Origin: a virus
Lineage: Duplodnaviria > Caudoviricetes
Length of the DNA stretch: 64,000 nucleotides
IMG/VR virus record: IMGVR_UViG_2889388703_000001
Coordinates: 1 to 64,000 of that record
Reading direction: 5' to 3' (one strand)
Program-made: the position numbers and the translations under genes
In this document: piece by piece, positions 1 through 64,000 of the stretch
How the letters are laid out: every line of letters starts with the position of its first letter
Numbering within the stretch: position 1 is the stretch's first letter
Notes under the pieces: generated by a model
What the model was told of the DNA's origin: nothing
The model's input: only the letters and a program-made list of their open reading frames with translations
Databases searched by the model: none

Positions 1-110
1 TTATATTTTGCATATTTACACCCAATAGGCGGATGCTTACGACTGTTCGATGGCATATTTTTATCGAATTAAACATAATTAGGTTTATGTCAAAATTATA
101 TCATCCCGTA

Positions 111-710
111 TTACCTGATAAAATTAGTGTGAACATGTATCCTTTTCATCGGTTTTTCTACGGTAGAAAGACCTTCAATGACATATTTCATATTCTCCAC
201 CAAGGAAGCAACCGTTTCCATACCTTCTGCATCCTGTTTTGTATCTCCAGTCTCGTCGCTGTAAAGCTCGTTCCAGTATTGCGAGCCGACCACAATCATG
301 GAGTGCATGAGGAAATACATGTTCATCCGGCTGAATGCCGACGTGTTTCCGCTTCTTCTGGACACGGTAATTCCTGCCACCGGCTTATACATCATCAGCT
401 TTGGATTGGAATAAAACAGACGGGTAAGAAACGCATCCATCTGGCTGCTTATGCTTGCGTAATAAACCGGACTCACAAAGAGGTATCCGTCGTAATTGCC
501 GGCTATGCGCACGAAGTTGTTCACGCTGTCTTCCGTCTTGCAGAATCCTCCGCGCTTGCATGACCGGCACGCATCGCACTGTGCAACCTGCTCTCCAATC
601 CAGAAAATATCTACCTGCATCCCTTTGGCTAACCGTTGGATAAACCTTGCCACATTCCCGCATGAGCGATTCTCATGCGGGCTTCCATTTACTACCAATA
701 TGCGTATCAT
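111..710 (-). CDS. Flavodoxin-fold / iron-sulfur flavoprotein (NADPH-dependent FMN reductase family)
   Basis: N-terminal ILVVNGSP, CxxCxxCx4C cluster motif (CDACRSCKRGGFC), SPVYY motif; overlaps the stop of the radical SAM gene. Confidence 0.8.
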   Translation of the reverse strand: MIRILVVNGSPHENRSCGNVARFIQRLAKGMQVDIFWIGEQVAQCDACRSCKRGGFCKTEDSVNNFVRIAGNYDGYLFVSPVYYASISSQMDAFLTRLFYSNPKLMMYKPVAGITVSRRSGNTSAFSRMNMYFLMHSMIVVGSQYWNELYSDETGDTKQDAEGMETVASLVENMKYVIEGLSTVEKPMKRIHVHTNFIR

Positions 711-1663
711 TCCTTATCACTGATTAATGCGTTTCCGCAGGTGATTCTATCGGAGTCTTCTTCTTTTGACGGAACAAATACGATGACATCCCATCCTTCT
801 TCCAGCAGTGGCTGTTCGAACTTGCGGTACACATCGTAATCGGAATATCCGGTTACTTCAAAACCGTTTTCAATGGCCGAGCTGGTTTCATGAATCGGAG
901 TGATTTTTACGATAAACTTCTTTTTGTCAAACAGCGAAGAAAGTTCCTTTGCATCGAGAATGGTTTGTGCCGTAACCGGGAAGTTCAGCGTGTATTTTCT
1001 TCCTTTCGGAATAGGAAGTTCTTTGGCTAATGCGGAAATTTCCTGAAGCGAAAGGCTCTTCCCGTCAAACAATTCGTTTCGCTGTGCTTCGTCGGTAGAA
1101 TTGATGGAGAACTGCAGTCCGGCTTCTCCGTGGTAGAACTCGTTCTTGATGTCGCACCAGGTAAGAATAAAATCTTTCAGTCGTTTGTTGGCTTTTGGCA
1201 GCATGGTGGATACAACCGGATGAACGGTGTCTGCCATTAGTCCGCATTTCCTTACGAGACTTTTCAGCTGCAGAGCAAAGGAAGGCACGTTTTCATTCCA
1301 GGTAGGCTCTCCCATCCGGGCCAAATGTACGTTAAATCTTTCTGTGTGGAGTACCGATTCATTTTCAATGATGGTTCTAATCTGATAGGCCAGTTCATCC
1401 AGCGAAGCGTTACCATGGAATCCGAAACGGGGTACGTCGCAGAACTTACATTTCATAGGGCATCCTTTCTGTGTAGAAATTGTGGCCACCCATTTCTTGC
1501 TCAAGTCGACTTCTGTGTTGGCCACACCGTTTATTTCTTTAGTCAGGCCCAAGAAATCGGCCTTGATATTGTTTTCTTTTCCGTAGTCTCCCACGGTAAG
1601 AAATTCCAGCTTCTTTTCTGAATCTACATAAATCTTTCCTGTGTGTGTCTTGATTGTTTTCAT
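707..1663 (-). CDS. RlmN/Cfr-like radical SAM protein
   Basis: STQKGCPMKCKFC (CxxxCxxC), MGEP motif, C-terminal ITCGN like RlmN AACGQ. Confidence 0.75.
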   Translation of the reverse strand: MKTIKTHTGKIYVDSEKKLEFLTVGDYGKENNIKADFLGLTKEINGVANTEVDLSKKWVATISTQKGCPMKCKFCDVPRFGFHGNASLDELAYQIRTIIENESVLHTERFNVHLARMGEPTWNENVPSFALQLKSLVRKCGLMADTVHPVVSTMLPKANKRLKDFILTWCDIKNEFYHGEAGLQFSINSTDEAQRNELFDGKSLSLQEISALAKELPIPKGRKYTLNFPVTAQTILDAKELSSLFDKKKFIVKITPIHETSSAIENGFEVTGYSDYDVYRKFEQPLLEEGWDVIVFVPSKEEDSDRITCGNALISDKE

Positions 1664-1689
1664 TTTTCTTCTTTTTGTGGTTTTGGTTA

Positions 1690-3390
1690 TTATGCTACTT
1701 TAAAATGTTTTTCTGATAATCTTAGACATAAGCATTCACAAAGGACGCGAGCCATATTTACCTCTACAGCATTCCCAATAAACTTCTTCTGGTCAGCTTG
1801 TGTACCGACAAGAATATAGTTTTCAGGGAAACCCATAATCTTTTTCAGCTCGTCTATGCGAAGCATACGCATCTTTATGTCTGCCAATCCATACACAAGC
1901 ATAAATTGCTTGATTTTTACAGTCATCGGGCTGTCTCCATTTTCTATGCAGATACCTATGCCATCTTTTGTGTTGACAAGGTAAGGAGGCATTTTATCCA
2001 TTCTTGCTATAAGCGTGAAACACGGATTATCTACCGAACCGCCTGCACTTGCAAATTGCGGATTCATCAGGAAGCTTTTTCTTTTGCATGTAACCATGCT
2101 GTATTTGGGATTGGTGGTAATAGCTCCTAACGGTTTTTCTATGGAAGCTGCACTGGAAGCGCCAAATTGCTGGTCGATAAATACGGGTGTCACCATTCTT
2201 TGCTTTGGTACGGTTGTTACGGCAGGACATGGCTCGTTAACACTACCTAACTGACCACCTCCTGAATAATAATTCATAAAGAATGGAGTAACTAAAGCAA
2301 GACGATCCTTTGTAGTTACGGTTGGAGCAGGACTATCTACCGAATGATTATTTCCGTTACCATAATAAGCTGAAACGAAAGCATGATGGTCCTTGCAGGT
2401 AATTGTTCCTGCTGGCTCTTCTACAGAAATATTCTTACTCCCAGGATGTCCGCTGTACTGCTTTGATAGGAAACTTACTTTTGCCAAAGCCAAGCGGCCC
2501 TGCGTAGCCACAGTTGGGCATGGTTCGTCAATGCTTGGTGACTGATATTTACCTGTCCGGCTCATAGAGTTGTATTTTACTATAAAAGCATCTTTTCCAC
2601 CGGCCACAAACTTAATCAGTCCGGCATAAATTCGTTCGAGTGTCTTTTCTGCAAGCGGTTTTTTCCTTGTGAAAATGCTTTCACCTTCGTCCGAAAAATC
2701 CAGCACTTCTTTTACGGGCCTCCATGTCTCCAGCTTGCTGAACATATCTTTCCTTCCATTCTTGCAGTGTGTCGCTTCCGGGAATACGATAGGAAGTCCT
2801 TTCTTTGCAAATATGCCAAAGAAGCGTTTTCTGGTAGTATATGCTCCGTAATCGGCCGCATTAAGTATCCGCCAATCGAAGTCATATCCGTATTTCTTTA
2901 CGTTTCGTTTCCACTTCTCATAACAACGACCTTTATCTTTGCTTACCGGATGTCCTTTTTCGTCCATGTCTCCCCAGCTCATAAACTCCTCCACGTTTTC
3001 AATCTGAATATAGTCAGGGTTTATGGCTTCAATGTAACGGAAAAGATGTTCGGCCAGTGTCCGGCTGTCTGCATCGCGAGGTTGTCCGCCTTTTGCCTTG
3101 CTGAAATTGGTACATTCCAGCGAAGCCCATAGAACTACATACGCATCCGGATATTGCATTTTCATCTTCTCTACATGCGCGACCAGTCCTGAAAGCTCCA
3201 GCGTTCGGATGTCCTCTGTGAAATGAAGCGCGTCCGGATGATTTGCCGCATGGCTGGCGATGGCATTAGCATCGTGATTTACACAGGCTATTACTTTTGC
3301 GCATTGTGATTCGTTGACACGTGCATTTTCTACACCGGTAGAAGTTCCTCCGGCTCCACAAAAAAGGTCGATGTATAATAAATTTATCAT
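1690..3390 (-). CDS. DNA (cytosine-5) methyltransferase, large phage type
   Basis: DLFCGAGG motif I, SLEC catalytic variant, ENV, RKR, GNAV motif X; start moved to MINLL at 3390. Confidence 0.9.
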   Translation of the reverse strand: MINLLYIDLFCGAGGTSTGVENARVNESQCAKVIACVNHDANAIASHAANHPDALHFTEDIRTLELSGLVAHVEKMKMQYPDAYVVLWASLECTNFSKAKGGQPRDADSRTLAEHLFRYIEAINPDYIQIENVEEFMSWGDMDEKGHPVSKDKGRCYEKWKRNVKKYGYDFDWRILNAADYGAYTTRKRFFGIFAKKGLPIVFPEATHCKNGRKDMFSKLETWRPVKEVLDFSDEGESIFTRKKPLAEKTLERIYAGLIKFVAGGKDAFIVKYNSMSRTGKYQSPSIDEPCPTVATQGRLALAKVSFLSKQYSGHPGSKNISVEEPAGTITCKDHHAFVSAYYGNGNNHSVDSPAPTVTTKDRLALVTPFFMNYYSGGGQLGSVNEPCPAVTTVPKQRMVTPVFIDQQFGASSAASIEKPLGAITTNPKYSMVTCKRKSFLMNPQFASAGGSVDNPCFTLIARMDKMPPYLVNTKDGIGICIENGDSPMTVKIKQFMLVYGLADIKMRMLRIDELKKIMGFPENYILVGTQADQKKFIGNAVEVNMARVLCECLCLRLSEKHFKVA

Positions 3391-3391
3391 T

Positions 3392-3712
3392 TTATCTGTA
3401 AAATTTGAAATGTGAGTGTGTACCCTTCGGACGCACATTTCGGTTAAACTTTGTATGGTACTTCTTACCGTCCTTATGGGGTACGTGACGGTTCTGACCG
3501 ACAATACTGAAATAGAACGGCACATGGCGTGAGGTATGGCGGTTGCGGTTGGCTATCTCATGCTGTTTATAGCGTTTTGTAGGAGTGTGGTATCTACATC
3601 TTATTGTATATGTGTTTGAATCTAAATCGGAATATCTTAATCTTGTTCTGATTCTGCTGCATCCCATCCTGATGACATCATAAGTGCTATAAGTATATTT
3701 ATCCCTCGACAT
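3392..3712 (-). CDS. Hypothetical basic protein
   Basis: ORF fits the operon packing. Confidence 0.5.
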   Translation of the reverse strand: MSRDKYTYSTYDVIRMGCSRIRTRLRYSDLDSNTYTIRCRYHTPTKRYKQHEIANRNRHTSRHVPFYFSIVGQNRHVPHKDGKKYHTKFNRNVRPKGTHSHFKFYR

Positions 3713-3751
3713 AGGCTATAGATTTAAGTGATTTTCCAGTTCTCCCATGAT

Positions 3752-4027
3752 TCATTCCGGTATTTCACCTTTCAACCGCTTGATGGTAAGGTTTCTCACC
3801 TTGATAGTCCCTTCCTGCTCGCGGACCTTCGTCTTGAGCGATGTTACCTGGCGTTGCAGCTTCTCCACCGTGGGCGTATTGTTGCGCTCATAGTTCAGCT
3901 CTGCCTGAAGCTTTGCTACTTTCTTTTCCAGCTCCGCCGTGCGTGCCTGTTCGCGCCGGTAGTCCCGGCAGAGATACTTAAAAAGTATCTCCACCGGAAT
4001 GTCCAGATGGCTATTCCATGGTACCAT
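3752..4027 (-). CDS. Hypothetical coiled-coil protein
   Basis: Heptad-rich ORF overlapping the upstream gene. Confidence 0.55.
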   Translation of the reverse strand: MVPWNSHLDIPVEILFKYLCRDYRREQARTAELEKKVAKLQAELNYERNNTPTVEKLQRQVTSLKTKVREQEGTIKVRNLTIKRLKGEIPE

Positions 4028-4742
4028 TACTTTCCTCCTTTTTGATATACCAATCGAAGGCCTCCAGCGGTTTGTCTACCACAGAAATGTAATCTTTCTC
4101 CCGTTTCAGCACCCCTTTGTTGATAAGCTGCTGAATGAGTTTCAGACCGCTTCCGTAGCCGTAATGAATATTCAGCACGTTTATCGGGTCAGTATTGATA
4201 CATTTCTTTCCGCCCTTTTCTGTGATTCCTAAGTTGTGACATACACGGGCAGCCGCCGACAATTTTTCGTAGTCGTATTCCTCGGAATCAGGTTGAGCTT
4301 CGGCTTCTGCCTGATACGGATATACGTCCATGATGGCGGTTTCGGCTACGGAAGCTATCACGTAATCGGCCATCGTACCTTTCATGCCTTCGTCCAGCTT
4401 CTTCACCGCATCGCGAAGGTCGGCAGCCTGTACCAGAATGTTGGTGGCTGTCTTCTTCTCCGCACCGCTTTTCTCGTCGATGGTGATAAAGTACAGCTTG
4501 CATTTGTACCAGATGCCGGCTCCTTCCTCGTCGGACGGAAATATCTCGCTATAGTTGGCCCGTTTGATGTCGGTCACTGTGAACTCTCCTGTAATAAACG
4601 GCGTGACTTCTTCAATGAGACGTGCTTCGGCTTCGGTGAAACTCATGGCATCTACCAGATAGGGCTCTGTCACTTTCTTGTTCATCCCGTTTTCCGCTAC
4701 CTTTTCGTGGCGGATTTTCCCTTCAAACCATGTGTGCATCAT
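4011..4742 (-). CDS. DUF4494-like protein with C-terminal extension
   Basis: MHTWFEGKIRHEK...YLVDAMSFTEAEAR...WYKCKL...ETAIMDVYPY, typical of Bacteroidetes DUF4494. Confidence 0.8.
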   Translation of the reverse strand: MMHTWFEGKIRHEKVAENGMNKKVTEPYLVDAMSFTEAEARLIEEVTPFITGEFTVTDIKRANYSEIFPSDEEGAGIWYKCKLYFITIDEKSGAEKKTATNILVQAADLRDAVKKLDEGMKGTMADYVIASVAETAIMDVYPYQAEAEAQPDSEEYDYEKLSAAARVCHNLGITEKGGKKCINTDPINVLNIHYGYGSGLKLIQQLINKGVLKREKDYISVVDKPLEAFDWYIKKEESNGTME

Positions 4743-4969
4743 AATTTTTCCTCCCGTATTTTTTCGCGTTGTGCAATCATGGCATCGGCCATTTCGTATG
4801 ATAATTTAGCTATCATCTTCTCGTCAAATGCTGTATATGTCTTATGATTCAGACCAAAGAATTGTCTGATCCTGTTTTTTAATGTCAGATTGTTTGAAAC
4901 TGTTTTCTCCATGAGCACCTTCATCGCTTCCATAGCGATGTGGTCTCTGCTGATATTACTTCCTGCCAT
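4739..4969 (-). CDS. Hypothetical phage protein
   Basis: RDHIAMEAMK...YEMADAMIAQR motif common in phage small proteins. Confidence 0.6.
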   Translation of the reverse strand: MAGSNISRDHIAMEAMKVLMEKTVSNNLTLKNRIRQFFGLNHKTYTAFDEKMIAKLSYEMADAMIAQREKIREEKL

Positions 4970-4984
4970 AGTTATTTTATTGAA

Positions 4985-5515
4985 TTAGATAATAATTGTC
5001 ATTATTGCGTAAGTAGCTAAATCGAGAAAAGCATTTTCTACTTTTTCTGATTGTGATTCTGCTTCTTGTTTATTCAGCAAAAAATAGATTTCTTTAATTT
5101 TTGATTTTAATATTATTCCTGCCACCGGTGTACCTCGTAGAGTAATCATTCGATAGAACTGACCATCGGCCTGATATATTTCTCTTTTAAATCTTTCTTC
5201 TATTTCTTTTTCTACAATCATCTTTTCATGATGATATTTTTTGTAAAAAAACAACAGGAAGAATATGGAGTGATTGTAAATTTTAATCATAGAAGTATCA
5301 ATATCACCTTCTTCCTCAAAAGAATTACATTCTTCATAAAGGAACTTCAGGAAGTTTGGCATCATAGGGTGTACTACTTCCTTCGGGAATATTATTTCAT
5401 CGGATTTTATTTTGTCTTTAAAAGAATTTTCCAACTGATTATCCGAGCACTCCCATTCTTCACAAAAAGGATTTTGGTAACTTGTGTGTCCTTGATATAT
5501 AAACTCTTTTTTCAT
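4985..5515 (-). CDS. Hypothetical protein with degenerate DUF1599-like C-terminus
   Basis: Ends ENAFLDLATYAIM, resembling EDTYLDLANYCVM of the neighbouring gene. Confidence 0.5.
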   Translation of the reverse strand: MKKEFIYQGHTSYQNPFCEEWECSDNQLENSFKDKIKSDEIIFPKEVVHPMMPNFLKFLYEECNSFEEEGDIDTSMIKIYNHSIFFLLFFYKKYHHEKMIVEKEIEERFKREIYQADGQFYRMITLRGTPVAGIILKSKIKEIYFLLNKQEAESQSEKVENAFLDLATYAIMTIII

Positions 5516-5518
5516 ATC

Positions 5519-6589
5519 TTACTTTTGTTTTCTGATCCAAAGAATTGTCATCACGCAGTAGTTGGCCAGGTCCAGATAAGTATCTTCCAGCCTTTCGTCC
5601 TTCACCTGCCCTTCACCATTATTTTTAATCAGGGAATTTATTCTCCGAATTTTGTCACCGATGCGGATTTTAGCTACCAGTATTCCGTCTTCGTCCATTG
5701 ACTTTTCAAAGGCGTTTCCATAGTCGGCATTCTTTTTGCGGTAAGTGTAAAGCTGTTCTTGACTGATTTCGGACATAGAAAGCGTAACTTGCGCATAGTG
5801 TTGATATGCAGCACGGGCGATGCTTGTAATATGCAGTAAGCCTTCTATCCGGTCTGAATAGGTGATATCATCCTTAAAACATGGCTTGAACAAATTTCCT
5901 ATTCTGATATGATAAAGATTAGGATTTCCACCTGCCATTTTATCGTAAGATACCAGCTCGTGCAGCACCTCTTCAAACTTCTCAACCATTTCATCCATAG
6001 TTTCTTCTACAGGAATCTCCGGTTGTTTTTCTCCTCCTTCGTTATCATCAGGTATATTTACCGGTTCAGGCAGTTTTTCCAAAAAATCTTCCGGAACGTC
6101 GACTATGTTCCGACCCCACTGACCTACCTCATACCAGAACACAGGCTTCCCGTCCTTGCGGAGCTGACGTGTATTATGCACTTTGTAGATTGCAACCTGA
6201 GCATTTGAGATATGTTTTAAATCAAATTCCCCCATCTGATACGTCAGGGTCTCATTCACCAATTTAAGCGAGTCGTAGTCTTTCAGCTTTACTACCTGAC
6301 CGACACTGAATTTTGATACGTTAATTTCTCCGTCCATATAATTTGCTATTTTAGTTCCTGATGGCTGTTCTTTGCTTATGATCTTTCTGAAATCAAGCTG
6401 TGGAACTTTAGTTCTATCTCGGATGTTTAAAATATCCTGTTCTTTTTTCTCAACTAATGGCCAGAAAAATCCGAATAGCTCCATCATATCTCCCGCACGC
6501 GATTCAATATCAAGGAAACCATTGAGTATTCTTTTATTTATTTCAGGCGGATTTACTCGTTTGTTATTCCTTTTTTTCTTCTTTCCCAT
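5519..6589 (-). CDS. DUF1599 / nucleotide-modification-associated domain protein
   Basis: C-terminal KKNADYGNAF...RIGDKIRR...EDTYLDLANY; start moved to MGKKKK at 6589. Confidence 0.7.
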   Translation of the reverse strand: MGKKKKRNNKRVNPPEINKRILNGFLDIESRAGDMMELFGFFWPLVEKKEQDILNIRDRTKVPQLDFRKIISKEQPSGTKIANYMDGEINVSKFSVGQVVKLKDYDSLKLVNETLTYQMGEFDLKHISNAQVAIYKVHNTRQLRKDGKPVFWYEVGQWGRNIVDVPEDFLEKLPEPVNIPDDNEGGEKQPEIPVEETMDEMVEKFEEVLHELVSYDKMAGGNPNLYHIRIGNLFKPCFKDDITYSDRIEGLLHITSIARAAYQHYAQVTLSMSEISQEQLYTYRKKNADYGNAFEKSMDEDGILVAKIRIGDKIRRINSLIKNNGEGQVKDERLEDTYLDLANYCVMTILWIRKQK

Positions 6590-8279
6590 TTTCTTCTGAT
6601 TTATCGTTGTTATCGTTATATACTTTCTCCATTTCTCGGAAAAGACGTTTATAAACCTCCGGGAGTGTGCCTTTCTCTTTTGTATCACGTAGGGAAGCAA
6701 ACAGCACGTAACGGGGGTCTGCACCCAGCATCTTACCCACGTCCATTACAAGCGGACCGACGGCTTTCTCCGCATGGGGATAGGATGCCAGGTCGCCCAT
6801 GGCCTCCAGTTCCAGCAGCCGGTCTGTTCCTACACCTGCCATGGAAGCAAACTTTTCGCGGGTATAACCGTGCATCTCATACATGGCACGCACGCCCTGA
6901 CCGAGGTTGAGTTCGTATCGGCATCCGTCTTTTAGTGCGAGCTGACTCACTTTGACCGTTTTCAGCATACGGAGTGTACGCGCCATTACGTCGGCATCCG
7001 CACGCGCTATGTATTCTGCCATAGCCTTCTTTGTGCCAAACACGTTGTACAGATAGCGTAGGGTAAGCATACTCAGTGTGCCGTGATTGCGGTAGACTTC
7101 CTGACGAAGCTTTCTGAGAGTAATGGATTCGTTTGTTTCAGGTACTGTGCGGATATGGTCTTCCAGGCATAGGTGACGGAACTTGTCAATCACGCTTTCG
7201 CCTTCTGCCTTTGCATCGGGCAACATTTCCATGGCATCGTACACCTCATAGTCGTCCGATTCAGGAAGAGGGATCGAAGCGATTTCATTCAGCAGCATAC
7301 GCACGTTGTTCGTAGTGCCCATGCGTGCCATCAGTGTGCGGTAGTCCTGAAAGCAGAGCCCTTCTCCGGCCATCTTCATGCGCAGACTGGCGATGACGTA
7401 TTCTATAAACTCTACCTGTAGCGAAACGATTCCGCTCTCCACCAGTTTCAACAGGTCGTCTTTCACCAGCTCCATCTGGAACTGTGCGGTCAAGGTGCGC
7501 ACATCCGTTCCCTCCTTATCGGGTATTTCAATGTTTCCCACCATCTCACGCAGCATATCTTTCACCGCAGCCATCATCTTTTCGTTGTGCTGGCTTTTCT
7601 GCCGGTTCACCTTCCCTACTCCGTTGAGCAGTCCGTCCACCTTCCGGCACATGCAGTCGTAGAACTCGATTCCGGTGGTACACATCATGGCCACCATCTC
7701 CATGTTCGATACAAGGTCGCTCTGGCGCACGTTGCACTTGTCGAGTGCATTTTTGGTAGCAAAATAAATGAGGTTGATTTTTTCTCCGTAGGTCTTCCAG
7801 AAGATGTTCTGAAGCTTCTGTGTCAGTGTGCCGCCCCCCCTCATGAAACTTCCGGACAGACCGGGGTGGATGGTTTCTGTAAAGGTACGAACCTGCATGG
7901 CATCGTGCGCATTGCATCGCTTCATAAGGTCACTAGACAGATTTACCAGTTCGTTGGCCCTGCGCTTCATGTTGTGACGCATCAGTCCGCGTTCCTTCAG
8001 GCAGGAAACCACTTCGTAGATGTATTTCTGAGTGATATTGGTCATCATGATTTCCACCATGAGCAGGTGGGCGTTCAGAATGTCTGCACTGGCCATGCGC
8101 TGCTGTGCAGTGTAGCGGTCAAACCGGTTTCGTTTGACGGGAATCATGGATTTCGGACGGCTGATAGAAGCCGCAAGCCCTGTTTCAGAGCTTTTCCCCT
8201 TCATGGGTAAAATGGTGGAGGGAGCCTGCAAGAAAGGATTGTTTCCCAGATTCCCTGCCGGGTTTGTAAATTCGTTCAT
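6564..8279 (-). CDS. Hypothetical protein with C-terminal XRE-like HTH
   Basis: 571 aa ORF; LGQGVRAMYEMHGYTREKFASMAGVGTDRLLELE resembles an HTH. Confidence 0.6.
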   Translation of the reverse strand: MNEFTNPAGNLGNNPFLQAPSTILPMKGKSSETGLAASISRPKSMIPVKRNRFDRYTAQQRMASADILNAHLLMVEIMMTNITQKYIYEVVSCLKERGLMRHNMKRRANELVNLSSDLMKRCNAHDAMQVRTFTETIHPGLSGSFMRGGGTLTQKLQNIFWKTYGEKINLIYFATKNALDKCNVRQSDLVSNMEMVAMMCTTGIEFYDCMCRKVDGLLNGVGKVNRQKSQHNEKMMAAVKDMLREMVGNIEIPDKEGTDVRTLTAQFQMELVKDDLLKLVESGIVSLQVEFIEYVIASLRMKMAGEGLCFQDYRTLMARMGTTNNVRMLLNEIASIPLPESDDYEVYDAMEMLPDAKAEGESVIDKFRHLCLEDHIRTVPETNESITLRKLRQEVYRNHGTLSMLTLRYLYNVFGTKKAMAEYIARADADVMARTLRMLKTVKVSQLALKDGCRYELNLGQGVRAMYEMHGYTREKFASMAGVGTDRLLELEAMGDLASYPHAEKAVGPLVMDVGKMLGADPRYVLFASLRDTKEKGTLPEVYKRLFREMEKVYNDNNDKSEENGKEEKKE

Positions 8280-8305
8280 ATCGCTAAATGATTAATCTGT
8301 TCGTA

Positions 8306-8800
8306 TTAAAAAGGAAGATCATCCTTTTCGTCAGTCATATTAAGCGTTCCCTGCGTAGGCTGCTGTGGGGCCGCTTGTGCTGGCTGAGCGGGTGAAGGAG
8401 CAGAAGCCGGTGCGGGCTGGCTGCCGAAATCGTCGGGCGAAGTAGGAAGCGGAGCAGACGATGATTCTGCCTTCCGTCCGAGCAGACGGAAATCGCGTGC
8501 CCATATTTCGGATACATAGCGTTTTTCTCCGGTTCCTTCTGCCTCGTAGCTTCGTGTGCGGAACTCCCCTTCCACATATACCTGCGAACCTTTGCGGGCC
8601 AGCTGGCTGATAATTTCGGCCAGATTGTCCCAGGCCACAATGGGAATCCATTCCGTATATTCCTTTGTTTCTCCATTTTCCTTGTTTTTCACTTTCCGGC
8701 TGCAGGCGATGGAGAAACTTGCTACCTTGTGTCCGCTTTCCAGCACTTTATAATCGGGGTCTTTCCCCAGATTACCGATGAATGTACATTTGTTTATCAT
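8306..8800 (-). CDS. ssb: Single-stranded DNA-binding protein
   Basis: NKCTFIGNLGKDP, KGSQVYVEG, acidic DDLPF tail. Confidence 0.95.
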   Translation of the reverse strand: MINKCTFIGNLGKDPDYKVLESGHKVASFSIACSRKVKNKENGETKEYTEWIPIVAWDNLAEIISQLARKGSQVYVEGEFRTRSYEAEGTGEKRYVSEIWARDFRLLGRKAESSSAPLPTSPDDFGSQPAPASAPSPAQPAQAAPQQPTQGTLNMTDEKDDLPF

Positions 8801-8821
8801 ATCGTTTCTTTTAAATATTCA

Positions 8822-8918
8822 GTCCCACGCCGGGGAGTCGAACCCCTGAAATGTGAATTTGTCAAAACTTTAAAACTAAACATTATGGAAAACGTGCGCC
8901 GACGCACTTCACGCGGGA
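8822..8918 (-). ncRNA. tRNA-like element lacking an anticodon arm (candidate antisense RNA)
   Basis: Acceptor-like stem UCCCGCG/CGUGGGA, hairpin GUGCG-UCGG-CGCAC, T-arm GGGG-UUCGACU-CCCC; the middle is an AU-rich anti-start-codon sequence. Confidence 0.5.
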
Positions 8919-8949
8919 GCCATTTTATTCAACTTGGCTATTTAGATAG

Positions 8950-9726
8950 TTATTTCGTAAGTTTAAGAAATTCAGGAACAACACCGTATAATGGTGTCTT
9001 ACCGTCCCATTTTTCAATAAACTGCTTTTGAAGAATTTCTTTAGTTAAACCACGGCTTTGAATCAAAAGCTGTTCTGTACGAAGTTGTTCCAGTTCGTTA
9101 CGCTTTTTTTGTTCTTCAATTTGCTGGTCAAGAACGGAAATATTGGTATTTACTTCGTTACGACTTCTTACTTTATTTGAAAATTCAAGCTGAGCAGAGA
9201 AGCTTCTCAATTCAAGACCTCTATCATTAAATTCTTTCCTTACTATTTGTTCCAGATTTTTTTCAAAAGCAAGAGAACCTCCGTCTGCCATCAGACTGTC
9301 TGTCTTATATTTCCTGCTTTCTTCTTTTATCAGGTCATACATTCGTGGCTCAAGTATATTATCTTCAAGTGAAGTCATAAAATCGTTTCCTCCACCGATA
9401 TGCTTGTTGTCGAATACTACATCTACCGCACGGCTCTTAACAACCTTATATGAATATACCGGACATGCTGTAAACTCTGTGTTGTCCGCAGCTTTTAAAA
9501 TAACCGGCTCTTGGAAACCTCCACGTTGGTCGAACAGCGGAACTTGAAAAAGTTCTGTACCAGGTTCCCATACAGATACTTTACCCGATACAATCTTGAA
9601 GTCTTCTTTCCCATTTTTACCGTAGTTTTCCATTAATACACCTGCATAGTTAGGTGCTACACGAGAACATGCGGAGAATAATACTATTCCTATTACCGCA
9701 ATAATTAAATTAATCGTTTTTTTCAT
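8950..9726 (-). CDS. SPFH/band-7 domain lipoprotein
   Basis: Lipobox-like FSAC, SPFH-type core, coiled coil, WDGKTP C-terminus. Confidence 0.8.
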   Translation of the reverse strand: MKKTINLIIAVIGIVLFSACSRVAPNYAGVLMENYGKNGKEDFKIVSGKVSVWEPGTELFQVPLFDQRGGFQEPVILKAADNTEFTACPVYSYKVVKSRAVDVVFDNKHIGGGNDFMTSLEDNILEPRMYDLIKEESRKYKTDSLMADGGSLAFEKNLEQIVRKEFNDRGLELRSFSAQLEFSNKVRSRNEVNTNISVLDQQIEEQKKRNELEQLRTEQLLIQSRGLTKEILQKQFIEKWDGKTPLYGVVPEFLKLTK

Positions 9727-9913
9727 AAGTTTTTTTGATGTGTTTATAGATTAAATAAATAGATGCTAGCAGAGTCACGCATATAACTGCAATGCCAAGC
9801 CAAGCTGATACATGATTGAAAATCCGGTTCCCGATAAACAGGCCGGAAGCTATGCAAATTGCTTTTATAATTGCTTTCTGCTTACTTGTAAGTTTGATTT
9901 TTGTTTTTCCCAT
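9710..9913 (-). CDS. Small membrane protein
   Basis: Two hydrophobic segments; coupled to the SPFH gene. Confidence 0.6.
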   Translation of the reverse strand: MGKTKIKLTSKQKAIIKAICIASGLFIGNRIFNHVSAWLGIAVICVTLLASIYLIYKHIKKTYEKND

Positions 9914-9914
9914 T

Positions 9915-10277
9915 TTATTTGCATTTCATTACATCACAAAAATTTTCGCTGTACAAATTGTCTTCCCCAGGATTTCCCTGAAACCATATCTGAATACCCA
10001 GGAATTTCGCCACCCTGAACTCGATTCTTGCTCCACGGCTTGACTTCCAGTTCTGCTGCAGGTAGATGTGACCGCAACGGGAAAGCAGCAGAATGTCCCA
10101 CACCATGTGCATCCAGTACGGGCGCGATGGTTTCAGTCCGAGAATGATAGGATTCACGGGAGTGAAACCCATCTCGGCAATCTCCTGATCTGCATTATCA
10201 AAGTTCTTGTATGCCTGCAGGTAGGAAAGACCGCCTATTTTACCGGAGTTATAGCATTTTATGTTTTTCTTTGCCAT
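9915..10277 (-). CDS. DUF4406 (nucleoside deoxyribosyltransferase-like) protein
   Basis: YNSGKIGG...VNP...DILLLSRCGHIYLQQNWKSSRGARIE. Confidence 0.8.
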   Translation of the reverse strand: MAKKNIKCYNSGKIGGLSYLQAYKNFDNADQEIAEMGFTPVNPIILGLKPSRPYWMHMVWDILLLSRCGHIYLQQNWKSSRGARIEFRVAKFLGIQIWFQGNPGEDNLYSENFCDVMKCK

Positions 10278-10366
10278 GTATTTCAGGTTTTACAAAGGGC
10301 TCCGCACGGATGCGGAACCCTGAATTTACAAATACCTTTTATCACCCAACATGTCATTGTATGACA

Positions 10367-10410
10367 TGGCAAATGTAACAATTTTAAACCGAAATCGCAT
10401 TAAAATCGTT
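10367..10410 (-). promoter_or_regulatory. Promoter/operator repeat, copy 1
   Basis: TGGCAAATGTAACAATTTTAA-N8-CGCATTAAAATCGTT; minus strand contains TACATTTG (-7 element); inverted AACAATTTTAA half-sites. Confidence 0.7.
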
Positions 10411-10418
10411 GCTAAATT

Positions 10419-10661
10419 TCATAAAACCTCCGATTTTATATGTATTCTTGCTGATGTAACAGATGCAATACGCTGAATAAGTGATAGATAAATGCCGCCT
10501 TTGTCTTTTATGGTAAGAACGACGCTTCGTTCTACTCCTTTTTTGGCATTCCGGATAGATATTTCGGGCTCTTTTCCTGCTTCAATCCACTCCATGAGTG
10601 CAGCCGCTGTGTACGACTGTTCGAAGCATAGAACGTAGGTCCGGTTGGCGAGTGTGAGCAT
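10419..10661 (-). CDS. Hypothetical protein
   Basis: ORF in operon. Confidence 0.55.
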   Translation of the reverse strand: MLTLANRTYVLCFEQSYTAAALMEWIEAGKEPEISIRNAKKGVERSVVLTIKDKGGIYLSLIQRIASVTSARIHIKSEVL

Positions 10662-10671
10662 AGAGTAAGGT

Positions 10672-11109
10672 TTACCAGTTCAGCAATGAAAAACGTCTGG
10701 AATGTTTGGGCTGCATCATTTCCATTTTCCGCAGTCGTTCGTCGTCAATCACCACATTCGGCACATCGCACGAGTCGCAGGATGGTTTCATTACACGCAC
10801 AATACCGAGCGCGACGGCCATCACCAGCAGTCGCTCGGCTGAATCGAGCGTGGCCCCTTCGTATCGGCTTCCGTGACCGCGTGCCAGAATCCATGGAGCG
10901 CCTTCCGGACGATTGCTGTAACGCATCACGCGAGGAAGTCCCTTCACAGCCGAAAGCACAAACATATATTTTTCTTCCAGCCGGCTACGGCAAAAGGTAT
11001 GCGCACCTTCCGTAAGTCCTGGAACGGTTACGGTTTCTCCGCAACGCTCGTTTGTGCGGTAGGTGGCATACTGGTATATGTGGTTTATTGTATCGGTGGT
11101 GACGTTCAT
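10672..11109 (-). CDS. Hypothetical protein
   Basis: ORF overlapping the MTase stop. Confidence 0.55.
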   Translation of the reverse strand: MNVTTDTINHIYQYATYRTNERCGETVTVPGLTEGAHTFCRSRLEEKYMFVLSAVKGLPRVMRYSNRPEGAPWILARGHGSRYEGATLDSAERLLVMAVALGIVRVMKPSCDSCDVPNVVIDDERLRKMEMMQPKHSRRFSLLNW

Positions 11110-11903
11110 GGCTTAAATAAATCTCCTTGTATCAGTTTACCGTTTGCGGTATTAATTCCTTTCTGGGCTGAAAATATTCTTTCCTGAGAAATGTCGAAAT
11201 ACTTCTTTTCTTTCTCATATCCGATAAAGTTACGCCCTGTATTCATGCAAGCTACACCGGTCGTTCCACTACCCATACAGTTGTCCATCACTGTATCACC
11301 TTCGTCTGTGTAAGTTCGTATGAGATATTCTAAAAGTGCTACTGGCTTCTGTGTAGGATGATAAAAGCTGTCATGCTCTTTGGGGATATCTATTACCGAA
11401 AGCGGATATTTCTCGTTGGTAAATACAGTATCTACTACCTTGAAATCTCCGTAACATTTATTATTTGATTGAACCCCTCTTACATTTCTTCCGTGATTCT
11501 TCTCCCCTATTGTCATTTGAGGATGATATACAGGAAGCTTCTGGTAGAATACCGCTATATCTTCGTGATTACGTAACGGCATACGGTTAGCATTCAGGAA
11601 TCCGGATGAACGTGTACCTTTCTTCCAGATTAAATTGTATCTCCACATTTTTGGATTGCTAATCATCAGACGGGCTGTAAACATTCCCTGACAGAATAAG
11701 ATAATAGCACCGTTTGGTTTTATCAGTCTGCGATACTGACTCCAAAGTTCATCAAGAGGAAGTTCCGTATCCCATTTTGCATGAGGATTCTGTTTATTCA
11801 GCACACCATACGGAAGATCACATATAATACAGTCCAAGGAATGAGCTTCCAAAGAAGCCATTCCTATCATACAATCCATATTGAAAATACTTGCTTGCGG
11901 CAT
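11106..11903 (-). CDS. DNA adenine/N4-cytosine methyltransferase (beta class)
   Basis: DLPY catalytic motif, HPTQKP, DNCMGSGTT SAM motif. Confidence 0.9.
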   Translation of the reverse strand: MPQASIFNMDCMIGMASLEAHSLDCIICDLPYGVLNKQNPHAKWDTELPLDELWSQYRRLIKPNGAIILFCQGMFTARLMISNPKMWRYNLIWKKGTRSSGFLNANRMPLRNHEDIAVFYQKLPVYHPQMTIGEKNHGRNVRGVQSNNKCYGDFKVVDTVFTNEKYPLSVIDIPKEHDSFYHPTQKPVALLEYLIRTYTDEGDTVMDNCMGSGTTGVACMNTGRNFIGYEKEKKYFDISQERIFSAQKGINTANGKLIQGDLFKP

Positions 11904-11907
11904 ACCA

Positions 11908-12492
11908 CTATCTCACTACAAGATTATTCTTTTCAACCAGATGCACACAGTTTATTTGAGCCAGGCAGTCGGCCAGCGGAGTGTGTCTGTCCGCCACCTT
12001 CGGAGGAAGAAGACCTGCACTATCCAGAGCATCCATATACGGACGCACATCGCGCACTTTCCGGAAGTTCCACGGAAGCACTTCTTCGTCGCATCTGTAC
12101 ACGTTCAAGTTATACCATGAATACATGGAACGAAGCATAGCCACGTCGAAATCCAGCTGAAGACACCATAACGTGAAGTCCCTTTCTTCGTCTGTATCAG
12201 CAAGAAATTCCATAAATTCTTCAAAAAAATCCACCAGCGGTGTTTCTACACCTTCCACAAATTCGCGCCGTGCTTCGTCCGACTGCATCATCCACCATTT
12301 AAGTGTAGATGCTTCTACCTTAAAACCGTATCGCATGGAATCGGTAAGGTCTATTTTCCACACCTTCTGTCGTCCGGTTTCACCCGTTTGCGGGTCAAAC
12401 TCTACGGCAGCCACCGAACGGACCACGCTTCCAGGTGTCCTTCCCAGCGTTTCCGTATCTATCATTACATGCTTGAATTTCTTCTCTCCCAT
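11908..12492 (-). CDS. DEDD 3'-5' exonuclease (Rv2179c/DUF5051-like)
   Basis: HVMIDTETLG, TLKWWM, FDVAML, RDVR, HTPLADC. Confidence 0.85.
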   Translation of the reverse strand: MGEKKFKHVMIDTETLGRTPGSVVRSVAAVEFDPQTGETGRQKVWKIDLTDSMRYGFKVEASTLKWWMMQSDEARREFVEGVETPLVDFFEEFMEFLADTDEERDFTLWCLQLDFDVAMLRSMYSWYNLNVYRCDEEVLPWNFRKVRDVRPYMDALDSAGLLPPKVADRHTPLADCLAQINCVHLVEKNNLVVR

Positions 12493-12611
12493 AATCTTTC
12501 ATTTATGTTGAATCAGTCCGTCTTTACCCACACGGCGTTTCTGGTCTTCCGTAGCTTTTTCTTTCGGGAATCTTCCGTGCCATTTTCCTGGCACAAATAA
12601 AACATCCCATG

Positions 12612-12746
12612 TCAATCCTCCATCATTTGTTTTATCATTTTCAGTAGTTCTTTAAATGCAGAAACAGTTATTCCTATTGCAAAAAGAATACTCCATCCAA
12701 AAGCTACACATAATATAACAACCAGAAAAATATTAAACGGATTCAT
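12612..12746 (-). CDS. Small membrane protein (44 aa, not in ORF track)
   Basis: MNPFNIFLVVILCVAFGWSILFAIGITVSAFKELLKMIKQMMED, read manually. Confidence 0.45.
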   Translation of the reverse strand: MNPFNIFLVVILCVAFGWSILFAIGITVSAFKELLKMIKQMMED

Positions 12747-12939
12747 TATTTCTTTTGTATATAGGTTTTTCACGAAGCACATCCAGTGCCATGTCGGCCT
12801 TTCGCACCATGGTCAGCGTTTCCGACGCATAGAGGTCGCCGGCAGCCATGCGTGCCAGAAGTATCTCGCGGTATTCCGCACGCGAAACTACTTCACCGAT
12901 TACCGGAGGCTTTCGGAAAAGATTCACCTGGTAGCTCAT
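12733..12939 (-). CDS. Hypothetical protein
   Basis: ORF with coupled start/stop. Confidence 0.55.
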   Translation of the reverse strand: MSYQVNLFRKPPVIGEVVSRAEYREILLARMAAGDLYASETLTMVRKADMALDVLREKPIYKRNNESV

Positions 12940-13415
12940 ACTTTCTTCCGTTTTGAATCAAACTCCTGCTGGAGGATGGTTTCGTATTCCTCGCCCAGCG
13001 GATAGCGGCTGCACAGGTACGCCTTTCCGTTGTAGATAAACCACTGAGGAGTGTGCTGGCGGTTTATGGGAATGCCAAACGCCACCCGGAAATCGTCGGA
13101 GGTCACGTCCGGCAGGTCCATGATTTTACGTGCTATCTCCTGCCCTTTCTCGTTCTGCATATTCGGTATATATTCTCCCTTACCGATAAACTGGTAGGCA
13201 AAAAGGTTGGGAACTCTATGGAACTTCAGGCTTCCGATTCCTACTCCCGGGAACAGCCGTCCCGGACGATCCGTTCGCGATTCAGCACCCAGACTGGCAG
13301 CCAGTTCGTTGGCCGCTTCCACCGCTCTATTCCCTTTCTCAATCAGTTCCTGAATGCAGCGTCCGCGATGCGTGTTCGATAGCGACACCTTGTAGTAATA
13401 TCTTTTTTCTTCCAT
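12936..13415 (-). CDS. Hypothetical protein
   Basis: 159 aa ORF in operon. Confidence 0.6.
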   Translation of the reverse strand: MEEKRYYYKVSLSNTHRGRCIQELIEKGNRAVEAANELAASLGAESRTDRPGRLFPGVGIGSLKFHRVPNLFAYQFIGKGEYIPNMQNEKGQEIARKIMDLPDVTSDDFRVAFGIPINRQHTPQWFIYNGKAYLCSRYPLGEEYETILQQEFDSKRKKV

Positions 13416-13528
13416 GCCGTTTTCAGATAAATTGTTTTATAAGACTAATGATTCCATACAGGCAGAATCCTACTACCAGTACCAGGCCAATCAGGATAAG
13501 GCATCCCTTCATGGCCATCTTCTTCAAT

Positions 13529-13894
13529 TCATTCATAATCCACTCCTTTCTCCAGCGTCATGCCGGGAATGTAATACATTCCGCAGTTGTTCAGTTTTTC
13601 GAGCGCCGTCTGGATGCTCTTCTGTGAATTATTCACGTAGTTCACCAGATAAGCTTTCTTCCCGTTGTACATAGCAGGAATGAATACCGGCATCACCTGG
13701 TTCCACGGCAGCACACCTCGCGGCACATTACGCATCAGGCAGTCGTCTGTGGGAATTTCCTCGGCATCCTTTGGCAGATGTTCAAGAAAAATGTGTGAGT
13801 CGCCTTCCTCGGCGAGCGCAGTAATAAGGGGATTTTGCAGTTTCGAAAACAGAGCTTTGTTAAGCTCCCTGCGTCGTTGATTAGTGTAGATCAT
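13529..13894 (-). CDS. Hypothetical protein
   Basis: ORF; the track start (13969) lies inside the promoter, so MIYTNQ is the likelier start. Confidence 0.55.
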   Translation of the reverse strand: MIYTNQRRRELNKALFSKLQNPLITALAEEGDSHIFLEHLPKDAEEIPTDDCLMRNVPRGVLPWNQVMPVFIPAMYNGKKAYLVNYVNNSQKSIQTALEKLNNCGMYYIPGMTLEKGVDYE

Positions 13895-13935
13895 TTGCCC
13901 TGCTTTAATGGTTAATTCATTGTTTTTCTTTTGCA

Positions 13936-13980
13936 TGGCAAATGTAACAATTTTAAGCAAGAATCGCATTAAAATTGTAT
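13936..13980 (-). promoter_or_regulatory. Promoter/operator repeat, copy 2
   Basis: TGGCAAATGTAACAATTTTAA-N8-CGCATTAAAATTGT. Confidence 0.7.
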
Positions 13981-13989
13981 CTAAAATTC

Positions 13990-14021
13990 AAAAAAACCAC
14001 CGGTTCACGCCTGAACCGGTG
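13990..14021 (-). terminator. Intrinsic terminator ending the early island transcript
   Basis: CACCGGTTCA/TGAACCGGTG stem with an A-run on its left (U-tract on minus strand). Confidence 0.7.
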
Positions 14022-14052
14022 CTGAATATCAATTAATTGAAGTGTATGTTTT

Positions 14053-14472
14053 TTATCTTCTGTTTTCCTCTTCAATGTTGGCAATCATTTCCTCGTAAAC
14101 TTGCGGAGTTATTGCCGGGTCCTCGGTGTCGGTCGTACCGATTTGACGTATCACCACCTCACAGCCCAGGAAGTGAGCCATGCGCAGGAAGTTCACTATG
14201 TGTGTGTCTTTCCCACGAGAGATGTCGCGGATAGCTTCGTAGGAAACGCCCGTATCTTTGTCGGCCGTCATGAAGTTAACTCCGCAAATCTCCGCACGGG
14301 TGAACAGGAATTTACCTATTTCCTTGGCCGATTTAATGGCACTGTCCGGATAACGCGGAGGATTTGTCGGCAGATTCAGTGCACGATGAATGTTGTAACG
14401 GCGGTATCTTACCACCAGGTAGCCTGCACAAAGCAGGACGCAGATAACTGAGAAAATTGTTGTTCCGTCCAT
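14053..14472 (-). CDS. Membrane-anchored XRE-type HTH protein
   Basis: N-terminal hydrophobic helix; TGVSYEAIRDISRGKDTHIVNFLRMAHFLGCEV HTH. Confidence 0.65.
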   Translation of the reverse strand: MDGTTIFSVICVLLCAGYLVVRYRRYNIHRALNLPTNPPRYPDSAIKSAKEIGKFLFTRAEICGVNFMTADKDTGVSYEAIRDISRGKDTHIVNFLRMAHFLGCEVVIRQIGTTDTEDPAITPQVYEEMIANIEEENRR

Positions 14473-14476
14473 AATT

Positions 14477-14704
14477 TTACTCTATTTCGTTTAAACTTTC
14501 AATTGATTCTTCAATGCTTGAAAGGGCTTCTTCCATATATTCTATGTACTCTTGCATCCGCTCTCCTTTTTCTGATTCCTGGAAAGACTCAGGGAGGTTA
14601 TCAAAGGCTTCCTGTTCTTCGTCTTTGAGTTCTTCAAGTTCCTCATATACTTTTCTCAACGACTCTCTTACGTCTTCGATTTCTTTTCTTCTTTTTTTAT
14701 TCAT
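14477..14704 (-). CDS. Small, very acidic coiled-coil protein
   Basis: 75 aa, E/D-rich. Confidence 0.75.
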   Translation of the reverse strand: MNKKRRKEIEDVRESLRKVYEELEELKDEEQEAFDNLPESFQESEKGERMQEYIEYMEEALSSIEESIESLNEIE

Positions 14705-14727
14705 ACGTTTATAATTTAAAAATGAAG

Positions 14728-14803
14728 AAGGCCGGCGGGGTATTACTCTCCGTCGGCCTTTGCTCTAACTTAAAATTCCGCTTCACAGCGGCAGGAAATT
14801 ATG
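14728..14803 (-). repeat. Inverted leader module A (hairpin + anti-start-region sequence with GUGA tetraloop)
   Basis: Plus strand: GGCCGGCGG..CCGTCGGCC, TCTAACTTAAAA, CCGCTTCACAGCGG, GGAAATTATG. Confidence 0.8.
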
Positions 14804-14847
14804 AATTATTTTATGTGTAAATTTTTTCTTTTTAGAATAATGTTTTA

Positions 14848-14855
14848 TACATTTG
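14848..14855 (+). promoter_or_regulatory. Bacteroidetes -7 promoter element for the crRNA-like unit
   Basis: TACATTTG matches TAnnTTTG; no perfect -33 TTTG. Confidence 0.55.
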
Positions 14856-14948
14856 CATTGTCCTTCAATGGAATTGAAACAATTTCTACTATTTGTAGAT
14901 TATAAAAAGTAAGCTTACTCTTTTAATCGTACCAGAAGGATTTTAAAA
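14851..14948 (+). CRISPR. Solitary mini-array / crRNA mimic: type I-B-like repeat halves around a 39-nt spacer that starts with a Cas12a-type repeat
   Basis: ...ATGGAATTGAAAC (ends 14880), then AATTTCTACTATTTGTAGAT (14881-14900), TATAAAAAGTAAGCTTACT, then CTTTTAATCGTACCAGAAGGA (from 14920); no cas genes in the window. Confidence 0.7.
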
Positions 14949-14973
14949 GGCTACCATGCGGTAGCCTTTTTTT
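14945..14973. terminator. Bidirectional intrinsic terminator
   Basis: AAAAGGCTACC-ATGC-GGTAGCCTTTTTTT. Confidence 0.85.
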
Positions 14974-15598
14974 ATTCTTCGTCATCAAACATACTTCTTT
15001 CAGAAACTTCACATATACAGAAGTTTTTATTTTCGTACTGAGAGAATCTGAAATAATATTTTTCTCCTTTTACTTCGGCAATACCTCGTTTGTATTCTGG
15101 TCTTTCTAATGTATAGAACTCATTCAGTATTTCCTTTTCAAGTTCACTATCTTCATATTCATATTCTGCACCTACTTCTTCACCACCGATAATAGCAGAA
15201 CGATTGTTGTGTCCGTCCCAATATTGAATAGCTTCACATTCTATGTAGTATGCTTCGTCCTCCTCAAATTTACTGATGAAATCGTTGATTTCTTTCTCTT
15301 TTTCTTTAAGTCCTATATCTTCTGCATTGTCAATGGTAAGGTCGTTCTTATCGTATTCCATATCAGAGAATGACTCTCCAAATATTTCAACCCCTTTCGC
15401 TTTCATTTCATTTTCCATGCTGTCACAATAGCAGTTCTTCAGTGAATAGTCTCCGGCTGCTTCTGCGTCAAGTTGCTGTCCGTATTGATCATAGCAGTCA
15501 TGCAGATTTACTTTTTTTACAACATCGGCAGCAATGATATACATTTCGTTGTTATCCCATTTGGAAACAATCACTTTAAGTTTCTTATCTTCAAACAT
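14972..15598 (-). CDS. Highly acidic hypothetical protein (anti-defence/DNA-mimic candidate)
   Basis: 208 aa, strongly D/E-rich; located in the island. Confidence 0.75.
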   Translation of the reverse strand: MFEDKKLKVIVSKWDNNEMYIIAADVVKKVNLHDCYDQYGQQLDAEAAGDYSLKNCYCDSMENEMKAKGVEIFGESFSDMEYDKNDLTIDNAEDIGLKEKEKEINDFISKFEEDEAYYIECEAIQYWDGHNNRSAIIGGEEVGAEYEYEDSELEKEILNEFYTLERPEYKRGIAEVKGEKYYFRFSQYENKNFCICEVSERSMFDDEE

Positions 15599-15723
15599 AA
15601 TTCTATACAGTTTTTTTCGTGTGCCTCACGATTCAGATTAAACATTGCTGGCTGGCGGAGTATCACTCTCCGTCGGCCTTTGCTCTAACTTAAAACTCCG
15701 CTTCACAGCGGCAGGAAATTATG
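15599..15723 (-). repeat. Inverted leader module B
   Basis: TATACAGTTTTT-CGTGTGCCTCACG-GATTAAACATT, GAGTATCACTC hairpin, TCTAACTTAAAA-CCGCTTCACAGCGG-GGAAATTATG. Confidence 0.8.
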
Positions 15724-15730
15724 ATTATTA

Positions 15731-15970
15731 TCATTTCAGAAAACATAATCCGCAACGGTATTCTTTCTTATCTTCCGGAACTTCATATTCTAGCAGGTAT
15801 TCCGCAAAGAAATCTTTCGCTTCCTCTTCAGTTCCGTTTACATCTTCACAAGCGCTGTCGTCTAAAATTATTTTCCCATCACATACAAGACGGTAGTATC
15901 CGCTTATGGACTGTTCGCATTCAAAATTCTTTCCTGTTGCTTTTACTACATCCTCAAAACTAGCTTTCAT
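15731..15970 (-). CDS. Small acidic hypothetical protein
   Basis: 79 aa, flanked by repeat modules. Confidence 0.7.
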   Translation of the reverse strand: MKASFEDVVKATGKNFECEQSISGYYRLVCDGKIILDDSACEDVNGTEEEAKDFFAEYLLEYEVPEDKKEYRCGLCFLK

Positions 15971-16093
15971 GACTCTATACAGTTTTTTCCGTGTGCCTCA
16001 CGATTTGATTAAACATTTGTAGTCCGACTGAGTATTACTCCCAGCCGGACTTTACTCTAACTTAATACTTCGCTTCACAGCGATATGGAATAT
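15971..16093 (-). repeat. Inverted leader module C
   Basis: Same architecture as B (TCTAACTTAATA, CGCTTCACAGCG, GGAATAT). Confidence 0.75.
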
Positions 16094-16097
16094 AATA

Positions 16098-16403
16098 TTA
16101 TTCCTTAATACTATTAAAAATGCTTCTATATATCTTGTTTATTTCCTCAACAGTTAAGAGTTTATTTTTAAGCTCCAATAAACATTCTTCAAAGGTTTCA
16201 CGTTTCGTATAACAGAAACGACTTCCTCCAACAGCATTATATTCAACTGTATTATTCCCTAACGTAATACTCAGATGGTTAGCACCATTAATGTGTATAT
16301 AACCATGGCATTCATCCACGCCCACGCTATACCCTTTCCCTATTTTTTCAACTTCTTTTTCTAGAGATTTGATAAATTTTTTTTGTTCTTGATTGAAACA
16401 CAT
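16098..16403 (-). CDS. Hypothetical protein
   Basis: Start moved to MCFNQ at 16403, next to the repeated leader. Confidence 0.65.
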   Translation of the reverse strand: MCFNQEQKKFIKSLEKEVEKIGKGYSVGVDECHGYIHINGANHLSITLGNNTVEYNAVGGSRFCYTKRETFEECLLELKNKLLTVEEINKIYRSIFNSIKE

Positions 16404-16514
16404 AATAATATACAGTTTTACGTGTGTCTCACGATTTATATTAAACATTTGTAGCCCGAAAGAGTATCACCTCCGCCGGACTTGTTCTAACTTAAAACTA
16501 ACTTGTGGAATTAT
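16404..16514 (-). repeat. Inverted leader module D
   Basis: CGTGTGTCTCACG, GAGTATCAC hairpin, TCTAACTTAAAACTAACTTGTGGAATTAT (no GUGA hairpin). Confidence 0.7.
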
Positions 16515-16588
16515 TTTGTTAACGGTTTATATGTATTTCCCATAATTCTAAAAGTTTGACGTTGTAAATATAGTCATTTTTCACAAGT

Positions 16589-16668
16589 AGCCGAAGGAAA
16601 ATCACTTTTCCTACGGCTGATTTACTAACTTAAAAACTAACGCTTCACAGCGTGACCGATGGAATTAT
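16589..16668 (-). repeat. Inverted leader module E
   Basis: AGCCGAAGGAAAATCACTTTTCCTACGGCT hairpin, CTAACTTAAAAA, CGCTTCACAGCG, GGAATTAT. Confidence 0.7.
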
Positions 16669-16877
16669 AGTATCCAATCAATTTTTTCTAATTCTTCTTT
16701 CTCTTTTGGAGTTAATGAACACAGAAAATCACAATTACTATAGTATTCACCATTTTCTTCCGGATCTAAAAATGAACTTTCAGAAGCACTAACTATTTTC
16801 TGTATGGCATAATATAATTCTAAACTTATACCAGTTATGCTTACCGTTCCGTTCTTATTAAATCTTGTTCTGCTCAT
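16665..16877 (-). CDS. Small hypothetical protein
   Basis: Start moved to MSRTRF at 16877, after the conserved leader. Confidence 0.65.
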   Translation of the reverse strand: MSRTRFNKNGTVSITGISLELYYAIQKIVSASESSFLDPEENGEYYSNCDFLCSLTPKEKEELEKIDWIL

Positions 16878-16944
16878 AATTCTTTTTATTTTATAGTTAC
16901 ACATCGGTTCCGGACCAGGATGCAAACCTGAATCCGGAAGTAGG

Positions 16945-17406
16945 TTAGATGCGCATCATGTCAAGACACTGTTTCATAGGTATAAGTTCGTCACCAAAGC
17001 ATTGTTGCAGGAAATTGTAAGACAGCTTAAAATTTCCTTTTACGCTTCTTATTTTAAATATCTTACCTTCACACAATGACCTGAGATTTTCATCGTCATT
17101 AAGCATCCAGAATAGTTTTTCTAAGGAGTATTTTGGAAGCATCCCAGATATTTGCAATTTACCTACAGGGTGAACTTCTTTAGGAACATCCATTACTGTT
17201 ACTTCGGCAGCAAAAATAGGAAAATCAATTATAGAATCTTGTAAATCGTTTAGATTGTTATCGTCACCTTCATATAGGAAAGCATATTTTCTGAATCTGC
17301 TCCATATCCCGGGTTTAAGAATACTTTTGGATATTTCTACTGGTTCACCTTTCATGAATGTTTCACCATTAGCTACTTTCTCGATTAAATTCTTTTCTAC
17401 TTTCAT
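16945..17406 (-). CDS. Hypothetical early protein
   Basis: ORF with conserved leader. Confidence 0.7.
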   Translation of the reverse strand: MKVEKNLIEKVANGETFMKGEPVEISKSILKPGIWSRFRKYAFLYEGDDNNLNDLQDSIIDFPIFAAEVTVMDVPKEVHPVGKLQISGMLPKYSLEKLFWMLNDDENLRSLCEGKIFKIRSVKGNFKLSYNFLQQCFGDELIPMKQCLDMMRI

Positions 17407-17470
17407 AATTCCAAAATTTTAGTTAGACAATGGTTCTCGTACCAATCTTTTAAATCGGTACGAAATTTTC

Positions 17471-17770
17471 TTAGCGAGCTTTTTCTATTTCCTGGTTGTA
17501 ATTGTTTTGCAGAAAATACATGTCCTCATTATAAAGTACATTCAGATAATTCAGTATTTTCTTCTTACTTCTTACTTTCTTTAGCTTTGATATGCTACCC
17601 ATTCCATTGCTGTCAGTTCTTACATCGCCATTTTTAAATATTAAAAGAATACATCCTGTACATCCTTCCCAATCTGTTATGATTTCTCCTACTTGGAATT
17701 TACCATATTCTTTTACTTCGCTTTTATTGGCATAGTGACGAAAATAATGTTTCTCAATATTTATTACCAT
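17471..17770 (-). CDS. Hypothetical early protein
   Basis: ORF with conserved leader. Confidence 0.7.
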   Translation of the reverse strand: MVINIEKHYFRHYANKSEVKEYGKFQVGEIITDWEGCTGCILLIFKNGDVRTDSNGMGSISKLKKVRSKKKILNYLNVLYNEDMYFLQNNYNQEIEKAR

Positions 17771-17841
17771 AATTCCTTGTTTTTAAGTTAGACGATAGTA
17801 CCGGGCTAAGATTGCAGGCTTAGACCGGTTAGTAGCTAATT

Positions 17842-18102
17842 TCATTTACGAGGTCTTATTTTTCTGAACTTACCTTCATAATCAGCATTTACATGTCCTG
17901 ATTGAGAAAGGGTTATATTCCTACTTCTTCGATACATTTTATATTCTCCCCACCAATATGCGTTATATTTCTTACGCATATACTTGAGAAGATTTATAAC
18001 TTCGTCTGGCTGTTCCCTTGAATATTCAAACCATTCTGAAATGCCACCTTCCCCATCATTATCAAATACAACTACCAATAATCCTGACTTTTGATTTCCC
18101 AT
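17842..18102 (-). CDS. Hypothetical early protein
   Basis: ORF with conserved leader. Confidence 0.7.
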   Translation of the reverse strand: MGNQKSGLLVVVFDNDGEGGISEWFEYSREQPDEVINLLKYMRKKYNAYWWGEYKMYRRSRNITLSQSGHVNADYEGKFRKIRPRK

Positions 18103-18170
18103 AATTCCTTATTTTTAAGTTAGACAATAGCAGCCGGAGGAAGAATCAATCTCCCGTCCGGCCAAAGAAA

Positions 18171-18539
18171 CTATATACAACTCAAAACTTCTCTTTTGCA
18201 GATAGGAAGGAAATTATCTATTAAATATCTAGCGCATTCTTTCCTTTCATTTAGATAGATACTGCACGATTTATTAATATAATCACTCCATCTATCTTCC
18301 AATGTCACTGGTAATATCTGCAATGCGTAATTATGTAAATCAATATCAACTATTCTTTTATTTATTAAATCAATAGCTAAATTAATAGCACTTGTTTTAC
18401 GAGCTACGTCTATGTCGTTTCTATGATTGTTATACCATTTTGTTCTGCACAATCTTACATAATTGTCGTATTTTTGAGTCGTTTCTTCCAGCTTTTCTTT
18501 TTTAGCTTTCAGTTTACTGATTGTTTTTTCTATATTCAT
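18171..18539 (-). CDS. Hypothetical early protein
   Basis: ORF with conserved leader. Confidence 0.7.
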   Translation of the reverse strand: MNIEKTISKLKAKKEKLEETTQKYDNYVRLCRTKWYNNHRNDIDVARKTSAINLAIDLINKRIVDIDLHNYALQILPVTLEDRWSDYINKSCSIYLNERKECARYLIDNFLPICKREVLSCI

Positions 18540-18603
18540 AACTCCTTTTATTTTAGTTAGACAACGTACCTGGAAGGAGTATTACTCTTCCTTCCGGTAT
18601 AAA

Positions 18604-18789
18604 TCAAAAGTTATCAGAAATCTTCTTTTCTACTCTCTTTTTGAATTTTTCTATCATTTCTTCAATCTCACACCGTAGCTCTTCATTTTCCAGATAGGAG
18701 CAATATGTTCTGCTATTATCAATGCTCTGTAAAATGTTTGTTACGGCATATTGATTTTTCTCTGATAAACTAAGTTTTTTTATTCCCAT
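18604..18789 (-). CDS. Small hypothetical early protein
   Basis: ORF with conserved leader. Confidence 0.7.
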   Translation of the reverse strand: MGIKKLSLSEKNQYAVTNILQSIDNSRTYCSYLENEELRCEIEEMIEKFKKRVEKKISDNF

Positions 18790-18855
18790 AATTCCAATAA
18801 TTTTAGTTAGACAATAGCAACCGGAGGGAGTATCACTCTCCCACCGGATTGAGGT

Positions 18856-19497
18856 TTAGGCCCAAAGTTTCTTTGCTAATTTATAGTTCTTTTGAGCTTC
18901 ATTGACCGCTTTTTTAGCATAAGTCAAAGAGTAAGCATGTTCGCGAGGATATTTCCCGGATTTAAGCCCCTGATGATATTCGGTAGCGACTTCCAGTTTG
19001 TGCTCATAATAGTCTATGCTTTCAGGAATTGAAAGATTTATCGTATCAGCTTTGTCTTCCCAATACTTAGCAACTCGTCTGTGTTCCTCTGCTTTATCCA
19101 TCATTTTCACTGCTTTTCCAGTATTGTTCCAGGCATCTTCTATCATCTTACGATGTCTTTTTTCACTGTGATGACCAACTTTGATAGGTTCTCCAAGAGA
19201 AAGGAAATCACGGTCTTTGTTGGATCTATCAAAGTATTTCTGGCTTTTGCTGTCTGCCGCATTAGCCCATTCAAGTCGTCTTTCAGCTCTTTTCTTAGCC
19301 CATTCCTGCACGTTGAATCCATCTGCACGAACTATGGAATAGTAATAACATCCGTCACGCTCAAATATCAGATTGAATACGATACTTTCATTTTCTTTCC
19401 CATATTTGGTAGTTACAAGGATAGTTTCACCTTTTTCATGCTTTTCATCACACTTTGCAAGAAATACATTTGGACACAATTTGTAGTAAACATTCAT
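18856..19497 (-). CDS. DUF3560-like protein
   Basis: GEPIKVGHHSEKRHRK signature. Confidence 0.8.
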   Translation of the reverse strand: MNVYYKLCPNVFLAKCDEKHEKGETILVTTKYGKENESIVFNLIFERDGCYYYSIVRADGFNVQEWAKKRAERRLEWANAADSKSQKYFDRSNKDRDFLSLGEPIKVGHHSEKRHRKMIEDAWNNTGKAVKMMDKAEEHRRVAKYWEDKADTINLSIPESIDYYEHKLEVATEYHQGLKSGKYPREHAYSLTYAKKAVNEAQKNYKLAKKLWA

Positions 19498-19549
19498 AAT
19501 TCAAAAATTTAAAAGTTAGACATAAAAGAATCCGGAGCGAGAATCACTC

Positions 19550-19696
19550 TCAGTCCGGATCGTTGTCGAGATATTCGTACCAGTAAGTCGTTTCTATAAA
19601 TTCGGTAGTAAGACATTCTTCTCCATTTTCTTCCCGGATCAGGTCGATAATGTCCTGTGGTACCGGCTCACCGAACGCATAAATTACTTTGTCCAT
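19550..19696 (-). CDS. Acidic 48-aa microprotein (not in ORF track)
   Basis: MDKVIYAFGEPVPQDIIDLIREENGEECLTTEFIETTYWYEYLDNDPD; occupies its own leader-bounded slot. Confidence 0.7.
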   Translation of the reverse strand: MDKVIYAFGEPVPQDIIDLIREENGEECLTTEFIETTYWYEYLDNDPD

Positions 19697-19762
19697 AATT
19701 CAATCAGTTTTATAGTTAGACATAAGTAAGGCGGTCGGAATCACTTCCGGCTGCCCTCTACA

Positions 19763-20887
19763 TTACAGAGAGAAAGCTTCTCTCAGCTCCGGTTCGCGTT
19801 TCTTTGAGAAAACCCAACCGGCACCGCATTTCAGTTTACCGTTGAATCGTCCGCCAAGCTCCTTGAGCTTCGCTACATAGTCGCGGGTGTTACCGATGAT
19901 AGCCACAGCCTTTTCGCTATAATCTACAATCTGCAAATCAGATTTATTTTCTACGGCTTTTGCTGTAGAACTTACAGGTTTTTCCTCCGGTTTCTGATAA
20001 AGGTCTATATCACTCAGATAACCTCGTAAACAACTTGAAGCAGAAGTGTACTGGTTAGATTCCACAAACTCTGAATAAGACTTTGGGAGAAACTGATTTG
20101 TTTCAGTTATTCCGATAGCCTCTGGATGTTTCGCATAGAATTTTTCTTTTGTCTCATTCCAGATTTTATCAGAATAGCTGCGTTCCAAATCCGGCATATA
20201 ACCGATTCCACCATATAAGGAAGTAAACTCGCTTTTGATGTGTTCTTCAATGTCTTCGTATCCGTTAAATGTCGTATCTACAAACTTAGAACAGATTTTA
20301 GCAACCATCTTTTCGGTCGGACCGTCCGTCCATCTTATGTTGTAGCTTTTTGAACCATTCTTTTTGGAATAGAATTTTACACCTGGGAAAGCACGCTTCA
20401 GAAGCACAAGCATGTTTTGTTTGGCCGTCTTGTCGTCATAGCTATTACACTCAGTCAGTATCGAGCCATACTCTTTTCGGAGCTGATCGGTACGATTTTG
20501 GCTGGCTATACGTTTGTTTTTCTCCAGACGCTCGTTCCATGCCTGCTGTACTTCGCACTGGTGAACCAGTTTGGCTATTTCCTGCTCGGGCATACGGTAG
20601 TCGGGCTCTTTGTCGTCCCAATAGTAACCAATACCGAACTTCTTTGATAACGGCTGGTCGTCCTGCCCTACTCTCCAGTATGCGAAACGGTGCGGTCTAC
20701 CGATTTCTGCCATTTTCTGCCGTCCGTGAATGTCTGGTGCAGAAGTCACGATAAACTTACCGCTTTCGCTTCCTCCATAACCTAAGAACCCATAAACGCG
20801 CTGGCCTACTTCGAGAACCTTTTTACCGATTTCTACCATCTGAAAACCATTTGACCAATCCATTCTGTACATTTTTCCTGATTCCAT
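19763..20887 (-). CDS. LPD29-like (large polyvalent protein domain) protein
   Basis: AKQNMLVLLKRAFPGVKFY...IRWTDGPT...FNGYED; C-terminal DYSEKAVAIIGNTR...LKELGGRFN domain. Confidence 0.7.
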   Translation of the reverse strand: MESGKMYRMDWSNGFQMVEIGKKVLEVGQRVYGFLGYGGSESGKFIVTSAPDIHGRQKMAEIGRPHRFAYWRVGQDDQPLSKKFGIGYYWDDKEPDYRMPEQEIAKLVHQCEVQQAWNERLEKNKRIASQNRTDQLRKEYGSILTECNSYDDKTAKQNMLVLLKRAFPGVKFYSKKNGSKSYNIRWTDGPTEKMVAKICSKFVDTTFNGYEDIEEHIKSEFTSLYGGIGYMPDLERSYSDKIWNETKEKFYAKHPEAIGITETNQFLPKSYSEFVESNQYTSASSCLRGYLSDIDLYQKPEEKPVSSTAKAVENKSDLQIVDYSEKAVAIIGNTRDYVAKLKELGGRFNGKLKCGAGWVFSKKREPELREAFSL

Positions 20888-20950
20888 AATTCTATAAATT
20901 TTAAGTTAGACAATAGGCCCCGGCAGATTCTCAAAAACCTGCCGGAATGT

Positions 20951-21493
20951 TTAAGCTACACAGAAGTAGAAATCACCCTGATGGCGGTATCCGCTGGTAA
21001 GCAATGTCCTGGAGTATGCTTCGTAGTCGAAATACTGACCGAACTCTGTTTGAAGTTCTTCAGGCCATTTCATTTCCGCCATATAGGTGGCAAACGCTTC
21101 TTCAGTATCGAACTGACCCTGATATTTTTCTCTGAACTTTTCTACGAGCTCTTCACCGTCTTTGATATAGGAATAATCCACAAAGTACATATCAAGAAAC
21201 GTAAAAAATGCTTCTGTCTCTGTGTCATCCATATCTTTTGCGCACTGAATGATACCAAATATTCGCGGGTCGATATAGCTTTCGTTTATCATACCGTCTG
21301 GTATGTTTGAGTAGTCCTGATACATAAACTCCGGTTCGTCTTCGTCACTATGCAATTCCTTACAGGCTTCCATAAACTCATCTTTTGATTTATAGTCGGC
21401 CAATTCCATCCATGCGCCAGCCAGCGAACCTTCATTATATTTCTTATATGTACCTACATATACGCTTGCTCTGATTAATTTTGATTTTTCCAT
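20951..21493 (-). CDS. ardA: ArdA-like antirestriction protein
   Basis: VYVGTYKKYNEGSLAGAW, EFMYQDY, YFDYEAYSR; acidic. Confidence 0.85.
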   Translation of the reverse strand: MEKSKLIRASVYVGTYKKYNEGSLAGAWMELADYKSKDEFMEACKELHSDEDEPEFMYQDYSNIPDGMINESYIDPRIFGIIQCAKDMDDTETEAFFTFLDMYFVDYSYIKDGEELVEKFREKYQGQFDTEEAFATYMAEMKWPEELQTEFGQYFDYEAYSRTLLTSGYRHQGDFYFCVA

Positions 21494-21560
21494 AATTCCA
21501 ATAATTTAAGTTAGACATAAAAGAAGCCGGAAGCAGTTTCAGGCTGCTTCCGGCTGGATA

Positions 21561-21716
21561 TTAATTGTAGACTCTGACTTTTTTTACATGCCATATACCG
21601 CGTAGAAAATGACTGTCAAATCTCGCATTCTGTATTGAGCGGTACGGACCGCGTTTTGCACCTCCGTTACATAGGTCCACACATACCAGGTAGTATTCAT
21701 AATGATATTTTCCCAT
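21561..21716 (-). CDS. Basic 51-aa microprotein (not in ORF track)
   Basis: MGKYHYEYYLVCVDLCNGGAKRGPYRSIQNARFDSHFLRGIWHVKKVRVYN; own leader-bounded slot. Confidence 0.65.
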   Translation of the reverse strand: MGKYHYEYYLVCVDLCNGGAKRGPYRSIQNARFDSHFLRGIWHVKKVRVYN

Positions 21717-21783
21717 AATTCCTTTGTTTTAAGTTAGACATAAAGCAGGCGGCCACCGGATAATCAGCAGCTGCCTGTATGAA

Positions 21784-22032
21784 TCACTCAAGCTTGAATA
21801 GAAAAAGATTCTCTTTGCCTTCCATATCAAAGGTGTATTCCGGTTCCTTTTTTATGTGGGAGAAAAAGTCATCCTTTTTTTGATACACATACAGATACAT
21901 TCCTTCGATATTTACATCTTCTTCCGTTCCGAAATACTCTTTTGTATTTACATCCTGAACAAACCCAGAACAACAGTTATCAAGTCCTTCGCATGAAAAG
22001 TGATTCAGCAGATTAAAAGTTTCTTGTGTCAT
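21784..22032 (-). CDS. Small acidic hypothetical protein
   Basis: ORF with conserved leader. Confidence 0.7.
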   Translation of the reverse strand: MTQETFNLLNHFSCEGLDNCCSGFVQDVNTKEYFGTEEDVNIEGMYLYVYQKKDDFFSHIKKEPEYTFDMEGKENLFLFKLE

Positions 22033-22095
22033 AATTCCGATAATTTAGTTATACGATAGCATCCGGCACCGCTGCAAGGCGGAACCGGGTAATAG

Positions 22096-22509
22096 TCAGG
22101 AAAGAGCACGATTCAGACGTTTCCGGATTTGTGGTACCGTATAAAAATCCCCATAATAATTTCCTCCGAATACGCCATCATATCCATAATAGGAAAGTAT
22201 GTCACTCAACATATATTGAGGAAAGTTTTTTACGTCATCCAGCCATTCTTTCCCATTTTCCATACAGCATGTAGAAGCTATTCTGGCTGCATCCGGATAT
22301 TCATTTTCTCCCATGGTGTCAATAAAATATTTTTCCCATTCTTTCGGATTGAACCATCCGTATGCGTATAAAGGTTTGTCTCCTTCATAGCCTGCAAGAT
22401 ATATCACCTGATATTCATAATTTCCATGGTAACGCATAAGAAAACCGTAATCAAATAACGATGATTCATTGTTAGCATCCACGCCAAACCAATTTCTGTT
22501 TTTATCCAT
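22096..22509 (-). CDS. Tyr/Asp-rich hypothetical protein
   Basis: ORF with conserved leader. Confidence 0.7.
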   Translation of the reverse strand: MDKNRNWFGVDANNESSLFDYGFLMRYHGNYEYQVIYLAGYEGDKPLYAYGWFNPKEWEKYFIDTMGENEYPDAARIASTCCMENGKEWLDDVKNFPQYMLSDILSYYGYDGVFGGNYYGDFYTVPQIRKRLNRALS

Positions 22510-22570
22510 AATTCCATAGTTTAAGTTAGATATAGCACTGATTCCTGATATAAACAGGAATCAGTTTTGT

Positions 22571-22897
22571 TTAATAACGTAAACCTAATTCTGTACATTC
22601 TGACGGAGATATAGTTTTGTAATTTTTTTTATACCTACCAAAATCGTCATTATGACAAATTTTTCTTGCAGGTTTCCTGTCATATGAGTAGCACACATTT
22701 TCGCCTTTTGAGATAAATATTGCGAATTTATAGGCCAAATATTCAACCGATTCCTTATTAAATGTGCTACTCCATGTATTTACTACATACTTAACTTTAT
22801 TATCATTGTCTACGATAACAAGGTATTTGTCTTCCCTGTCCCATACATAACCGATTTCTACATTTACGTTTTTACCGTTTACATCTAAAAGCTTCAT
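22571..22897 (-). CDS. Hypothetical early protein
   Basis: ORF with conserved leader. Confidence 0.7.
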   Translation of the reverse strand: MKLLDVNGKNVNVEIGYVWDREDKYLVIVDNDNKVKYVVNTWSSTFNKESVEYLAYKFAIFISKGENVCYSYDRKPARKICHNDDFGRYKKNYKTISPSECTELGLRY

Positions 22898-22961
22898 AAT
22901 TCCTATAGTTTTAAGTTAGTAATCGTGTCTGGAAGTACCGTAAAGCACCTCCAGCATGGAA

Positions 22962-23177
22962 TTAATACCCCATAGCGTCGTAGTACGATTTGTTTTTTAC
23001 GTACTCTCTCGCTATTTCGTAGTCACTGCAATCTTCGCCGAGCTTTGCGCTAATACTTTCGTATGCGCTTTTGGGCATTACATAAATAACCTGTTCGCTC
23101 CAGTCGGAACGACCGGCGAAACATAAAGCCACGAATAAAAACACGCAGCACAGAATGACTTTAATTTGCTTTTTCAT
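22962..23177 (-). CDS. Small secreted/membrane protein
   Basis: Signal-peptide-like N-terminus; degenerate leader. Confidence 0.65.
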   Translation of the reverse strand: MKKQIKVILCCVFLFVALCFAGRSDWSEQVIYVMPKSAYESISAKLGEDCSDYEIAREYVKNKSYYDAMGY

Positions 23178-23240
23178 AACTCAAACTATTTAAGAAGTTT
23201 GCAGGCCGTACACCGGCAAAGGTGAACGGCCTGATAGAGT

Positions 23241-23528
23241 TCATTCTGAGATGTATTCATCCCAAGATTTTTCAAGCATACCGTTATCTTTTGCCCATTT
23301 TCCATAACGGGATAGAAAATCTTCAAAATCATGCTTTTCTGAACACTTCAAGTTTTTCATATAGGACTTATTCCCATAGAACTCTGATAACTCTTTTTTC
23401 CATCCATTATAGAATGAACATTCATGACCATTGGCTAATATTCTTCCAGCATAGTCTTTTAATTCTTCATTTACTTTGCCGAATGTATTAATGTAACCAC
23501 AAGCATAGAAAAACAGTAATTCTCTCAT
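23241..23528 (-). CDS. Hypothetical early protein
   Basis: ORF with conserved leader. Confidence 0.65.
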   Translation of the reverse strand: MRELLFFYACGYINTFGKVNEELKDYAGRILANGHECSFYNGWKKELSEFYGNKSYMKNLKCSEKHDFEDFLSRYGKWAKDNGMLEKSWDEYISE

Positions 23529-23544
23529 AATTCAAAAAGTTTAT

Positions 23545-24180
23545 AGTTATACATACAAGAAGTGCCATGCACCCGAAAGCGCATAGCACTACATAGGTAG
23601 GGGTTTTCCGTACCACCCCCGAAGCTGGTTTTCGTTGCGTTGACGCATACCCGCCTATATGCACCATGATACACTATTTGCATAGCGTTCACGGATACAC
23701 TTTTCACATAGACGACCTTTGCAGGCGCACCGCCATACAGACACACGTGTCCGCATGGTACGTTGATTCCATAGGCCCGGATAACTCCCAGCCCGTTCCA
23801 TACATACGCTAAAACAGTATGGATCTTTTCCGGTTAACTACTCCGGCATACACCCAAGATTGAACAGGGCATAGCACACCCGTACATGAATCCATACGGA
23901 CACGGTGCACCCTGACTGACCGTTCAACACGTTGCAGGACACACCGCACCCATACGGGTACAGTTATGCCATAGAATTATGAATTATGATTTTCCGGCCC
24001 TGGATACCTTCAGACTCTTGGCCTGGATAACTATAGGCGCACACGTGCGCCCCTATATGCAACAGTAGCACACGTGCCGCCGTATTACATAGGTAGGTAT
24101 CTTTTTTGCCGGCCGTATGAGATAGAATATATTTTTGTGGGTGTCCGGGAATCGGACCCGGACGAATACCATACACCCTA
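23545..24180 (-). ncRNA. Candidate large structured RNA
   Basis: GC-richer than the flanking genes, many hairpins, repeated UAUGG; its ORFs lack the conserved leader. Confidence 0.35.
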
Positions 24181-24184
24181 AAGA

Positions 24185-24724
24185 TTAAGCCGCGTCTACA
24201 ATACGTTCTGCAATTTGTTGCAACATATCTTCAGAAGCGTCTAAGAATTCTAATTTTAAAGCTTGCAATGTAGCGTTTATCTTTGATTCACGTTTTTCTG
24301 CTTTCTTTGTTTCTTTCTTTGCCGCTTTCTCTTTTGCTGCTTTTTCCTGTTTTTCCTTTGCCTGATTTATTTGTAGCAAACTTTCTAAGCTTGCAAAAAA
24401 ATCGTCTTCATCGAATCTTATTGGAATGTATTCGAAATATTTTTTCCCTATCTGGACTACTTTTAATTCGTTCCCGTCCAATGTTTCAATATCTGATAAT
24501 CTTTTTAATTTACAGAAAACAGGCAAACCGTCTCCAAGCTCGAAGCTTAGCAACATAGAAAGATCAACTTTCTTTATACCGTAAAAATCTAAGTATCTTT
24601 TAATTTTTTCCTGATCACGGTTTTTGTTTATTGTATTCATAACGCCAAACGGTGATCTATTAAGCTTTTTAGTTTCTTTTTTAGCCTCGCGTCTCAATAC
24701 TGATTTAGATACATTTGTTTTCAT
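24185..24724 (-). CDS. First gene of the early operon, Lys/Glu-rich
   Basis: 179 aa ORF with conserved leader. Confidence 0.75.
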   Translation of the reverse strand: MKTNVSKSVLRREAKKETKKLNRSPFGVMNTINKNRDQEKIKRYLDFYGIKKVDLSMLLSFELGDGLPVFCKLKRLSDIETLDGNELKVVQIGKKYFEYIPIRFDEDDFFASLESLLQINQAKEKQEKAAKEKAAKKETKKAEKRESKINATLQALKLEFLDASEDMLQQIAERIVDAA

Positions 24725-25216
24725 AAGTCCATAATTTTAAGTTAGTAATAATATAGTAACGGGTATCGACTATGCACGACCCGGGAGAACATAGTTCACC
24801 CGTTAGGCTACCTTTCGGCTCCTTTCCCGTTATCAATATATTACTATCTCATACGGATAATTTTGTTACAGACTAACCGCGCCGCGTGTACTTTGTTCCG
24901 TTTGCTTTCGTGTGTGGCTGTCAAACTATAACAGCCGGGAAAGTATCAAACTATGACAGTGAACAGGATCACCATACGGAACGCGGATCACGTTTATACG
25001 GTATTTTTTCAAAGAACGTTTTTTCTTTCTGAATATTTTCTGGAACGGAAAGAAAAACGTATCTTTGTTTTGCGACAAACGAAGAAAGTTTAATCTTTCT
25101 TTTTCCCGGGCGGGTATTCCTGTAATACCCGCTTTTTTTATACCTGGAAAGAACGTTTTTCCGGGCTTTGGCAAGCCCCGGAAGCTTGGTAAACGTTTGC
25201 TTATCGTTTACAGTTA

Positions 25217-25247
25217 CAAAGGTAGTACTATTTTCTGTATATGCAAA
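25217..25247 (-). promoter_or_regulatory. Consensus Bacteroidetes sigma-A promoter driving the early island
   Basis: Minus strand TTTG-N19-TACCTTTG, a perfect -33/-7 match. Confidence 0.8.
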
Positions 25248-25360
25248 TACATGGCACTATTTTCTGTATTAATTTAACCGTTATTTACTATTCAAACCAA
25301 AACGAAAGGTTTATTTACATTTACCGCGCTTTCTGGTGGCGTTCCTCCATGGTGAGGAAC

Positions 25361-25440
25361 GACACCAGCGGACACCAGCGGACACCAGCGGACACCAGCG
25401 GACACCAGCAGCCACCAGCGGACACCAGCAGCCACCAGGC
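25361..25440. repeat. 10-bp tandem repeat G(A/C)CACCAGC(G/A), about 8 copies
   Basis: Directly visible; followed by a very GC-rich stretch to about 25545. Confidence 0.95.
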
Positions 25441-25620
25441 ACGGCGGGCCGCGCCGCGCCGCCGGACGCGGCCACCGCCCGGGCATATATCACCGCCGGA
25501 CGGGGTCCCAGGGGGACGCGTCCCACGTAGCGAGGCGCGGGGTTTTCATCGTGAATCGGGCAAAAATCCTTTGTTTCAATTCCAAATTATCAGATTGTTA
25601 TTCAGTTTTGAAGGGAATAC

Positions 25621-25655
25621 AAAAAAAGGCAACCGGATTCCGTCCGATTGCCTTT
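25621..25655 (-). terminator. Intrinsic terminator
   Basis: AAAAAAAGGCAA...TTGCCTTT. Confidence 0.6.
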
Positions 25656-25721
25656 ATATACTTTATGTATTGTCCTTTCTACATACGTTTCCTTTTAGTA
25701 TCTTTGCTAAAAATAAAAAAT

Positions 25722-26183
25722 CTATGAAGAAAAGAAAATTGATTTGCACCATTGTAGGAATAATTTTAGGAGCTCCTTTAGGTTTGGTGATAGGGTATAT
25801 ATTAAGGAAGTACATACTGCTGTTACTGCAATAGTCAGTATGGTATGACTGTCTTTTATTATTGAAAGGATTTTTGATATGACTTCAAGTCTTTTCATCT
25901 TAATGTCTAACCGTTGGTTAGAGTGTATCTTTCTGATATATTTACTTATTCCTAAATTTATAGCTACCTCACCATTGGAAGACAAGCATATCCATGATTT
26001 TGAGCGATAAATAAGCTTATAGTCTTCTATCATTCGGCTTATCACAAAAGTACTTTCTAATTGATTGAAAGAATTATCTACACTCTCAAGTTTATCAAGA
26101 AGGTCACTTTCCCTTATATGTCCATTTGATTCTTTTAATACTAAAAGTATTTTTTCTGCTATAATGTTTTGCTTCTCATTCAT
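25722..26183 (-). CDS. AT-rich moron-like protein with C-terminal hydrophobic segment
   Basis: 153 aa; own promoter and structured leader. Confidence 0.6.
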   Translation of the reverse strand: MNEKQNIIAEKILLVLKESNGHIRESDLLDKLESVDNSFNQLESTFVISRMIEDYKLIYRSKSWICLSSNGEVAINLGISKYIRKIHSNQRLDIKMKRLEVISKILSIIKDSHTILTIAVTAVCTSLIYTLSPNLKELLKLFLQWCKSIFFSS

Positions 26184-26196
26184 ATCTTAAAAAAAA

Positions 26197-26303
26197 TCAC
26201 ATCTTCATGCCGTGCGCCCACAGAGAACCACTCTGAATCCGATTTTACGGATTACACGGCATGAAGATGTGACTTATAGTTCTTTATGGGCATTACAAAT
26301 ATA
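26197..26303 (-). promoter_or_regulatory. Promoter plus structured leader with alternative pairings
   Basis: TATATTTG at 26296-26303; 18-bp perfect inverted repeat 26197-26214/26255-26272; second inverted pair 26216-26228/26279-26291. Confidence 0.55.
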
Positions 26304-26348
26304 CAATTTCTTTTTTATGATAATCTGTTTTGTGTGAAATTTAATTTT

Positions 26349-26825
26349 TCACAGAGTCAATTCAATAGATAGAAGTTTGTTACCTATTTCTACTATTGAC
26401 ATATTGAAAAGAGTTATTTCTTCATCCTTAAAACGATACTTCTCAGGACATGACATTCTCTTTTTGTACCATGTAATATTTTTCCCAAGTTTATTGATGT
26501 AAATGTAAGGCATACATATCACCTTGGATAACTCTTTTATTTGAGATACAATTTTCTGACGAGATTCTATAATGTCATCCGATTCTACACTAGAGATTCT
26601 AGTAGACAACAGCTTCTCACCTATTTCCTTAAAAACTGTATTTAACAAATCTATATCTGACTGTGAAAATCCCTTGGATGTAGTTGTTGTTGTTTCATGA
26701 TTCATTTTATGATAAATCCAACTACTTGATTTCCCAATATAGTCTGTCACATACTTAAACTTAATCATTTCCGCTATCATCGGTAGACCTTGATTAACCG
26801 ATACCTTAATTTTTTCTGTTTCCAT
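26349..26825 (-). CDS. Tandem DUF5053-like HTH protein
   Basis: Two internal repeats (YIGKSSSWIYHKM...FKEIGEKL / KLGKNITWYKKRM...IVEIGNKL). Confidence 0.55.
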   Translation of the reverse strand: METEKIKVSVNQGLPMIAEMIKFKYVTDYIGKSSSWIYHKMNHETTTTTSKGFSQSDIDLLNTVFKEIGEKLLSTRISSVESDDIIESRQKIVSQIKELSKVICMPYIYINKLGKNITWYKKRMSCPEKYRFKDEEITLFNMSIVEIGNKLLSIELTL

Positions 26826-26966
26826 CTTGCTATCTTTCTTTTTCCAGTGCAAATATAGTACTTTTTTCTTTATTATGGAAATAGTTTTCAGAAAACATTT
26901 TCACATAAAAAAAGAGGCACCCTCACGGGCACCCCTCTCTCAACAAAAAAAGAAGACTGAAAGATT

Positions 26967-27449
26967 TTATGTAAATCCGCCACCTCCCTCGTCAGGGTCT
27001 GTTCCTCCCTGCTCGGTTCCTCCACCCGGTTCAGGTTCCTGTCCGGCTGTCTCCTCTTCATCGTAATCTTCCATCGTAGTGACAGACATTCCTTCAAGCA
27101 TCTGCTTGAAACGCTTGCCGGGATAGAAAAGGATTTTCTTTCGGGTGACGTTTTCGGCAGTCACATCGTCGGCAGTGGCTCCCGTCTTTGAGTTGAAGGT
27201 AGGCTTGAAAGAGCCGAAGTCGCCCAGCTTTACGGGCATGCCGTAGTTCATGAACACAATCATACGGTCGATAAGCGCTTCGAGCACCGCTTTTGTCTGC
27301 GAACGGTTCACACCGCACGAGTTGCTCACTTCATTAAGAAGGTCGTCGAAAGTGACGGGTTGCTGACGTACCGGCTTGATGCGGTAAACCTCCGGCTTGT
27401 CTTTCTTGAAGCCGAGGGTGATTTTCTGTTTTTCGTAAACGATTGCCAT
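26967..27449 (-). CDS. HU/IHF-like DNA-binding protein (Bacteroidetes type)
   Basis: VKLGDFGSFKP, ILFYPGKRFK, acidic Gly-rich tail. Confidence 0.85.
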   Translation of the reverse strand: MAIVYEKQKITLGFKKDKPEVYRIKPVRQQPVTFDDLLNEVSNSCGVNRSQTKAVLEALIDRMIVFMNYGMPVKLGDFGSFKPTFNSKTGATADDVTAENVTRKKILFYPGKRFKQMLEGMSVTTMEDYDEEETAGQEPEPGGGTEQGGTDPDEGGGGFT

Positions 27450-27496
27450 AGTTTAATGGTGTTTTTAAGGTTTGTACTACTTGTCTTTCGACAACT

Positions 27497-27533
27497 CTAA
27501 ATTACCTCCCAGACCGACCGTTTTTGAAGGACA
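27497..27533 (-). promoter_or_regulatory. Putative late promoter, copy 1
   Basis: TGTCCTTCA-N20-TAATTTAG. Confidence 0.55.
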
Positions 27534-27570
27534 AAAAACACTACTGAAACTGGCTTTTGAATCGTGCGCC

Positions 27571-27642
27571 AGCAACCTCTAAAGTGGTTTGCGGCAAACC
27601 TCTCGAGCGATATGCAGCAAACCTCTCAAGTGGTTTGCTGCA
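27571..27642. repeat. Three roughly 24-bp palindromic repeats (GCAAACCTCTCAAGTGGTTTGC-like)
   Basis: Directly visible upstream of the HU-like gene. Confidence 0.7.
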
Positions 27643-27658
27643 TTTGTTTTGAGTGGCC

Positions 27659-27973
27659 CTACAGGCTATTGTGGAGGGGGTGCGCAGAAACGTAGTTTCC
27701 CATCATCATAAGAAGGGTTTTCTGGCCGCTCGTGTCGGACGAAAGAAAGTCCACAATCTCCTTGAAAAGTGAGCGCGAGCACTCGCGTTTCACACTGACC
27801 AGATAACCGCTGCCGAGCAGGCTTTCCAGCTCACGGCGCACGGTGTGTTCGGGCATGAAGTCCTCGTATTCCACATAGGCCAGCACGCCATGGCGTGTGA
27901 CGGTAAACATAATGCTGTGTCTTATTTCCCCGAAATAGCCGTTTATTGCCTTTCTTGCTTCGCGCTTTTTCAT
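27659..27973 (-). CDS. Hypothetical protein, paralog of 30268..30561
   Basis: Start at MKKREARK; shared YxExEDxxxEHxV...LLG...SxKRxCSxxLFxEI. Confidence 0.65.
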   Translation of the reverse strand: MKKREARKAINGYFGEIRHSIMFTVTRHGVLAYVEYEDFMPEHTVRRELESLLGSGYLVSVKRECSRSLFKEIVDFLSSDTSGQKTLLMMMGNYVSAHPLHNSL

Positions 27974-28974
27974 AGGTAGCCTCCTTTCTGCATGATGATG
28001 CGTGAAAAGAACTCGTATCCCTCGCGTGTGATGTAAGGTGTGTAGTATTTCACTCCGGAACCGGTGGCGCTGGAGTGTGCGGCCAGTATCAGTCCGCGCT
28101 TTGTGCTTTCTTCGGAAGGAGCGTTGTAACATTCGGGTGTGGAAAGCAGCCATCCTTCACGGCGAAGGAAGTCGAAAAGGCGTGCCGTGCGTACCACTAT
28201 CCCGTTTTCACGGCTCATGGTGCGGGCCATCTGCCGCACAAGCATGGCATCGCGGAAGCGGGTGCGTATTTCACTGACGGTGTAGCATGGGATGTCTTTT
28301 TTTGCGTAGAACGGATGTGTGGTAGTTTCGGGATTCTTGTTTACAGGCGTGACGGAACCGTTGTCGCCTGAAAGATAATTCTGTATCATCTGTTCAAGCC
28401 TTGATATGCGCTGCTCAAACTGGCTTTGTGCAGTTCCTTCCGACAAGGTTTCTTCACGTTCAAGCCGGTATTTAAGGTAAGAAATACGGTCTTTCTTGTG
28501 CTGAAGCATGGAAATGGATTCGGAAAGCTCTTCTTCTATTTCTGTGAGGAGTCCGGAAAGATTGTCTACACTTCCATGAGCGTTTTCATTGCATGTGTAG
28601 TCGGTTTGCGTGGTTCCCGTGCTGACTGTTCCGTTCATCAGCAGTTCTTTAATACGGTCGTTGCACCAGATGGCAAATGCAGGACTTAGCCAGCGTGCAA
28701 ATTCAAGGGCTACATCTTCGTGCATCCAGGTGCCTTGTAGCTTTTTGTCGTTTCCTCCTTTTGTAACTCTCACTAAATCAGCCGAACTTAAATTTCTAAG
28801 TTCGGATAATTGGGCTAAAAACTCTTTTGTTGATTGATTGTTTAACCAAAATATTGGTTGTTTACCAAAAGGTTTTGCCATTTGAGTGGCGTTTACCATA
28901 AGAGTTCCTCCTATCTGAAATGTGATAGGCGTTCCATTGTACTGAAAAATTTGATTTGTTGCCATATTGAACAT
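27970..28974 (-). CDS. Phage antirepressor (KilA-N + KilAC/ANT domains)
   Basis: MVNATQMAKPFGK...GTWMHEDVALEFARWLSP (KilA-N); RLFDFLRREGWL...TPYITREGYEFF (KilAC). Confidence 0.85.
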   Translation of the reverse strand: MFNMATNQIFQYNGTPITFQIGGTLMVNATQMAKPFGKQPIFWLNNQSTKEFLAQLSELRNLSSADLVRVTKGGNDKKLQGTWMHEDVALEFARWLSPAFAIWCNDRIKELLMNGTVSTGTTQTDYTCNENAHGSVDNLSGLLTEIEEELSESISMLQHKKDRISYLKYRLEREETLSEGTAQSQFEQRISRLEQMIQNYLSGDNGSVTPVNKNPETTTHPFYAKKDIPCYTVSEIRTRFRDAMLVRQMARTMSRENGIVVRTARLFDFLRREGWLLSTPECYNAPSEESTKRGLILAAHSSATGSGVKYYTPYITREGYEFFSRIIMQKGGYL

Positions 28975-28998
28975 TTTTGGCGTTATAGAACAGAAAAA

Positions 28999-29179
28999 CG
29001 GCTGTTCATGGCCCGTCGTTCAACATACTTACAAAAGCAGTAGGGAGTGCATTAACAGTTCCCACGGGATTAAACAGCCGCTATATTTTAATGTATAGCT
29101 GTACAAGCAAACATAAAAAATGCCTGCTATTTGCAGACATCCGTCTGCTTTTGTATTTATGTTGAACATTGCAAATATA
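28999..29179 (-). promoter_or_regulatory. Structured antirepressor leader with long inverted repeats
   Basis: 21/23 inverted repeat 29018-29040/29145-29167; CGGCTG/CAGCCG and CCCGT/ACGGG-type stems; TATATTTG at 29172-29179. Confidence 0.55.
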
Positions 29180-29240
29180 CAACAAATATCACAAAAGCAA
29201 GCGGAAAGGGAGAAATAATAATTCCTCCCTTTTAATTTCT

Positions 29241-29286
29241 TGGCAAATGTAACAATTTTAATTTGATTATCGCATTAAAATCGTAC
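29241..29286 (-). promoter_or_regulatory. Promoter/operator repeat, copy 3
   Basis: TGGCAAATGTAACAATTTTAA-N9-CGCATTAAAATCGT. Confidence 0.7.
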
Positions 29287-29290
29287 TTTT

Positions 29291-30160
29291 TCATAATCTA
29301 TTGTTGTCATAAATATAGTGCATACGCTTCATGATGGTTTCATTCGGGCTTTCTACTTGCATTTCATCCATAAATTCTTCAGGAGTTCCACTGAATCCCT
29401 GACGGCGCATCCTTATATATATAGCCAGCATTTTATTCTCTATTTCTATAAGGTCGAGAAGCGGTTGGTTACTTACATCTATTTCTTTCCAGCTTGTCCC
29501 GTAAACCGACAAGTCGAGAGGTACGCTCATTTTAAATTTTTTGTTTGTAGGATTCTCTACGGTAGCCTTCTTCATCCTTTCTTCCCACTCCTGCGCCAAA
29601 CGGTCCTGATACATTAGTTCAAGCTGCGATAATCTGTCAAAATCCATGCTCAGTTCATCGGGAGAGAATATTCCTTCTTCGGTGCTGTCGGGTATCCCAC
29701 CCCAGCGGAGATAAAGATAATTTGCCTTGCATAATTCAAACGGTGTGTATTGGCAGAACAGCTTCATGAGATAAAGAGAAACAGATGTGCTGACGGTTAT
29801 TTCTATCTTTGCGCTGCCGGCCATGAAATCCATGTAAAACAAACTGACTTTAAAATCAGGCTCTTCCATAAGGCTTTTTATCATCGCTGTTTCTTCACGT
29901 GCTATGTATCCGCATTTTACTCCGTAGGCTGTATAGGCTGCAATGGCGTTTCCGTCAAACTGGTTTTCGGGTTCGGGAATCAGTCTGACAGATTCTCTTC
30001 TGAACACCGTATTTTCAAACTCTTCATATTGTTTTTCGTCCAGACAGTGTTTTATCCCGGTTATACGGCTCTGATAGTGTACGGTCTGAGGTACTGATGG
30101 TGAAGGCTCATACGTGAGTTGTGGAGATAAAGGCTCCACTGGTATTTTTCTTGTATCCAT
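29291..30160 (-). CDS. HIRAN domain protein
   Basis: LIPEPENQFDGNAIAAY...CGYIAREE. Confidence 0.75.
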   Translation of the reverse strand: MDTRKIPVEPLSPQLTYEPSPSVPQTVHYQSRITGIKHCLDEKQYEEFENTVFRRESVRLIPEPENQFDGNAIAAYTAYGVKCGYIAREETAMIKSLMEEPDFKVSLFYMDFMAGSAKIEITVSTSVSLYLMKLFCQYTPFELCKANYLYLRWGGIPDSTEEGIFSPDELSMDFDRLSQLELMYQDRLAQEWEERMKKATVENPTNKKFKMSVPLDLSVYGTSWKEIDVSNQPLLDLIEIENKMLAIYIRMRRQGFSGTPEEFMDEMQVESPNETIMKRMHYIYDNNRL

Positions 30161-30267
30161 AACTGTTAAGTTTAAAGTTTACGGCGAAAATAACTTTATT
30201 TTCCATTTTTGTCAAATAAATACAAAAAAATCCCCTTCGCAAAACCATGCGGAGGGGACGGGAAACG

Positions 30268-30561
30268 TCAGGCTTCGTATTCAGACATCACAGTGCAGAG
30301 CTCAAGCTGGCTCATGGATGGGCCGTAACGCTGCTGTATTTCCTGGAAAAGCCGCTCGGAACAGTTTCGCTTGATACTGAGAAGAACGCTGGTGCCCAAT
30401 AATCGTAGAAGGGCTTCCGTTACATGGTGTTCGCTCAGATAATCTTCGCATTCAATGTAAATTAATGTATTGCCATGAACGCTGAATGTGCGGATGCTGT
30501 GTGGCACGCTTTCAAAGTACAAGTCTATCACATGCTTGTACGTTTTAGTTTGAGGTTTCAT
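30268..30561 (-). CDS. Hypothetical protein, paralog of 27659..27973
   Basis: Shared motif; followed by a terminator at about 30224-30258. Confidence 0.65.
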   Translation of the reverse strand: MKPQTKTYKHVIDLYFESVPHSIRTFSVHGNTLIYIECEDYLSEHHVTEALLRLLGTSVLLSIKRNCSERLFQEIQQRYGPSMSQLELCTVMSEYEA

Positions 30562-30727
30562 TTTTATCCTCCTTTTTTGTTTTAAATAGTTGATTTATTT
30601 GTGTTCTTCCTTCGTGCGTATAAAGGCAGAGCGGCTGCATTTGCAAATTTATCAAATTTAAACAGATGTGCCCGACTTCGCAGCCGGGCACATCTGTCAA
30701 TGCTTAAAAGCATACATTCCTGAAAAC

Positions 30728-31159
30728 TCACTTCTTACCTTGTTCGAAAACATCGTAAACCACGGTGCCCGACTGGCAGAATCCTACCAGCCACGGTATG
30801 TATTCCACCCGGGGCTCGTCGTAAAACTCTTCATTCTCCAGGTCGAAGCGTATCTCACGGCGGAAGTTCACGCAGAAGTTGATGCGCTCTTCCGGCTGAA
30901 GCACGGGGAGGTCCATATATCCGCGATGATAGTTGATGAAAGCGCGGAGGGTGTCGAAGAATGCGGCATACTTCCGGTCGTCGTCCTTGTAGAGCAGATG
31001 CACGGAGAGGTCGAGGGCCACGTAACACTCTTTCACGTCTATCCCAATCAGTTTCTCACGTATCATTTTATCTATGGTGTCAAACCGTGACAGGTATATG
31101 GCTGCGGCATTTTTCTTCTTCCTGCTGAAAAGTGCCTTGATAAGTCTGCGCATTTTCAT
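30728..31159 (-). CDS. Hypothetical protein
   Basis: 143 aa ORF with upstream TATTTTTG. Confidence 0.6.
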   Translation of the reverse strand: MKMRRLIKALFSRKKKNAAAIYLSRFDTIDKMIREKLIGIDVKECYVALDLSVHLLYKDDDRKYAAFFDTLRAFINYHRGYMDLPVLQPEERINFCVNFRREIRFDLENEEFYDEPRVEYIPWLVGFCQSGTVVYDVFEQGKK

Positions 31160-31339
31160 GGCTGTAATATATTAAAATTGTTGCATTACACGCAAAAATA
31201 GCTAAAATTCGGTGGAAAATATAAAATCATTGACAATTATAAATTATTTTTCCTTATATTTGCATTGTGTTTTAAAACTCTCACTTCACCCCTGTCCGTC
31301 TTTCCCTGAAGCGGGCGGGGGTCATCGTTTCTATCAGGG

Positions 31340-31780
31340 CTATTCTTCTTCGCCCCATTCGTCTTCTTCATCGTCGCCATCGTCTGCCGGACGATCCATC
31401 ATGCGGCGGGCAATGAGGGCTTTCATGCTCACCAGTCCGGTGCGCACTTCGGCTTCCTTGTCGTGCGTTTCTTCAGCAGTGCAGATTTCCTCGTCCACCT
31501 GCCAGCGCACGCAGAACAGGGCGGGATGTCCGTCGTAGGCCGTCTGCATGGCGAATCCCCGGCGTTCCAGTTCCACCAGATACGGAGGAAGCGGGTCGGG
31601 CATCTTCGGGATGGGCCATGCCTGGAAGTATTCACGGATGCGGCGCACGGTAAACACTTCGTCGGCATACTCCTCACGCTCCACCGGTTTGTAGGTGTCG
31701 GTAAAGGCATCCACCAGCTGCATCAGCGCTTTTGGCGGCTGCAGGGCCGGGTCCTGATATTTCAGTTTCTTCTTGCTCAT
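31340..31780 (-). CDS. Hypothetical protein
   Basis: ORF downstream of the terminase. Confidence 0.65.
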   Translation of the reverse strand: MSKKKLKYQDPALQPPKALMQLVDAFTDTYKPVEREEYADEVFTVRRIREYFQAWPIPKMPDPLPPYLVELERRGFAMQTAYDGHPALFCVRWQVDEEICTAEETHDKEAEVRTGLVSMKALIARRMMDRPADDGDDEEDEWGEEE

Positions 31781-31807
31781 TCTTAATTCTTCATTCTTAA
31801 TTCTTCA

Positions 31808-33634
31808 TTAAGCCGACATCGGCATACCCACACCTATCATGCGGCCCGATCCGTAATAGCGCACACCGATAACCAGCGTGTCGAATGCGTCGCTCAGGTC
31901 GGTACGTGTACTCAATTCTGCCTCGATGTCGTCCACCTCCTTCGATACGCGGTTCTTCTCCTGACTCTTGTCTTTCTCAAAACCGTTGCGCCCTTCCTTC
32001 ACACGTGCATTCTCCATGGAGGCAATCAGATACTCGTTGTTCTCCTTATTGATGCGAAGGAACGGGCGCTGCGTGCCGGCAAAACATCCGTTCAGGAACT
32101 CATACTTCTTGTTGTGGCTCATTGGCCGTCCCATGGATATTTCGGTGACGTTCCATCCGTGACTGCGAAGCACTTTCTTCACGATGTTGTAGAAACGGGT
32201 TTCTTCGTGGCGCTCACTGGCATAGGCTGCTCCCTGCTTGGCGGTGTCGTCGTAGTAGAAAATCACGTCGCGGCAGGTCAGGCGGTGCGGCTCGTAATAC
32301 TTGCAGAACATTTTGCAAAGTCCCTCGATACGGGTGTTCTTTACGTTGGTCATGCTGTTGAGTATGCGCAGCACGCTGGTGTTGCTCCGGCTGTCGGTCT
32401 GCCCAATCACCAGACAGTTGATGTGTGCGTTGTAGTCGAAGGCGATGCGCAGCGGTTCTCCGGGCTTTATGTCGGTGTCCAGACAGCAGTCCTGTGCCTT
32501 GGAAAGCTCGTTCAAGTCAATGCTTTCCGACTCCACACGCAGGGTACGCCCGCCGTTGTATATCTGCGTAATGGTGCGTTTCTTATATTTCTGTGCGGCT
32601 TCGAGCTGCTCTTCGTCGTTACTGAGGTAACAGTGCACGTCGGGGTCGAAGTTGGCATAATATCCGTCGTTGATTTCTTCCTTCTCGACGTTACGGATGG
32701 AGATGTCGAACATGGTGGGGGTAAGTTCCTTCTGCATGGTGCGGATGAACTGTTCGCCCAGAATGTCGATGTTTTCTATGCTGGAAAAGGAGAAGTAGAT
32801 GCTGGCCTGGCAGCGCAGCTTGTTCAGCTCACGCTGGTATTTGGGGGACTGCACGATTTCCGGGCAGATCTGTGCCTCACGTATCATTTCCGCAATCTTC
32901 CGGTTTATTTCCGGTGTCTGCTCTTCACGGCGCTTCCGGAGCCATGCCTGACGCTTGGTGAGCGGGGCATCGCTTACAAAGAATATACTCTTGTAGTACG
33001 GATTCAGGCTTTCATCGAATCCGGGATGATTGGTGTTGATACCACGAAGCGTAGGAAGAATTTCGGCCTTAATCAGTCCCTCCGGCATAAAACGGCACTC
33101 GTCGCCGATAATGGAGCACGAGTCCATACCGTTGGCTGCAGCCTTCACTCCGGTAGAAATCATGTAGTACACGAATCCGTTCCAGAAATGGATGCAGTTT
33201 TCCCATACCTTCGGCTTTACGATGGGTTCCTTGAAATTGCATTTGGCCGGAGCATGTCCACGAAAGAAATGGACACCCTCCTTCAGTCCGGTCATTCGCT
33301 CCAGCGAGTAAAGTGTTTTAGGTACGGTCTTCGTGAAAAGCTGCTTGATACTGTTACCTAAGAAAAGTCCGGTTCCGCGCGGCATGGACTGGATGCAACC
33401 GGCCATTTCGGGCGTAATCAGTCCGTCGGTCTTACCTGTACCACGGCCTGCTTCTACGGTGGTATTCCGGCATCGGTAGTTGTACACCGCACGTTGGGCC
33501 GGATTCATGTAGATGTAGTTGGCCGCAGTTTCCTGCTCCTCCGCTTCCTGCACGCCCGACAATGCCGAGGCGTGACGCTGTGCCCGTCGGAGTGATTCCT
33601 CGCGGGCGGATTCATAGTCGTTTCGTCGTGTCAT
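31808..33634 (-). CDS. terL: Terminase large subunit
   Basis: Walker A AGRGTGKT, Walker B IIGDE, nuclease IAFDYN...DLSDAFD. Confidence 0.85.
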   Translation of the reverse strand: MTRRNDYESAREESLRRAQRHASALSGVQEAEEQETAANYIYMNPAQRAVYNYRCRNTTVEAGRGTGKTDGLITPEMAGCIQSMPRGTGLFLGNSIKQLFTKTVPKTLYSLERMTGLKEGVHFFRGHAPAKCNFKEPIVKPKVWENCIHFWNGFVYYMISTGVKAAANGMDSCSIIGDECRFMPEGLIKAEILPTLRGINTNHPGFDESLNPYYKSIFFVSDAPLTKRQAWLRKRREEQTPEINRKIAEMIREAQICPEIVQSPKYQRELNKLRCQASIYFSFSSIENIDILGEQFIRTMQKELTPTMFDISIRNVEKEEINDGYYANFDPDVHCYLSNDEEQLEAAQKYKKRTITQIYNGGRTLRVESESIDLNELSKAQDCCLDTDIKPGEPLRIAFDYNAHINCLVIGQTDSRSNTSVLRILNSMTNVKNTRIEGLCKMFCKYYEPHRLTCRDVIFYYDDTAKQGAAYASERHEETRFYNIVKKVLRSHGWNVTEISMGRPMSHNKKYEFLNGCFAGTQRPFLRINKENNEYLIASMENARVKEGRNGFEKDKSQEKNRVSKEVDDIEAELSTRTDLSDAFDTLVIGVRYYGSGRMIGVGMPMSA

Positions 33635-33637
33635 GGT

Positions 33638-34297
33638 TTATTCCTCCTCTTCCGGTTGTGTAAAACCGTCCCGGTTTACTTCATCGTACTCCTCGTCCGG
33701 AGCGTTTTGTCCCTCACTTACATATACACCGTCTTCGTCTTCCACCATCTCCTGCCACTGGTCGAGCTTCACACCGTATTTCTTTCTCAGGCGGCGCATT
33801 TCCTCGCTGTCGTGCCCGGTTTTGTTCGGGAATTTTTTCTTCACATCCGAGGTGATGACTACCGGCATGCGTATCAGTTCGTCGCCCAGTTCCTCCGGCG
33901 TTTCCGGCTGGTCCAGACGGTCAATCTTGGTGAGCAGGCTTGCTCCGTTGTACACCGCTTTCATGTCGCCCGTATCGGCTCCGTTGCGCATCATCAGGTC
34001 GGCGGCGTGGCGCACCTTCATTGAGGAAATGTTTCGCTGTCCCTTGGCGTAGAACGATGAAATGAAGTCTATCACCTTCAGGTCGCCTCCCAGCTGGCTG
34101 TACGTGCGTTTCCACCGGTTGACAATGTACTGCCGCAGGTTCATGAACGGGTCCTCCTCAAAGCGCTTGTACGCATCCAGGCAGACTTCCACCCGCTTTT
34201 TCTGCTCGTCGGTAAAGGCCATGTTCTGCCACGGCACACCCGTTTCAAAGTGCTTCCGCAGCAGGTCGTAGAATCGTTGTGCTATCTCACTTGCCAT
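33638..34297 (-). CDS. Putative terminase small subunit
   Basis: Helical protein immediately upstream of terL; assigned on position. Confidence 0.5.
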   Translation of the reverse strand: MASEIAQRFYDLLRKHFETGVPWQNMAFTDEQKKRVEVCLDAYKRFEEDPFMNLRQYIVNRWKRTYSQLGGDLKVIDFISSFYAKGQRNISSMKVRHAADLMMRNGADTGDMKAVYNGASLLTKIDRLDQPETPEELGDELIRMPVVITSDVKKKFPNKTGHDSEEMRRLRKKYGVKLDQWQEMVEDEDGVYVSEGQNAPDEEYDEVNRDGFTQPEEEE

Positions 34298-34447
34298 AGT
34301 TTGTGTTTCCGTGTTGTGCTCTTATCTTTCTACTATATTCCAATGAAAAACAGATACTTATCGTTTAATGTAAAAATAAGCACATCGAAACATGCTTATT
34401 TTTACATCATTCAATGAATATGTTCTTATGTTCTTCTGCCCGAAAAA

Positions 34448-35014
34448 TCATAAAACCTTTTTCGTATGCTCCTTCATCCGCAACATCTCCGCCACATTCT
34501 CATACTCTTCCGGCGAGGTGGTGAGCGTGAACATCTGCATGGCGTTGCTACGCTGGGTGTTCAGGCTTCCCTGGATAACCAGGCTGTGCGATTTACTCTT
34601 CACCGTGACGCAGCGGAAACCCACATTGTCCTCACACACCACCAGACGGCCAGATTGGATAAAATCACCCAGCTGGCTTCGGATCTCCTGACGCTGGTTG
34701 AAAGTAGCCCCGGCAGATGCAGGCTGCGAAATGAGTATCATTTTGCTGACATCAGCAATATGGTCCGACGGATTGGTGGGATCGGGCTTCACACGCGAAA
34801 GAATGCGCCGGATGGTCTGTATGAGCTTTACATCGAGCCGCACCATGACAATGCTTATTTCACCTCCGGAACAGTAGCCGGACAGGGTACCCAGCAGGTC
34901 GCACATGTCCCAGTCAGAAAAACTGAAGAAGTTGGCAGCCGTGTGCTTTTTGCTGCACTCGTCAATCATGTCTTCCAGCTGCTTGTGGTAGCAGCATGGT
35001 TCAATTATTCTCAT
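34448..35014 (-). CDS. Hypothetical protein (possible degenerate PLD-like fold)
   Basis: LVIQGSLN resembles the GSxN motif; no HKD. Confidence 0.55.
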   Translation of the reverse strand: MRIIEPCCYHKQLEDMIDECSKKHTAANFFSFSDWDMCDLLGTLSGYCSGGEISIVMVRLDVKLIQTIRRILSRVKPDPTNPSDHIADVSKMILISQPASAGATFNQRQEIRSQLGDFIQSGRLVVCEDNVGFRCVTVKSKSHSLVIQGSLNTQRSNAMQMFTLTTSPEEYENVAEMLRMKEHTKKVL

Positions 35015-36213
35015 AATGCACCTCCTTTCATCTGACCTTCGGTTACACTTTCAGTAGGATCTACTTTCTTGCGTGCGGTTTCTGTAGTTTTTTTCGGTTC
35101 TTCCGCCGTTTCTGTACGGTTTTCCGTTGTTTCGGCACGCTTTTCCTCTTTTTCTGTACGTTTTTCGGTATTTTCGGATCGTTTTTCTGCTTTTCCTTCC
35201 GATACCTTTGGCTCCTGATTTTCGGTGTAAGCAGGCTTTGTCTCTGCCTGTACGGATGCAACCGGAGCGTTTACACCGGGAATGGATATGCCTGCTGCAG
35301 TAGCTACTTCTGCCGTTTTCTTAGGCAGGTTTTCTCCCCATTCCATCAGCTCCTCGATACGAAGGCGAAGCTGTTCCTTGTACTCCTCGGTAATCTTCAC
35401 GTCGCTGCGGTTGATGTATTTCTTGTTTCCTTCCACGCGGGCCTTTCGGCATACTTCCTGCTGGCGTACATCCTTCATGACTTCTATCTCGGCACGGGTA
35501 AAGTCGCCAGGACGTTTCATGCTGTCGGCTGTGGAAGTTTCCTGCTCGGTGTAGGTACCGTTCAGTGCGGCATCCACATTGGTCCAGAACGCGCGGATTT
35601 TCTGCTCGGATGCGATGGCTTTCTTGGCCATGTCCGCGCGTGCTTCGTCGCTTACGTTGGGATTTTCGGCCATTACTTCCAGCGTGCCGCGATACTCTGC
35701 CAGTTCCAGGTACATGGCGGAAAGTTCTTTTTCTCCCTTGTCGCGGAGAGATTTCGGCAGCTTATCCTTATAGAGGGCAAATTCTTTCGGTCTGCGGCCG
35801 TCCACTTCCTGCTCTTCGTACTGGCGTGCGGTCATGTTTCCTTCTTCATCGGGCGCACCATCATCCGGAACAATCGCTTTGTAACGAACGGTTCCAACCG
35901 GACCGCGAGTGGCTTTCTTGGCCAGTCCGGATTTCTTCCGTACTTCCTGCAGGAACAGGTTCATCTTGTTGAGTGCACGGCGGGCTTCATAGCGCTGTAC
36001 GTCGCGAAGGAAATCCTTTGCCCGCACAATGGCCGACACCAGACGGCATCCTTCGTCGAAATCCTTCACAGGCACCTTCATCCAGCATTCGGCCAGCGCC
36101 AGCAGTTCCGGAAAAGTTTCGTCCGTCCATCGTTTCACACGGTCCAGATAGTCTTTCTTTTCTTCTTCATTCATGGTTCTGTAGTCTTTTAAGTATTCTT
36201 TTTCTGTAATCAT
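35011..36213 (-). CDS. Hypothetical charged protein
   Basis: 400 aa ORF downstream of a late-type promoter. Confidence 0.7.
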   Translation of the reverse strand: MITEKEYLKDYRTMNEEEKKDYLDRVKRWTDETFPELLALAECWMKVPVKDFDEGCRLVSAIVRAKDFLRDVQRYEARRALNKMNLFLQEVRKKSGLAKKATRGPVGTVRYKAIVPDDGAPDEEGNMTARQYEEQEVDGRRPKEFALYKDKLPKSLRDKGEKELSAMYLELAEYRGTLEVMAENPNVSDEARADMAKKAIASEQKIRAFWTNVDAALNGTYTEQETSTADSMKRPGDFTRAEIEVMKDVRQQEVCRKARVEGNKKYINRSDVKITEEYKEQLRLRIEELMEWGENLPKKTAEVATAAGISIPGVNAPVASVQAETKPAYTENQEPKVSEGKAEKRSENTEKRTEKEEKRAETTENRTETAEEPKKTTETARKKVDPTESVTEGQMKGGAL

Positions 36214-36240
36214 AACCTTTGTTTTTCAATTACTTTACCC

Positions 36241-36276
36241 CAAAAGTAGGGAAAACCAATATGTCGTTGAAGGACA
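36241..36276 (-). promoter_or_regulatory. Putative late promoter, copy 2
   Basis: TGTCCTTCA-N19-TACTTTTG. Confidence 0.6.
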
Positions 36277-36277
36277 T

Positions 36278-36314
36278 AAAAAAGTCCGGCACCGATTAGC
36301 AAGTGCCGGACTTT
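36278..36314 (-). terminator. Terminator after the capsid/tube operon
   Basis: AAAAAGTCCGGCAC...GTGCCGGACTTT. Confidence 0.75.
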
Positions 36315-36354
36315 CATCCACTTTTTCGTTTGTTAGAATATGCAAATCAAACGG

Positions 36355-36912
36355 TTATCCTCCATCTCCTGAACTTGCCTCTGATTTCAGCGTCAATGTA
36401 CCCGACCAGGTAGTCAGGGAGTAGCGGTTCGGGTTGCTGGTCACTGTTACCGCATGACCGCTGTCAGAATCCGGAGTGGTACCGCTATCGTAGTTGTTGT
36501 TCACTTCCGTACCAAAAGTAGGATCGTACACTACGTAATAACCTCCTGCAGGGTTTTCCGCAAAGAAAATAGCGTCACCACGGTTCTTCAGGATACGGAG
36601 CACATGGGCTGCGTTTTCCACGTCCTTGTCGATGGTAAACATCAGCTGTACGTTATAGCCCTTTGCACCTTCGTTACCAGTTGAAGAAATCTGACCGCTC
36701 TGTTTCTTGATACGGAACTTCCATGCTCCCTTACCAGGAGAAAAAGCAAAAGAAGCTTCAGTAAATGCAGCTTTAGATGCTTCATATACAGGCTTTGCCG
36801 TAAGGTCTTCCGGATAAGCGACATAAATCTGATTACCGATACCGGCAAACTGTTCATCGCAACCGGCAGCAGCCTGACCAATATCCATTAAGTCACATGA
36901 TAATTCTGCCAT
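36355..36912 (-). CDS. Putative major tail tube protein, paralog 2
   Basis: Beta-rich structural-type protein downstream of the capsid; nearly identical to 36943..37485. Confidence 0.6.
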   Translation of the reverse strand: MAELSCDLMDIGQAAAGCDEQFAGIGNQIYVAYPEDLTAKPVYEASKAAFTEASFAFSPGKGAWKFRIKKQSGQISSTGNEGAKGYNVQLMFTIDKDVENAAHVLRILKNRGDAIFFAENPAGGYYVVYDPTFGTEVNNNYDSGTTPDSDSGHAVTVTSNPNRYSLTTWSGTLTLKSEASSGDGG

Positions 36913-36942
36913 AATTGTCTTATTTTGAAGTTTGTATAATCG

Positions 36943-37485
36943 TTATCCCAGTCCCGATTTGATAGTCAGAGTTCCGTCCCAGGTAGTCAGGGAGTATCTG
37001 TTCGGGTTGCTGGTAACAGTTACTGCATGACCGCTATCAGAATCCGGAGTAGTACCACTGTCGTAGTTGTTGTTAACTTCCGTACCGAAAGTAGGGTCGT
37101 ACACTACGTAATAACCTCCTGACGGGTTTTCTGCAAAGAAAATAGCGTCACCACGGTTTTTCAGGATGCGGAGCACATGAGCTGCGTTTTCCACGTCCTT
37201 GTCTATGGTAAACATCAGCTGTACGTTGTATCCTTTCGCCCCTTCGTTACCAGTTGAAGAAATCTGTCCGCTCTGTTTCTTAATACGGAACTTCCAGGCT
37301 CCTTTACTGGCCTTGAAAGTAAATGCTCCTGAAGAAAAAGCCGCTTTACTCTCATCGTATGTGGGAGGTGCTTTCAAATCTTCCGGATAGGCTACATATA
37401 TCTGATTACCGATACCGGCAAACTGTTCTTCGCAACCGGCAGCAGCCTGACCAATATCCATTAAGTCGCATGATAATTCTGCCAT
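36943..37485 (-). CDS. Putative major tail tube protein, paralog 1
   Basis: As above. Confidence 0.6.
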   Translation of the reverse strand: MAELSCDLMDIGQAAAGCEEQFAGIGNQIYVAYPEDLKAPPTYDESKAAFSSGAFTFKASKGAWKFRIKKQSGQISSTGNEGAKGYNVQLMFTIDKDVENAAHVLRILKNRGDAIFFAENPSGGYYVVYDPTFGTEVNNNYDSGTTPDSDSGHAVTVTSNPNRYSLTTWDGTLTIKSGLG

Positions 37486-37564
37486 AATTGTCTAGTTTTA
37501 AAAGTTTGTGTTTGTGTTGTGAAGGCTGCCAAACTTGGCAGCCTGTTTTATCTCAGCGGGCGGG

Positions 37565-38821
37565 TTACTCTTTGTCTTCCGGCTCGAAGATGGCCTGAAG
37601 GTAGGTCGGGTATCCGTTGTAAACGATGTCACGCGGAGAGATTGTTGCACCGTCGCTCCATGCCTTGAACTTGTATCCAGATTCAGAAGCAGGAGTCAGT
37701 TTCACAGTTTCGTCCTTCGTATATACATCCTTTTGCGGAGACAGCGTTACCTTACCCCATTCTTCGTTGTTGGAAGTAACGGTCAGGGTATTCTTCTGGT
37801 AGTCACCGTTCAGCTGTTCAATCTGTTCGATAGTACCGTCGCTCACACAGAACTTGGATGGTGCGATGTCCAGAATACGTGCGCCTACGGTAGACTGTAC
37901 CTGGAAAATCAGCACATTCAAGTCGTTCGGGTCGTGACTCATCATCACCGAGTTCCAGTCGCTTGCACGGTCAAGACCGAACTGCAGGTTTTCAGGGAGA
38001 GTTGCAATCATACGATTACCCTTACCAATAATACCGTCGGTTACAATCTTGATGTTTTCCATTCCCACGAATGAGAATCCTTCACCGCCTGCACTTGTAG
38101 TCTGCAATCCGGTAAACTTACGCATGTAGCTGTGGGTAATGAGTCGCTTCTGCTTCGGCGACATGTAAACGATTACTTCCTGAGCGTTACGCAACAGCGG
38201 ATGCCATCCTTCCACCCATTCTACAAATGCGTCGAAGTGTTCTCCATCCTGAGTTTCAGGACCTTCGTTAATCGGGTCGCAAGCCACAAGGTTTCCTTCC
38301 TTGGAAGAAATCTTACCCTGATTAATAAGGTTGTTAATGATAGTCCAGTAACCGTTGTACAGACTGAGCGGGTCGTCTTCTCCCAATTCAATGTTACCGA
38401 AGAACAGGTTGCTCAGGTTGTCGCCGGCAAACTGCTTACCAATCTGACGAAGGATAAATTCTGTGACCGGTGCATTGTAGGTTCCGTTTGAACCCAGGAT
38501 GCTGAACGGCTGTTTTTCGCGGAAGTTCTGAAGGTTTTCGTAGTAACGTGACCAAATCTGGTTCATCACCAGTTTGCTTTCGTCCATGAAACCAAGGGTT
38601 GACTTCAGCGTAGAACCTTCCTTGTAACGGCGGGCTTCACCACCCTTACGACGGAAAATGATTTGAGTCTGTGCGTATTCAATATCTTCGATAACCTTGA
38701 TGCGAAGTTTGTTGAACACTGCCATGTTATCGAGAACCGGGCTTTCGATGATGTCCGGAGCAAGAATGTCTTTTACATGCGATACATTCTCTTCACTGAG
38801 TGCGTATAACTTTGTAGCCAT
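37565..38821 (-). CDS. Major capsid protein with C-terminal Ig-like (InlB B-repeat-like) domain
   Basis: Follows the protease/scaffold gene; C-terminal TLTVTSNNEEWGKV...GYKFKAWSDG. Confidence 0.7.
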   Translation of the reverse strand: MATKLYALSEENVSHVKDILAPDIIESPVLDNMAVFNKLRIKVIEDIEYAQTQIIFRRKGGEARRYKEGSTLKSTLGFMDESKLVMNQIWSRYYENLQNFREKQPFSILGSNGTYNAPVTEFILRQIGKQFAGDNLSNLFFGNIELGEDDPLSLYNGYWTIINNLINQGKISSKEGNLVACDPINEGPETQDGEHFDAFVEWVEGWHPLLRNAQEVIVYMSPKQKRLITHSYMRKFTGLQTTSAGGEGFSFVGMENIKIVTDGIIGKGNRMIATLPENLQFGLDRASDWNSVMMSHDPNDLNVLIFQVQSTVGARILDIAPSKFCVSDGTIEQIEQLNGDYQKNTLTVTSNNEEWGKVTLSPQKDVYTKDETVKLTPASESGYKFKAWSDGATISPRDIVYNGYPTYLQAIFEPEDKE

Positions 38822-38864
38822 ATTGTTTGTGTCTGGTTTAGTTTTTGTGTCGTGTTCTTATCTC

Positions 38865-40439
38865 TTATCGTGCTTTGCTGATTTCAACATCACGCTTGCG
38901 GCGGGCTTCAGCTTTTTCGCCCCAGCTCATGTTTTCACCGCATACGCTCTGCACATGGAACTGTCCGCTTTCCTGACCTCCGTTGTTGTCTTTCGGCGGG
39001 TCCTGCGGAGTAGGTTCCAGCTGTGCCGTTTCGCTCAGCTCCTTGATTTCCGCATCCTTCTGTTCGATGCTCTTCTGAGCTTCATTCAGCTTCGCTGTCA
39101 GGTCTTCCGATTCCTTCTTATGAGCGTCCTTCAATGAAGAAACCTCTTTTTCGTGTTCCGCTTTCAGGTTGGCCAGTGCTTCCGCATGGTCTTTCTTCAT
39201 CTGTTCGATGGTTGCGTTAAGCTGTTCTACTTCCGTGAGTTTTGCAGCCAGCGTAGATTCCGTCTGTTTAGCTTTCATGACGAACTCTTCTACATTGTCC
39301 GCCATGGTTTCCACCATGTAGAAACCGCCGTTTTCTTCGACTACCAGGGAGTTTACCTTTGCAGCCGACTGAATAAATGGATAGCTTTTTGCCATAGTTG
39401 CTTGTTTTTGAGTTTGTGATTCTGTTTTATCTGATGCCGGCTGCTCCACAGAAGCCTGTTCCTGTGTTCCCGGCTGCTTTTCTTCCTTGATTCCTGATGG
39501 TTTGCTGTCTTCGCGTGAGGCTCCGGACGAATTTCCTTTCTGACTCTGACTCACTCCGGCCAGCTGCTGCACGCGGTTCACGCAGAACTTGAAGTCGCCA
39601 TGACCGTCGACCATGGTACCCACCACATCGCCCGCATCGAAAGTTTTTCCGGTCATCTGGTCATCCGTCACTCTGGGACGGCGCTCGCGTACCATCTGCT
39701 GGAAATCGGCACAAAGCCGGTTCAGCTCTTCCTTGATGCCGTCATAGTTCCCCTCGGCCGCGTCGCGGTACTCCTTGTTCTTATAAGGAGATCCGTCGGC
39801 GTAAATCTCGGCGTACCGTTCCTGAGTCACGGTGTTCACATCGCCGTCCTTGTTAGTGAGCATCGCGCACATTGTACCGATACATCCCACCGTGTCGTGC
39901 GGATTGGTGAAATACACTTCGTCGCACAGAGCCATCAGCGCATAACCGGCACTGCAGGCCATCCCGTCGATGTGACCCACAATCTTCTTTCCTTTTGATC
40001 GGGCGTAGTTGAGGGCCATCTCATAGTCGTACTTCGCCATGCTGCTACCGCCCGGGCTGTCCATCTCGATAATAAATCCGATGGTATGCGCATCGTCAGA
40101 AGCACGCATGATGATGTCCTTGTGTTCCTTGCTTCCGTAGGAACACAGGTCGCCATTACGAAGAATGGGGCCCTGTACGTCGATAACCGAAATGATGCGG
40201 TCGTCTTCCCCTATATCGTTCCATCCGGTTACATCATCGTAATCTCCGATGTAAGTCTTTTCAGCATATCCGGTACGCGAAGAAAGGAAGTAAGGTCGGT
40301 CGGTCCGCTCGTCCGGCTTCTCGTAAGGACGGTGTGAGGCAATGTTGTCAAGAATCGTTCTCCGGTAAGCATGCAGAGACTCCGGGTAAAAGTCCCAGAA
40401 TCGCGTAGACATGATTTCGTGAAATGCTCTTGTTGCCAT
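38865..40439 (-). CDS. S49 (SppA/ClpP-like) prohead protease with coiled-coil scaffold
   Basis: DSPGG, ACSAGY, VGCIG motifs; C-terminal coiled coil. Confidence 0.85.
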   Translation of the reverse strand: MATRAFHEIMSTRFWDFYPESLHAYRRTILDNIASHRPYEKPDERTDRPYFLSSRTGYAEKTYIGDYDDVTGWNDIGEDDRIISVIDVQGPILRNGDLCSYGSKEHKDIIMRASDDAHTIGFIIEMDSPGGSSMAKYDYEMALNYARSKGKKIVGHIDGMACSAGYALMALCDEVYFTNPHDTVGCIGTMCAMLTNKDGDVNTVTQERYAEIYADGSPYKNKEYRDAAEGNYDGIKEELNRLCADFQQMVRERRPRVTDDQMTGKTFDAGDVVGTMVDGHGDFKFCVNRVQQLAGVSQSQKGNSSGASREDSKPSGIKEEKQPGTQEQASVEQPASDKTESQTQKQATMAKSYPFIQSAAKVNSLVVEENGGFYMVETMADNVEEFVMKAKQTESTLAAKLTEVEQLNATIEQMKKDHAEALANLKAEHEKEVSSLKDAHKKESEDLTAKLNEAQKSIEQKDAEIKELSETAQLEPTPQDPPKDNNGGQESGQFHVQSVCGENMSWGEKAEARRKRDVEISKAR

Positions 40440-40468
40440 TTTCGTTTGATAATTAATTGATTACATCA

Positions 40469-40504
40469 CGAAATTACGCACGCGAAATGCGGTAATGAAG
40501 GACA
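40469..40504 (-). promoter_or_regulatory. Putative late promoter, copy 3
   Basis: TGTCCTTCA-N19-TAATTTCG upstream of the head operon. Confidence 0.6.
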
Positions 40505-40813
40505 CAAAAAATGACTAAATGCGTGAATTACAGAAATATGCGGATGCTCAAACGGATTTTCTCTGCAAATAAAAACCTGCTAAGAATGAGCATGTTGTAA
40601 AACACACGGAGTTTGTGCGAAAAAAAGAAATTTGCGGCGGACGCAAAGAAATTGAAGAATGTCACAAAGAAGATAATGAAGATTTACCTGCATGACGAAA
40701 GAAAAACGCGCACAAAAAGAAAGGCCCAAAGAAAAAATGCCGCCCCACACACGTATGCAGGAACGGCATTCCAACGGAAAGAAAAAAGCAATATATATAA
40801 TAAGGTGTAGATG

Positions 40814-41254
40814 TCAGACCACACGCTGTGCGCCGGTCACGTTGCGGATGGTGAGTGTGCACGAAATCACGCCGTCGTCTTCCTCATACTGAAATTCATA
40901 ACCGTCGCTCACGGCACGCACAAACATTTCACCGTCGCCAAATGTTCTTACAATCAAATGGTTAGTGCTGTTTTTCAGCGTTTCAAGCTGTAAATAGGTT
41001 TCCTGCGTCACCATCTCTACCTCCCAACTCACCGTCACTTCGTAAGAATCGCCGGCCACGCTGGTTTCCGCGCTCTCCTTCAGGCTCCCCGATTTCGGTT
41101 TCATCTGAATGGAAATCTTACGGTCGCCCGACACAGAAAAATCAGGTTTGTCACTTTTCTTCTCAATATTGAACGGGCGGGAAAACGTAACCGCGTCGTC
41201 CGGATAAGCTTCAATGCTGCCTATCAACTCGTAATAATTCTCGCTGCAATTCAT
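40814..41254 (-). CDS. Putative structural protein
   Basis: Acidic, beta-rich 146 aa. Confidence 0.55.
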   Translation of the reverse strand: MNCSENYYELIGSIEAYPDDAVTFSRPFNIEKKSDKPDFSVSGDRKISIQMKPKSGSLKESAETSVAGDSYEVTVSWEVEMVTQETYLQLETLKNSTNHLIVRTFGDGEMFVRAVSDGYEFQYEEDDGVISCTLTIRNVTGAQRVV

Positions 41255-41364
41255 GATTTATGTGTTGTTTTGTGGTTGAAAATGGCGACTGACAAAGTTA
41301 CTGACAAATCGCACCAACTTTCTTCGTTTCTTTAACTTTTATTTATTGCTATTCATGTATAAAT

Positions 41365-42000
41365 TTATGGCGTGTATATACAGATTCTTCCGGTTCTCGA
41401 CTCAAGCTCTTCTTTTCTCACTTTGATGTCAGACTTCATTCTGGATTTGATTCTCCACCAATATCGCATCATGCTCTCAAATCTTTTCATGTCTATATCG
41501 TACAAAACAATGAAATCAGACATGACATCTTCGGAAGTAACATGTTCGCCCATTCTATTTGCCCGGAAAATACAGTCATCATGAAATCTGGCGAAATCAT
41601 ACCAGAACTCACGTTTCAATTCATTCCTTATCTTCTTACTTCCGTTGATATTCAGGTGAAAAAACTTATCCACTTTCACCTCACCGCTAAATTTGCAGAC
41701 GCTTTCAGGCATTTCCAACTCCAGGTAATCTTCTTTCTCTTTTTCAGTCAACATTTTAAACTGAGCGGTAAATAATGATTTCTGAGGTTTCAAATGAAAG
41801 GCTACTTCATTATAGGAAAAATCTGTTATACCCGAAAAATCTGCATCTCTGAACAAGTGAGTCTTCATATATACACCCAGAAGGCTGTTCTGAGGAAACC
41901 TGACCGGAGTTCCATACTTTATTTCGAAGTATTTCTTATAATAATCACTCACTTTAAGGAAGCATGAGTGACGCTGCTCATTCATTGAATTTTTTGGCAT
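41365..42000 (-). CDS. Hypothetical protein (candidate late regulator)
   Basis: Basic C-terminus; upstream of the head module; function inferred from position only. Confidence 0.55.
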   Translation of the reverse strand: MPKNSMNEQRHSCFLKVSDYYKKYFEIKYGTPVRFPQNSLLGVYMKTHLFRDADFSGITDFSYNEVAFHLKPQKSLFTAQFKMLTEKEKEDYLELEMPESVCKFSGEVKVDKFFHLNINGSKKIRNELKREFWYDFARFHDDCIFRANRMGEHVTSEDVMSDFIVLYDIDMKRFESMMRYWWRIKSRMKSDIKVRKEELESRTGRICIYTP

Positions 42001-42120
42001 AGTAGTAAGATAAAGTCTGTAAATCAATTAATCAACAGCAAGTTACGGACGATTCAACACCAATCGGAATTTCATTCAACAAAAAAAGGTTAAGCGACTG
42101 GGGCCTTATTTTGCGTGTTT

Positions 42121-42770
42121 TTCACTATTTTGCAAAGCTGTGCAATTTTCTTGCAAAACACTTCTCAATACTTATTTATTTAATTATCAATTATTTATAG
42201 TGTATAATAAATAATAAATAAATAGTTATTGCCGATTGTTCATTGATTTTGAAGTGAAGAAAACGTATTTTTTCGGTAAAGAACAGATTTCAGGCTGTCC
42301 GGCTTTTTCTCTTATGTCCATTGCGTAGCTCTCTCTGTTACACGGTGAAGTTGGATATAAAGGAAGTAGAACGAAAGGGGAAAGGCGAGCTTTGTCGTCC
42401 CGCGTTCCGCAGGCCGACCTTTCCCTCCTTTCGTTCTTTCAGGTTTCCCTTCGGATTCCTTCCCCATTCGGACGCTCACAGGAAGAAATGATTCGACTGA
42501 TGTACACCCTTCTCTACCCTACGAAAAATTTTTATTTTAAAGATTTTGTAAACTCGTTTTTCGTGAAAAATCGGCAAAATATCAAAAAGTACAATACTTT
42601 TAATTGATTATCAGATAGTTATTCATTGCAAAAATTTCGCCAACGCTTCGCAATCTTTGCAAAATTGCTTACAAATGATACTTAACTAACTGATTATCAA
42701 ATTGCAAAATGTTTTGCAAAGGGTGTGTAAAACTTGTAATATTTGATACTGAATTGATTTTATAAGCGAT
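42121..42770. other. Non-coding AT-rich region with iterated motifs (candidate replication origin)
   Basis: Multiple TTGCAAA, repeated ATACTT-N6-T(G/A)ATTATCA, long hairpin at about 42368-42440. Confidence 0.4.
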
Positions 42771-43020
42771 TTTCTCTTTGTGCCGGAATGATTTTCTGAA
42801 AGTCTCGTTCCTATTAAGCGCGGTCGCAGTGGCGATACTACGCCAGTTTGGGATTTATGTAACTAAATACTGCTTTCGTTGACAGAAAGAAGGCGTAAAA
42901 GTGCAATTACATACACTCATACGCCTTCTTAAAAATGAATCAGATTGTGATTAATTATCGTTTTAATTCGACCAGTAGATAAAACTTATTGTACAGGCTT
43001 CGTTTATGAAGGGCTAAAAA

Positions 43021-43416
43021 TCATCCTTCTTTCGTGTCTCCTTTCTTCTGGTTATATTCTTTGTTTATTGAGTCTTTGAAAAGTTCTGCTTCCTTTTCTT
43101 TCATGCGGCGTTTCATTTCTTCGAGTACAGCAGCTTCTACCAACTGCCGGTTTTTCTTGACGATGGAAGCCCGCTCATAATCTTCATCTTTCACAAGCTG
43201 TTCGATTAGCCTGTTCTGTGCGTCGATGTAAACCGCGTCAATGGTGTGAGAGCTGAATTTTATGTAGTCGTCAATTTTGAGAACGGCGTGCTCCAGGTTG
43301 TCTATTTTCTTCTCGTTTCGTGTCATCCATCGCGAGATTGCCCGGTAGATCAGGAATAGCGCGGTGGAGTTAATGCAAACAAAAACGATGCTGATTATTA
43401 AGTCTGCGGTATTCAT
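43021..43416 (-). CDS. Membrane-anchored coiled-coil protein
   Basis: N-terminal TM; UVR-like EDYERASIVK motif. Confidence 0.6.
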   Translation of the reverse strand: MNTADLIISIVFVCINSTALFLIYRAISRWMTRNEKKIDNLEHAVLKIDDYIKFSSHTIDAVYIDAQNRLIEQLVKDEDYERASIVKKNRQLVEAAVLEEMKRRMKEKEAELFKDSINKEYNQKKGDTKEG

Positions 43417-43418
43417 AA

Positions 43419-44027
43419 TTAAAATTTGTTGTTCCCGTGCATGCGTGGACGGGTGCGGTTATACTTCATTTTTTGTTCGATGTGCCAGAGGAGGTCGAAT
43501 CCTTTGATTTTGGACATGATAAATACTTCTTGTAATATGTCTACAAAGAATTGAAGAGTGGTAATATGACACACATTATACGATGCGATAAATCTTGTCA
43601 GATTGTAGCACCACTCTGTAAAAGTATTCTGGCTTTTATCTTTGTATGTCTCCTCCTTTATCTCAAGCGGGAATTTTACCCCTAAGAAACTAACTCCCAG
43701 CAAACCTGCCAGGTCAAGCATACGGATGCAGACATCAGAAAGTTCGTCTTCCACACTATCTTTTATATACGCTTCAAAATCTTCCTGAAATCTTCTTACT
43801 CGGGTTTCTTCGCTAAATGGGATATTGTTTCCTTGCCATTCATTAAACTTTGCCACATCGGACCGTTTACCTTTTCTTTCGGCCTGCACAGCTTCCATCA
43901 GCTCGCTAATGACCAGACAAAGGAAATGCTCGGTACTTAAATCCTCGTCGTGCCATCCGTGTTCTACGGCGTTCTGGTAGGCTTCATCTCTCAGTTTGTT
44001 CAGGTTTATCGCTTCAATTGTTTTCAT
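43419..44027 (-). CDS. MazG-like NTP pyrophosphohydrolase
   Basis: LVISELMEAVQAER, EDELSDVCIRMLD, KMKYNRTR. Confidence 0.75.
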   Translation of the reverse strand: MKTIEAINLNKLRDEAYQNAVEHGWHDEDLSTEHFLCLVISELMEAVQAERKGKRSDVAKFNEWQGNNIPFSEETRVRRFQEDFEAYIKDSVEDELSDVCIRMLDLAGLLGVSFLGVKFPLEIKEETYKDKSQNTFTEWCYNLTRFIASYNVCHITTLQFFVDILQEVFIMSKIKGFDLLWHIEQKMKYNRTRPRMHGNNKF

Positions 44028-44165
44028 CTATTACGTCTCCTTTCTTTAGTTTTCTTGCTTCTTTTTCATTTCTATAATACAGCGTGATAACACATGCCAG
44101 GCCATTCTTTTCGGCCACAGCCTGCACCTCGTATTTATTGGTACGTGCCCGGTAAAGTACGCTCA

Positions 44166-44612
44166 CTATTCGCTTGATTGTGGTTGGCATAGGCTATTCT
44201 CTCCGTTAATTATTTTAATTGCTTCCTCTAAAGTAATTTTACCAAAAATGTAATCCATTTTTACCTCTTTTAATTTCTCCTCTAATGTCTTTTCGTAGGT
44301 TATACATTTATTTTTTTCTATATCTGTTACCTCCCCAGATATTTCTCTGGCTTTATGCAATAAGTAATTCTCCGATTCTAACCGTTGAAGTTCTGTTTCT
44401 TTATCGGAAAGGAACTTTTCTTCCACCATCCGGATGGCTGAAATTGCATCCTCCAGGGTGACGTATGCTGTATGGCCTTCGCGCCTGTGCAGCCGGCCTT
44501 GGTCATCCGTGAAATCTCCACTGGGGAGAAGGTAAAGATTTTCTCTCTCCCATCTTACCCGGCTTCTGCACCATACTTTCATGCGTCCCTTTAAAAATCG
44601 TATTGCGTCCAT
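44166..44612 (-). CDS. Hypothetical protein
   Basis: ORF; likely start MDAIRF. Confidence 0.5.
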   Translation of the reverse strand: MDAIRFLKGRMKVWCRSRVRWERENLYLLPSGDFTDDQGRLHRREGHTAYVTLEDAISAIRMVEEKFLSDKETELQRLESENYLLHKAREISGEVTDIEKNKCITYEKTLEEKLKEVKMDYIFGKITLEEAIKIINGENSLCQPQSSE

Positions 44613-45016
44613 TTTACTCTTTTTTCTATTAGTTCCAACATACGGTTGATTTTCATCCTTTGGCAGAGCTGCCACCAGTGTAAATCACGTTTTTGCTTCT
44701 TTATCTGAAGGTAAACGTCTTTAAGCACTCTTTCATTTACCTTTAAATCGCTGTTCTCTTGCTCTTCTACATTTAACCTTGTTTCTAAATAATGAATGTA
44801 GTCGGTTAATGAATTGTGAAAGAACAGGATGTGAGGTACATTTACATATTCATTGTTACCGATGTGTTTATTATATATTTTCTCCCACCTACATTCTTTC
44901 CCATTTAAGGAAGTTTCCTCCCTACGTTTATTCATTCTGGTAAGGTCAGAAATCTTCTTTTCCATCCTTCTATATTCTGACAGAGGAATGATTATTTGTT
45001 TTTTATCTTCTTCCAT
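44591..45016 (-). CDS. Hypothetical coiled-coil protein
   Basis: ORF in operon. Confidence 0.55.
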   Translation of the reverse strand: MEEDKKQIIIPLSEYRRMEKKISDLTRMNKRREETSLNGKECRWEKIYNKHIGNNEYVNVPHILFFHNSLTDYIHYLETRLNVEEQENSDLKVNERVLKDVYLQIKKQKRDLHWWQLCQRMKINRMLELIEKRVKWTQYDF

Positions 45017-45021
45017 AGGCT

Positions 45022-45504
45022 TTAGTCTTTAGATTTCCAATCATTGCATAAATAATGGCTGTACGCCGTGTCAGAATAGAGCTTGCATTCACCCGCATCT
45101 GAATCCTCCGATGGAAGAAAATGAAGGCACGTGAGGCATTCTCTTTCTTCCTTTTTGTAGTCCTTGCACCCGGGAAGGAAGAAACCTGTATCTTCCCCAT
45201 TGTATCCATTCCCTACCCTGAACCTGAGAGGACGGACAAACTCGCAAAGCTGACTGTTTGGCTTTTGTTTCTCTCCTTCTTTCAGCGGGCGGAAATGGAT
45301 GCAGTCGTCGCAGAAATTCACGGTGCGTAGTTTTTCTTCCCTTGCAATGGGTTTCTTCCGGTTGAGCCAGTTGCTTGTGTCGTTTAACGGGCAGGCTCCG
45401 CAGTAGTAATCGTCTTTGTAGTAAAGACAATATCCTTCACAGAACACTCCTTTGATTTCTTTCAGCAGACTGGCCTTTATCTTTTCGACGTTAGCATTTG
45501 GCAT
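45022..45504 (-). CDS. Cys-rich hypothetical protein
   Basis: Several CxxC motifs. Confidence 0.6.
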   Translation of the reverse strand: MPNANVEKIKASLLKEIKGVFCEGYCLYYKDDYYCGACPLNDTSNWLNRKKPIAREEKLRTVNFCDDCIHFRPLKEGEKQKPNSQLCEFVRPLRFRVGNGYNGEDTGFFLPGCKDYKKEERECLTCLHFLPSEDSDAGECKLYSDTAYSHYLCNDWKSKD

Positions 45505-45827
45505 GATTCTATCAGGTATTTGTCTATTTCAAACCGGAGATAAAAGAATACGGTCCAACCCAAACGGTCTATATGCTCGAAGTATTTTACATACTGGAAT
45601 CCTTTTATATTCAGGTATCTTTTGAATATCTTGAATCCAGCTGACATTTCCTTGTATTCTATATTATAGTCATCCGGGCGCCATGGTGCGCACTGACTGA
45701 GTAACATCTCCCTATATTCTTTGGGACATTTCTTTATCTCTCTTATGGCTCCTTCCATAAGGCGCTTTGCCACGATGTTGGTCTTTTTAATGTGGTTGAA
45801 TTTGAAATCTTCTGGTATGAATATCAT
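45477..45827 (-). CDS. Hypothetical protein
   Basis: ORF in operon. Confidence 0.55.
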   Translation of the reverse strand: MIFIPEDFKFNHIKKTNIVAKRLMEGAIREIKKCPKEYREMLLSQCAPWRPDDYNIEYKEMSAGFKIFKRYLNIKGFQYVKYFEHIDRLGWTVFFYLRFEIDKYLIESCQMLTSKR

Positions 45828-46039
45828 GGCTTTTCCTCCACTTTTTCAAACACTATATCCGTTTTATCTTCTCTGTCAGCATGGTAACAACTGCCAATAA
45901 ATTCTTGTACAGCTGTACAATATTCCAACCCATTCAAAGCGCATCCTGTACAAGTTCCAATCTTTTCTTGTTTTACTACTTTAAGCTTTACAAGTCCACA
46001 TTGAAAAACTTCTCCTATTTCAAATTCTTTCTTTGCCAT
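45824..46039 (-). CDS. Small Cys-containing phage protein
   Basis: IGEVFQ...CTGC...REDKTDIVF. Confidence 0.6.
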   Translation of the reverse strand: MAKKEFEIGEVFQCGLVKLKVVKQEKIGTCTGCALNGLEYCTAVQEFIGSCYHADREDKTDIVFEKVEEKP

Positions 46040-46042
46040 AAT

Positions 46043-46305
46043 TCAATCTATTATTCCTAATTTTGAAAGTAAATATCGAAATCTAAGTGTTGCTACTATC
46101 CCTGCTTGCTTTATATACTCGTCTTTTACGGAAAAAGTTTATCATACAAACTCATGTAATCATCACTTTTATTTAGATCCATGCCGAAAACAAACATGTC
46201 CCACGCCTGCATATCCATTTCATTGCTCAGAATAATATCGCAGACTTTTTTATTGTTGCCGTTATTTAAGGCTTTAGCTAATTGTCCTTTTGTTTCCCAT
46301 TTCAT
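46043..46305 (-). pseudogene. 87-aa gene interrupted by a 1-nt frameshift
   Basis: MKWETKGQLAKALNN...YDKLF, then shifted VKDEYIKQAGIVATLRFRYLLSKLGIID*; break near the A5 run at 46132-46136. Confidence 0.55.
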
Positions 46306-46350
46306 AATAAGTCCTCTATTTCAGGCGTTAAATCTTCAATGTAAGCAAAT

Positions 46351-46788
46351 CTATCTGTCTTTTATATTAAAATGTTCAATAAGTTCCTGGACGGTGGCTT
46401 TGTGAGACCACATAGGGCTATTTATGACGCATTCATCGTAACCTATAAATTTCATCCAATCTCCTCTCTTTAAGGTTAAAAATGATTCTGCATCAAAAAT
46501 AAACCATTGGCCATAATCTGTGTCGTCACGTAATGATGCTATTGCCAAGAACAGGTTTTCATTGGTCCCGCAGTCAATAAATTTGATTTCATTTTGAAAC
46601 ATCTTGACATATTCGTGAATATATATCACAGCGTAAAATATTGGATTTCCACGAGGAGATTCCATCGCTACCAGCGTAGGAGCTTTCTCCAATAGTAGAT
46701 TCATTGTCAATGGTATATATCCGAGTTCCTCCAGTTTCTTTCTTAGTTCCGGTGTGTTCTTCCGGATAAAACAAGGTTGTGTAAACAT
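46351..46788 (-). CDS. Hypothetical protein, tandem paralog
   Basis: MFTQPCFIR...IDCGTNENLFLAIA...HKATVQELIEHF shared with the next gene. Confidence 0.7.
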   Translation of the reverse strand: MFTQPCFIRKNTPELRKKLEELGYIPLTMNLLLEKAPTLVAMESPRGNPIFYAVIYIHEYVKMFQNEIKFIDCGTNENLFLAIASLRDDTDYGQWFIFDAESFLTLKRGDWMKFIGYDECVINSPMWSHKATVQELIEHFNIKDR

Positions 46789-46791
46789 AGT

Positions 46792-47208
46792 CTATCTATC
46801 CTTTATGTTAAAATGTTCGATTAGTTCCTGTACAGTGGCTTTGTGGTATAAGATTGAAATGTCTTTCTCCTCATAAGATCCGGATTCATTTATCCAGGTA
46901 TAAAATACAAACTTATTATCCACACATTGCAGCCAAACATTTTCATCATTTTCCACGAACCATTGTCCTCTATCCGTATCGTCACGTAAAGCTGCTATTG
47001 CCAGGAACAGGTCCTCGTTTGCACCGCAGTCAATACAGTGTGGATGATTGTCCGAGTCTGTAAAATGCCAGGTATCTCCTTCTAAAACGAGGTGATTCCC
47101 TTCTATATTGTTCCGGAAAACCATGTACATTGCAGTGTAGCCTAATGCTGCCACATTGAATGCCAATTCTTTTCTCGCATTCCTTATAAAACAAGGTTGT
47201 GTAAACAT
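46792..47208 (-). CDS. Hypothetical protein, tandem paralog
   Basis: As above. Confidence 0.7.
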   Translation of the reverse strand: MFTQPCFIRNARKELAFNVAALGYTAMYMVFRNNIEGNHLVLEGDTWHFTDSDNHPHCIDCGANEDLFLAIAALRDDTDRGQWFVENDENVWLQCVDNKFVFYTWINESGSYEEKDISILYHKATVQELIEHFNIKDR

Positions 47209-47218
47209 AAGCTGATTC

Positions 47219-47623
47219 TTATAGGTAGGTTAATGACACTTTTATCCCATCGTTCAAAGCTTTCTCGAATGTATCGGTATATCCATCCATCTGCGATATG
47301 AGAGACAGATCCTCCATGTCGTACAGGCGGTAGTACCAGCCGTGTTTGTTGAGGTCGACAACGATGTGGATCTTTCCTTTTGTGCGGACCCATTTTTGCG
47401 CGGCGTATAGCGTGGGAGCCAGGTATTCACCCTGGTATCTTGTATATCTTAACAGATGACGGAACTTCCTCACGTGGAACGTTAATACGCTTAGCACCGA
47501 CCGTCCTGTTTCATCCGTTATGTAACTGGCACGACAGTCTTCTCTATATCCTTTGTCCTGAAGAAGTTTGGATACTTCAAAAGTGACAAAATCTTCATTT
47601 ATCATATTATGTTCTGCTGACAT
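47219..47623 (-). CDS. Hypothetical Bacteroidetes phage protein, paralog of 50680..51069
   Basis: EDFVTFEVSKLL...PTLYAAQKW. Confidence 0.65.
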   Translation of the reverse strand: MSAEHNMINEDFVTFEVSKLLQDKGYREDCRASYITDETGRSVLSVLTFHVRKFRHLLRYTRYQGEYLAPTLYAAQKWVRTKGKIHIVVDLNKHGWYYRLYDMEDLSLISQMDGYTDTFEKALNDGIKVSLTYL

Positions 47624-47627
47624 AGTG

Positions 47628-47963
47628 CTATGCTTTTAATGGTTTTAAAAAGTTTCTTGTAAAGCCTAAATCCAGTCCTCTATCGTGGTAGAATTTCAAT
47701 ACTGCATCGTAGCTGTGCCGGGTATAGAAACCTATATCGTCAAGAGAATTGATTATTTCCAAAGCTGTGTATCTCCGGTAATCTTCAATCGTAAAGTAAG
47801 TATTTGGAGAGTATTTGGAACCACCGGAAAACTTAAAGTGAAGGCTACCTTCATGCTCCTGTACCTGAACTACAGGCCAACGGTAACTGTCCTTAAATTT
47901 AGGAATATCCTTCCATTTAAGTTTTGACTTCCGGCTTTCGTGGATTCTAATTTTATTTTCCAA
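47628..47963 (-). CDS. Hypothetical protein
   Basis: ORF in operon. Confidence 0.55.
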   Translation of the reverse strand: MENKIRIHESRKSKLKWKDIPKFKDSYRWPVVQVQEHEGSLHFKFSGGSKYSPNTYFTIEDYRRYTALEIINSLDDIGFYTRHSYDAVLKFYHDRGLDLGFTRNFLKPLKA

Positions 47964-48219
47964 GACAAGTTATATTAAAATTGTTACCATTTGAACAATA
48001 ACTGCACATTGATGTGAACGGAGAATAAACCCTTCCGCACTTTGGACATATCCAACCTTGCTGTCCAAATATCCCCGAATTTAATTTTGTTGAATTTTCC
48101 TTTTCCTCCCTTGCCATTTCTATAGCTTTTAAGGCAGTTTCTTCCGATACAATGTAACAAAGTTGTCCTCCAGGATAATCTTCACGTCTTTTTGATTTTA
48201 TGTATTCTTCCGGTGTCAT
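47953..48219 (-). CDS. Zn-ribbon protein
   Basis: GWICPKCGRVYSPFTSMCSYC. Confidence 0.65.
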   Translation of the reverse strand: MTPEEYIKSKRREDYPGGQLCYIVSEETALKAIEMAREEKENSTKLNSGIFGQQGWICPKCGRVYSPFTSMCSYCSNGNNFNITCLGK

Positions 48220-48221
48220 AA

Positions 48222-48698
48222 TTATTGTATGTTAAGTAAAACCCATATTAAGCAGACAAACATAATGAAGGCGACAATCCCTGCACAAATGGCCGGGGTT
48301 AGCATTCTCTTCCACAATATATCTGCCTTGTGGCATCGTTCATTGATATAATTGATTTTTGACATGTGCTCACCAAACTGAAGCTCCATCATGTGACGTG
48401 CCCATCCAGTAAGCATCTTATCAAATCTTTGTCTGGCTTCTTCTTTGATAGTGAACTTACCTGAAGGGTTTAGCAGGTATGAATCTGTCCTGAACTCAAA
48501 CTCTTCTGAATCCAGAATATCACGTCCACCACTACTTCGTATCTCCATGGAGACTTTAAGCCATGGAATTGCTTTTGTTTCCCACATTTCGAGGGCACGT
48601 TTCTCTATTTCTTCTGCGTTGGCGTTGGCCAGCTCTTTCATCTTTTCGTACTCGTCTTTCGGAACGAATACGACTGCTTTTTTATCGTCGATATACAT
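48222..48698 (-). CDS. Hypothetical protein with C-terminal TM
   Basis: Hydrophobic C-terminus. Confidence 0.6.
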   Translation of the reverse strand: MYIDDKKAVVFVPKDEYEKMKELANANAEEIEKRALEMWETKAIPWLKVSMEIRSSGGRDILDSEEFEFRTDSYLLNPSGKFTIKEEARQRFDKMLTGWARHMMELQFGEHMSKINYINERCHKADILWKRMLTPAICAGIVAFIMFVCLIWVLLNIQ

Positions 48699-48714
48699 AG
48701 TTCCTGATTTTAGA

Positions 48715-49344
48715 TTATTCTTTACTTTCCTGACTTTCTTCGATCAGCCTTTCCACTTCCTGAATGTCGCAGGTGAATTTGTTATAAAAACTATCGTACT
48801 GGGAACATTCTTCGTCGACATACTCTATCCATGCCGTTTTGGTCTCAAGGTTGATAATTATCATCTGCCTGTTGCAGGAATCGTCTTTCCCGGCCACCCT
48901 GCTTTTCATCTGCTGAATATCGAAGTTGCAAAATATACGATGTAACTCCCCGTTATAATAATCGAATATCGGACCGGTGTAGATAATGTTTTTCGTTTTC
49001 ATACCTGGGTATTTAAGTTCAATCATTGGTTTATGGTATAATATCGGCCGTTTTATTTCGCTCCATGCGATTGGCCTTACATTGTAGGCCCATGTGCCGT
49101 CTGACATAATGAAGGAATTGGTGTATCTTCCGTCTTCGAGCATGACGTTCACGCATTGTCCTTTCGGAGGGAGTGAAGCTTGTACGCTTTTCCATTGTGA
49201 AAAAAACGACGCATCCCACGCTTGCCACATTGCTTCGGTTATATCGCCGATGTAGAAATGTACGTTTTCATTGCTGCCTGAGTCCTTATTACGTTCGTTA
49301 AACAGCTGCGTGGCGTATCGGTGTATATATTCTTTCTTATCCAT
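48715..49344 (-). CDS. DUF551-like domain protein
   Basis: WKSVQASLP...V...PIAWSEI. Confidence 0.5.
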   Translation of the reverse strand: MDKKEYIHRYATQLFNERNKDSGSNENVHFYIGDITEAMWQAWDASFFSQWKSVQASLPPKGQCVNVMLEDGRYTNSFIMSDGTWAYNVRPIAWSEIKRPILYHKPMIELKYPGMKTKNIIYTGPIFDYYNGELHRIFCNFDIQQMKSRVAGKDDSCNRQMIIINLETKTAWIEYVDEECSQYDSFYNKFTCDIQEVERLIEESQESKE

Positions 49345-49723
49345 GGTTTACTTCAATTAGTTTAGGTTTCGGAAACCAGTAGTCACATTCATAATCTCCG
49401 TAGTCCTCAAAATGAAAATCGGGAGAAGTGGCAACTTTGTATTTCCCGTCTTCCTGGTAGATGTATCCGCTTACGAATGCTCCGTTTGACACCATACGGC
49501 AGACAACTTCCTCGTTCGGGTCAGGTTGCCGTTCTTTTACGTTTGTCAAAAGGCCGCCGAGCATGGCATCCCATCCGTCCAGATATGCCTGTTCAACATA
49601 GTATATATCAAAATCGGACATTCGTTTTGCTCGTTCCATCCCGTATTTCTCCACATAATACGATTTAACTGAGTTCATAAGCCCATCGGCGTATTCTCTT
49701 GCTTTTTCTTCTTTCTTATTCAT
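49337..49723 (-). CDS. DUF551-like domain protein
   Basis: AYLDGW...VKERQP...DYWFPKP. Confidence 0.5.
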   Translation of the reverse strand: MNKKEEKAREYADGLMNSVKSYYVEKYGMERAKRMSDFDIYYVEQAYLDGWDAMLGGLLTNVKERQPDPNEEVVCRMVSNGAFVSGYIYQEDGKYKVATSPDFHFEDYGDYECDYWFPKPKLIEVNHG

Positions 49724-49726
49724 GGC

Positions 49727-50077
49727 CTACTTCAATTCTATATGTAATTCCTTATCTATCATCTTTGCGAGCTCTGGTATGCTCTTGTTTTGCCATTCCA
49801 CGCATATATCATCTATTTCATCGTCATAGTGATTGTCGTGAACGTATTCGTTTATCCAGGTAGCAAAATCATCTTCTGATATCCCTTCTTCATCATAGTC
49901 ATCTATTTCGGATGCTATATTCAGACAGTGCAGATGCGATTTCCAGGTGTAAACTGTGCCATCAAACTCCAAGGTGGCATTGTCGTACTTCTCTCCTTTC
50001 TCTATTATCCCTCCGCAGAAATTGCACTTGTGCTGTTTTCTTGCTATGGGTTTTCTTCTGTTTATTTCTTTTGGCAT
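49727..50077 (-). CDS. Zn-binding hypothetical protein
   Basis: ARKQHKCNFCGGIIEKGEKY...HLHC. Confidence 0.6.
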   Translation of the reverse strand: MPKEINRRKPIARKQHKCNFCGGIIEKGEKYDNATLEFDGTVYTWKSHLHCLNIASEIDDYDEEGISEDDFATWINEYVHDNHYDDEIDDICVEWQNKSIPELAKMIDKELHIELK

Positions 50078-50080
50078 AAG

Positions 50081-50347
50081 TTATTCCTCCTTGTTTAAAC
50101 ATGCTCCTTTCAGAGCGGCTTCTATTGCTTCTTCTATATTGTTGAAGTCATCGTAATAGTCCACATCATATATTCCGTCATCACCCATTACGCTCAGGTA
50201 GAATCGGGTTTTACCGGGCTCCTTCGCTTTACCATAACCTTGATTTGATGTTATGTAAAACTCACGCTTTTTGTAGTGAGCCAGGAATGTGGCCCTGGTG
50301 TATTCACGTATTTCCGATTTCCGGAATATGCAGCCTGCTATTTTCAT
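50081..50347 (-). CDS. Hypothetical protein
   Basis: ORF in operon. Confidence 0.55.
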   Translation of the reverse strand: MKIAGCIFRKSEIREYTRATFLAHYKKREFYITSNQGYGKAKEPGKTRFYLSVMGDDGIYDVDYYDDFNNIEEAIEAALKGACLNKEE

Positions 50348-50353
50348 ATCCTG

Positions 50354-50683
50354 CTATTTTACGGATACTACATTCGGGTAAAATTCTACAAAAGGAATTT
50401 CAACCCCCATGGTACGAAATGTATAAGTACTGTCTATCTTAATTCTTCCCAGCAGCTCCGGATGTGCAAGGAAACCATGTATGCTGAGTCTCATGGTCCC
50501 TTTGGAGGTGAAAAGTAGATAATAAACTTCGGTAGTCGTATTACCTTCACTTGAGGTTACATTTTCTATTTTCTCTATCCGGTTTACAGTGGCTATTACT
50601 TCAGTTCGGTTAGAGAATGTAGTTATTGCAGCTAGGATAGATATAACAATAGCAATAGCTATCATAAATGGTATTTTCTTCAT
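50354..50683 (-). CDS. Secreted/membrane-anchored OB-fold-like protein
   Basis: N-terminal TM, beta-rich. Confidence 0.55.
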   Translation of the reverse strand: MKKIPFMIAIAIVISILAAITTFSNRTEVIATVNRIEKIENVTSSEGNTTTEVYYLLFTSKGTMRLSIHGFLAHPELLGRIKIDSTYTFRTMGVEIPFVEFYPNVVSVK

Positions 50684-51069
50684 AATCTTCTTTCTTTAAT
50701 CAGTTCACATGACTCACGGATTCCTTCATTCAGCACTTTTTCATAGCTCCGATATACCTTAGTTTCTCTGTATTCCTTTGAATTTAAAGAGTGAATATCA
50801 CAGATAAAATCAGATTTTCTTGTAGGAGCATGGAAACAAATAATCTTTATGTCTAAATGAATATCATAATTTTCACGTAACCATCTCTGAGCTTCATATA
50901 AAGTTGGTCTGGAAAAGCAACAATCAACCGATTCGTTGAAGTTTTCGGGTTCCTGGCACACCCATACTGTCCCTGTCTTAGTATATTGGGAATGCACAGG
51001 TTCATTAAACCCTATTTCTTTCAAAAGCAATCCTACATCGTGTGTTACATAATCTTCCGGTCTAAACAT
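50680..51069 (-). CDS. Hypothetical protein, paralog of 47219..47623
   Basis: EDYVTHDVGLLLKEIGF...PTLYEAQRWLR. Confidence 0.65.
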   Translation of the reverse strand: MFRPEDYVTHDVGLLLKEIGFNEPVHSQYTKTGTVWVCQEPENFNESVDCCFSRPTLYEAQRWLRENYDIHLDIKIICFHAPTRKSDFICDIHSLNSKEYRETKVYRSYEKVLNEGIRESCELIKERRL

Positions 51070-51077
51070 GGCTATTT

Positions 51078-51683
51078 TTATTTATAAGGGTTATTATCCA
51101 AAACTAAAGCAGAAACGGCCAGCCCTTGTGCGATCAGGTTGCGGTAGTCTATGTGACACTGATGCAGCACGTGAAAGACTTGCTGGAAATGGCGAAGGCC
51201 CAATTGAGTGCTGTTATGCTTCCCTTCTTCCGGTGTAATAAAGAAGCTCTGCAAGCTCATTTCGCACACCTTACCTCCCCAGGCGAAGAACTCCACGCAT
51301 TCTCTTTCTTCGTCGAAATTCCAGGTGGTATAAAGGCCCATATACCCGTCGAAATCGAATGCTTCTGCCAGGTACTTCATCGGGCAAATTTCCGAGCCGT
51401 TCACAAAGATTTCTTCTGTGATTGAAGACAGCGGATAGAGTATCGGTTTTATATCTCCCAATCTGAACCCTTTCCCGAGACATCTTTCGCCTTTTAATGT
51501 TTCGGCATTCAGGCCAATTTCGTTAGCATGCTTGTCTTTTTTCTTATAAGCCCATACCTTATATCTGTCGGCTAAGTTTATAACGTCCATTCCGATCATT
51601 CCTTGTTTAGTGATAAACGCCAAGCCAAACGGTAATCTGGCTGAAATATCTTCCAGTAACAGTAGTTTTTCTTCTTCTTTCAT
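51078..51683 (-). CDS. Hypothetical Bacteroidetes phage protein
   Basis: LLLEDISARLPFG...IKPILYPLSS...HIDYRNLI; likely start MKEEEK. Confidence 0.65.
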   Translation of the reverse strand: MKEEEKLLLLEDISARLPFGLAFITKQGMIGMDVINLADRYKVWAYKKKDKHANEIGLNAETLKGERCLGKGFRLGDIKPILYPLSSITEEIFVNGSEICPMKYLAEAFDFDGYMGLYTTWNFDEERECVEFFAWGGKVCEMSLQSFFITPEEGKHNSTQLGLRHFQQVFHVLHQCHIDYRNLIAQGLAVSALVLDNNPYK

Positions 51684-51687
51684 GATG

Positions 51688-52275
51688 TTATTCTTTATTT
51701 TTACAAAACTCTTCAAATTCAGATAAAGCATTTTTTATGGAATCAGCTAATAATCTCGAATACGAGTCTCCACATTTTGCGAAGGAAGGCATGGTCGTTT
51801 GCGACCAAATCCGGTCGCCTGTTTTTTGTGGCCTAGGATCATCCATGAAAAATGTAATTGTATGCGTTTCGTAGTTATCCATATTTATTTGGATCTCTAC
51901 TGTCTTACCATGTATTTTCTTTGCTGCATAAAGTACCATCTGATTAGAAATCGTACTTTCAAGCACTCTATTGACAAGGCCGACGTATTCTAATGGACGT
52001 ATGTACTTTTCCCAATATTTGTTCTCTTCCTCACTTCTTATATTAGACAAGTAGTTTCTATTTTGGTAGTTATTACATCTGTGAAATCTTCCTAGTACGT
52101 CACCAGATAGCCTACAATAAAAAGTGGTGCACACTTCCCCATTTCTGGCTCTATTCAGATTCCAAGCGAAACGTTTACAATTGACACAAACTTCAACTGG
52201 TCCCCATTCTGATTCGGATTTTCTTATTCTATCCGACAATTCACGTAGTTTTTTCTTTTCTTCCTCTGAAATCAT
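51688..52275 (-). CDS. Hypothetical protein
   Basis: ORF in operon. Confidence 0.55.
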   Translation of the reverse strand: MISEEEKKKLRELSDRIRKSESEWGPVEVCVNCKRFAWNLNRARNGEVCTTFYCRLSGDVLGRFHRCNNYQNRNYLSNIRSEEENKYWEKYIRPLEYVGLVNRVLESTISNQMVLYAAKKIHGKTVEIQINMDNYETHTITFFMDDPRPQKTGDRIWSQTTMPSFAKCGDSYSRLLADSIKNALSEFEEFCKNKE

Positions 52276-52568
52276 TGTCCATCTAATTTAGTGATAACAT
52301 AATCGGCTTTGTTCCATCCTGTACAAAAGGAAACGGCTGCAATCCTGGCTTTTAAAACCTTTTCCGGGAAATCTTCATTTAACAGCTTCCCTTTCCGGTA
52401 GTGTGCAACGTGTGAAGTTGCATCTACGACGAAGGAACCGCTAATAGCCGGGTACTTTTTCAGGATTTCTTCGATAAACTCTCCGACGGTATATTGCCTG
52501 TCAAAATCCACATATCCTCCAACATAGGGAGAAGCATGGTTGGGAAAGACTCTAATTAGTTCAAACAT
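52272..52568 (-). CDS. Hypothetical protein
   Basis: ORF in operon. Confidence 0.55.
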   Translation of the reverse strand: MFELIRVFPNHASPYVGGYVDFDRQYTVGEFIEEILKKYPAISGSFVVDATSHVAHYRKGKLLNEDFPEKVLKARIAAVSFCTGWNKADYVITKLDGQ

Positions 52569-52593
52569 AGGCTATGTACTTCGATTTATGGTT

Positions 52594-52818
52594 TTATTCA
52601 ACTATCAAGTGATTATGAATTTCCATAATTTTCAGAATCCGAACTTCGCATCTCATAATCCCTAAATCCTTTGCTATGGCTCCTTTTGCAGCCTGATGAA
52701 GGGTTGAATGATCCGTCTGTTCTTCTTCTGTACGGACCGGAAGGAGGTATTCTTCACGGAATCTAACCGGAGGTGTACCGGCTTCAAAAACCACGGAAAA
52801 GTTCTTTTTTATTAGCAT
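52594..52818 (-). CDS. Hypothetical protein
   Basis: ORF in operon. Confidence 0.5.
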   Translation of the reverse strand: MLIKKNFSVVFEAGTPPVRFREEYLLPVRTEEEQTDHSTLHQAAKGAIAKDLGIMRCEVRILKIMEIHNHLIVE

Positions 52819-52821
52819 TTG

Positions 52822-53136
52822 TCATTCTCCTCTCAACTTCTTATCCAGCATGATCTGCAGTGCTTCATCGCCGCGTCCCATCTTATTCATCATTTCGCCG
52901 ACCTGCTTATCGAAATCGCTGCTTTGCAGGCTTACAAGGGCTATCATGGCGAGTGTCTGTATCTGGCTTGACTGAATGGCTGTTACTTCTATTACTTTTT
53001 CAAGCATACCGGCATCCGAGAATCCTCTTTCTTTCATCGAAAGAAGACCTTTTGAATTTTTCGTGCTGGACTCTATTGTCTGAAGTATGTATTTCAATAC
53101 TCCTCTTTTATCTTTCAATAAATCTGCAATATCCAT
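52822..53136 (-). CDS. Hypothetical protein
   Basis: ORF in operon. Confidence 0.6.
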   Translation of the reverse strand: MDIADLLKDKRGVLKYILQTIESSTKNSKGLLSMKERGFSDAGMLEKVIEVTAIQSSQIQTLAMIALVSLQSSDFDKQVGEMMNKMGRGDEALQIMLDKKLRGE

Positions 53137-53147
53137 GATTTAGAGGT

Positions 53148-53498
53148 TTACGATTTTCTATTTTTCTCTTCTTTCAAAGCCTGAAGCTTCGCAAAAAGTC
53201 CGCTCTTCTTACTTCCACATTTCCTGGATGATATGTTTCTAAAAGCCATTCCGATTGCTATCATTGAGATTGCTGATTTTATCTGCTGTATTTCTGCGCT
53301 ATCTGTCCCGAAATCACGTAATACCTCCTCATTGATAACTACATTATTTATTTCATCTTTTACATCTTCAAATGACACCATATCGAATCCGGATACAAGC
53401 ATCACGGCTTTGATAAATTCTTTTTCCACTTCAAAAGTGATACTCACTTTTTCATTCTGATTGTTTCCCATATCTCCCACTATTTTAAATTCCTTCAT
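53148..53498 (-). CDS. Hypothetical protein
   Basis: ORF in operon; start uncertain. Confidence 0.55.
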   Translation of the reverse strand: MKEFKIVGDMGNNQNEKVSITFEVEKEFIKAVMLVSGFDMVSFEDVKDEINNVVINEEVLRDFGTDSAEIQQIKSAISMIAIGMAFRNISSRKCGSKKSGLFAKLQALKEEKNRKS

Positions 53499-53781
53499 AA
53501 ATCGGCATCGGAACAGAAGTGTCCACAAACAAATGCCCTACAAACGAACCGTTGAAAAGTATAAAAGTCCCTATATACATCATGTAAGGCTCAAGGTTTA
53601 TCTCTTCACCGGTCATTACCATACGGAACTTTACTCCCCGCTGTGGCTTTGATTCATCTTCCAATGCCCAGATATATGCTTTCTCGTTTACCACATCAAG
53701 TTTCAGCAGCTTGCTTCCCTCGTGAAGCGGGAGCGTAAACTCTGACGCTGCCGGGATTTTATGTTTTAAAATTCTTGCCAT
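53485..53781 (-). CDS. Small conserved phage protein
   Basis: IWAL...TGE...YIGT...FVGHLF pattern. Confidence 0.6.
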   Translation of the reverse strand: MARILKHKIPAASEFTLPLHEGSKLLKLDVVNEKAYIWALEDESKPQRGVKFRMVMTGEEINLEPYMMYIGTFILFNGSFVGHLFVDTSVPMPIYEGI

Positions 53782-53802
53782 ATTCTTTTCTTTTTAAGGT
53801 TA

Positions 53803-56800
53803 TTAATCATCTTCAAAGCGATACTTTTCTTCCCACTCTTCGTCGGTTTCCGGGCAGGAAAGTATCTCCTTGGAGTCTTTGGGTTCCTCACCCAGCTTGT
53901 AGAAAAAGCACACACGGGTAAATTTACGGGTGCGTTCCTCACGACGGATCGTGTCGTTCATAAACTCCTGCTCCCAGGCGTAGTGACGGGGATATTTGGA
54001 GCCTTTGTCCGAGCGGTAGACGATGGAAGGGTTCATGGTGTACTGCATATTGAAGCAGTAAGCCTGCATCTTTTCTATCATTTCGTTCTTCACGGATTTC
54101 ACGCTCTGCAATGTCACCGCGTCGCCCCGGTGTTCCAGATAGCTGATGGCCATTTCACTGATGGACACCGGCCTTTTCCAGTGCCACTGGTTCGCAAAGA
54201 AATGGTTGGCCCAGTCAATGAATACCTGGTCCTTGATGGCGGAGTAAAGGATTCGCATCTGCCCGTCCTGCGACATGGGCGGTATCAGGCTTTCCTGCAG
54301 GCCGAGGTAAAACTGACAGCTTTGCAGCATCATGTACACCGCTTCGTCGCGTTCCTCTTCGGTGGCTTCCAGGAAGATGTCTTTCCCGAACTTTGTCTGC
54401 GGCGTGCGTTTCTTGAACTGACCGGCGTAGTCCTCGTCGTGGTAGTAATCGCTCTGCATGGCCAGGAATATACGGCGTGAGGTGCTTCCTTCGGTCATGT
54501 CGAACGGCATCTTGTTCATGGTAATGAATATCTTCGGGGTTGCCTCGCGCGGCAGTGTCATTTCATCGTGATACAGGGTCTTTACCGTAATGTTGTCCGT
54601 AATGTTGTAGAACTCGCTTCCCATCATGTCGGGACGAAGGTCGTCTATCAGACACATGCTGTCCACGGTATAATGGAACTTGTCGAAGTTCTTGGCCATG
54701 TTTTCCTTCTTCTTCAAGGTCTGACCGGGGATGTAGCACACCTTCCGAACCAGCTCGAAGAAAGAGCGGAAGAAACTTTTTCCGGTACCTCCGCTGTTCT
54801 TCCCTTCATCGGCCACGGTGTACTCCGTCACGACTCCCATCTTCTGCATGGTGCCTGTACGGTATCGCGAAAGCATGTAGCCCATGAGCGCTACCTTGCA
54901 AATGAAGTGCATGTCCTGTCGTTGCTTTTCCAGCTCGGTAAGCGGATAGCCTTCGGCTTCCTTTCGCCAGTGTATGCGGCTGGTGTCGTACAGCCACTGC
55001 ACGCAGACAGGCATCTGGTCAATATCTTTCGGCATTTTCAGCAGGAAGCGGTACAGACGCTGGTAGGCGATGAACTCTGCATCCTCACGGCGGCGCTCGT
55101 TCTCGTTCATCCGCTTGTCGGCCATTCGCTGATCGTTCAGCTCCTTACGTGCGGCATATTCCGGATTCTCCTCGATAGTGAAAAGCGAAGACTTCATCGG
55201 ATGGTAATCGGCGTCAATAATCGCTTTTCGGTTCACATGGAAAGGCAGATCCACGTAGTCCACCGGCTCGATGCTGTCGGCCGTCACCTTCACGGCGCAG
55301 TTGCGGAAGAAGAAATAATCGAAATCCTTCCCCCACGACATGAAGTTCAGGTCTACTTTCTTGATTCCGGACATGGTGTCGCGTCCGATTTTCTTCTGGG
55401 TACTGATGGCGTTGCTCAGTTCCTCGGAGTAATACTGTGAGTTGTATATCAGGAAGTCTTTCATGATTTCCTTCGCTTCGCTCAGTGCCTGGCTCTCTTC
55501 CACCACATCGACAATGTTGTTGCTGATGTGCACAAACTTGGTGGTATCCGCTTCGTCGGTGTATTTGTAGAATCCGTTGGCCGAAAGGAACTGGGCCATA
55601 TTGTCGAAGTTCAGGGTGTATTTTCGTACCACTACCTTACTTTCGTCTTCCTGCTTTTTGGTCTGGTACTGCACATCCCAGAAGCGCATCCGTCGGGCGG
55701 TCTTGAGCAGGTCGTCAAAGTAGCGGTTTACGTTGGTGTGCATGAGCTTTTCATTGCGGCGCATCACTGCCGGGTAGAAGTTGAAGAACTCTTCGGCATC
55801 CTTGCACGTTTTCCCGCTGCGGGGATTGTACTGGGTGGAGAGGTCTTCGGGCAGATAGAGCACTTTCAGTTCCACGTGTTTCAGGGCCAGCCGGTTCATG
55901 GCGCGTATGCCGGTGCGGTCGATGTCATACAGCACAAACACTTCCATGGAGATGTCCAGCAGGCGACGGATCGTTTTCGACGAAATCTCCACACTCTCGG
56001 AGTGGGGAAACACCACATGAGCGTCGCTATGGAAGTACACATTGATGGCATCGCGCGGTCCGGAACAGATCACAATCCGGCGGAACACGTCGGCAAAAGC
56101 ACGGGTACGCCGTCCCTGCTCGTCCACCCGGGTTTTCTCTATATTGATAATGGGATGTCCTTCCTTGTCGGAGGTTTCCACACGTCCGGTCTGCAGGGCA
56201 CGCATCACGTCTGCATCGCCGTAGATTTCCTTGTGGAATCCTTCCGGACGGCTTCCTCCCTGGTACCACCAGGTAAACTTGTAGTTGGGCTGGCGGCGGC
56301 CGTCCGAATCGGTCGTCTCGCGGAAATAAGGCTCATATTTTCGTGCCCACCATCCGTTTTCGTCTTCGTAACGAAAAAGAAAAATCGGGTAAGAAGGCGT
56401 AGACTTCACTTCGTAGCTGGTCAGTACGCCGTCAGCATCGGCCTTCTCGGGCGTAACGTAGCTTTCCAGCGGATAGAGGTTGAAAATGGTGCTTAGCTGG
56501 GTGCTGTCGAAGGGAGCGGGCATGTCGCCACGGTAAAAATCGGGATTGAACGAACAGCGCAACAGGTTGTTTCCGTCGGCATCGGTCACGGCTGTCTGCT
56601 CGGGGCCTTCGCTTGTGTTTTTCCCGGTGCGGAACACGGGGAGCACCTGGCATCCCAGCGCACGGAGCTCAGCGGGTGTAAACTCGCCCTTACGGATGCG
56701 GAAATCCACTTCCGGCTGCGGGGCGGTCTTGCGTGCCCGGTGGAAGAATCCGTTCTTGTAATCTCCTTCAATAATCAGGTTGAAGTCTTTTGCCAGCCGG

Positions 56801-57102
56801 TTCACCGCGTCCGGAAAGTCGTGTTTCTCTCCTGCGCGTTCCAGAAGGCGCTGCTGCAGCATGATGGCCCCTACCCCTTTGCTCCGGTTCTGCTCGCCGC
56901 ATACGAAGCAATTGAAGGCTGCATAGCGTTCGCCCTTTGGCGGGAACTTGCTCACACAGAAACTTCCGTTCTTCTCTTCGTGAAACGGGCAGCGGTAGAA
57001 TACGCTGCGTGCGGTCTGCGATGCGGGAAGGTATCCGTTGTTGCGCATCACGTCGGGAAGCGGGAGCGCATTGAGTTTATCAACTGTTTTGTCAGAAATC
57101 AT
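53803..57102 (-). CDS. Primase-helicase (CHC2 Zn finger, TOPRIM-like, P-loop ATPase)
   Basis: CPFHEEKNGSF...FNCFVC; SGPRDA...YDIDRTG; GGTGKS Walker A, LIDD Walker B. Confidence 0.85.
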   Translation of the reverse strand: MISDKTVDKLNALPLPDVMRNNGYLPASQTARSVFYRCPFHEEKNGSFCVSKFPPKGERYAAFNCFVCGEQNRSKGVGAIMLQQRLLERAGEKHDFPDAVNRLAKDFNLIIEGDYKNGFFHRARKTAPQPEVDFRIRKGEFTPAELRALGCQVLPVFRTGKNTSEGPEQTAVTDADGNNLLRCSFNPDFYRGDMPAPFDSTQLSTIFNLYPLESYVTPEKADADGVLTSYEVKSTPSYPIFLFRYEDENGWWARKYEPYFRETTDSDGRRQPNYKFTWWYQGGSRPEGFHKEIYGDADVMRALQTGRVETSDKEGHPIINIEKTRVDEQGRRTRAFADVFRRIVICSGPRDAINVYFHSDAHVVFPHSESVEISSKTIRRLLDISMEVFVLYDIDRTGIRAMNRLALKHVELKVLYLPEDLSTQYNPRSGKTCKDAEEFFNFYPAVMRRNEKLMHTNVNRYFDDLLKTARRMRFWDVQYQTKKQEDESKVVVRKYTLNFDNMAQFLSANGFYKYTDEADTTKFVHISNNIVDVVEESQALSEAKEIMKDFLIYNSQYYSEELSNAISTQKKIGRDTMSGIKKVDLNFMSWGKDFDYFFFRNCAVKVTADSIEPVDYVDLPFHVNRKAIIDADYHPMKSSLFTIEENPEYAARKELNDQRMADKRMNENERRREDAEFIAYQRLYRFLLKMPKDIDQMPVCVQWLYDTSRIHWRKEAEGYPLTELEKQRQDMHFICKVALMGYMLSRYRTGTMQKMGVVTEYTVADEGKNSGGTGKSFFRSFFELVRKVCYIPGQTLKKKENMAKNFDKFHYTVDSMCLIDDLRPDMMGSEFYNITDNITVKTLYHDEMTLPREATPKIFITMNKMPFDMTEGSTSRRIFLAMQSDYYHDEDYAGQFKKRTPQTKFGKDIFLEATEEERDEAVYMMLQSCQFYLGLQESLIPPMSQDGQMRILYSAIKDQVFIDWANHFFANQWHWKRPVSISEMAISYLEHRGDAVTLQSVKSVKNEMIEKMQAYCFNMQYTMNPSIVYRSDKGSKYPRHYAWEQEFMNDTIRREERTRKFTRVCFFYKLGEEPKDSKEILSCPETDEEWEEKYRFEDD

Positions 57103-57113
57103 TTCAGGGAATT

Positions 57114-57407
57114 TTAAGAGAGGAATTTCACCTCGTAGTTCATGCTTTCCATTTTGGCTTGTATCATTTCTTTCAGGCTATCGGGCAGGCACATCATAGG
57201 GTCTGGCTCATGCAGGTAAATCGTATCTTCCTGCACGCTTCCTGTGGCAGAATATCCGTCGTACACCAGCTCGTTCATGAGCTTCTGCATGCACGACTTC
57301 GACAGGTTGCTGCAAGCTATGCTCACGCTACCTTCCGGATAGCCTATCGCTATTTCTGTGTGACGCACATGGAAACGCTGTTCATATACCGCTCTGCTTC
57401 GTTTCAT
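57114..57407 (-). CDS. Hypothetical protein
   Basis: ORF coupled to neighbours. Confidence 0.6.
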   Translation of the reverse strand: MKRSRAVYEQRFHVRHTEIAIGYPEGSVSIACSNLSKSCMQKLMNELVYDGYSATGSVQEDTIYLHEPDPMMCLPDSLKEMIQAKMESMNYEVKFLS

Positions 57408-58039
57408 ACCAGCCGCTTTCCTTTTAGTGTCAACATAAGCTCAGGACGTGTAGCCACACCCAACTTCGCAAAAATACGTTTCCGCATGTTGTCTATATTG
57501 GAATAGCTGCATCCCATTTCGTCGGCAATCTCTTCGTAGGTGAGCGAAGTATTTACCAGCATGTTCGCTACAGCAGCTTGAGTGGGAGTCAGCCCGCACT
57601 CGTACACCGGATTGCAGCACACCTCCTTTTTATCCTTGAAGGCTGGGTTGAATCCGTTGAACGGACAGTTATATCGCATAGGGCAGTGTGTGTGCTCGGT
57701 ATTGAAGTCTTCCGGACCTTCATGGTCGGGAATATCGTCCTCGCGTCCGAAACAACAGTTCAGGCTTACCAGCGCAAGCTCTGACAGATAGCGGCTGCGA
57801 AGGTTCCGTATGGTCTTATAAGAACGTCCAAGTCGCATCTGCAGAAGCTGGTCGGCTGCCACCAGGTGTGAAGGATAGTTTTTCTTCATCTCGTCGAGGT
57901 ATTCCTCTACGAAGTCAATTCCCGTCTTCCCGTCGTTCTTTACCGTAATTTCCTCTCCGTCTTCAAAAACAATTCTTGAGAATCCGTCCTGAAGGCGTGT
58001 ATATGCTTCCCATTGTCTTTCCAGCATGTATCCCATCAC
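57404..58039 (-). CDS. LuxR-type HTH transcriptional regulator
   Basis: LTPTQAAVANML...TYEEIADEMGCSYSNIDNMRKRIFAKLGV. Confidence 0.8.
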   Translation of the reverse strand: MMGYMLERQWEAYTRLQDGFSRIVFEDGEEITVKNDGKTGIDFVEEYLDEMKKNYPSHLVAADQLLQMRLGRSYKTIRNLRSRYLSELALVSLNCCFGREDDIPDHEGPEDFNTEHTHCPMRYNCPFNGFNPAFKDKKEVCCNPVYECGLTPTQAAVANMLVNTSLTYEEIADEMGCSYSNIDNMRKRIFAKLGVATRPELMLTLKGKRLV

Positions 58040-58416
58040 ATTTCCTCCATTTGTTTCTTATACTCCTTATAAATAGATTCCAGCCCGCGAAGCTCTACTT
58101 CCGTGAAGTCGAAGTTACGGAAATGCGCACGCAGCGCATGTTCGCCCATACCTCGTTCTTTCATGAACTCGATAAATTCTCCCTTCTTTCTCACACCGGA
58201 AAAGAAGTCTTTCAGTTCCCCTTCGTAGTCAGGATCAAAATCTCTCAGGCATTTTTCCACGCCTTCCGCCTCCCACCGGCGCACGCGGTTCAACCTGATC
58301 TTCTGGTACGCCGTGCTCATGCTCATTCCGTAATGTTCCACCAGGTAGCGGCTAAATCCCAGCCGCATGGGGCTCAACTTTTTTTCGGATAATGCTTCAA
58401 TGATGCTCATTTTCAT
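58036..58416 (-). CDS. Cro-like early regulator
   Basis: First gene divergent from the repressor; HTH-like GMSMSTAYQKI; start moved downstream of the promoter. Confidence 0.5.
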   Translation of the reverse strand: MKMSIIEALSEKKLSPMRLGFSRYLVEHYGMSMSTAYQKIRLNRVRRWEAEGVEKCLRDFDPDYEGELKDFFSGVRKKGEFIEFMKERGMGEHALRAHFRNFDFTEVELRGLESIYKEYKKQMEEM

Positions 58417-58480
58417 ACTTCTGATATATATTGTCGTTTCTCGCTTTTGCGGTTTCGGTCGTTTTTTGTTATTTTTACCC

Positions 58481-58543
58481 TGCAAAGTAACAATTTTAAT
58501 TTGACAATCGCATTATAATTGTTACGGAAATAACAATTTTAAA
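58481..58543. promoter_or_regulatory. Immunity switch operator/promoter, copy 4
   Basis: GTAACAATTTTAA...CGCATTATAATTGTTAC...TAACAATTTTAA between divergent regulators. Confidence 0.7.
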
Positions 58544-58553
58544 CTGATTTTTT

Positions 58554-59843
58554 ATGTACTATTTCAATTCTTTCCTGTTCAATAATCTTCCCAAGCTCTT
58601 CGGCCTGAGCGAAAAAGGCGTGTCGGAGAAGGTGTACGGAAAATCATACATGTATAAAAGAAAGGTTGATAATCAAGACAATATACTCGTGCATGACATC
58701 GTAATGGTGTGCAACACATTCCACATAAGCCTGTCAAACTTCATTATGTCGGCTCCTCCTGAAAATTTACTCGGTAATCGCTTCAAATATGTCATACCGG
58801 ATGAAGATTTTAAAGAGGTGAGATTCATACCCGAAAACTTGCGCTGGCTCTACGGTCCGCAGGGACTTACCAAAATTCCTTCGCTTGCTGAATTTTCGCG
58901 TCAGAGCGGAATATCAGTCACCAGTATCGTAAGGTGGCAGAATCCGAAGATAGGAGGGTGTACGGTTAACTGGCTTATCGGAATATGCAACCGTTTCGGA
59001 ATCGACATAGACGTGTTCATGGAAGACGAGAATGAGAAGCTTGAAAAGTACGCGGCCACCGAGACGGAAATATCGCCGCGCGTGTGGCAGGAAATTTCGG
59101 AACTCAAAGAGGCTATAAGACAATACCGGCAGGAACGAATATCACTTCTGGATGAAAACCGCAAGCTGAAAGCAAGAATCAAGGAAACGGAGCTTGTGGC
59201 AGAAGAAAGCACCGAATACACCTACGCAGACAGGAAAGTCAGGGAATGGAAGGCTAACTGGGGATTGCTGGAGAACTTTCATATCGTCGTGGGAGTGTCC
59301 AGGCGGAAAGTGATTCAGGATGCCGGCATGCAGAATTTCAGCGAACTGTTCATCGAAGGAAACATGCTGATTACCTCGCTGGTGAAACTTTGCAACAAAT
59401 ACCATATCAGCACAAGACATATATTCTATCGGGATAACGGCATTGTTCCGGAAGTAAATGTGTACGACTATTACCGGTCGGACAACTGGAAGACGGTAGT
59501 TTTCCATCCGGAATATGTGAATGATTTTTTCGGGAAGGAGAGCGTGACGGGTATAAACCGCTCGGAACTGCTTGAACGTATGAATATTAGCGAATGGAAA
59601 CTTCGTGCATGGCGAAAAGAAAACAGCACCATGCGAATAAAAGACATGCTGGAGATATGCAACCGGTTGGAAGTAACACCTTACTATCTTATTTCGGATC
59701 AGAATCGCATGGATATTTCATTTGGTGTAACCAGTGCGGAAATCCTGCTGGAAGAGAACCGTATGCTCCGCCAGCAGGTTATCCGGTTGAAAGAAAAACT
59801 ACAGAAGAAAAACGGAGAAGGATTCCTTCCGTTAGACGAATGA
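58554..59843 (+). CDS. Putative repressor with several XRE-like HTH repeats
   Basis: Only long plus-strand gene; about 4 repeats ending in (I/V/L)CN.F/Y.I; SLAEFSRQSGISVTSIVRW. Confidence 0.7.
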   Translation: MYYFNSFLFNNLPKLFGLSEKGVSEKVYGKSYMYKRKVDNQDNILVHDIVMVCNTFHISLSNFIMSAPPENLLGNRFKYVIPDEDFKEVRFIPENLRWLYGPQGLTKIPSLAEFSRQSGISVTSIVRWQNPKIGGCTVNWLIGICNRFGIDIDVFMEDENEKLEKYAATETEISPRVWQEISELKEAIRQYRQERISLLDENRKLKARIKETELVAEESTEYTYADRKVREWKANWGLLENFHIVVGVSRRKVIQDAGMQNFSELFIEGNMLITSLVKLCNKYHISTRHIFYRDNGIVPEVNVYDYYRSDNWKTVVFHPEYVNDFFGKESVTGINRSELLERMNISEWKLRAWRKENSTMRIKDMLEICNRLEVTPYYLISDQNRMDISFGVTSAEILLEENRMLRQQVIRLKEKLQKKNGEGFLPLDE

Positions 59844-60953
59844 GTTCATAGTACTTCCTGAGAATCCATACCGCACACTGAAATTCACGGAAATAAGACC
59901 TGGTTTAGCGCGGTCATAAAGTTTGTTCGTCTCTTCTGGTATGATGGCGACGGGTATGTATGTGCCGTTATCGTACATCCATGCCTTTCGCGTCACCACA
60001 AATTCCGTGAGCCACCATTCGGCCCACTCTCTGTTTACAAATCCGCTGCTCATGGAAAAAGTTCCTGAAGGCGTCTGTGCATAGCTGGCAGTGCGCGTGG
60101 TAGCACGGTAGGAAATGTCAGCAGGAAGCGTGTAAAGCTCACTCTGTATGTCATACTCCAGCGCATCGCGCGTAAAAGCGACTACACTTTCCATCAAACC
60201 GAACCCGTTCAGGAATATGAAGTGGCGCATGAGCGGGTTTGTCTTTACCGCATAGCGCTTCTTCCCGGTTTCAAATCCGGTGTTCACTGTAAGCTCACCT
60301 TCCTTCAACGATGATGTGATTATTTGCAATGAATCCGGGACCAGCGCACCACGTGTGTATTCGGAATATTCTTTCGATTCTTCTCCCTGCACTACGCTGT
60401 AGGTAATGGTGTCCGATCGGGTACTTACTGCAGGAATACACAGTATCCATCCCAATGGAACAATATCTCCCTCCGGTTTACGGCTCAAGATACGTCCCTC
60501 ACCTAAAATCTCTGTGGTATCTACATTGGATGTGGTAAGGCGTTCAAACTCCGTGAGCCTTCCGGGTATGGCATTGTACTGCTCAGAAGTGGTTTCACCT
60601 TCTTCTATCTCTACCATCCCGTCAAGATACGATTCCTTGTAGGTAATGGTGTATCGTGCAGCGTATATCATCTGTGAAAGGGTTTGCGTTCCGTTCACAT
60701 CAAACGTCATCTTTCGTGACAGCGTAGTTTTTATGGTTTCTCCAATATTGAAAACGGCTATTCCGTCAGCTCCTACCTCAAATGAGTAACTTTCTGAATA
60801 AGGAAACTCTTCAGATCCGGCAAATGCGGTGGCATTGACCGTAATCTTTATGCGGAGAAACGTTTTTCCGCTCAGCGTGGTTTTTGCCTTAACCACTATG
60901 GGGTCGCCTGCAAATGCTATCTGTGGCGGCTGCTGTAATACCTGTATTGCCAT
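59832..60953 (-). CDS. Putative tail/structural protein
   Basis: FIFLNGFGLMES motif seen in Bacteroidetes phage tail proteins; position. Confidence 0.6.
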   Translation of the reverse strand: MAIQVLQQPPQIAFAGDPIVVKAKTTLSGKTFLRIKITVNATAFAGSEEFPYSESYSFEVGADGIAVFNIGETIKTTLSRKMTFDVNGTQTLSQMIYAARYTITYKESYLDGMVEIEEGETTSEQYNAIPGRLTEFERLTTSNVDTTEILGEGRILSRKPEGDIVPLGWILCIPAVSTRSDTITYSVVQGEESKEYSEYTRGALVPDSLQIITSSLKEGELTVNTGFETGKKRYAVKTNPLMRHFIFLNGFGLMESVVAFTRDALEYDIQSELYTLPADISYRATTRTASYAQTPSGTFSMSSGFVNREWAEWWLTEFVVTRKAWMYDNGTYIPVAIIPEETNKLYDRAKPGLISVNFSVRYGFSGSTMNSFV

Positions 60954-60967
60954 GTTTTAGTTCTTCA

Positions 60968-63097
60968 TTAAATGGTATATAGTTCGATTGTTACCTCCGT
61001 AATCCCGCTACGGCCAATGCTGTAGGATAACTTATTGATGAATCCCACATAGTTACCTATCTGGTAGCGCTTGAGCATGTCCAGTCCTGCAATCTGCGAT
61101 ATGGTCATTCTTACTGTCAGTATCACGGTCTTCCGGTTGTAAAGGAAGTAAAGATACTCCGAAAGGAATTTTGACACCAGCCCACGGTCCTGGTATGCCT
61201 GAGAAGCGGGATACTTGTCTTTCCCGGCCACCAGCTTGAGCGAGAATCGTCCGGGCTGGTCTACTCCACCCTGCTCCGTGCCGTTGTAATCAAAGAACCG
61301 TCCAAAGTTATCGCAGCTGTCGGCTGTGAAAGCACTGTTGGCTACCGTATGTACCCACGAGTCGTTTCCTTCACCGTCGTAGTTTTCGGTGTAGTCTATC
61401 CCTGATTCGCTACCGGGTCCGCGCATGATTCCAAGGCAATATCCGGCATCGTAAGTACGCATGGGTGATTCTTCTGCTGATTCTTTGTCATAATTTTCAT
61501 CGGAAAGATAGCTCAGCGTTATCTCATGCTTGTATCTCATCATGTGAGAAGGTGCTACGCCCAATATCCCGGGAATAAGACTGAAACTTGCATTCCTTTC
61601 CGACAGAAGTTCCTGATCGGCAAATACAGCCAGAATCTGCTGACCTTCTTTACCAGACATAGCCTCTGAAACTACTGTCTGACCGTTTACATCATTTATC
61701 ATCACCGGAGCAAAGTTGATAGATATTTCATCTTCCTCTTCTTCCGTCGATGTGCCTCCGATTAAATAATCACGGAATCCACCAACCTCAAACAACGAAG
61801 GATTTCCTCCAGTATTCTCGTCCACTTTTATACGATAGGAGTTCCCTGTAAGTTTATCCTGATAGCATGTAGTGTCATTGGATGCTTGTCCCTGCTGAAG
61901 AATCTCCATGTAATTATTCTTTTCCTTCACATTGGAATAATCATCATAATTGAATGCAGTATCATCTTCCTGGCCGTATGTAAGGCGTATGGTCTTTTCT
62001 TTTGATTTTTTCAACTGCATCCCCACTATTTCCACATCAAGAATGGATGTTTCATCCGATTTCAGAATGTCTTTTATATATATGACATCCATCGTATTTT
62101 TTGCACTGTCGTACAAGAACCGAATACCAAAAGCATTTTGCAGGTCTTCAATCAAATCTTCCATTTCTACATCCGGGAAATTCTGATTGGTAGCAAAAAC
62201 ATTCACCGCGCTATAAGAAAAGTTCTGGGTAAGAAATGTCGCAATTGTTCTGTATGAATTAGCACCTGGAATTACATTATACTTTAAGTCATAATGAAGA
62301 GAAAATGATGAACCCATAAAATTATTCATCATAATATCTGTCCATGATACAGAAAATGAATCTCCCTTTTCTTCCGTATGACACTGCGTGCTGAAAAATG
62401 CCAGACGGCACATGTCTTCCATTGTGGACAAATCGTTCTTTTGTACGCCGATATTCAGATATTTGAAGAAACAATCAAGAAGATACATTACGTAGAAGCA
62501 TACACCGCTGTACGGTCTTCTGGGTTCCAATATATTATAGCTTCCTGCATCGTTTGGTGTACATACCCTTACATTGCAATATGGCTTTATAGGATAAGGG
62601 TCCGATTCGTTGCTCTCGGTGTAATTCATCACTCCATCGTTAAGGTATATGGTTATAAATAAATTATCATCCGTATTGGAATATTGTGTGGAAGCTGATT
62701 TTACCCTATATCCCAGTTTTATCTCCCTGTCGAGCGGAATATCCCTTGCATTCATCCCCTCTATATGGGCCATGAAATCGCTGTTACCGGAAATGAATGT
62801 GACGGGAAGTGTATCTTCGAACTCCACTTCATCGTCCGTTTCTATCACACCACGGTATATCATCACGCCGTCCACCCAAAGCTCTGCGGGCATACGGTCA
62901 ATGTCCTTCAGATTAATGTCTCCCCACGGATCGGCAATGTTCTTGAAAATTTCGCGGTTGGGTTCCAGCGGAATTTCGAAAGGGAACGAGAATGTTCCCT
63001 GGTCATTGAAAAGTGGGTTCGACTGCTCCAGTGTAATGGAAAAATCTTCCGACAGCTTTACCCACTGGCTGTTAATCTTTATCTGTAGTCCTTTCAT
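60968..63097 (-). CDS. Putative tail (baseplate hub/tip) protein
   Basis: ITLEQSNPLFNDQGTFSFPFEIP N-terminus; follows the tape measure gene. Confidence 0.65.
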   Translation of the reverse strand: MKGLQIKINSQWVKLSEDFSITLEQSNPLFNDQGTFSFPFEIPLEPNREIFKNIADPWGDINLKDIDRMPAELWVDGVMIYRGVIETDDEVEFEDTLPVTFISGNSDFMAHIEGMNARDIPLDREIKLGYRVKSASTQYSNTDDNLFITIYLNDGVMNYTESNESDPYPIKPYCNVRVCTPNDAGSYNILEPRRPYSGVCFYVMYLLDCFFKYLNIGVQKNDLSTMEDMCRLAFFSTQCHTEEKGDSFSVSWTDIMMNNFMGSSFSLHYDLKYNVIPGANSYRTIATFLTQNFSYSAVNVFATNQNFPDVEMEDLIEDLQNAFGIRFLYDSAKNTMDVIYIKDILKSDETSILDVEIVGMQLKKSKEKTIRLTYGQEDDTAFNYDDYSNVKEKNNYMEILQQGQASNDTTCYQDKLTGNSYRIKVDENTGGNPSLFEVGGFRDYLIGGTSTEEEEDEISINFAPVMINDVNGQTVVSEAMSGKEGQQILAVFADQELLSERNASFSLIPGILGVAPSHMMRYKHEITLSYLSDENYDKESAEESPMRTYDAGYCLGIMRGPGSESGIDYTENYDGEGNDSWVHTVANSAFTADSCDNFGRFFDYNGTEQGGVDQPGRFSLKLVAGKDKYPASQAYQDRGLVSKFLSEYLYFLYNRKTVILTVRMTISQIAGLDMLKRYQIGNYVGFINKLSYSIGRSGITEVTIELYTI

Positions 63098-63104
63098 CGT
63101 GTCA

Positions 63105-64000
63105 TTATTTTATCAGTCCGCGTTTAGTCATGAAATTGCTGGCTTTGTTCAACTGGTTTACCGCACCCTTGCTCCCGTATGGGTCTACGGTGGCGCTAAT
63201 CGGCTTGCTCAGACGCTCGTTCAGTGTGGAAAGTGCTTCGGCCACACTCCCGAGCATTTGTGTCATCTGCTCGTTCTGCATGGTCATATCCGTAGCTCCG
63301 GATGCTACCTGTGTAATCTGCGCCGGCATAGAAGGATAGTTCCCGCTGGCAAATGTAGGCATGGCGGCCGATTTGAGCTGCCCGTGCCGCGCAATGGTAA
63401 GAATGCTTTCGTAGATGTGTGGATAGTTCAGAATAAGTTTCTGTGTAGTATCGCCGTCCACAATCATTTCAGGCTTCTTTTCAGAGAAGATTCCGAAATG
63501 CGCACCTCTGCCGTACACTCCAGTTTTAAGTTCCTTCTGGTAGCGTGCGTTGTATATCTGTCCGTCGTTTCCCAGTACCGGATAGTCACCCTCTGCGTAG
63601 GTAAGCATTCCGGCTGCTACACGGCCCTTGCTGCTTGATGATGCTCCAGTTACTGCCGCAACTTCCTGTTTTGACTTTGTAAATGCGCCCATAGCAAGTC
63701 CCATAAGTCCATTTAACGCAGCAGAAATTACGGCTATCAGAGGAATACCCCACCAGCCCAACTCTTCTATAATTTTAGCAGAACCGCCGGCAATAGCGCC
63801 CGTTATTTTACCGCCCATTCCTTTTTCGCTCGCTGCAAGCCCGGAAATGATCGTACTTCCGGCGCTTTGCACAATTGACTGGTTTCCAGACTGCTCAATA
63901 GCCACTTCCTGTTTTTTAAGCGCCTTCTTGGTTAGAAGTTCCTGAATCTTCTGCATAATAAGTTGCTTTGTAAGATTCATGGTTGTCTGAATAAGCTGTT
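63105..64000 (-). CDS. Tail tape measure protein, C-terminal part (truncated by the window)
   Basis: Ala/Gly-rich helices, YAEGDY / FASGNY and EKKPEMIVD motifs; frame open to the window edge. Confidence 0.7.
   Translation of the reverse strand, partial: QLIQTTMNLTKQLIMQKIQELLTKKALKKQEVAIEQSGNQSIVQSAGSTIISGLAASEKGMGGKITGAIAGGSAKIIEELGWWGIPLIAVISAALNGLMGLAMGAFTKSKQEVAAVTGASSSSKGRVAAGMLTYAEGDYPVLGNDGQIYNARYQKELKTGVYGRGAHFGIFSEKKPEMIVDGDTTQKLILNYPHIYESILTIARHGQLKSAAMPTFASGNYPSMPAQITQVASGATDMTMQNEQMTQMLGSVAEALSTLNERLSKPISATVDPYGSKGAVNQLNKASNFMTKRGLIK

Follow-up and report, generated by a model that had tools for sequence, protein, structure and literature searches.

Inverted copies of a shared translation start region at the cassette joints of a phage operon: candidate antisense RNAs against early genes

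In phage lambda the sib element is a local hairpin that acts in the retroregulation of one gene, and the early mRNA of T7 carries intercistronic RNase III sites. Phage T4 uses two proteins, the translational repressor RegA and the endoribonuclease RegB, to shut off early genes globally, after transcription, by way of their start regions (review PMC3014915). T4-like phages also contain PeSLs, short conserved intergenic stem-loop motifs that contain an early promoter, flank ORFan genes and serve as cassette-exchange points in a hyperplastic, variable early region (PMC2839356, PMC4122927). In the Shine-Dalgarno-less phylum of Bacteroides thetaiotaomicron, the multi-copy chromosomal sRNAs FopS and GibS, transcribed from their own promoters, pair beside the start codons of several mRNAs and thereby prevent initiation; in vitro, translation is blocked when FopS binds at this place (PMC11697453). 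Here we describe a phage locus in which copies of a shared leader recur in inverted orientation at the distal end of the same operon, and compare it with these systems.

The window analysed comprises 64,000 nucleotides of a 101,070-bp phage genome. Nearly all genome-wide matches to the 12-mer TCTAACTTAAAA (at most one mismatch) fall within 14764-24746, where 13 of the 14 are intergenic, five on the plus and eight on the minus strand; additional minus-strand copies appear once matching is loosened. With up to two mismatches the window holds 24 matches, compared with 9.4 +/- 2.9 in shuffled sequences, none of 100 shuffles reaching 24. GAATTATG is clustered as well, with 16 of its 22 genome-wide matches on the minus strand of 15596-23526. 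Intergenic forward copies on the minus strand number at least 13 and follow the order hairpin, leader, ATG. An earlier note on this DNA had counted about 17 upstream genes with a common start region, a fair estimate given about 14 strict leaders and three to four degenerate ones. The forward motif starts at a fixed distance of 21-24 nt upstream of the AUG and among 149 unique copies A is found at -12 and -13 (99%), -14 (89%) and -3 (99%). A at -3, -12, -13 and -14 are initiation determinants reported for Flavobacterium johnsoniae (PMC6847099). By these matches the forward leader resembles a strong Bacteroidota translation start region, and since it carries known Bacteroidota initiation determinants its masking should block initiation. 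The phage host is very probably a member of the Bacteroidota, and likely of the Bacteroidales. The array is best explained as an early anti-defence operon with one standardised translation start region for most cassettes. A search of 185,579 prokaryote genomes/species found the full forward leader in one MAG contig only and the inverted module in none, so any target would be internal to the phage; on the same count we rejected the leader as a mimic of a host start region.

Five intergenic modules (A to E) carry the leader inverted, and on re-reading both their coordinates (14764-16668) and their sequence proved to be as first described (Table 1). In four of the five copies the inverted leader is split by a small GNRA-looped hairpin (hp1), placed exactly at the variable spacer of the target as had been claimed; in module D ACAAGTTAG stands in its place. 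The left arm, ATAATTCC, usually contains the stop codon of the upstream gene, and that of module C is degenerate and lacks CAU. A second, stronger hairpin (hp2) follows 4-6 nt after each inverted copy. Its apical loop is GUGA or GUAA on the minus strand, like the hairpins of the upstream modules, which indicates that the hairpin orientation was kept and the leader alone was flipped. We looked for a strand asymmetry of G-U pairs in hp2 and found none. The distal genes lying among the modules do use a different, type-2 leader (AAUGUUUAAUC, CGUGAGGCACACG, AAAAACUGUAUA), again as proposed earlier, and cofolding gives this leader weak complementarity to the inverted leaders. Products of the anti-defence operon include ArdA, DUF3560 and LPD29 proteins and many ORFans.

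Table 1. Inverted modules, forward array and neighbouring elements (positions in the window)
Feature	Position	Strand	Description
hp2 of module A	14730..14758	-	Loop GUAA, then UUCUUCAUUUUU; terminator-like 3' end
Inverted leader A	14764..14803	-	CAUAAUUUCC, hp1 14778-14791 (loop GUGA), then UUUUAAGUUAGA
Classic bidirectional intrinsic terminator	14945..14973	.	After 208-aa gene
Type-2 leader of distal gene	15599..15646	-	Also before starts at 15970 and 16403
hp2 of module B	15650..15678	-	Apical GAGAGUGAUACUC
Inverted leader B	15684..15723	-	hp1 at 15698-15711
hp2 of module C	16022..16050	-	Loop GUAA
Inverted leader C	16056..16093	-	hp1 16070-16083; right arm with one change (UAUUAAGUUAGA)
hp2 of module D	16454..16481	-	
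Inverted leader D	16486..16514	-	Without hp1: AAUAAUUCC, ACAAGUUAG, UUUUAAGUUAGA
hp2 of module E	16589..16618	-	Loop GUGA, perfect stem
Inverted leader E	16624..16668	-	hp1 16640-16653; left arm holds stop of upstream 70-aa gene
Forward module array	16878..24746	-	Presumed targets of inverted copies; gap layout: stop, GC hairpin (often GNRA-capped), ~8 nt, (U)AUUGUCUAACUUAAAA, N4-6, GGAAUUAUG
Bacteroidota-type promoter, TTTG-N19-TACCTTTG	25217..25247	-	Only one on minus strand of region; heads array

The recurrence of the motif on both strands, limited to this region, could mean that a phage or host protein, such as a repressor or nucleoid protein, binds it as double-stranded DNA, or that it serves some unknown factor as a promoter; the inverted copies would then be reversed versions of one site and might drive plus-strand antisense transcripts. 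A sigma-70-style scan indeed gives TTCACA-N16-18-TATTAT on the plus strand of four modules. However, the fixed distance between motif and AUG and the translation determinants point to a role at the RNA level, the half-sites, about 5 bp apart in forward copies, are separated by about 18 bp in the inverted ones, and no Bacteroidota-type promoter (TTTG...TAnnTTTG) lies in or beside the modules on either strand. In addition, the GNRA constraint on the hp1 loop, already described in the earlier note, holds across the family on the minus strand only (GTGA 48, GCGA 8, ATGA 1). We consider a DNA site very improbable. A promoter inside the modules was rejected, there being no Bacteroidota consensus and the sigma-70-like plus-strand matches not being relevant to the host type.

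The hairpins could alternatively act mainly in transcription. In that case hp1 and the U-tract (UUUUAAGUU) would act as a weak intrinsic terminator or an attenuator, lowering transcription stepwise across the distal cassettes, and the inverted leader would merely be the source of the U-tract and of stop codons. On the minus strand a terminator scan picks out hp1 with its tail in modules A, B and E, and the U run starts 1-3 nt after hp1 in nearly all copies. In module A it is hp2, followed by UUCUUCAUUUUU, that fits an intrinsic terminator better than hp1. Against such a role, the hp1 stem has just 4-5 bp with a mean folding energy of about -5.5 kcal/mol, the U-tract of module C is broken, and module D lacks hp1 but has both arms, a hairpin-less form kept in many relatives. 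A U-tract would also do without the AAGUUAG that is conserved here and without the left arm ATAAUUCC, and we find a primarily transcriptional function improbable.

The bipartite complementarity of the inverted copies to the leaders, the core of the original observation, is real, specific and conserved in the phage family, also for the left arm, a sequence that no search pattern contained. Net cofold energies of the inverted copies were -12 to -16 kcal/mol with type-1 leaders, compared with -2 to -4 kcal/mol for the leaders that the distal genes use and -4 to -6 kcal/mol for 33 other phage starts, although these energies are not independent evidence because complementarity follows automatically from an inverted repeat. 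The predicted cofold of inverted copy and leader keeps hp1 as a three-way junction. Sequestration of the next AUG in cis had been suggested as an alternative in the earlier note. In such control the left arm at the upstream stop would pair with the start region of the gene that follows, some 115 nt further on, and ribosomes translating the upstream gene would then free the downstream start (translational coupling). This helix appears in the MFE and centroid folds of whole intergenic regions for modules A, B and E. Yet modules C and D lack it, the right arm is left without explanation, and over 79 unique contexts the cognate arm-start duplex (-5.9 kcal/mol) does not outdo non-cognate pairs (-6.0 kcal/mol) or shuffled arms (-5.5 +/- 2.2 kcal/mol). 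Control in cis is thus already weakly refuted, and we regard it as extremely improbable. Plus-strand peptides initiated from the inverted ATG, the other possibility raised earlier, find no support either: the ATG is absent in modules C, D, E and many relatives, where the copies read GATAATTCC, TATAATTCC or AATAATTCC.

We take antisense RNAs that silence the early genes to be the best reading of the inverted copies, one that we hold tentatively, at somewhat less than an even chance. The 3' untranslated stretches of the last, variable cassettes carry the start region's reverse complement in two single-stranded arms, which a small GNRA-capped hairpin separates in most copies and a strong hairpin follows; in module A a U-tract comes after the strong hairpin, giving it the look of an sRNA 3' end. 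After RNA polymerase has arrived at the distal end, about 8 kb past the promoter, the anti-leaders could pair with the leaders, either on the long mRNA itself or as small RNAs processed from the 3'UTR. The duplexes would span -23 to -12 and -9 to +3 and so take in the AUG as well as the A(-12,-13) and A(-3) determinants; initiation would be blocked, and host RNase III might be presented with double-stranded substrates. Genes at the distal end would escape because they have other leaders. Minus-strand transcription of the modules, pairing in vivo, repression and timing are all what we infer for such a circuit. The same modules double as conserved joints for the exchange of distal cassettes between phages. 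The full proposal, in which a multi-copy bipartite anti-leader RNA would shut off at least 14 upstream cassettes with a delay set by transcription of the operon while its copies also serve as exchange joints, is possible but on balance doubtful.

Several observations bear on the antisense reading. Module A lies beyond the strong terminator at 14945-14973 in this genome, which counts against it, as do at least one other demonstrable role of the modules, as recombination joints, and the likeness of hp1 and its U-tract to a weak terminator. Terminating ribosomes would disturb the left arm since it overlaps stop codons. We found neither a promoter nor a processing site that would yield a discrete small RNA, and no RRM protein or RNase III encoded by the phage. 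Rfam cmscan of 8000-27000 on both strands (E <=1) gave no sRNA-family match at the modules and no ribozyme match, and no tRNAs were found. A trans hammerhead-like ribozyme was rejected, no CUGANGA or GAAA core flanking hp1.

The layout is common to about 40 related viral contigs from a family of ~100-kb gut phages, and at 57 of 57 loci all forward leaders lie upstream of all inverted copies. The same architecture is carried by a distant member, L098, with a flanking gene at 55% identity; among the distant homologue-bearing contigs L089-L132 no other sense/antisense repeats like these were found. A test anchored on a downstream gene, and hence independent of the motif, showed that 22 of 23 distinct regions upstream of a conserved 75-aa gene in relatives carry module A with both arms and hp1. 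Across the family hp2 has compensatory changes at six of eight stem pairs and the consensus fold leaves both arms unpaired. Covariation between arm and leader across lineages offered almost no informative variation, both being nearly invariant, and megablast against deposited phages gave no match.

The relatives also show that a hypervariable cassette region recombines at the modules, which serve as its joints and at which genes are demonstrably reshuffled. At the module one upstream gene end meets 5 different genes downstream and several other ends meet 2-4, each relative has 1 to 5 distal cassettes with a module at each boundary, and the module supplies stops in all three frames, where upstream ORFs end. 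With PeSL motifs as precedent (PMC2839356, PMC4122927), the modules could be merely cassette linkers, a second type of conserved intergenic joint that originated in a single event, when a forward module was inverted or underwent template switching about its hairpin, and was kept for homologous recombination between co-infecting relatives, complementarity to the leader being a historical by-product. But joints need no identity to the forward leader, and yet 12 + 9 nt of the inverted copies still match it even in the distant L098 lineage; the spacers between arms and hairpins vary whereas the arms do not. The arms are also so short that they make poor substrates for gene conversion with the forward copies, simple inversion does not account for the layout because hp2 is not inverted, and inverted copies of a repeat present 14 times directly would promote harmful inversions. 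A role as linkers and nothing more is therefore in our view unlikely, if a serious contender. Another recombination element, the integron attC site, was considered and rejected: GTCTAAC and GTTAGA fit the RYYYAAC/GTTRRRY consensus but never flank the same hairpin, and the divergent ORF beside the promoter has no integrase domain.

If the inverted copies do act as antisense RNAs, abundant gut Bacteroidota phages would time their anti-defence genes by a self-contained RNA circuit with no regulatory protein, a counterpart, made of RNA only, to RegA/RegB of T4 or to Aca repressors. Regulation would then be tied to genome evolution because the same elements are the joints for swapping anti-defence cassettes, and the standardised leader with its complement would offer a portable on/off pair for Bacteroides genetics. 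Should the antisense role fail, the family would still be a clear Bacteroidota example of PeSL-like modular shuffling.

Compared with the systems above, the phage modules share with PeSLs their short conserved stem-loops between ORFan genes and the breakpoints at the motif. They differ in that they lack a promoter consensus, a single promoter (25217-25247) heading the whole array, and PeSLs have not been reported inverted as complements of a shared leader. Like lambda sib, a distal element of the transcript would control upstream expression, and as in T7 the long early mRNA carries intercistronic hairpins; unlike sib, the pairing would be long-range or in trans, with many leaders. The global shut-off of early genes through their start regions would parallel that of T4, where RegA and RegB are proteins, whereas the effector proposed here is an RNA complementary to a uniform leader. 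FopS and GibS likewise are multi-copy and act in a phylum without Shine-Dalgarno sequences by pairing beside start codons, which for the phage is predicted only. They belong to a different sequence family, whereas the phage copies lie inside the 3' part of the operon and, in contrast to FopS and GibS, are bipartite around a GNRA hairpin and would target the phage's own standardised leader.

The virus record comprises 101,070 bp, with an IMG/VR completeness estimate of 93%, and in the window, its first 64 kb, the minus strand carries nearly every gene. The closest relatives of the head protease come from Flavobacterium, Cellulophaga and Porphyromonas phages, which together with the Bacteroidota-type promoter listed in the table indicates a Bacteroidota host. 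Downstream of this promoter small genes are densely packed, among them those for ArdA, a DUF3560 protein and an LPD29 protein, the majority being ORFans. The two non-coding stretches listed contain neither the standard leader nor an Rfam match, and the 10-bp repeat could represent protein-binding iterons or a coding repeat.

Coordinates of features in and around the small-gene array
Feature	Coordinates	Strand	Details
10-bp tandem repeat GACACCAGCG	25361-25438		7.8 copies, 91% matches; ~115-190 bp upstream of early promoter, in or overlapping divergent ORF 25241-25834
Promoter TTTG-N19-TACCTTTG	25217-25247	-	sole consensus promoter on this strand, 12-26 kb
Untranslated stretch	24747-25216	-	~470 nt, GC-richer; between promoter and first cassette
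Non-coding stretch	23545-24180	-	~640 nt, rich in hairpins; within array
TCTAACTTAAAA matches (modules A to E)	14764, 15684, 16056, 16486, 16624	+	<=1 mismatch
Mini-ORF MGNTYKPLTK	16511-16543	-	10 codons; behind shortened type-1-like leader
Plus-strand unit	14848-14975	+	between module A and terminator
-7 box TACATTTG	14848	+	in plus-strand unit
AATTTCTACTATTTGTAGAT	14881-14900	+	in plus-strand unit; ~45 nt, then bidirectional terminator
Classic terminator	14945-14973	bidirectional	beyond small-gene array
Anti-leader, hairpin and leader of a relative	L098:7900-8010		inverted module, hp2 and forward-type leader (ACTAACTTAAAA) in one intergenic region before 75-aa gene homologue

Among 149 unique forward copies of the leader shared by the upstream cassettes (type-1), the motif begins 21-24 nt upstream of the AUG, with A at -12 and -13 in 99%, at -14 in 89% and at -3 in 99%; a promoter consensus was not found in it. 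In Flavobacterium johnsoniae, whose phylum is without Shine-Dalgarno sequences, the positive determinants found by ribosome profiling and reporters are A residues at -3, -6, -12 and -13 (PMC6847099). Because its A positions match these determinants, the forward leader is best read, on sequence grounds, as a standardised, strong translation initiation region.

With up to two mismatches TCTAACTTAAAA matched 24 times in the window, compared with 9.4 +/- 2.9 times in shuffles; with up to one it gave 14 matches genome-wide, 13 of them intergenic within 14764-24746 (8 on the minus and 5 on the plus strand), and GAATTATG is clustered in the same region. On the minus strand the upstream gaps read stop, GC hairpin, about 8 nt, (T)ATTGTCTAACTTAAAA, N4-6 and GGAATTATG. 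In the five distal gaps the order is ATAATT(T)CC, a small hairpin hp1 (CGCU-GUGA-AGCG, missing from module D), TTTTAAGTTAGA, 4-6 nt, a second hairpin hp2, a different leader (type-2) and the next gene. The earlier note was therefore right both about the five inverted leader copies, modules A to E, in which two leader-complementary arms flank hp1 in four of the five, and about the other leader of the genes among them. It had not remarked that the apical loop of hp2 (GAGAGUGAUACUC type, GUGA or GUAA) is oriented as in the upstream hairpins: side and strand changed for the leader alone, and hp2 is unflipped. Many intergenic hairpins in 16878-24746 (-) and at related loci L004-L052 share this apical module (stem, A, GNRA, U, bulged A, stem) on stems that differ and covary, suggesting from sequence comparison a common protein or tertiary contact. 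Rfam families and tRNAs were absent from the locus, and neither an RRM protein nor an RNase III is encoded by the phage. Hairpin-less module D directly follows the mini-ORF, which we read as a truncated gene since in several relatives an 84-aa gene (MGNTFKP...) begins at this start. Beside module A, AATTTCTACTATTTGTAGAT, with its stem UCUAC/GUAGA, resembles the 3' end of a Cas12a direct repeat, and the plus-strand unit could be either an RNA anti-CRISPR or a crRNA-like unit standing alone.

When IMG/VR was scanned for exact patterns, 32 stretches contained the inverted module and 30 the forward leader, the two sharing contigs (roughly 55-120 kb) and strand, and a protein search with the 75-aa gene conserved downstream of module A added more loci, including the distant L098 (55% identity). 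Locus maps showed one architecture: the promoter is followed by 10-17 forward cassettes, then by two conserved genes and 1-5 variable cassettes, and the 75-aa gene stands last. At the boundary of each variable cassette lie an inverted module, hp2 and one of four alternative leaders. All forward leaders lie upstream of all inverted copies in 57/57 loci with at least two forward and at least one inverted copy. Anchoring on the 75-aa gene provided a motif-independent test of module conservation, and left arm, hp1 and right arm are kept in 22 of 23 distinct regions upstream of it. The consensus fold leaves the arms unpaired, and 6 of the 8 pairs in hp2 show compensatory changes. The core of hp1 is invariant, with a variable fifth pair (C-G 30, A-U 9, U-A 1, C.A 14). 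Its loop (GTGA 48, GCGA 8, ATGA 1) is GNRA on the minus, transcript strand only, as had been noticed earlier. Judged by these comparisons, the module anatomy is genuine and conserved, and at the RNA level it is specific to one strand. The L098 region may represent an ancestral arrangement of anti-leader, hairpin and leader.

The five modules were cofolded with start regions. Net energies (complex minus monomers) averaged -12 to -16 kcal/mol for 14 type-1 starts, and lay at -4 to -8 kcal/mol for four degenerate type-1 starts, -2 to -4 kcal/mol for distal type-2 starts and -4 to -6 kcal/mol for 33 other phage starts; as they follow from the inverted repeat they are not independent proof of pairing. 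In the predicted complex hp1 is retained as the third arm of the junction, and the distal genes, given the weak pairing of their starts, would escape. Any target would be internal to the phage, since a search of 185,579 prokaryote species found the module in no genome and the full leader in one MAG contig only. In Bacteroides, binding of FopS-10 beside a start codon abolishes in vitro translation, with compensatory rescue (PMC11697453). The exact leader complement is kept beside variable spacers, also in copies lacking hp1 and in a distant lineage, and the inverted copies always stand at the distal end; base pairing of anti-leader with leader would thus be the most economical explanation, a tentative choice that we rate slightly below an even chance.

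Two other roles named in the earlier note did not hold. Plus-strand peptides were discarded because the ATG of the inverted copies is not conserved. For A, B and E the MFE fold contains a helix masking the next AUG, but cis masking was rejected because cognate arm-start pairs had no advantage over non-cognate or shuffled ones.

The modules are also joints of cassette exchange. One gene end (RCGLCFLK*) is joined at the module to five different downstream genes and other gene ends to 2-4, and the stop of the upstream ORF usually comes from the module, mostly as TAA within ATAATT and less often as the hp1-loop TGA or a right-arm TAA/TAG. That the modules are pure linkers without antisense function is a serious rival to base pairing, if an unlikely one. 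Attenuators without antisense function would be a further serious rival, in our view improbable: in A, B and E a terminator scan picked out hp1 and its U-run as terminator-like, but hp1 folds weakly (about -5.5 kcal/mol) and modules without it retain both arms. In module A, hp2 with UUCUUCAUUUUU is, by its sequence, a better candidate terminator than hp1 with its U-run, and in several relatives the counterpart of module A directly follows the last cassette gene and so resembles the 3' terminus of the early transcript. As cassette joints that contain upstream ORF ends the modules resemble the PeSL motifs of T4-like phages, but unlike these they are without a promoter (PMC2839356, PMC4122927).

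Follow-up and report, generated by a model that had tools for sequence, protein, structure and literature searches.

A candidate polyvalent RNA anti-CRISPR in a gut Bacteroidales phage, with a Cas12a handle nested between type I-B repeats

Results

The unit lies between two minus-strand genes of a gut Bacteroidales phage

The DNA analyzed here (the window) comprises the first 64 kb of a 101-kb IMG/VR virus record with an estimated completeness of 93%, which is the genome of a gut Bacteroidales phage. Comparison with PHROGs identified a terminase-like protein, a head maturation protease, two DNA methyltransferases, an exonuclease, and a primase-like protein. We had expected a crAss-like phage and dropped this label, as the PHROGs matches comprise only the terminase, the head protease, the methyltransferases, and the primase-like protein. 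Megablast of positions 13000–17000 against the GenBank phage collection gave no match. The unit under study occupies positions 14848–14976 (+), within a 267-nt gap that separates two minus-strand open reading frames (ORFs). According to the ORF list, PHROGs, and Pfam, the first of these (14477–14704, −) encodes a 75-aa protein of phrog_4068, to which no function is assigned, and the second (14972–15598, −) a 208-aa protein without a family match. The unit is therefore antisense to its neighbors. Terminator-like minus-strand hairpins are found just upstream of it, at 14778–14791 (−) and 14713–14760.

An earlier note, made from the letters of this DNA alone, had placed the unit in an anti-defense island. 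This label is unsupported, since the ten small neighboring proteins, which have no assigned function, gave no Pfam match above threshold. The sole pointers to anti-defense are the two DNA methyltransferases, located 3 and 11 kb from the unit and likely to serve anti-restriction functions. Their genes (phrog_116 and phrog_67) span 1690–3525 (−) and 11106–11903 (−), and the exonuclease gene (11908–12492) belongs to the same minus-strand block. In line with the note, which reported no cas gene in the window, none was seen; judged by ORF size, the phage genome has no open frame in the Cas12a range (about 1250–1350 aa). The largest frames, measured from stop to stop, are 1932 and 1124 aa long, and the shorter of these (1099 aa when counted from its ATG) gave a weak match to a primase-like protein.

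Architecture of the unit

The unit opens with a Bacteroidetes-type −7 box, TACATTTG (14848–14855, +), for which the consensus is TAnnTTTG, and its position would set the transcription start near 14860–14862. The promoter overlaps the 5′ half of a degenerate, full-length type I-B repeat, here termed psiR1 (14851–14880, +; alignment A2). The last 14 nt of psiR1, AATGGAATTGAAAC, are exact and include the 8-nt crRNA 5′ handle ATTGAAAC; because CAATGGAATTGAAAC ends at 14880 in the window sequence, this handle corresponds to 14873–14880. The adjoining positions 14881–14900 (+) are an exact pattern match to the 3′ part of a type V-A (Cas12a) repeat, AATTTCTACTATTTGTAGAT, composed of AATTTCTAC-TATTT-GTAGAT and representing the mature crRNA handle. 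This sequence occurs once, both in the window and in the 101-kb genome, and 0.04 chance occurrences of the pattern AATTTCTACTNNNNGTAGAT with up to two mismatches are expected per window. The handle is followed by a 19-nt guide-position sequence (psiS, 14901–14919, +), which contains the perfect palindrome AGTAAGCTTACT at 14908–14919. Together, the V-A handle and psiS form a 39-nt 'spacer' that separates psiR1 from a second full-length type I-B repeat, psiR2 (14920–14949, +; alignment A2). This repeat, CTTTTAATCGTACCAGAAGGATTTTAAAAG, opens with CTTTTAATCGTACCAGAAGGA at 14920, and its 3′ handle has decayed from ATTGAAAC to TTTAAAAG. The end of psiR2 is overlapped by an intrinsic terminator identified by hairpin search (14945–14976, +), in which an 11-pair hairpin (14945–14970) precedes a T run. 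Every element listed in the earlier note was recovered, base for base, where it had been placed. Its description of a unit antisense to all its neighbors, equipped with its own −7 box and terminator, agrees with TACATTTG at 14848–14855, the 11-pair hairpin from 14945, and the minus-strand flanking ORFs.

The RNA corresponding to 14858–14976 folds far more stably than shuffled controls (z = −5.05), with much of the excess stability contributed by the terminator. In an Rfam scan at a permissive threshold, no CRISPR-DR family matched the unit, and the matches obtained were weak chance hits driven by the terminator. As the transcript probably starts inside psiR1, the RNA would carry this repeat without its 5′ half, and psiR1 may therefore fail as a Cas6 substrate. 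Since the I-B handle abuts the V-A handle, GGAAUUG-AAA-CAAUUUC at 14870–14887 could form a 7-pair hairpin (MFE fold) in the free RNA, which would leave both handles masked. A hairpin of this type is absent from the other I-B/V-A lineages described below, in which linkers lie between the handles.

A peptide gene was considered and rejected. The earlier note had named conservation of a 14-aa ORF (14868–14912) as a finding that would speak against its reading of the unit. This ORF is not conserved as coding sequence: the three changes seen in relatives are all non-synonymous and, inspected by eye, the other I-B/V-A lineages have no ATG.

The Cas12a handle is that of Bacteroidales type V-A arrays

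Among 401 sampled Bacteroidales genomes, 47 hold the V-A motif and about 20 hold arrays. The handle with the loop TATT is present in about 20 Bacteroidales arrays, and arrays with the 5-nt loops TATTT or TATTC are rare in the Bacteroidaceae sample (2/401 species genomes). One Bacteroidaceae genome (G718) carries a 20-repeat array whose repeats end in ...AATTTCTACTATT(C/T)GTAGAT; one of these repeats is identical to the 20 nt at 14881–14900, and the array adjoins a gene whose 1254-aa product reaches 815.7 bits against TIGR04330, the model for Cas12a/Cpf1. The Cas12a identity assigned to these 20 nt in the earlier note is thus that of genuine Bacteroidales arrays adjoining Cas12a. A full-length V-A repeat (about 36 nt, with a GTCTAA...-type hairpin as its 5′ part) is absent from the phage, which has the mature handle only, and the 16 nt upstream of the handle belong to the I-B repeat rather than to a V-A repeat. 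None of 226 V-A spacers matched the phage or the other unit-bearing loci, so a host link of the kind described below for I-B was not found for V-A.

The flanking repeats belong to a type I-B family whose spacers match the phage

To characterize the I-B family, one genome per species was scanned with the pattern TTTTAATCGTACC(0-10 nt)ATGGAATTGAAA. The scan yielded 62 genomic loci, most of them true arrays, with up to 120 copies at a period of 63–67. Such arrays were found in Phocaeicola barnesiae, P. fibrisolvens, Bacteroides ilei, B. mediterraneensis, and Bacteroides sp. CAG:443, and likewise in Paraprevotella, Leyella stercorea, Segatella hominis, Prevotella, and environmental Bacteroidota; the commonest repeat of the family is the 29-mer CTTTTAATCGTACCTTATGGAATTGAAAC. 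In P. barnesiae, the array is preceded by cas6 (TIGR01877), an unrecognized 183-aa ORF, cas3, two unrecognized ORFs, cas4, and cas1, whose product reaches 462.7 bits against TIGR03641, the Cas1b model for type I-B. The putative cas8b, cas7, and cas5 ORFs beside the I-B arrays were recognized by neither Pfam nor NCBIfam. The Bacteroidetes I-B repeat and 8-nt handle given in the earlier note therefore exist as written in Bacteroidota arrays beside cas6, cas3, cas4, and cas1b.

The alignment of the repeat blocks to host arrays that had been proposed as a check matched all three of them. Counted by hand in alignment A2, psiR2 agrees with a real repeat variant at 24/30 positions, including all of its first 18, and psiR1 at 22/30, including all of its last 14; the V-A handle agrees with one repeat of the G718 array at 20/20 nt. 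Judged from these alignments, the likeness of the two I-B halves to real repeats is not due to chance. Since both repeat identities match real repeats, we conclude from sequence that the unit descends from, or copies, a repeat-spacer-repeat module, in which the first repeat has partly been made into a promoter and the second has lost its 3′ handle.

Spacers of these I-B arrays match the phage. The best matches come from B. ilei (35/37, phage position 7574), Bacteroides sp. CAG:443 (35/40, position 74712), P. barnesiae (32/35, position 99637, and 30/34, position 89764), and B. mediterraneensis (30/35, position 2609). The trinucleotides on the 5′ side of these five best protospacers are CCN-like (CCA, CTG, CAA, CCG, and CCA). 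The phage therefore has Bacteroides- or Phocaeicola-like hosts with an I-B system that targets its lineage, which gives an I-B mimic a reason to exist.

No genome was found to hold both this I-B repeat family and a V-A array. The five I-B hosts examined have no V-A array, and the V-A hosts G718, G595, G033, and G304 do not have the I-B repeat of the unit. A large excess of TGGA(N)TTGAAAY in 3/21 V-A genomes (G281, G033, and G304) offered candidates for co-occurrence, all of which were rejected: G281 has a full I-C system instead, and the repeat family of the unit is absent from G033 and G304. A polyvalent unit may therefore suit a host range in which strains carry different systems, rather than a single host armed with both.

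Composite units recur in independent phage lineages

An initial viral scan recovered ten near-identical homologs, together with two unrelated units in which ATTGAAAC stands ahead of a Cas12a handle. In the close relatives, the unit is almost unchanged, and conservation stops at its edge; the terminator hairpin is swapped at the same place in two of them (L011 and L070) and different in a third (L026). The earlier note had proposed to compare the conservation of the three blocks with that of a variable 19-nt part; in these relatives, psiS differs at the single position 14902 (A/C).

A loose viral scan with ATTGAAAC(0-30 nt)AATTTCTAC gave mostly chance matches among the matches listed, and it was replaced by two tighter pattern scans for composite units. 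These identified 47 distinct units on 63 contigs, nearly all viral. Repeats of types I-C and V-A are combined in 29 units, and five more carry two I-C repeats with the V-A repeat. The combination of types I-B and V-A is seen in six units from three unrelated lineages (the phage of the window, L228, and L355/L361), and all three of types I-B, I-C, and V-A are present in another six, one of which lies in a Leyella stercorea assembly (L223).

In the three I-B/V-A lineages, the V-A handle is always nested between I-B pieces, with GGAATTGAAAY kept upstream and (T)TTAATCGTACC or ATTAATCGAACC downstream. The linker between the I-B and V-A handles measures 0 nt in the phage of the window, 18 nt in L228, and 8 nt in L355/L361, and in other lineages a hairpin, rather than a fixed seed, follows the V-A handle at a variable offset. 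In the I-C/V-A layout, a −7 box and a repeat of the form GTC-stem-loop-GTGGATTGAAAC lead, via a short hairpin, to the V-A handle, behind which lie a second hairpin, I-C-like but decayed, and the terminator. The I-C label is supported by G281, where cas3-cas5c-cas8c-cas7-cas4-cas1c-cas2 adjoins an array of GTCGCACCCCGCGTGGGTGCGTGGATTGAAAC and a V-A array is present too. In an alignment of 26 I-C/V-A units, neither the handles nor the Cas12a stem change, the Cas12a loop is variable, and the I-C stem covaries (AU 13 / GC 12; CG 19 / GC 3 / UA 1), a pattern that would be expected for recognition by Cas5c and Cas12a.

In units with all three subtypes (L223:3450–3546, and also L226, L204, L137, L347, L308, and L326), a single promoter is followed by a complete I-B repeat and, after about 21 nt with CTTCCGTTGAC at their end, by an I-C repeat; next come the V-A handle, with a hairpin on either side, and the terminator. 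Arrays of type I-B, with almost the same repeat as the triple unit, are present in the Leyella stercorea genome of L223 itself, which has no V-A array.

Features of a transcription unit are common to the whole set: a T run lies downstream of 45/47 units, TAnnTTTG occurs within 75 nt upstream of the class 1 handle in 31/47 (commonest spacing, 25 nt), and 44/47 are intergenic. Orientation relative to the neighboring genes is mixed, with both neighbors opposite in 19 units and both the same in nine, so antisense placement is not a general feature. These counts bear on the proposal that the active RNA is read from the minus strand, either as a read-through anti-repeat RNA that pairs with host crRNA handles or as an unrelated regulatory small RNA. 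The antisense position of the unit relative to both neighbors, and the A and T runs that flank its terminator hairpin, would suit such an RNA. However, the promoter box and terminator fit the plus strand, the orientation is mixed in other lineages, and the repeats are always in sense behind TAnnTTTG, which leaves this proposal highly improbable.

Taken together, the repeat identities and the recurrence agree with the earlier description of class 1 (I-B) and class 2 (V-A) repeat modules nested in one short unit. The nested plan is not a one-off, and the distribution of the units indicates that the composite design arose repeatedly, in independent phage lineages. The recurrence also bears on a simpler account, in which only the Cas12a part works, as a plain V-A anti-CRISPR RNA, and the I-B pieces are relics of a captured repeat-spacer-repeat that now provide promoter and terminator context. 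Consistent with this account, psiR1 is degenerate and shares positions with the promoter, the handle of psiR2 is lost, and no genome with both systems was found. Yet the same two I-B pieces are kept in three unrelated I-B/V-A lineages, a complete I-B repeat stands ahead of the I-C and V-A repeats in six further units, the first 18 nt of psiR2 are exact, and I-B arrays target the phage. We consider this account quite unlikely.

The guide-position sequence and its possible targets

Searches for protospacers of psiS, proposed in the earlier note, found no target; the only matches were homologous units and one PAM-less site. The latter, at L296:3829–3849, is a 21-nt exact match to the palindrome region (AAAAAGTAAGCTTACTATTTT) between two minus-strand ORFs of an otherwise unrelated 23-kb viral contig. 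It was rejected as a target, as it has no Cas12a (V-A) handle and no TTTV PAM in register, and it may reflect a shared operator or terminator motif, or chance.

Beside a bivalent decoy, the note had offered two further options, a guide that redirects host Cascade onto V-A repeats and a mini-array directed against competing elements. Both can be framed as a working type I-B mini-array, whose 39-nt spacer sends host Cascade to V-A CRISPR repeats or to competing elements. The repeat-39 nt-repeat geometry is that of such an array, and the first 20 nt of the 'spacer' equal the end of every V-A repeat. On the other side, the repeats are degenerate, and the offset of the V-A handle differs among the nested lineages (0, 8, or 18 nt), so that they share no common Cascade seed. 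Moreover, host V-A repeats have ATA, TTT, TAA, AAA, ACT, or TAT before AATTTCTAC, in place of the CCN-like trinucleotides (CCA, CTG, CAA, CCG, and CCA) beside the phage protospacers. This mismatch and the variable linker disfavor redirection to V-A repeats, and the lack of a psiS target beyond homologous units and the PAM-less site disfavors an array against competing elements. A working mini-array is, on these grounds, very unlikely.

The unit might instead encode a Cas-repressing guide, that is, a Cracr or crRNA-like RNA that loads Cas12a or I-B Cascade and, by partial pairing with a host promoter (of cas12a, a cas operon, or a CRISPR-linked toxin), silences it. In favor of such a guide, the order of repeat, guide-position sequence, and terminator is that of CracrVA1 (bioRxiv 10.1101/2024.10.29.618823), and the guide-position 19 nt are almost invariant among the relatives, although these are too close for the conservation of psiS to be informative. 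Against it, the start of the guide, next to a TTTN PAM, had no match of at least 8 nt within 600 nt upstream of nine Bacteroidales cas12a-size ORFs (a small sample, with two confirmed as Cas12a). The same regions contained no CreR-like solitary repeat, and the hairpin at variable offset after the V-A handle in other lineages leaves no fixed seed. We judge a repressing guide unlikely.

Two host loci near cas12a-size or comparable ORFs may be recorded here. In L292 (G378), TTTT precedes GCTTTTAAT about 450 nt upstream of a cas12a-size ORF. The same 9 nt directly follow the V-A handle in the L008 unit, which makes this site a possible Cracr-type promoter match for the L008 lineage; the region is A+T-rich, and the match may be due to chance. 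A solitary V-A repeat at L283 (G093:C3), about 6 kb from a 3-repeat array and near an opposite-strand 1139-aa ORF, could be a host CreR-like regulator or an array remnant.

Discussion

Our analysis suggests that this phage gene probably encodes a small non-coding RNA about 115 nt long, which would act as a polyvalent, Racr-type decoy that mimics host repeats. Like solitary repeat units, it lies outside any array and away from cas genes, in intergenic DNA of a mobile element. Among the three options in the earlier note, the bivalent decoy is the best fit to the anatomy of the unit, the identity of both modules with real host repeats, the I-B spacers against the phage, and the recurrence of composites; its inhibitory function is the predicted part of that option. 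The transcription, processing, binding, and inhibition envisaged for the RNA would proceed as follows. The RNA would be transcribed from its own −7 promoter and stop at its own terminator. Its pseudoknot handle, AAUUUCUAC-loop-GUAGAU, would be offered to host Cas12a, which would cut at 14880/14881 and stay loaded with a useless guide. To the type I-B machinery, psiR1 would offer the 5′ handle AUUGAAAC and psiR2 the intact 18-nt 5′ part of a repeat, so that Cas6 and Cascade subunits could be drawn into complexes without an immune spacer. A single transcript could in this way blunt two CRISPR types found among Bacteroidaceae hosts.

A bolder version makes the nesting itself the mechanism, with the class 1 repeat pair framing the class 2 handle for unrelated effectors that act in turn or jointly. 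A Cas6 or Cas5c cut might release the Cas12a decoy, and Cascade assembly might stall on the folded Cas12a hairpin; alternatively, Cascade carrying the V-A repeat as its 'guide' might sit on host V-A arrays. We regard this version as rather doubtful. If true, such nesting would amount to a cross-class RNA sabotage device of gut Bacteroidales phages that exists in at least four modular versions and addresses up to three CRISPR subtypes.

The proposal of a polyvalent decoy builds on known systems. Solitary phage-borne I-C and V-A repeats (RacrIC1 and RacrVA1-3) inhibit their cognate systems (Camara-Wilpert et al., Nature 2023, PMC10651486). As in these Racrs, a copy of a host repeat is carried by a phage in an intergenic, cas-less location; Racrs are expressed as small RNAs, and expression of our unit is predicted. 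In contrast to Racrs (PMC10651486), the unit nests repeat modules of two CRISPR classes under one promoter and one terminator, and in composite relatives three subtypes of two classes share one transcription unit. Cracr RNAs and arrays also combine repeat-like sequence, spacer-like sequence, and terminator, are stackable as units, and include a V-A example that is processed by Cas12a (Liu et al., bioRxiv 10.1101/2024.10.29.618823). Our unit shares this layout but differs from Cracr arrays in that the CRISPR types differ within it and that no promoter target was found. It also resembles the mini-CRISPR arrays of phages and plasmids, in which two copies of a host repeat flank about 39 nt, except that both of its repeats are degenerate, the second has no handle, and its 'spacer' is the repeat of another system and has no target.

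Our literature search on cross-type or Bacteroidota composites found no prior description, in line with the earlier note, which knew of no described nested class 1/class 2 mimic. Phage RNAs that mimic two or three CRISPR systems at once would thus constitute a previously undescribed group, and most likely they jam these systems. Racrs are known as single-repeat decoys against single systems. Judging by the present units, phages that infect the main bacteria of the human gut may combine decoys against two or three CRISPR subtypes, from both classes, in a transcript of about 100 nt, and such polyvalent decoys fit a host population whose strains differ in CRISPR content. If true, this would extend the idea of RNA anti-CRISPRs to polyvalent and modular designs, help to explain how phages persist despite the spacers against them, and provide compact natural scaffolds for switching off several Cas effectors together.

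The search strategy used for solitary repeats offers a likely reason for the silence of the literature. SRUFinder takes full repeat matches for arrays, and drops them, when they lie within 100 bp of one another (PMC10651486), and composites have probably gone unreported for this reason. Any pipeline that discards neighboring repeat matches in this manner has a blind spot in which composite units would be missed.

Three viral contigs display an arrangement of their own. In L040, L061, and L064, a TAnnTTTG-like box precedes a pair of Cas12a handles (loops TGCGC and TGTT) at a distance of 35 nt from each other, and the stretch between them, GTCGTGGATTTCGC, resembles the end of an I-C repeat. This looks like a further composite layout, outside our search patterns.
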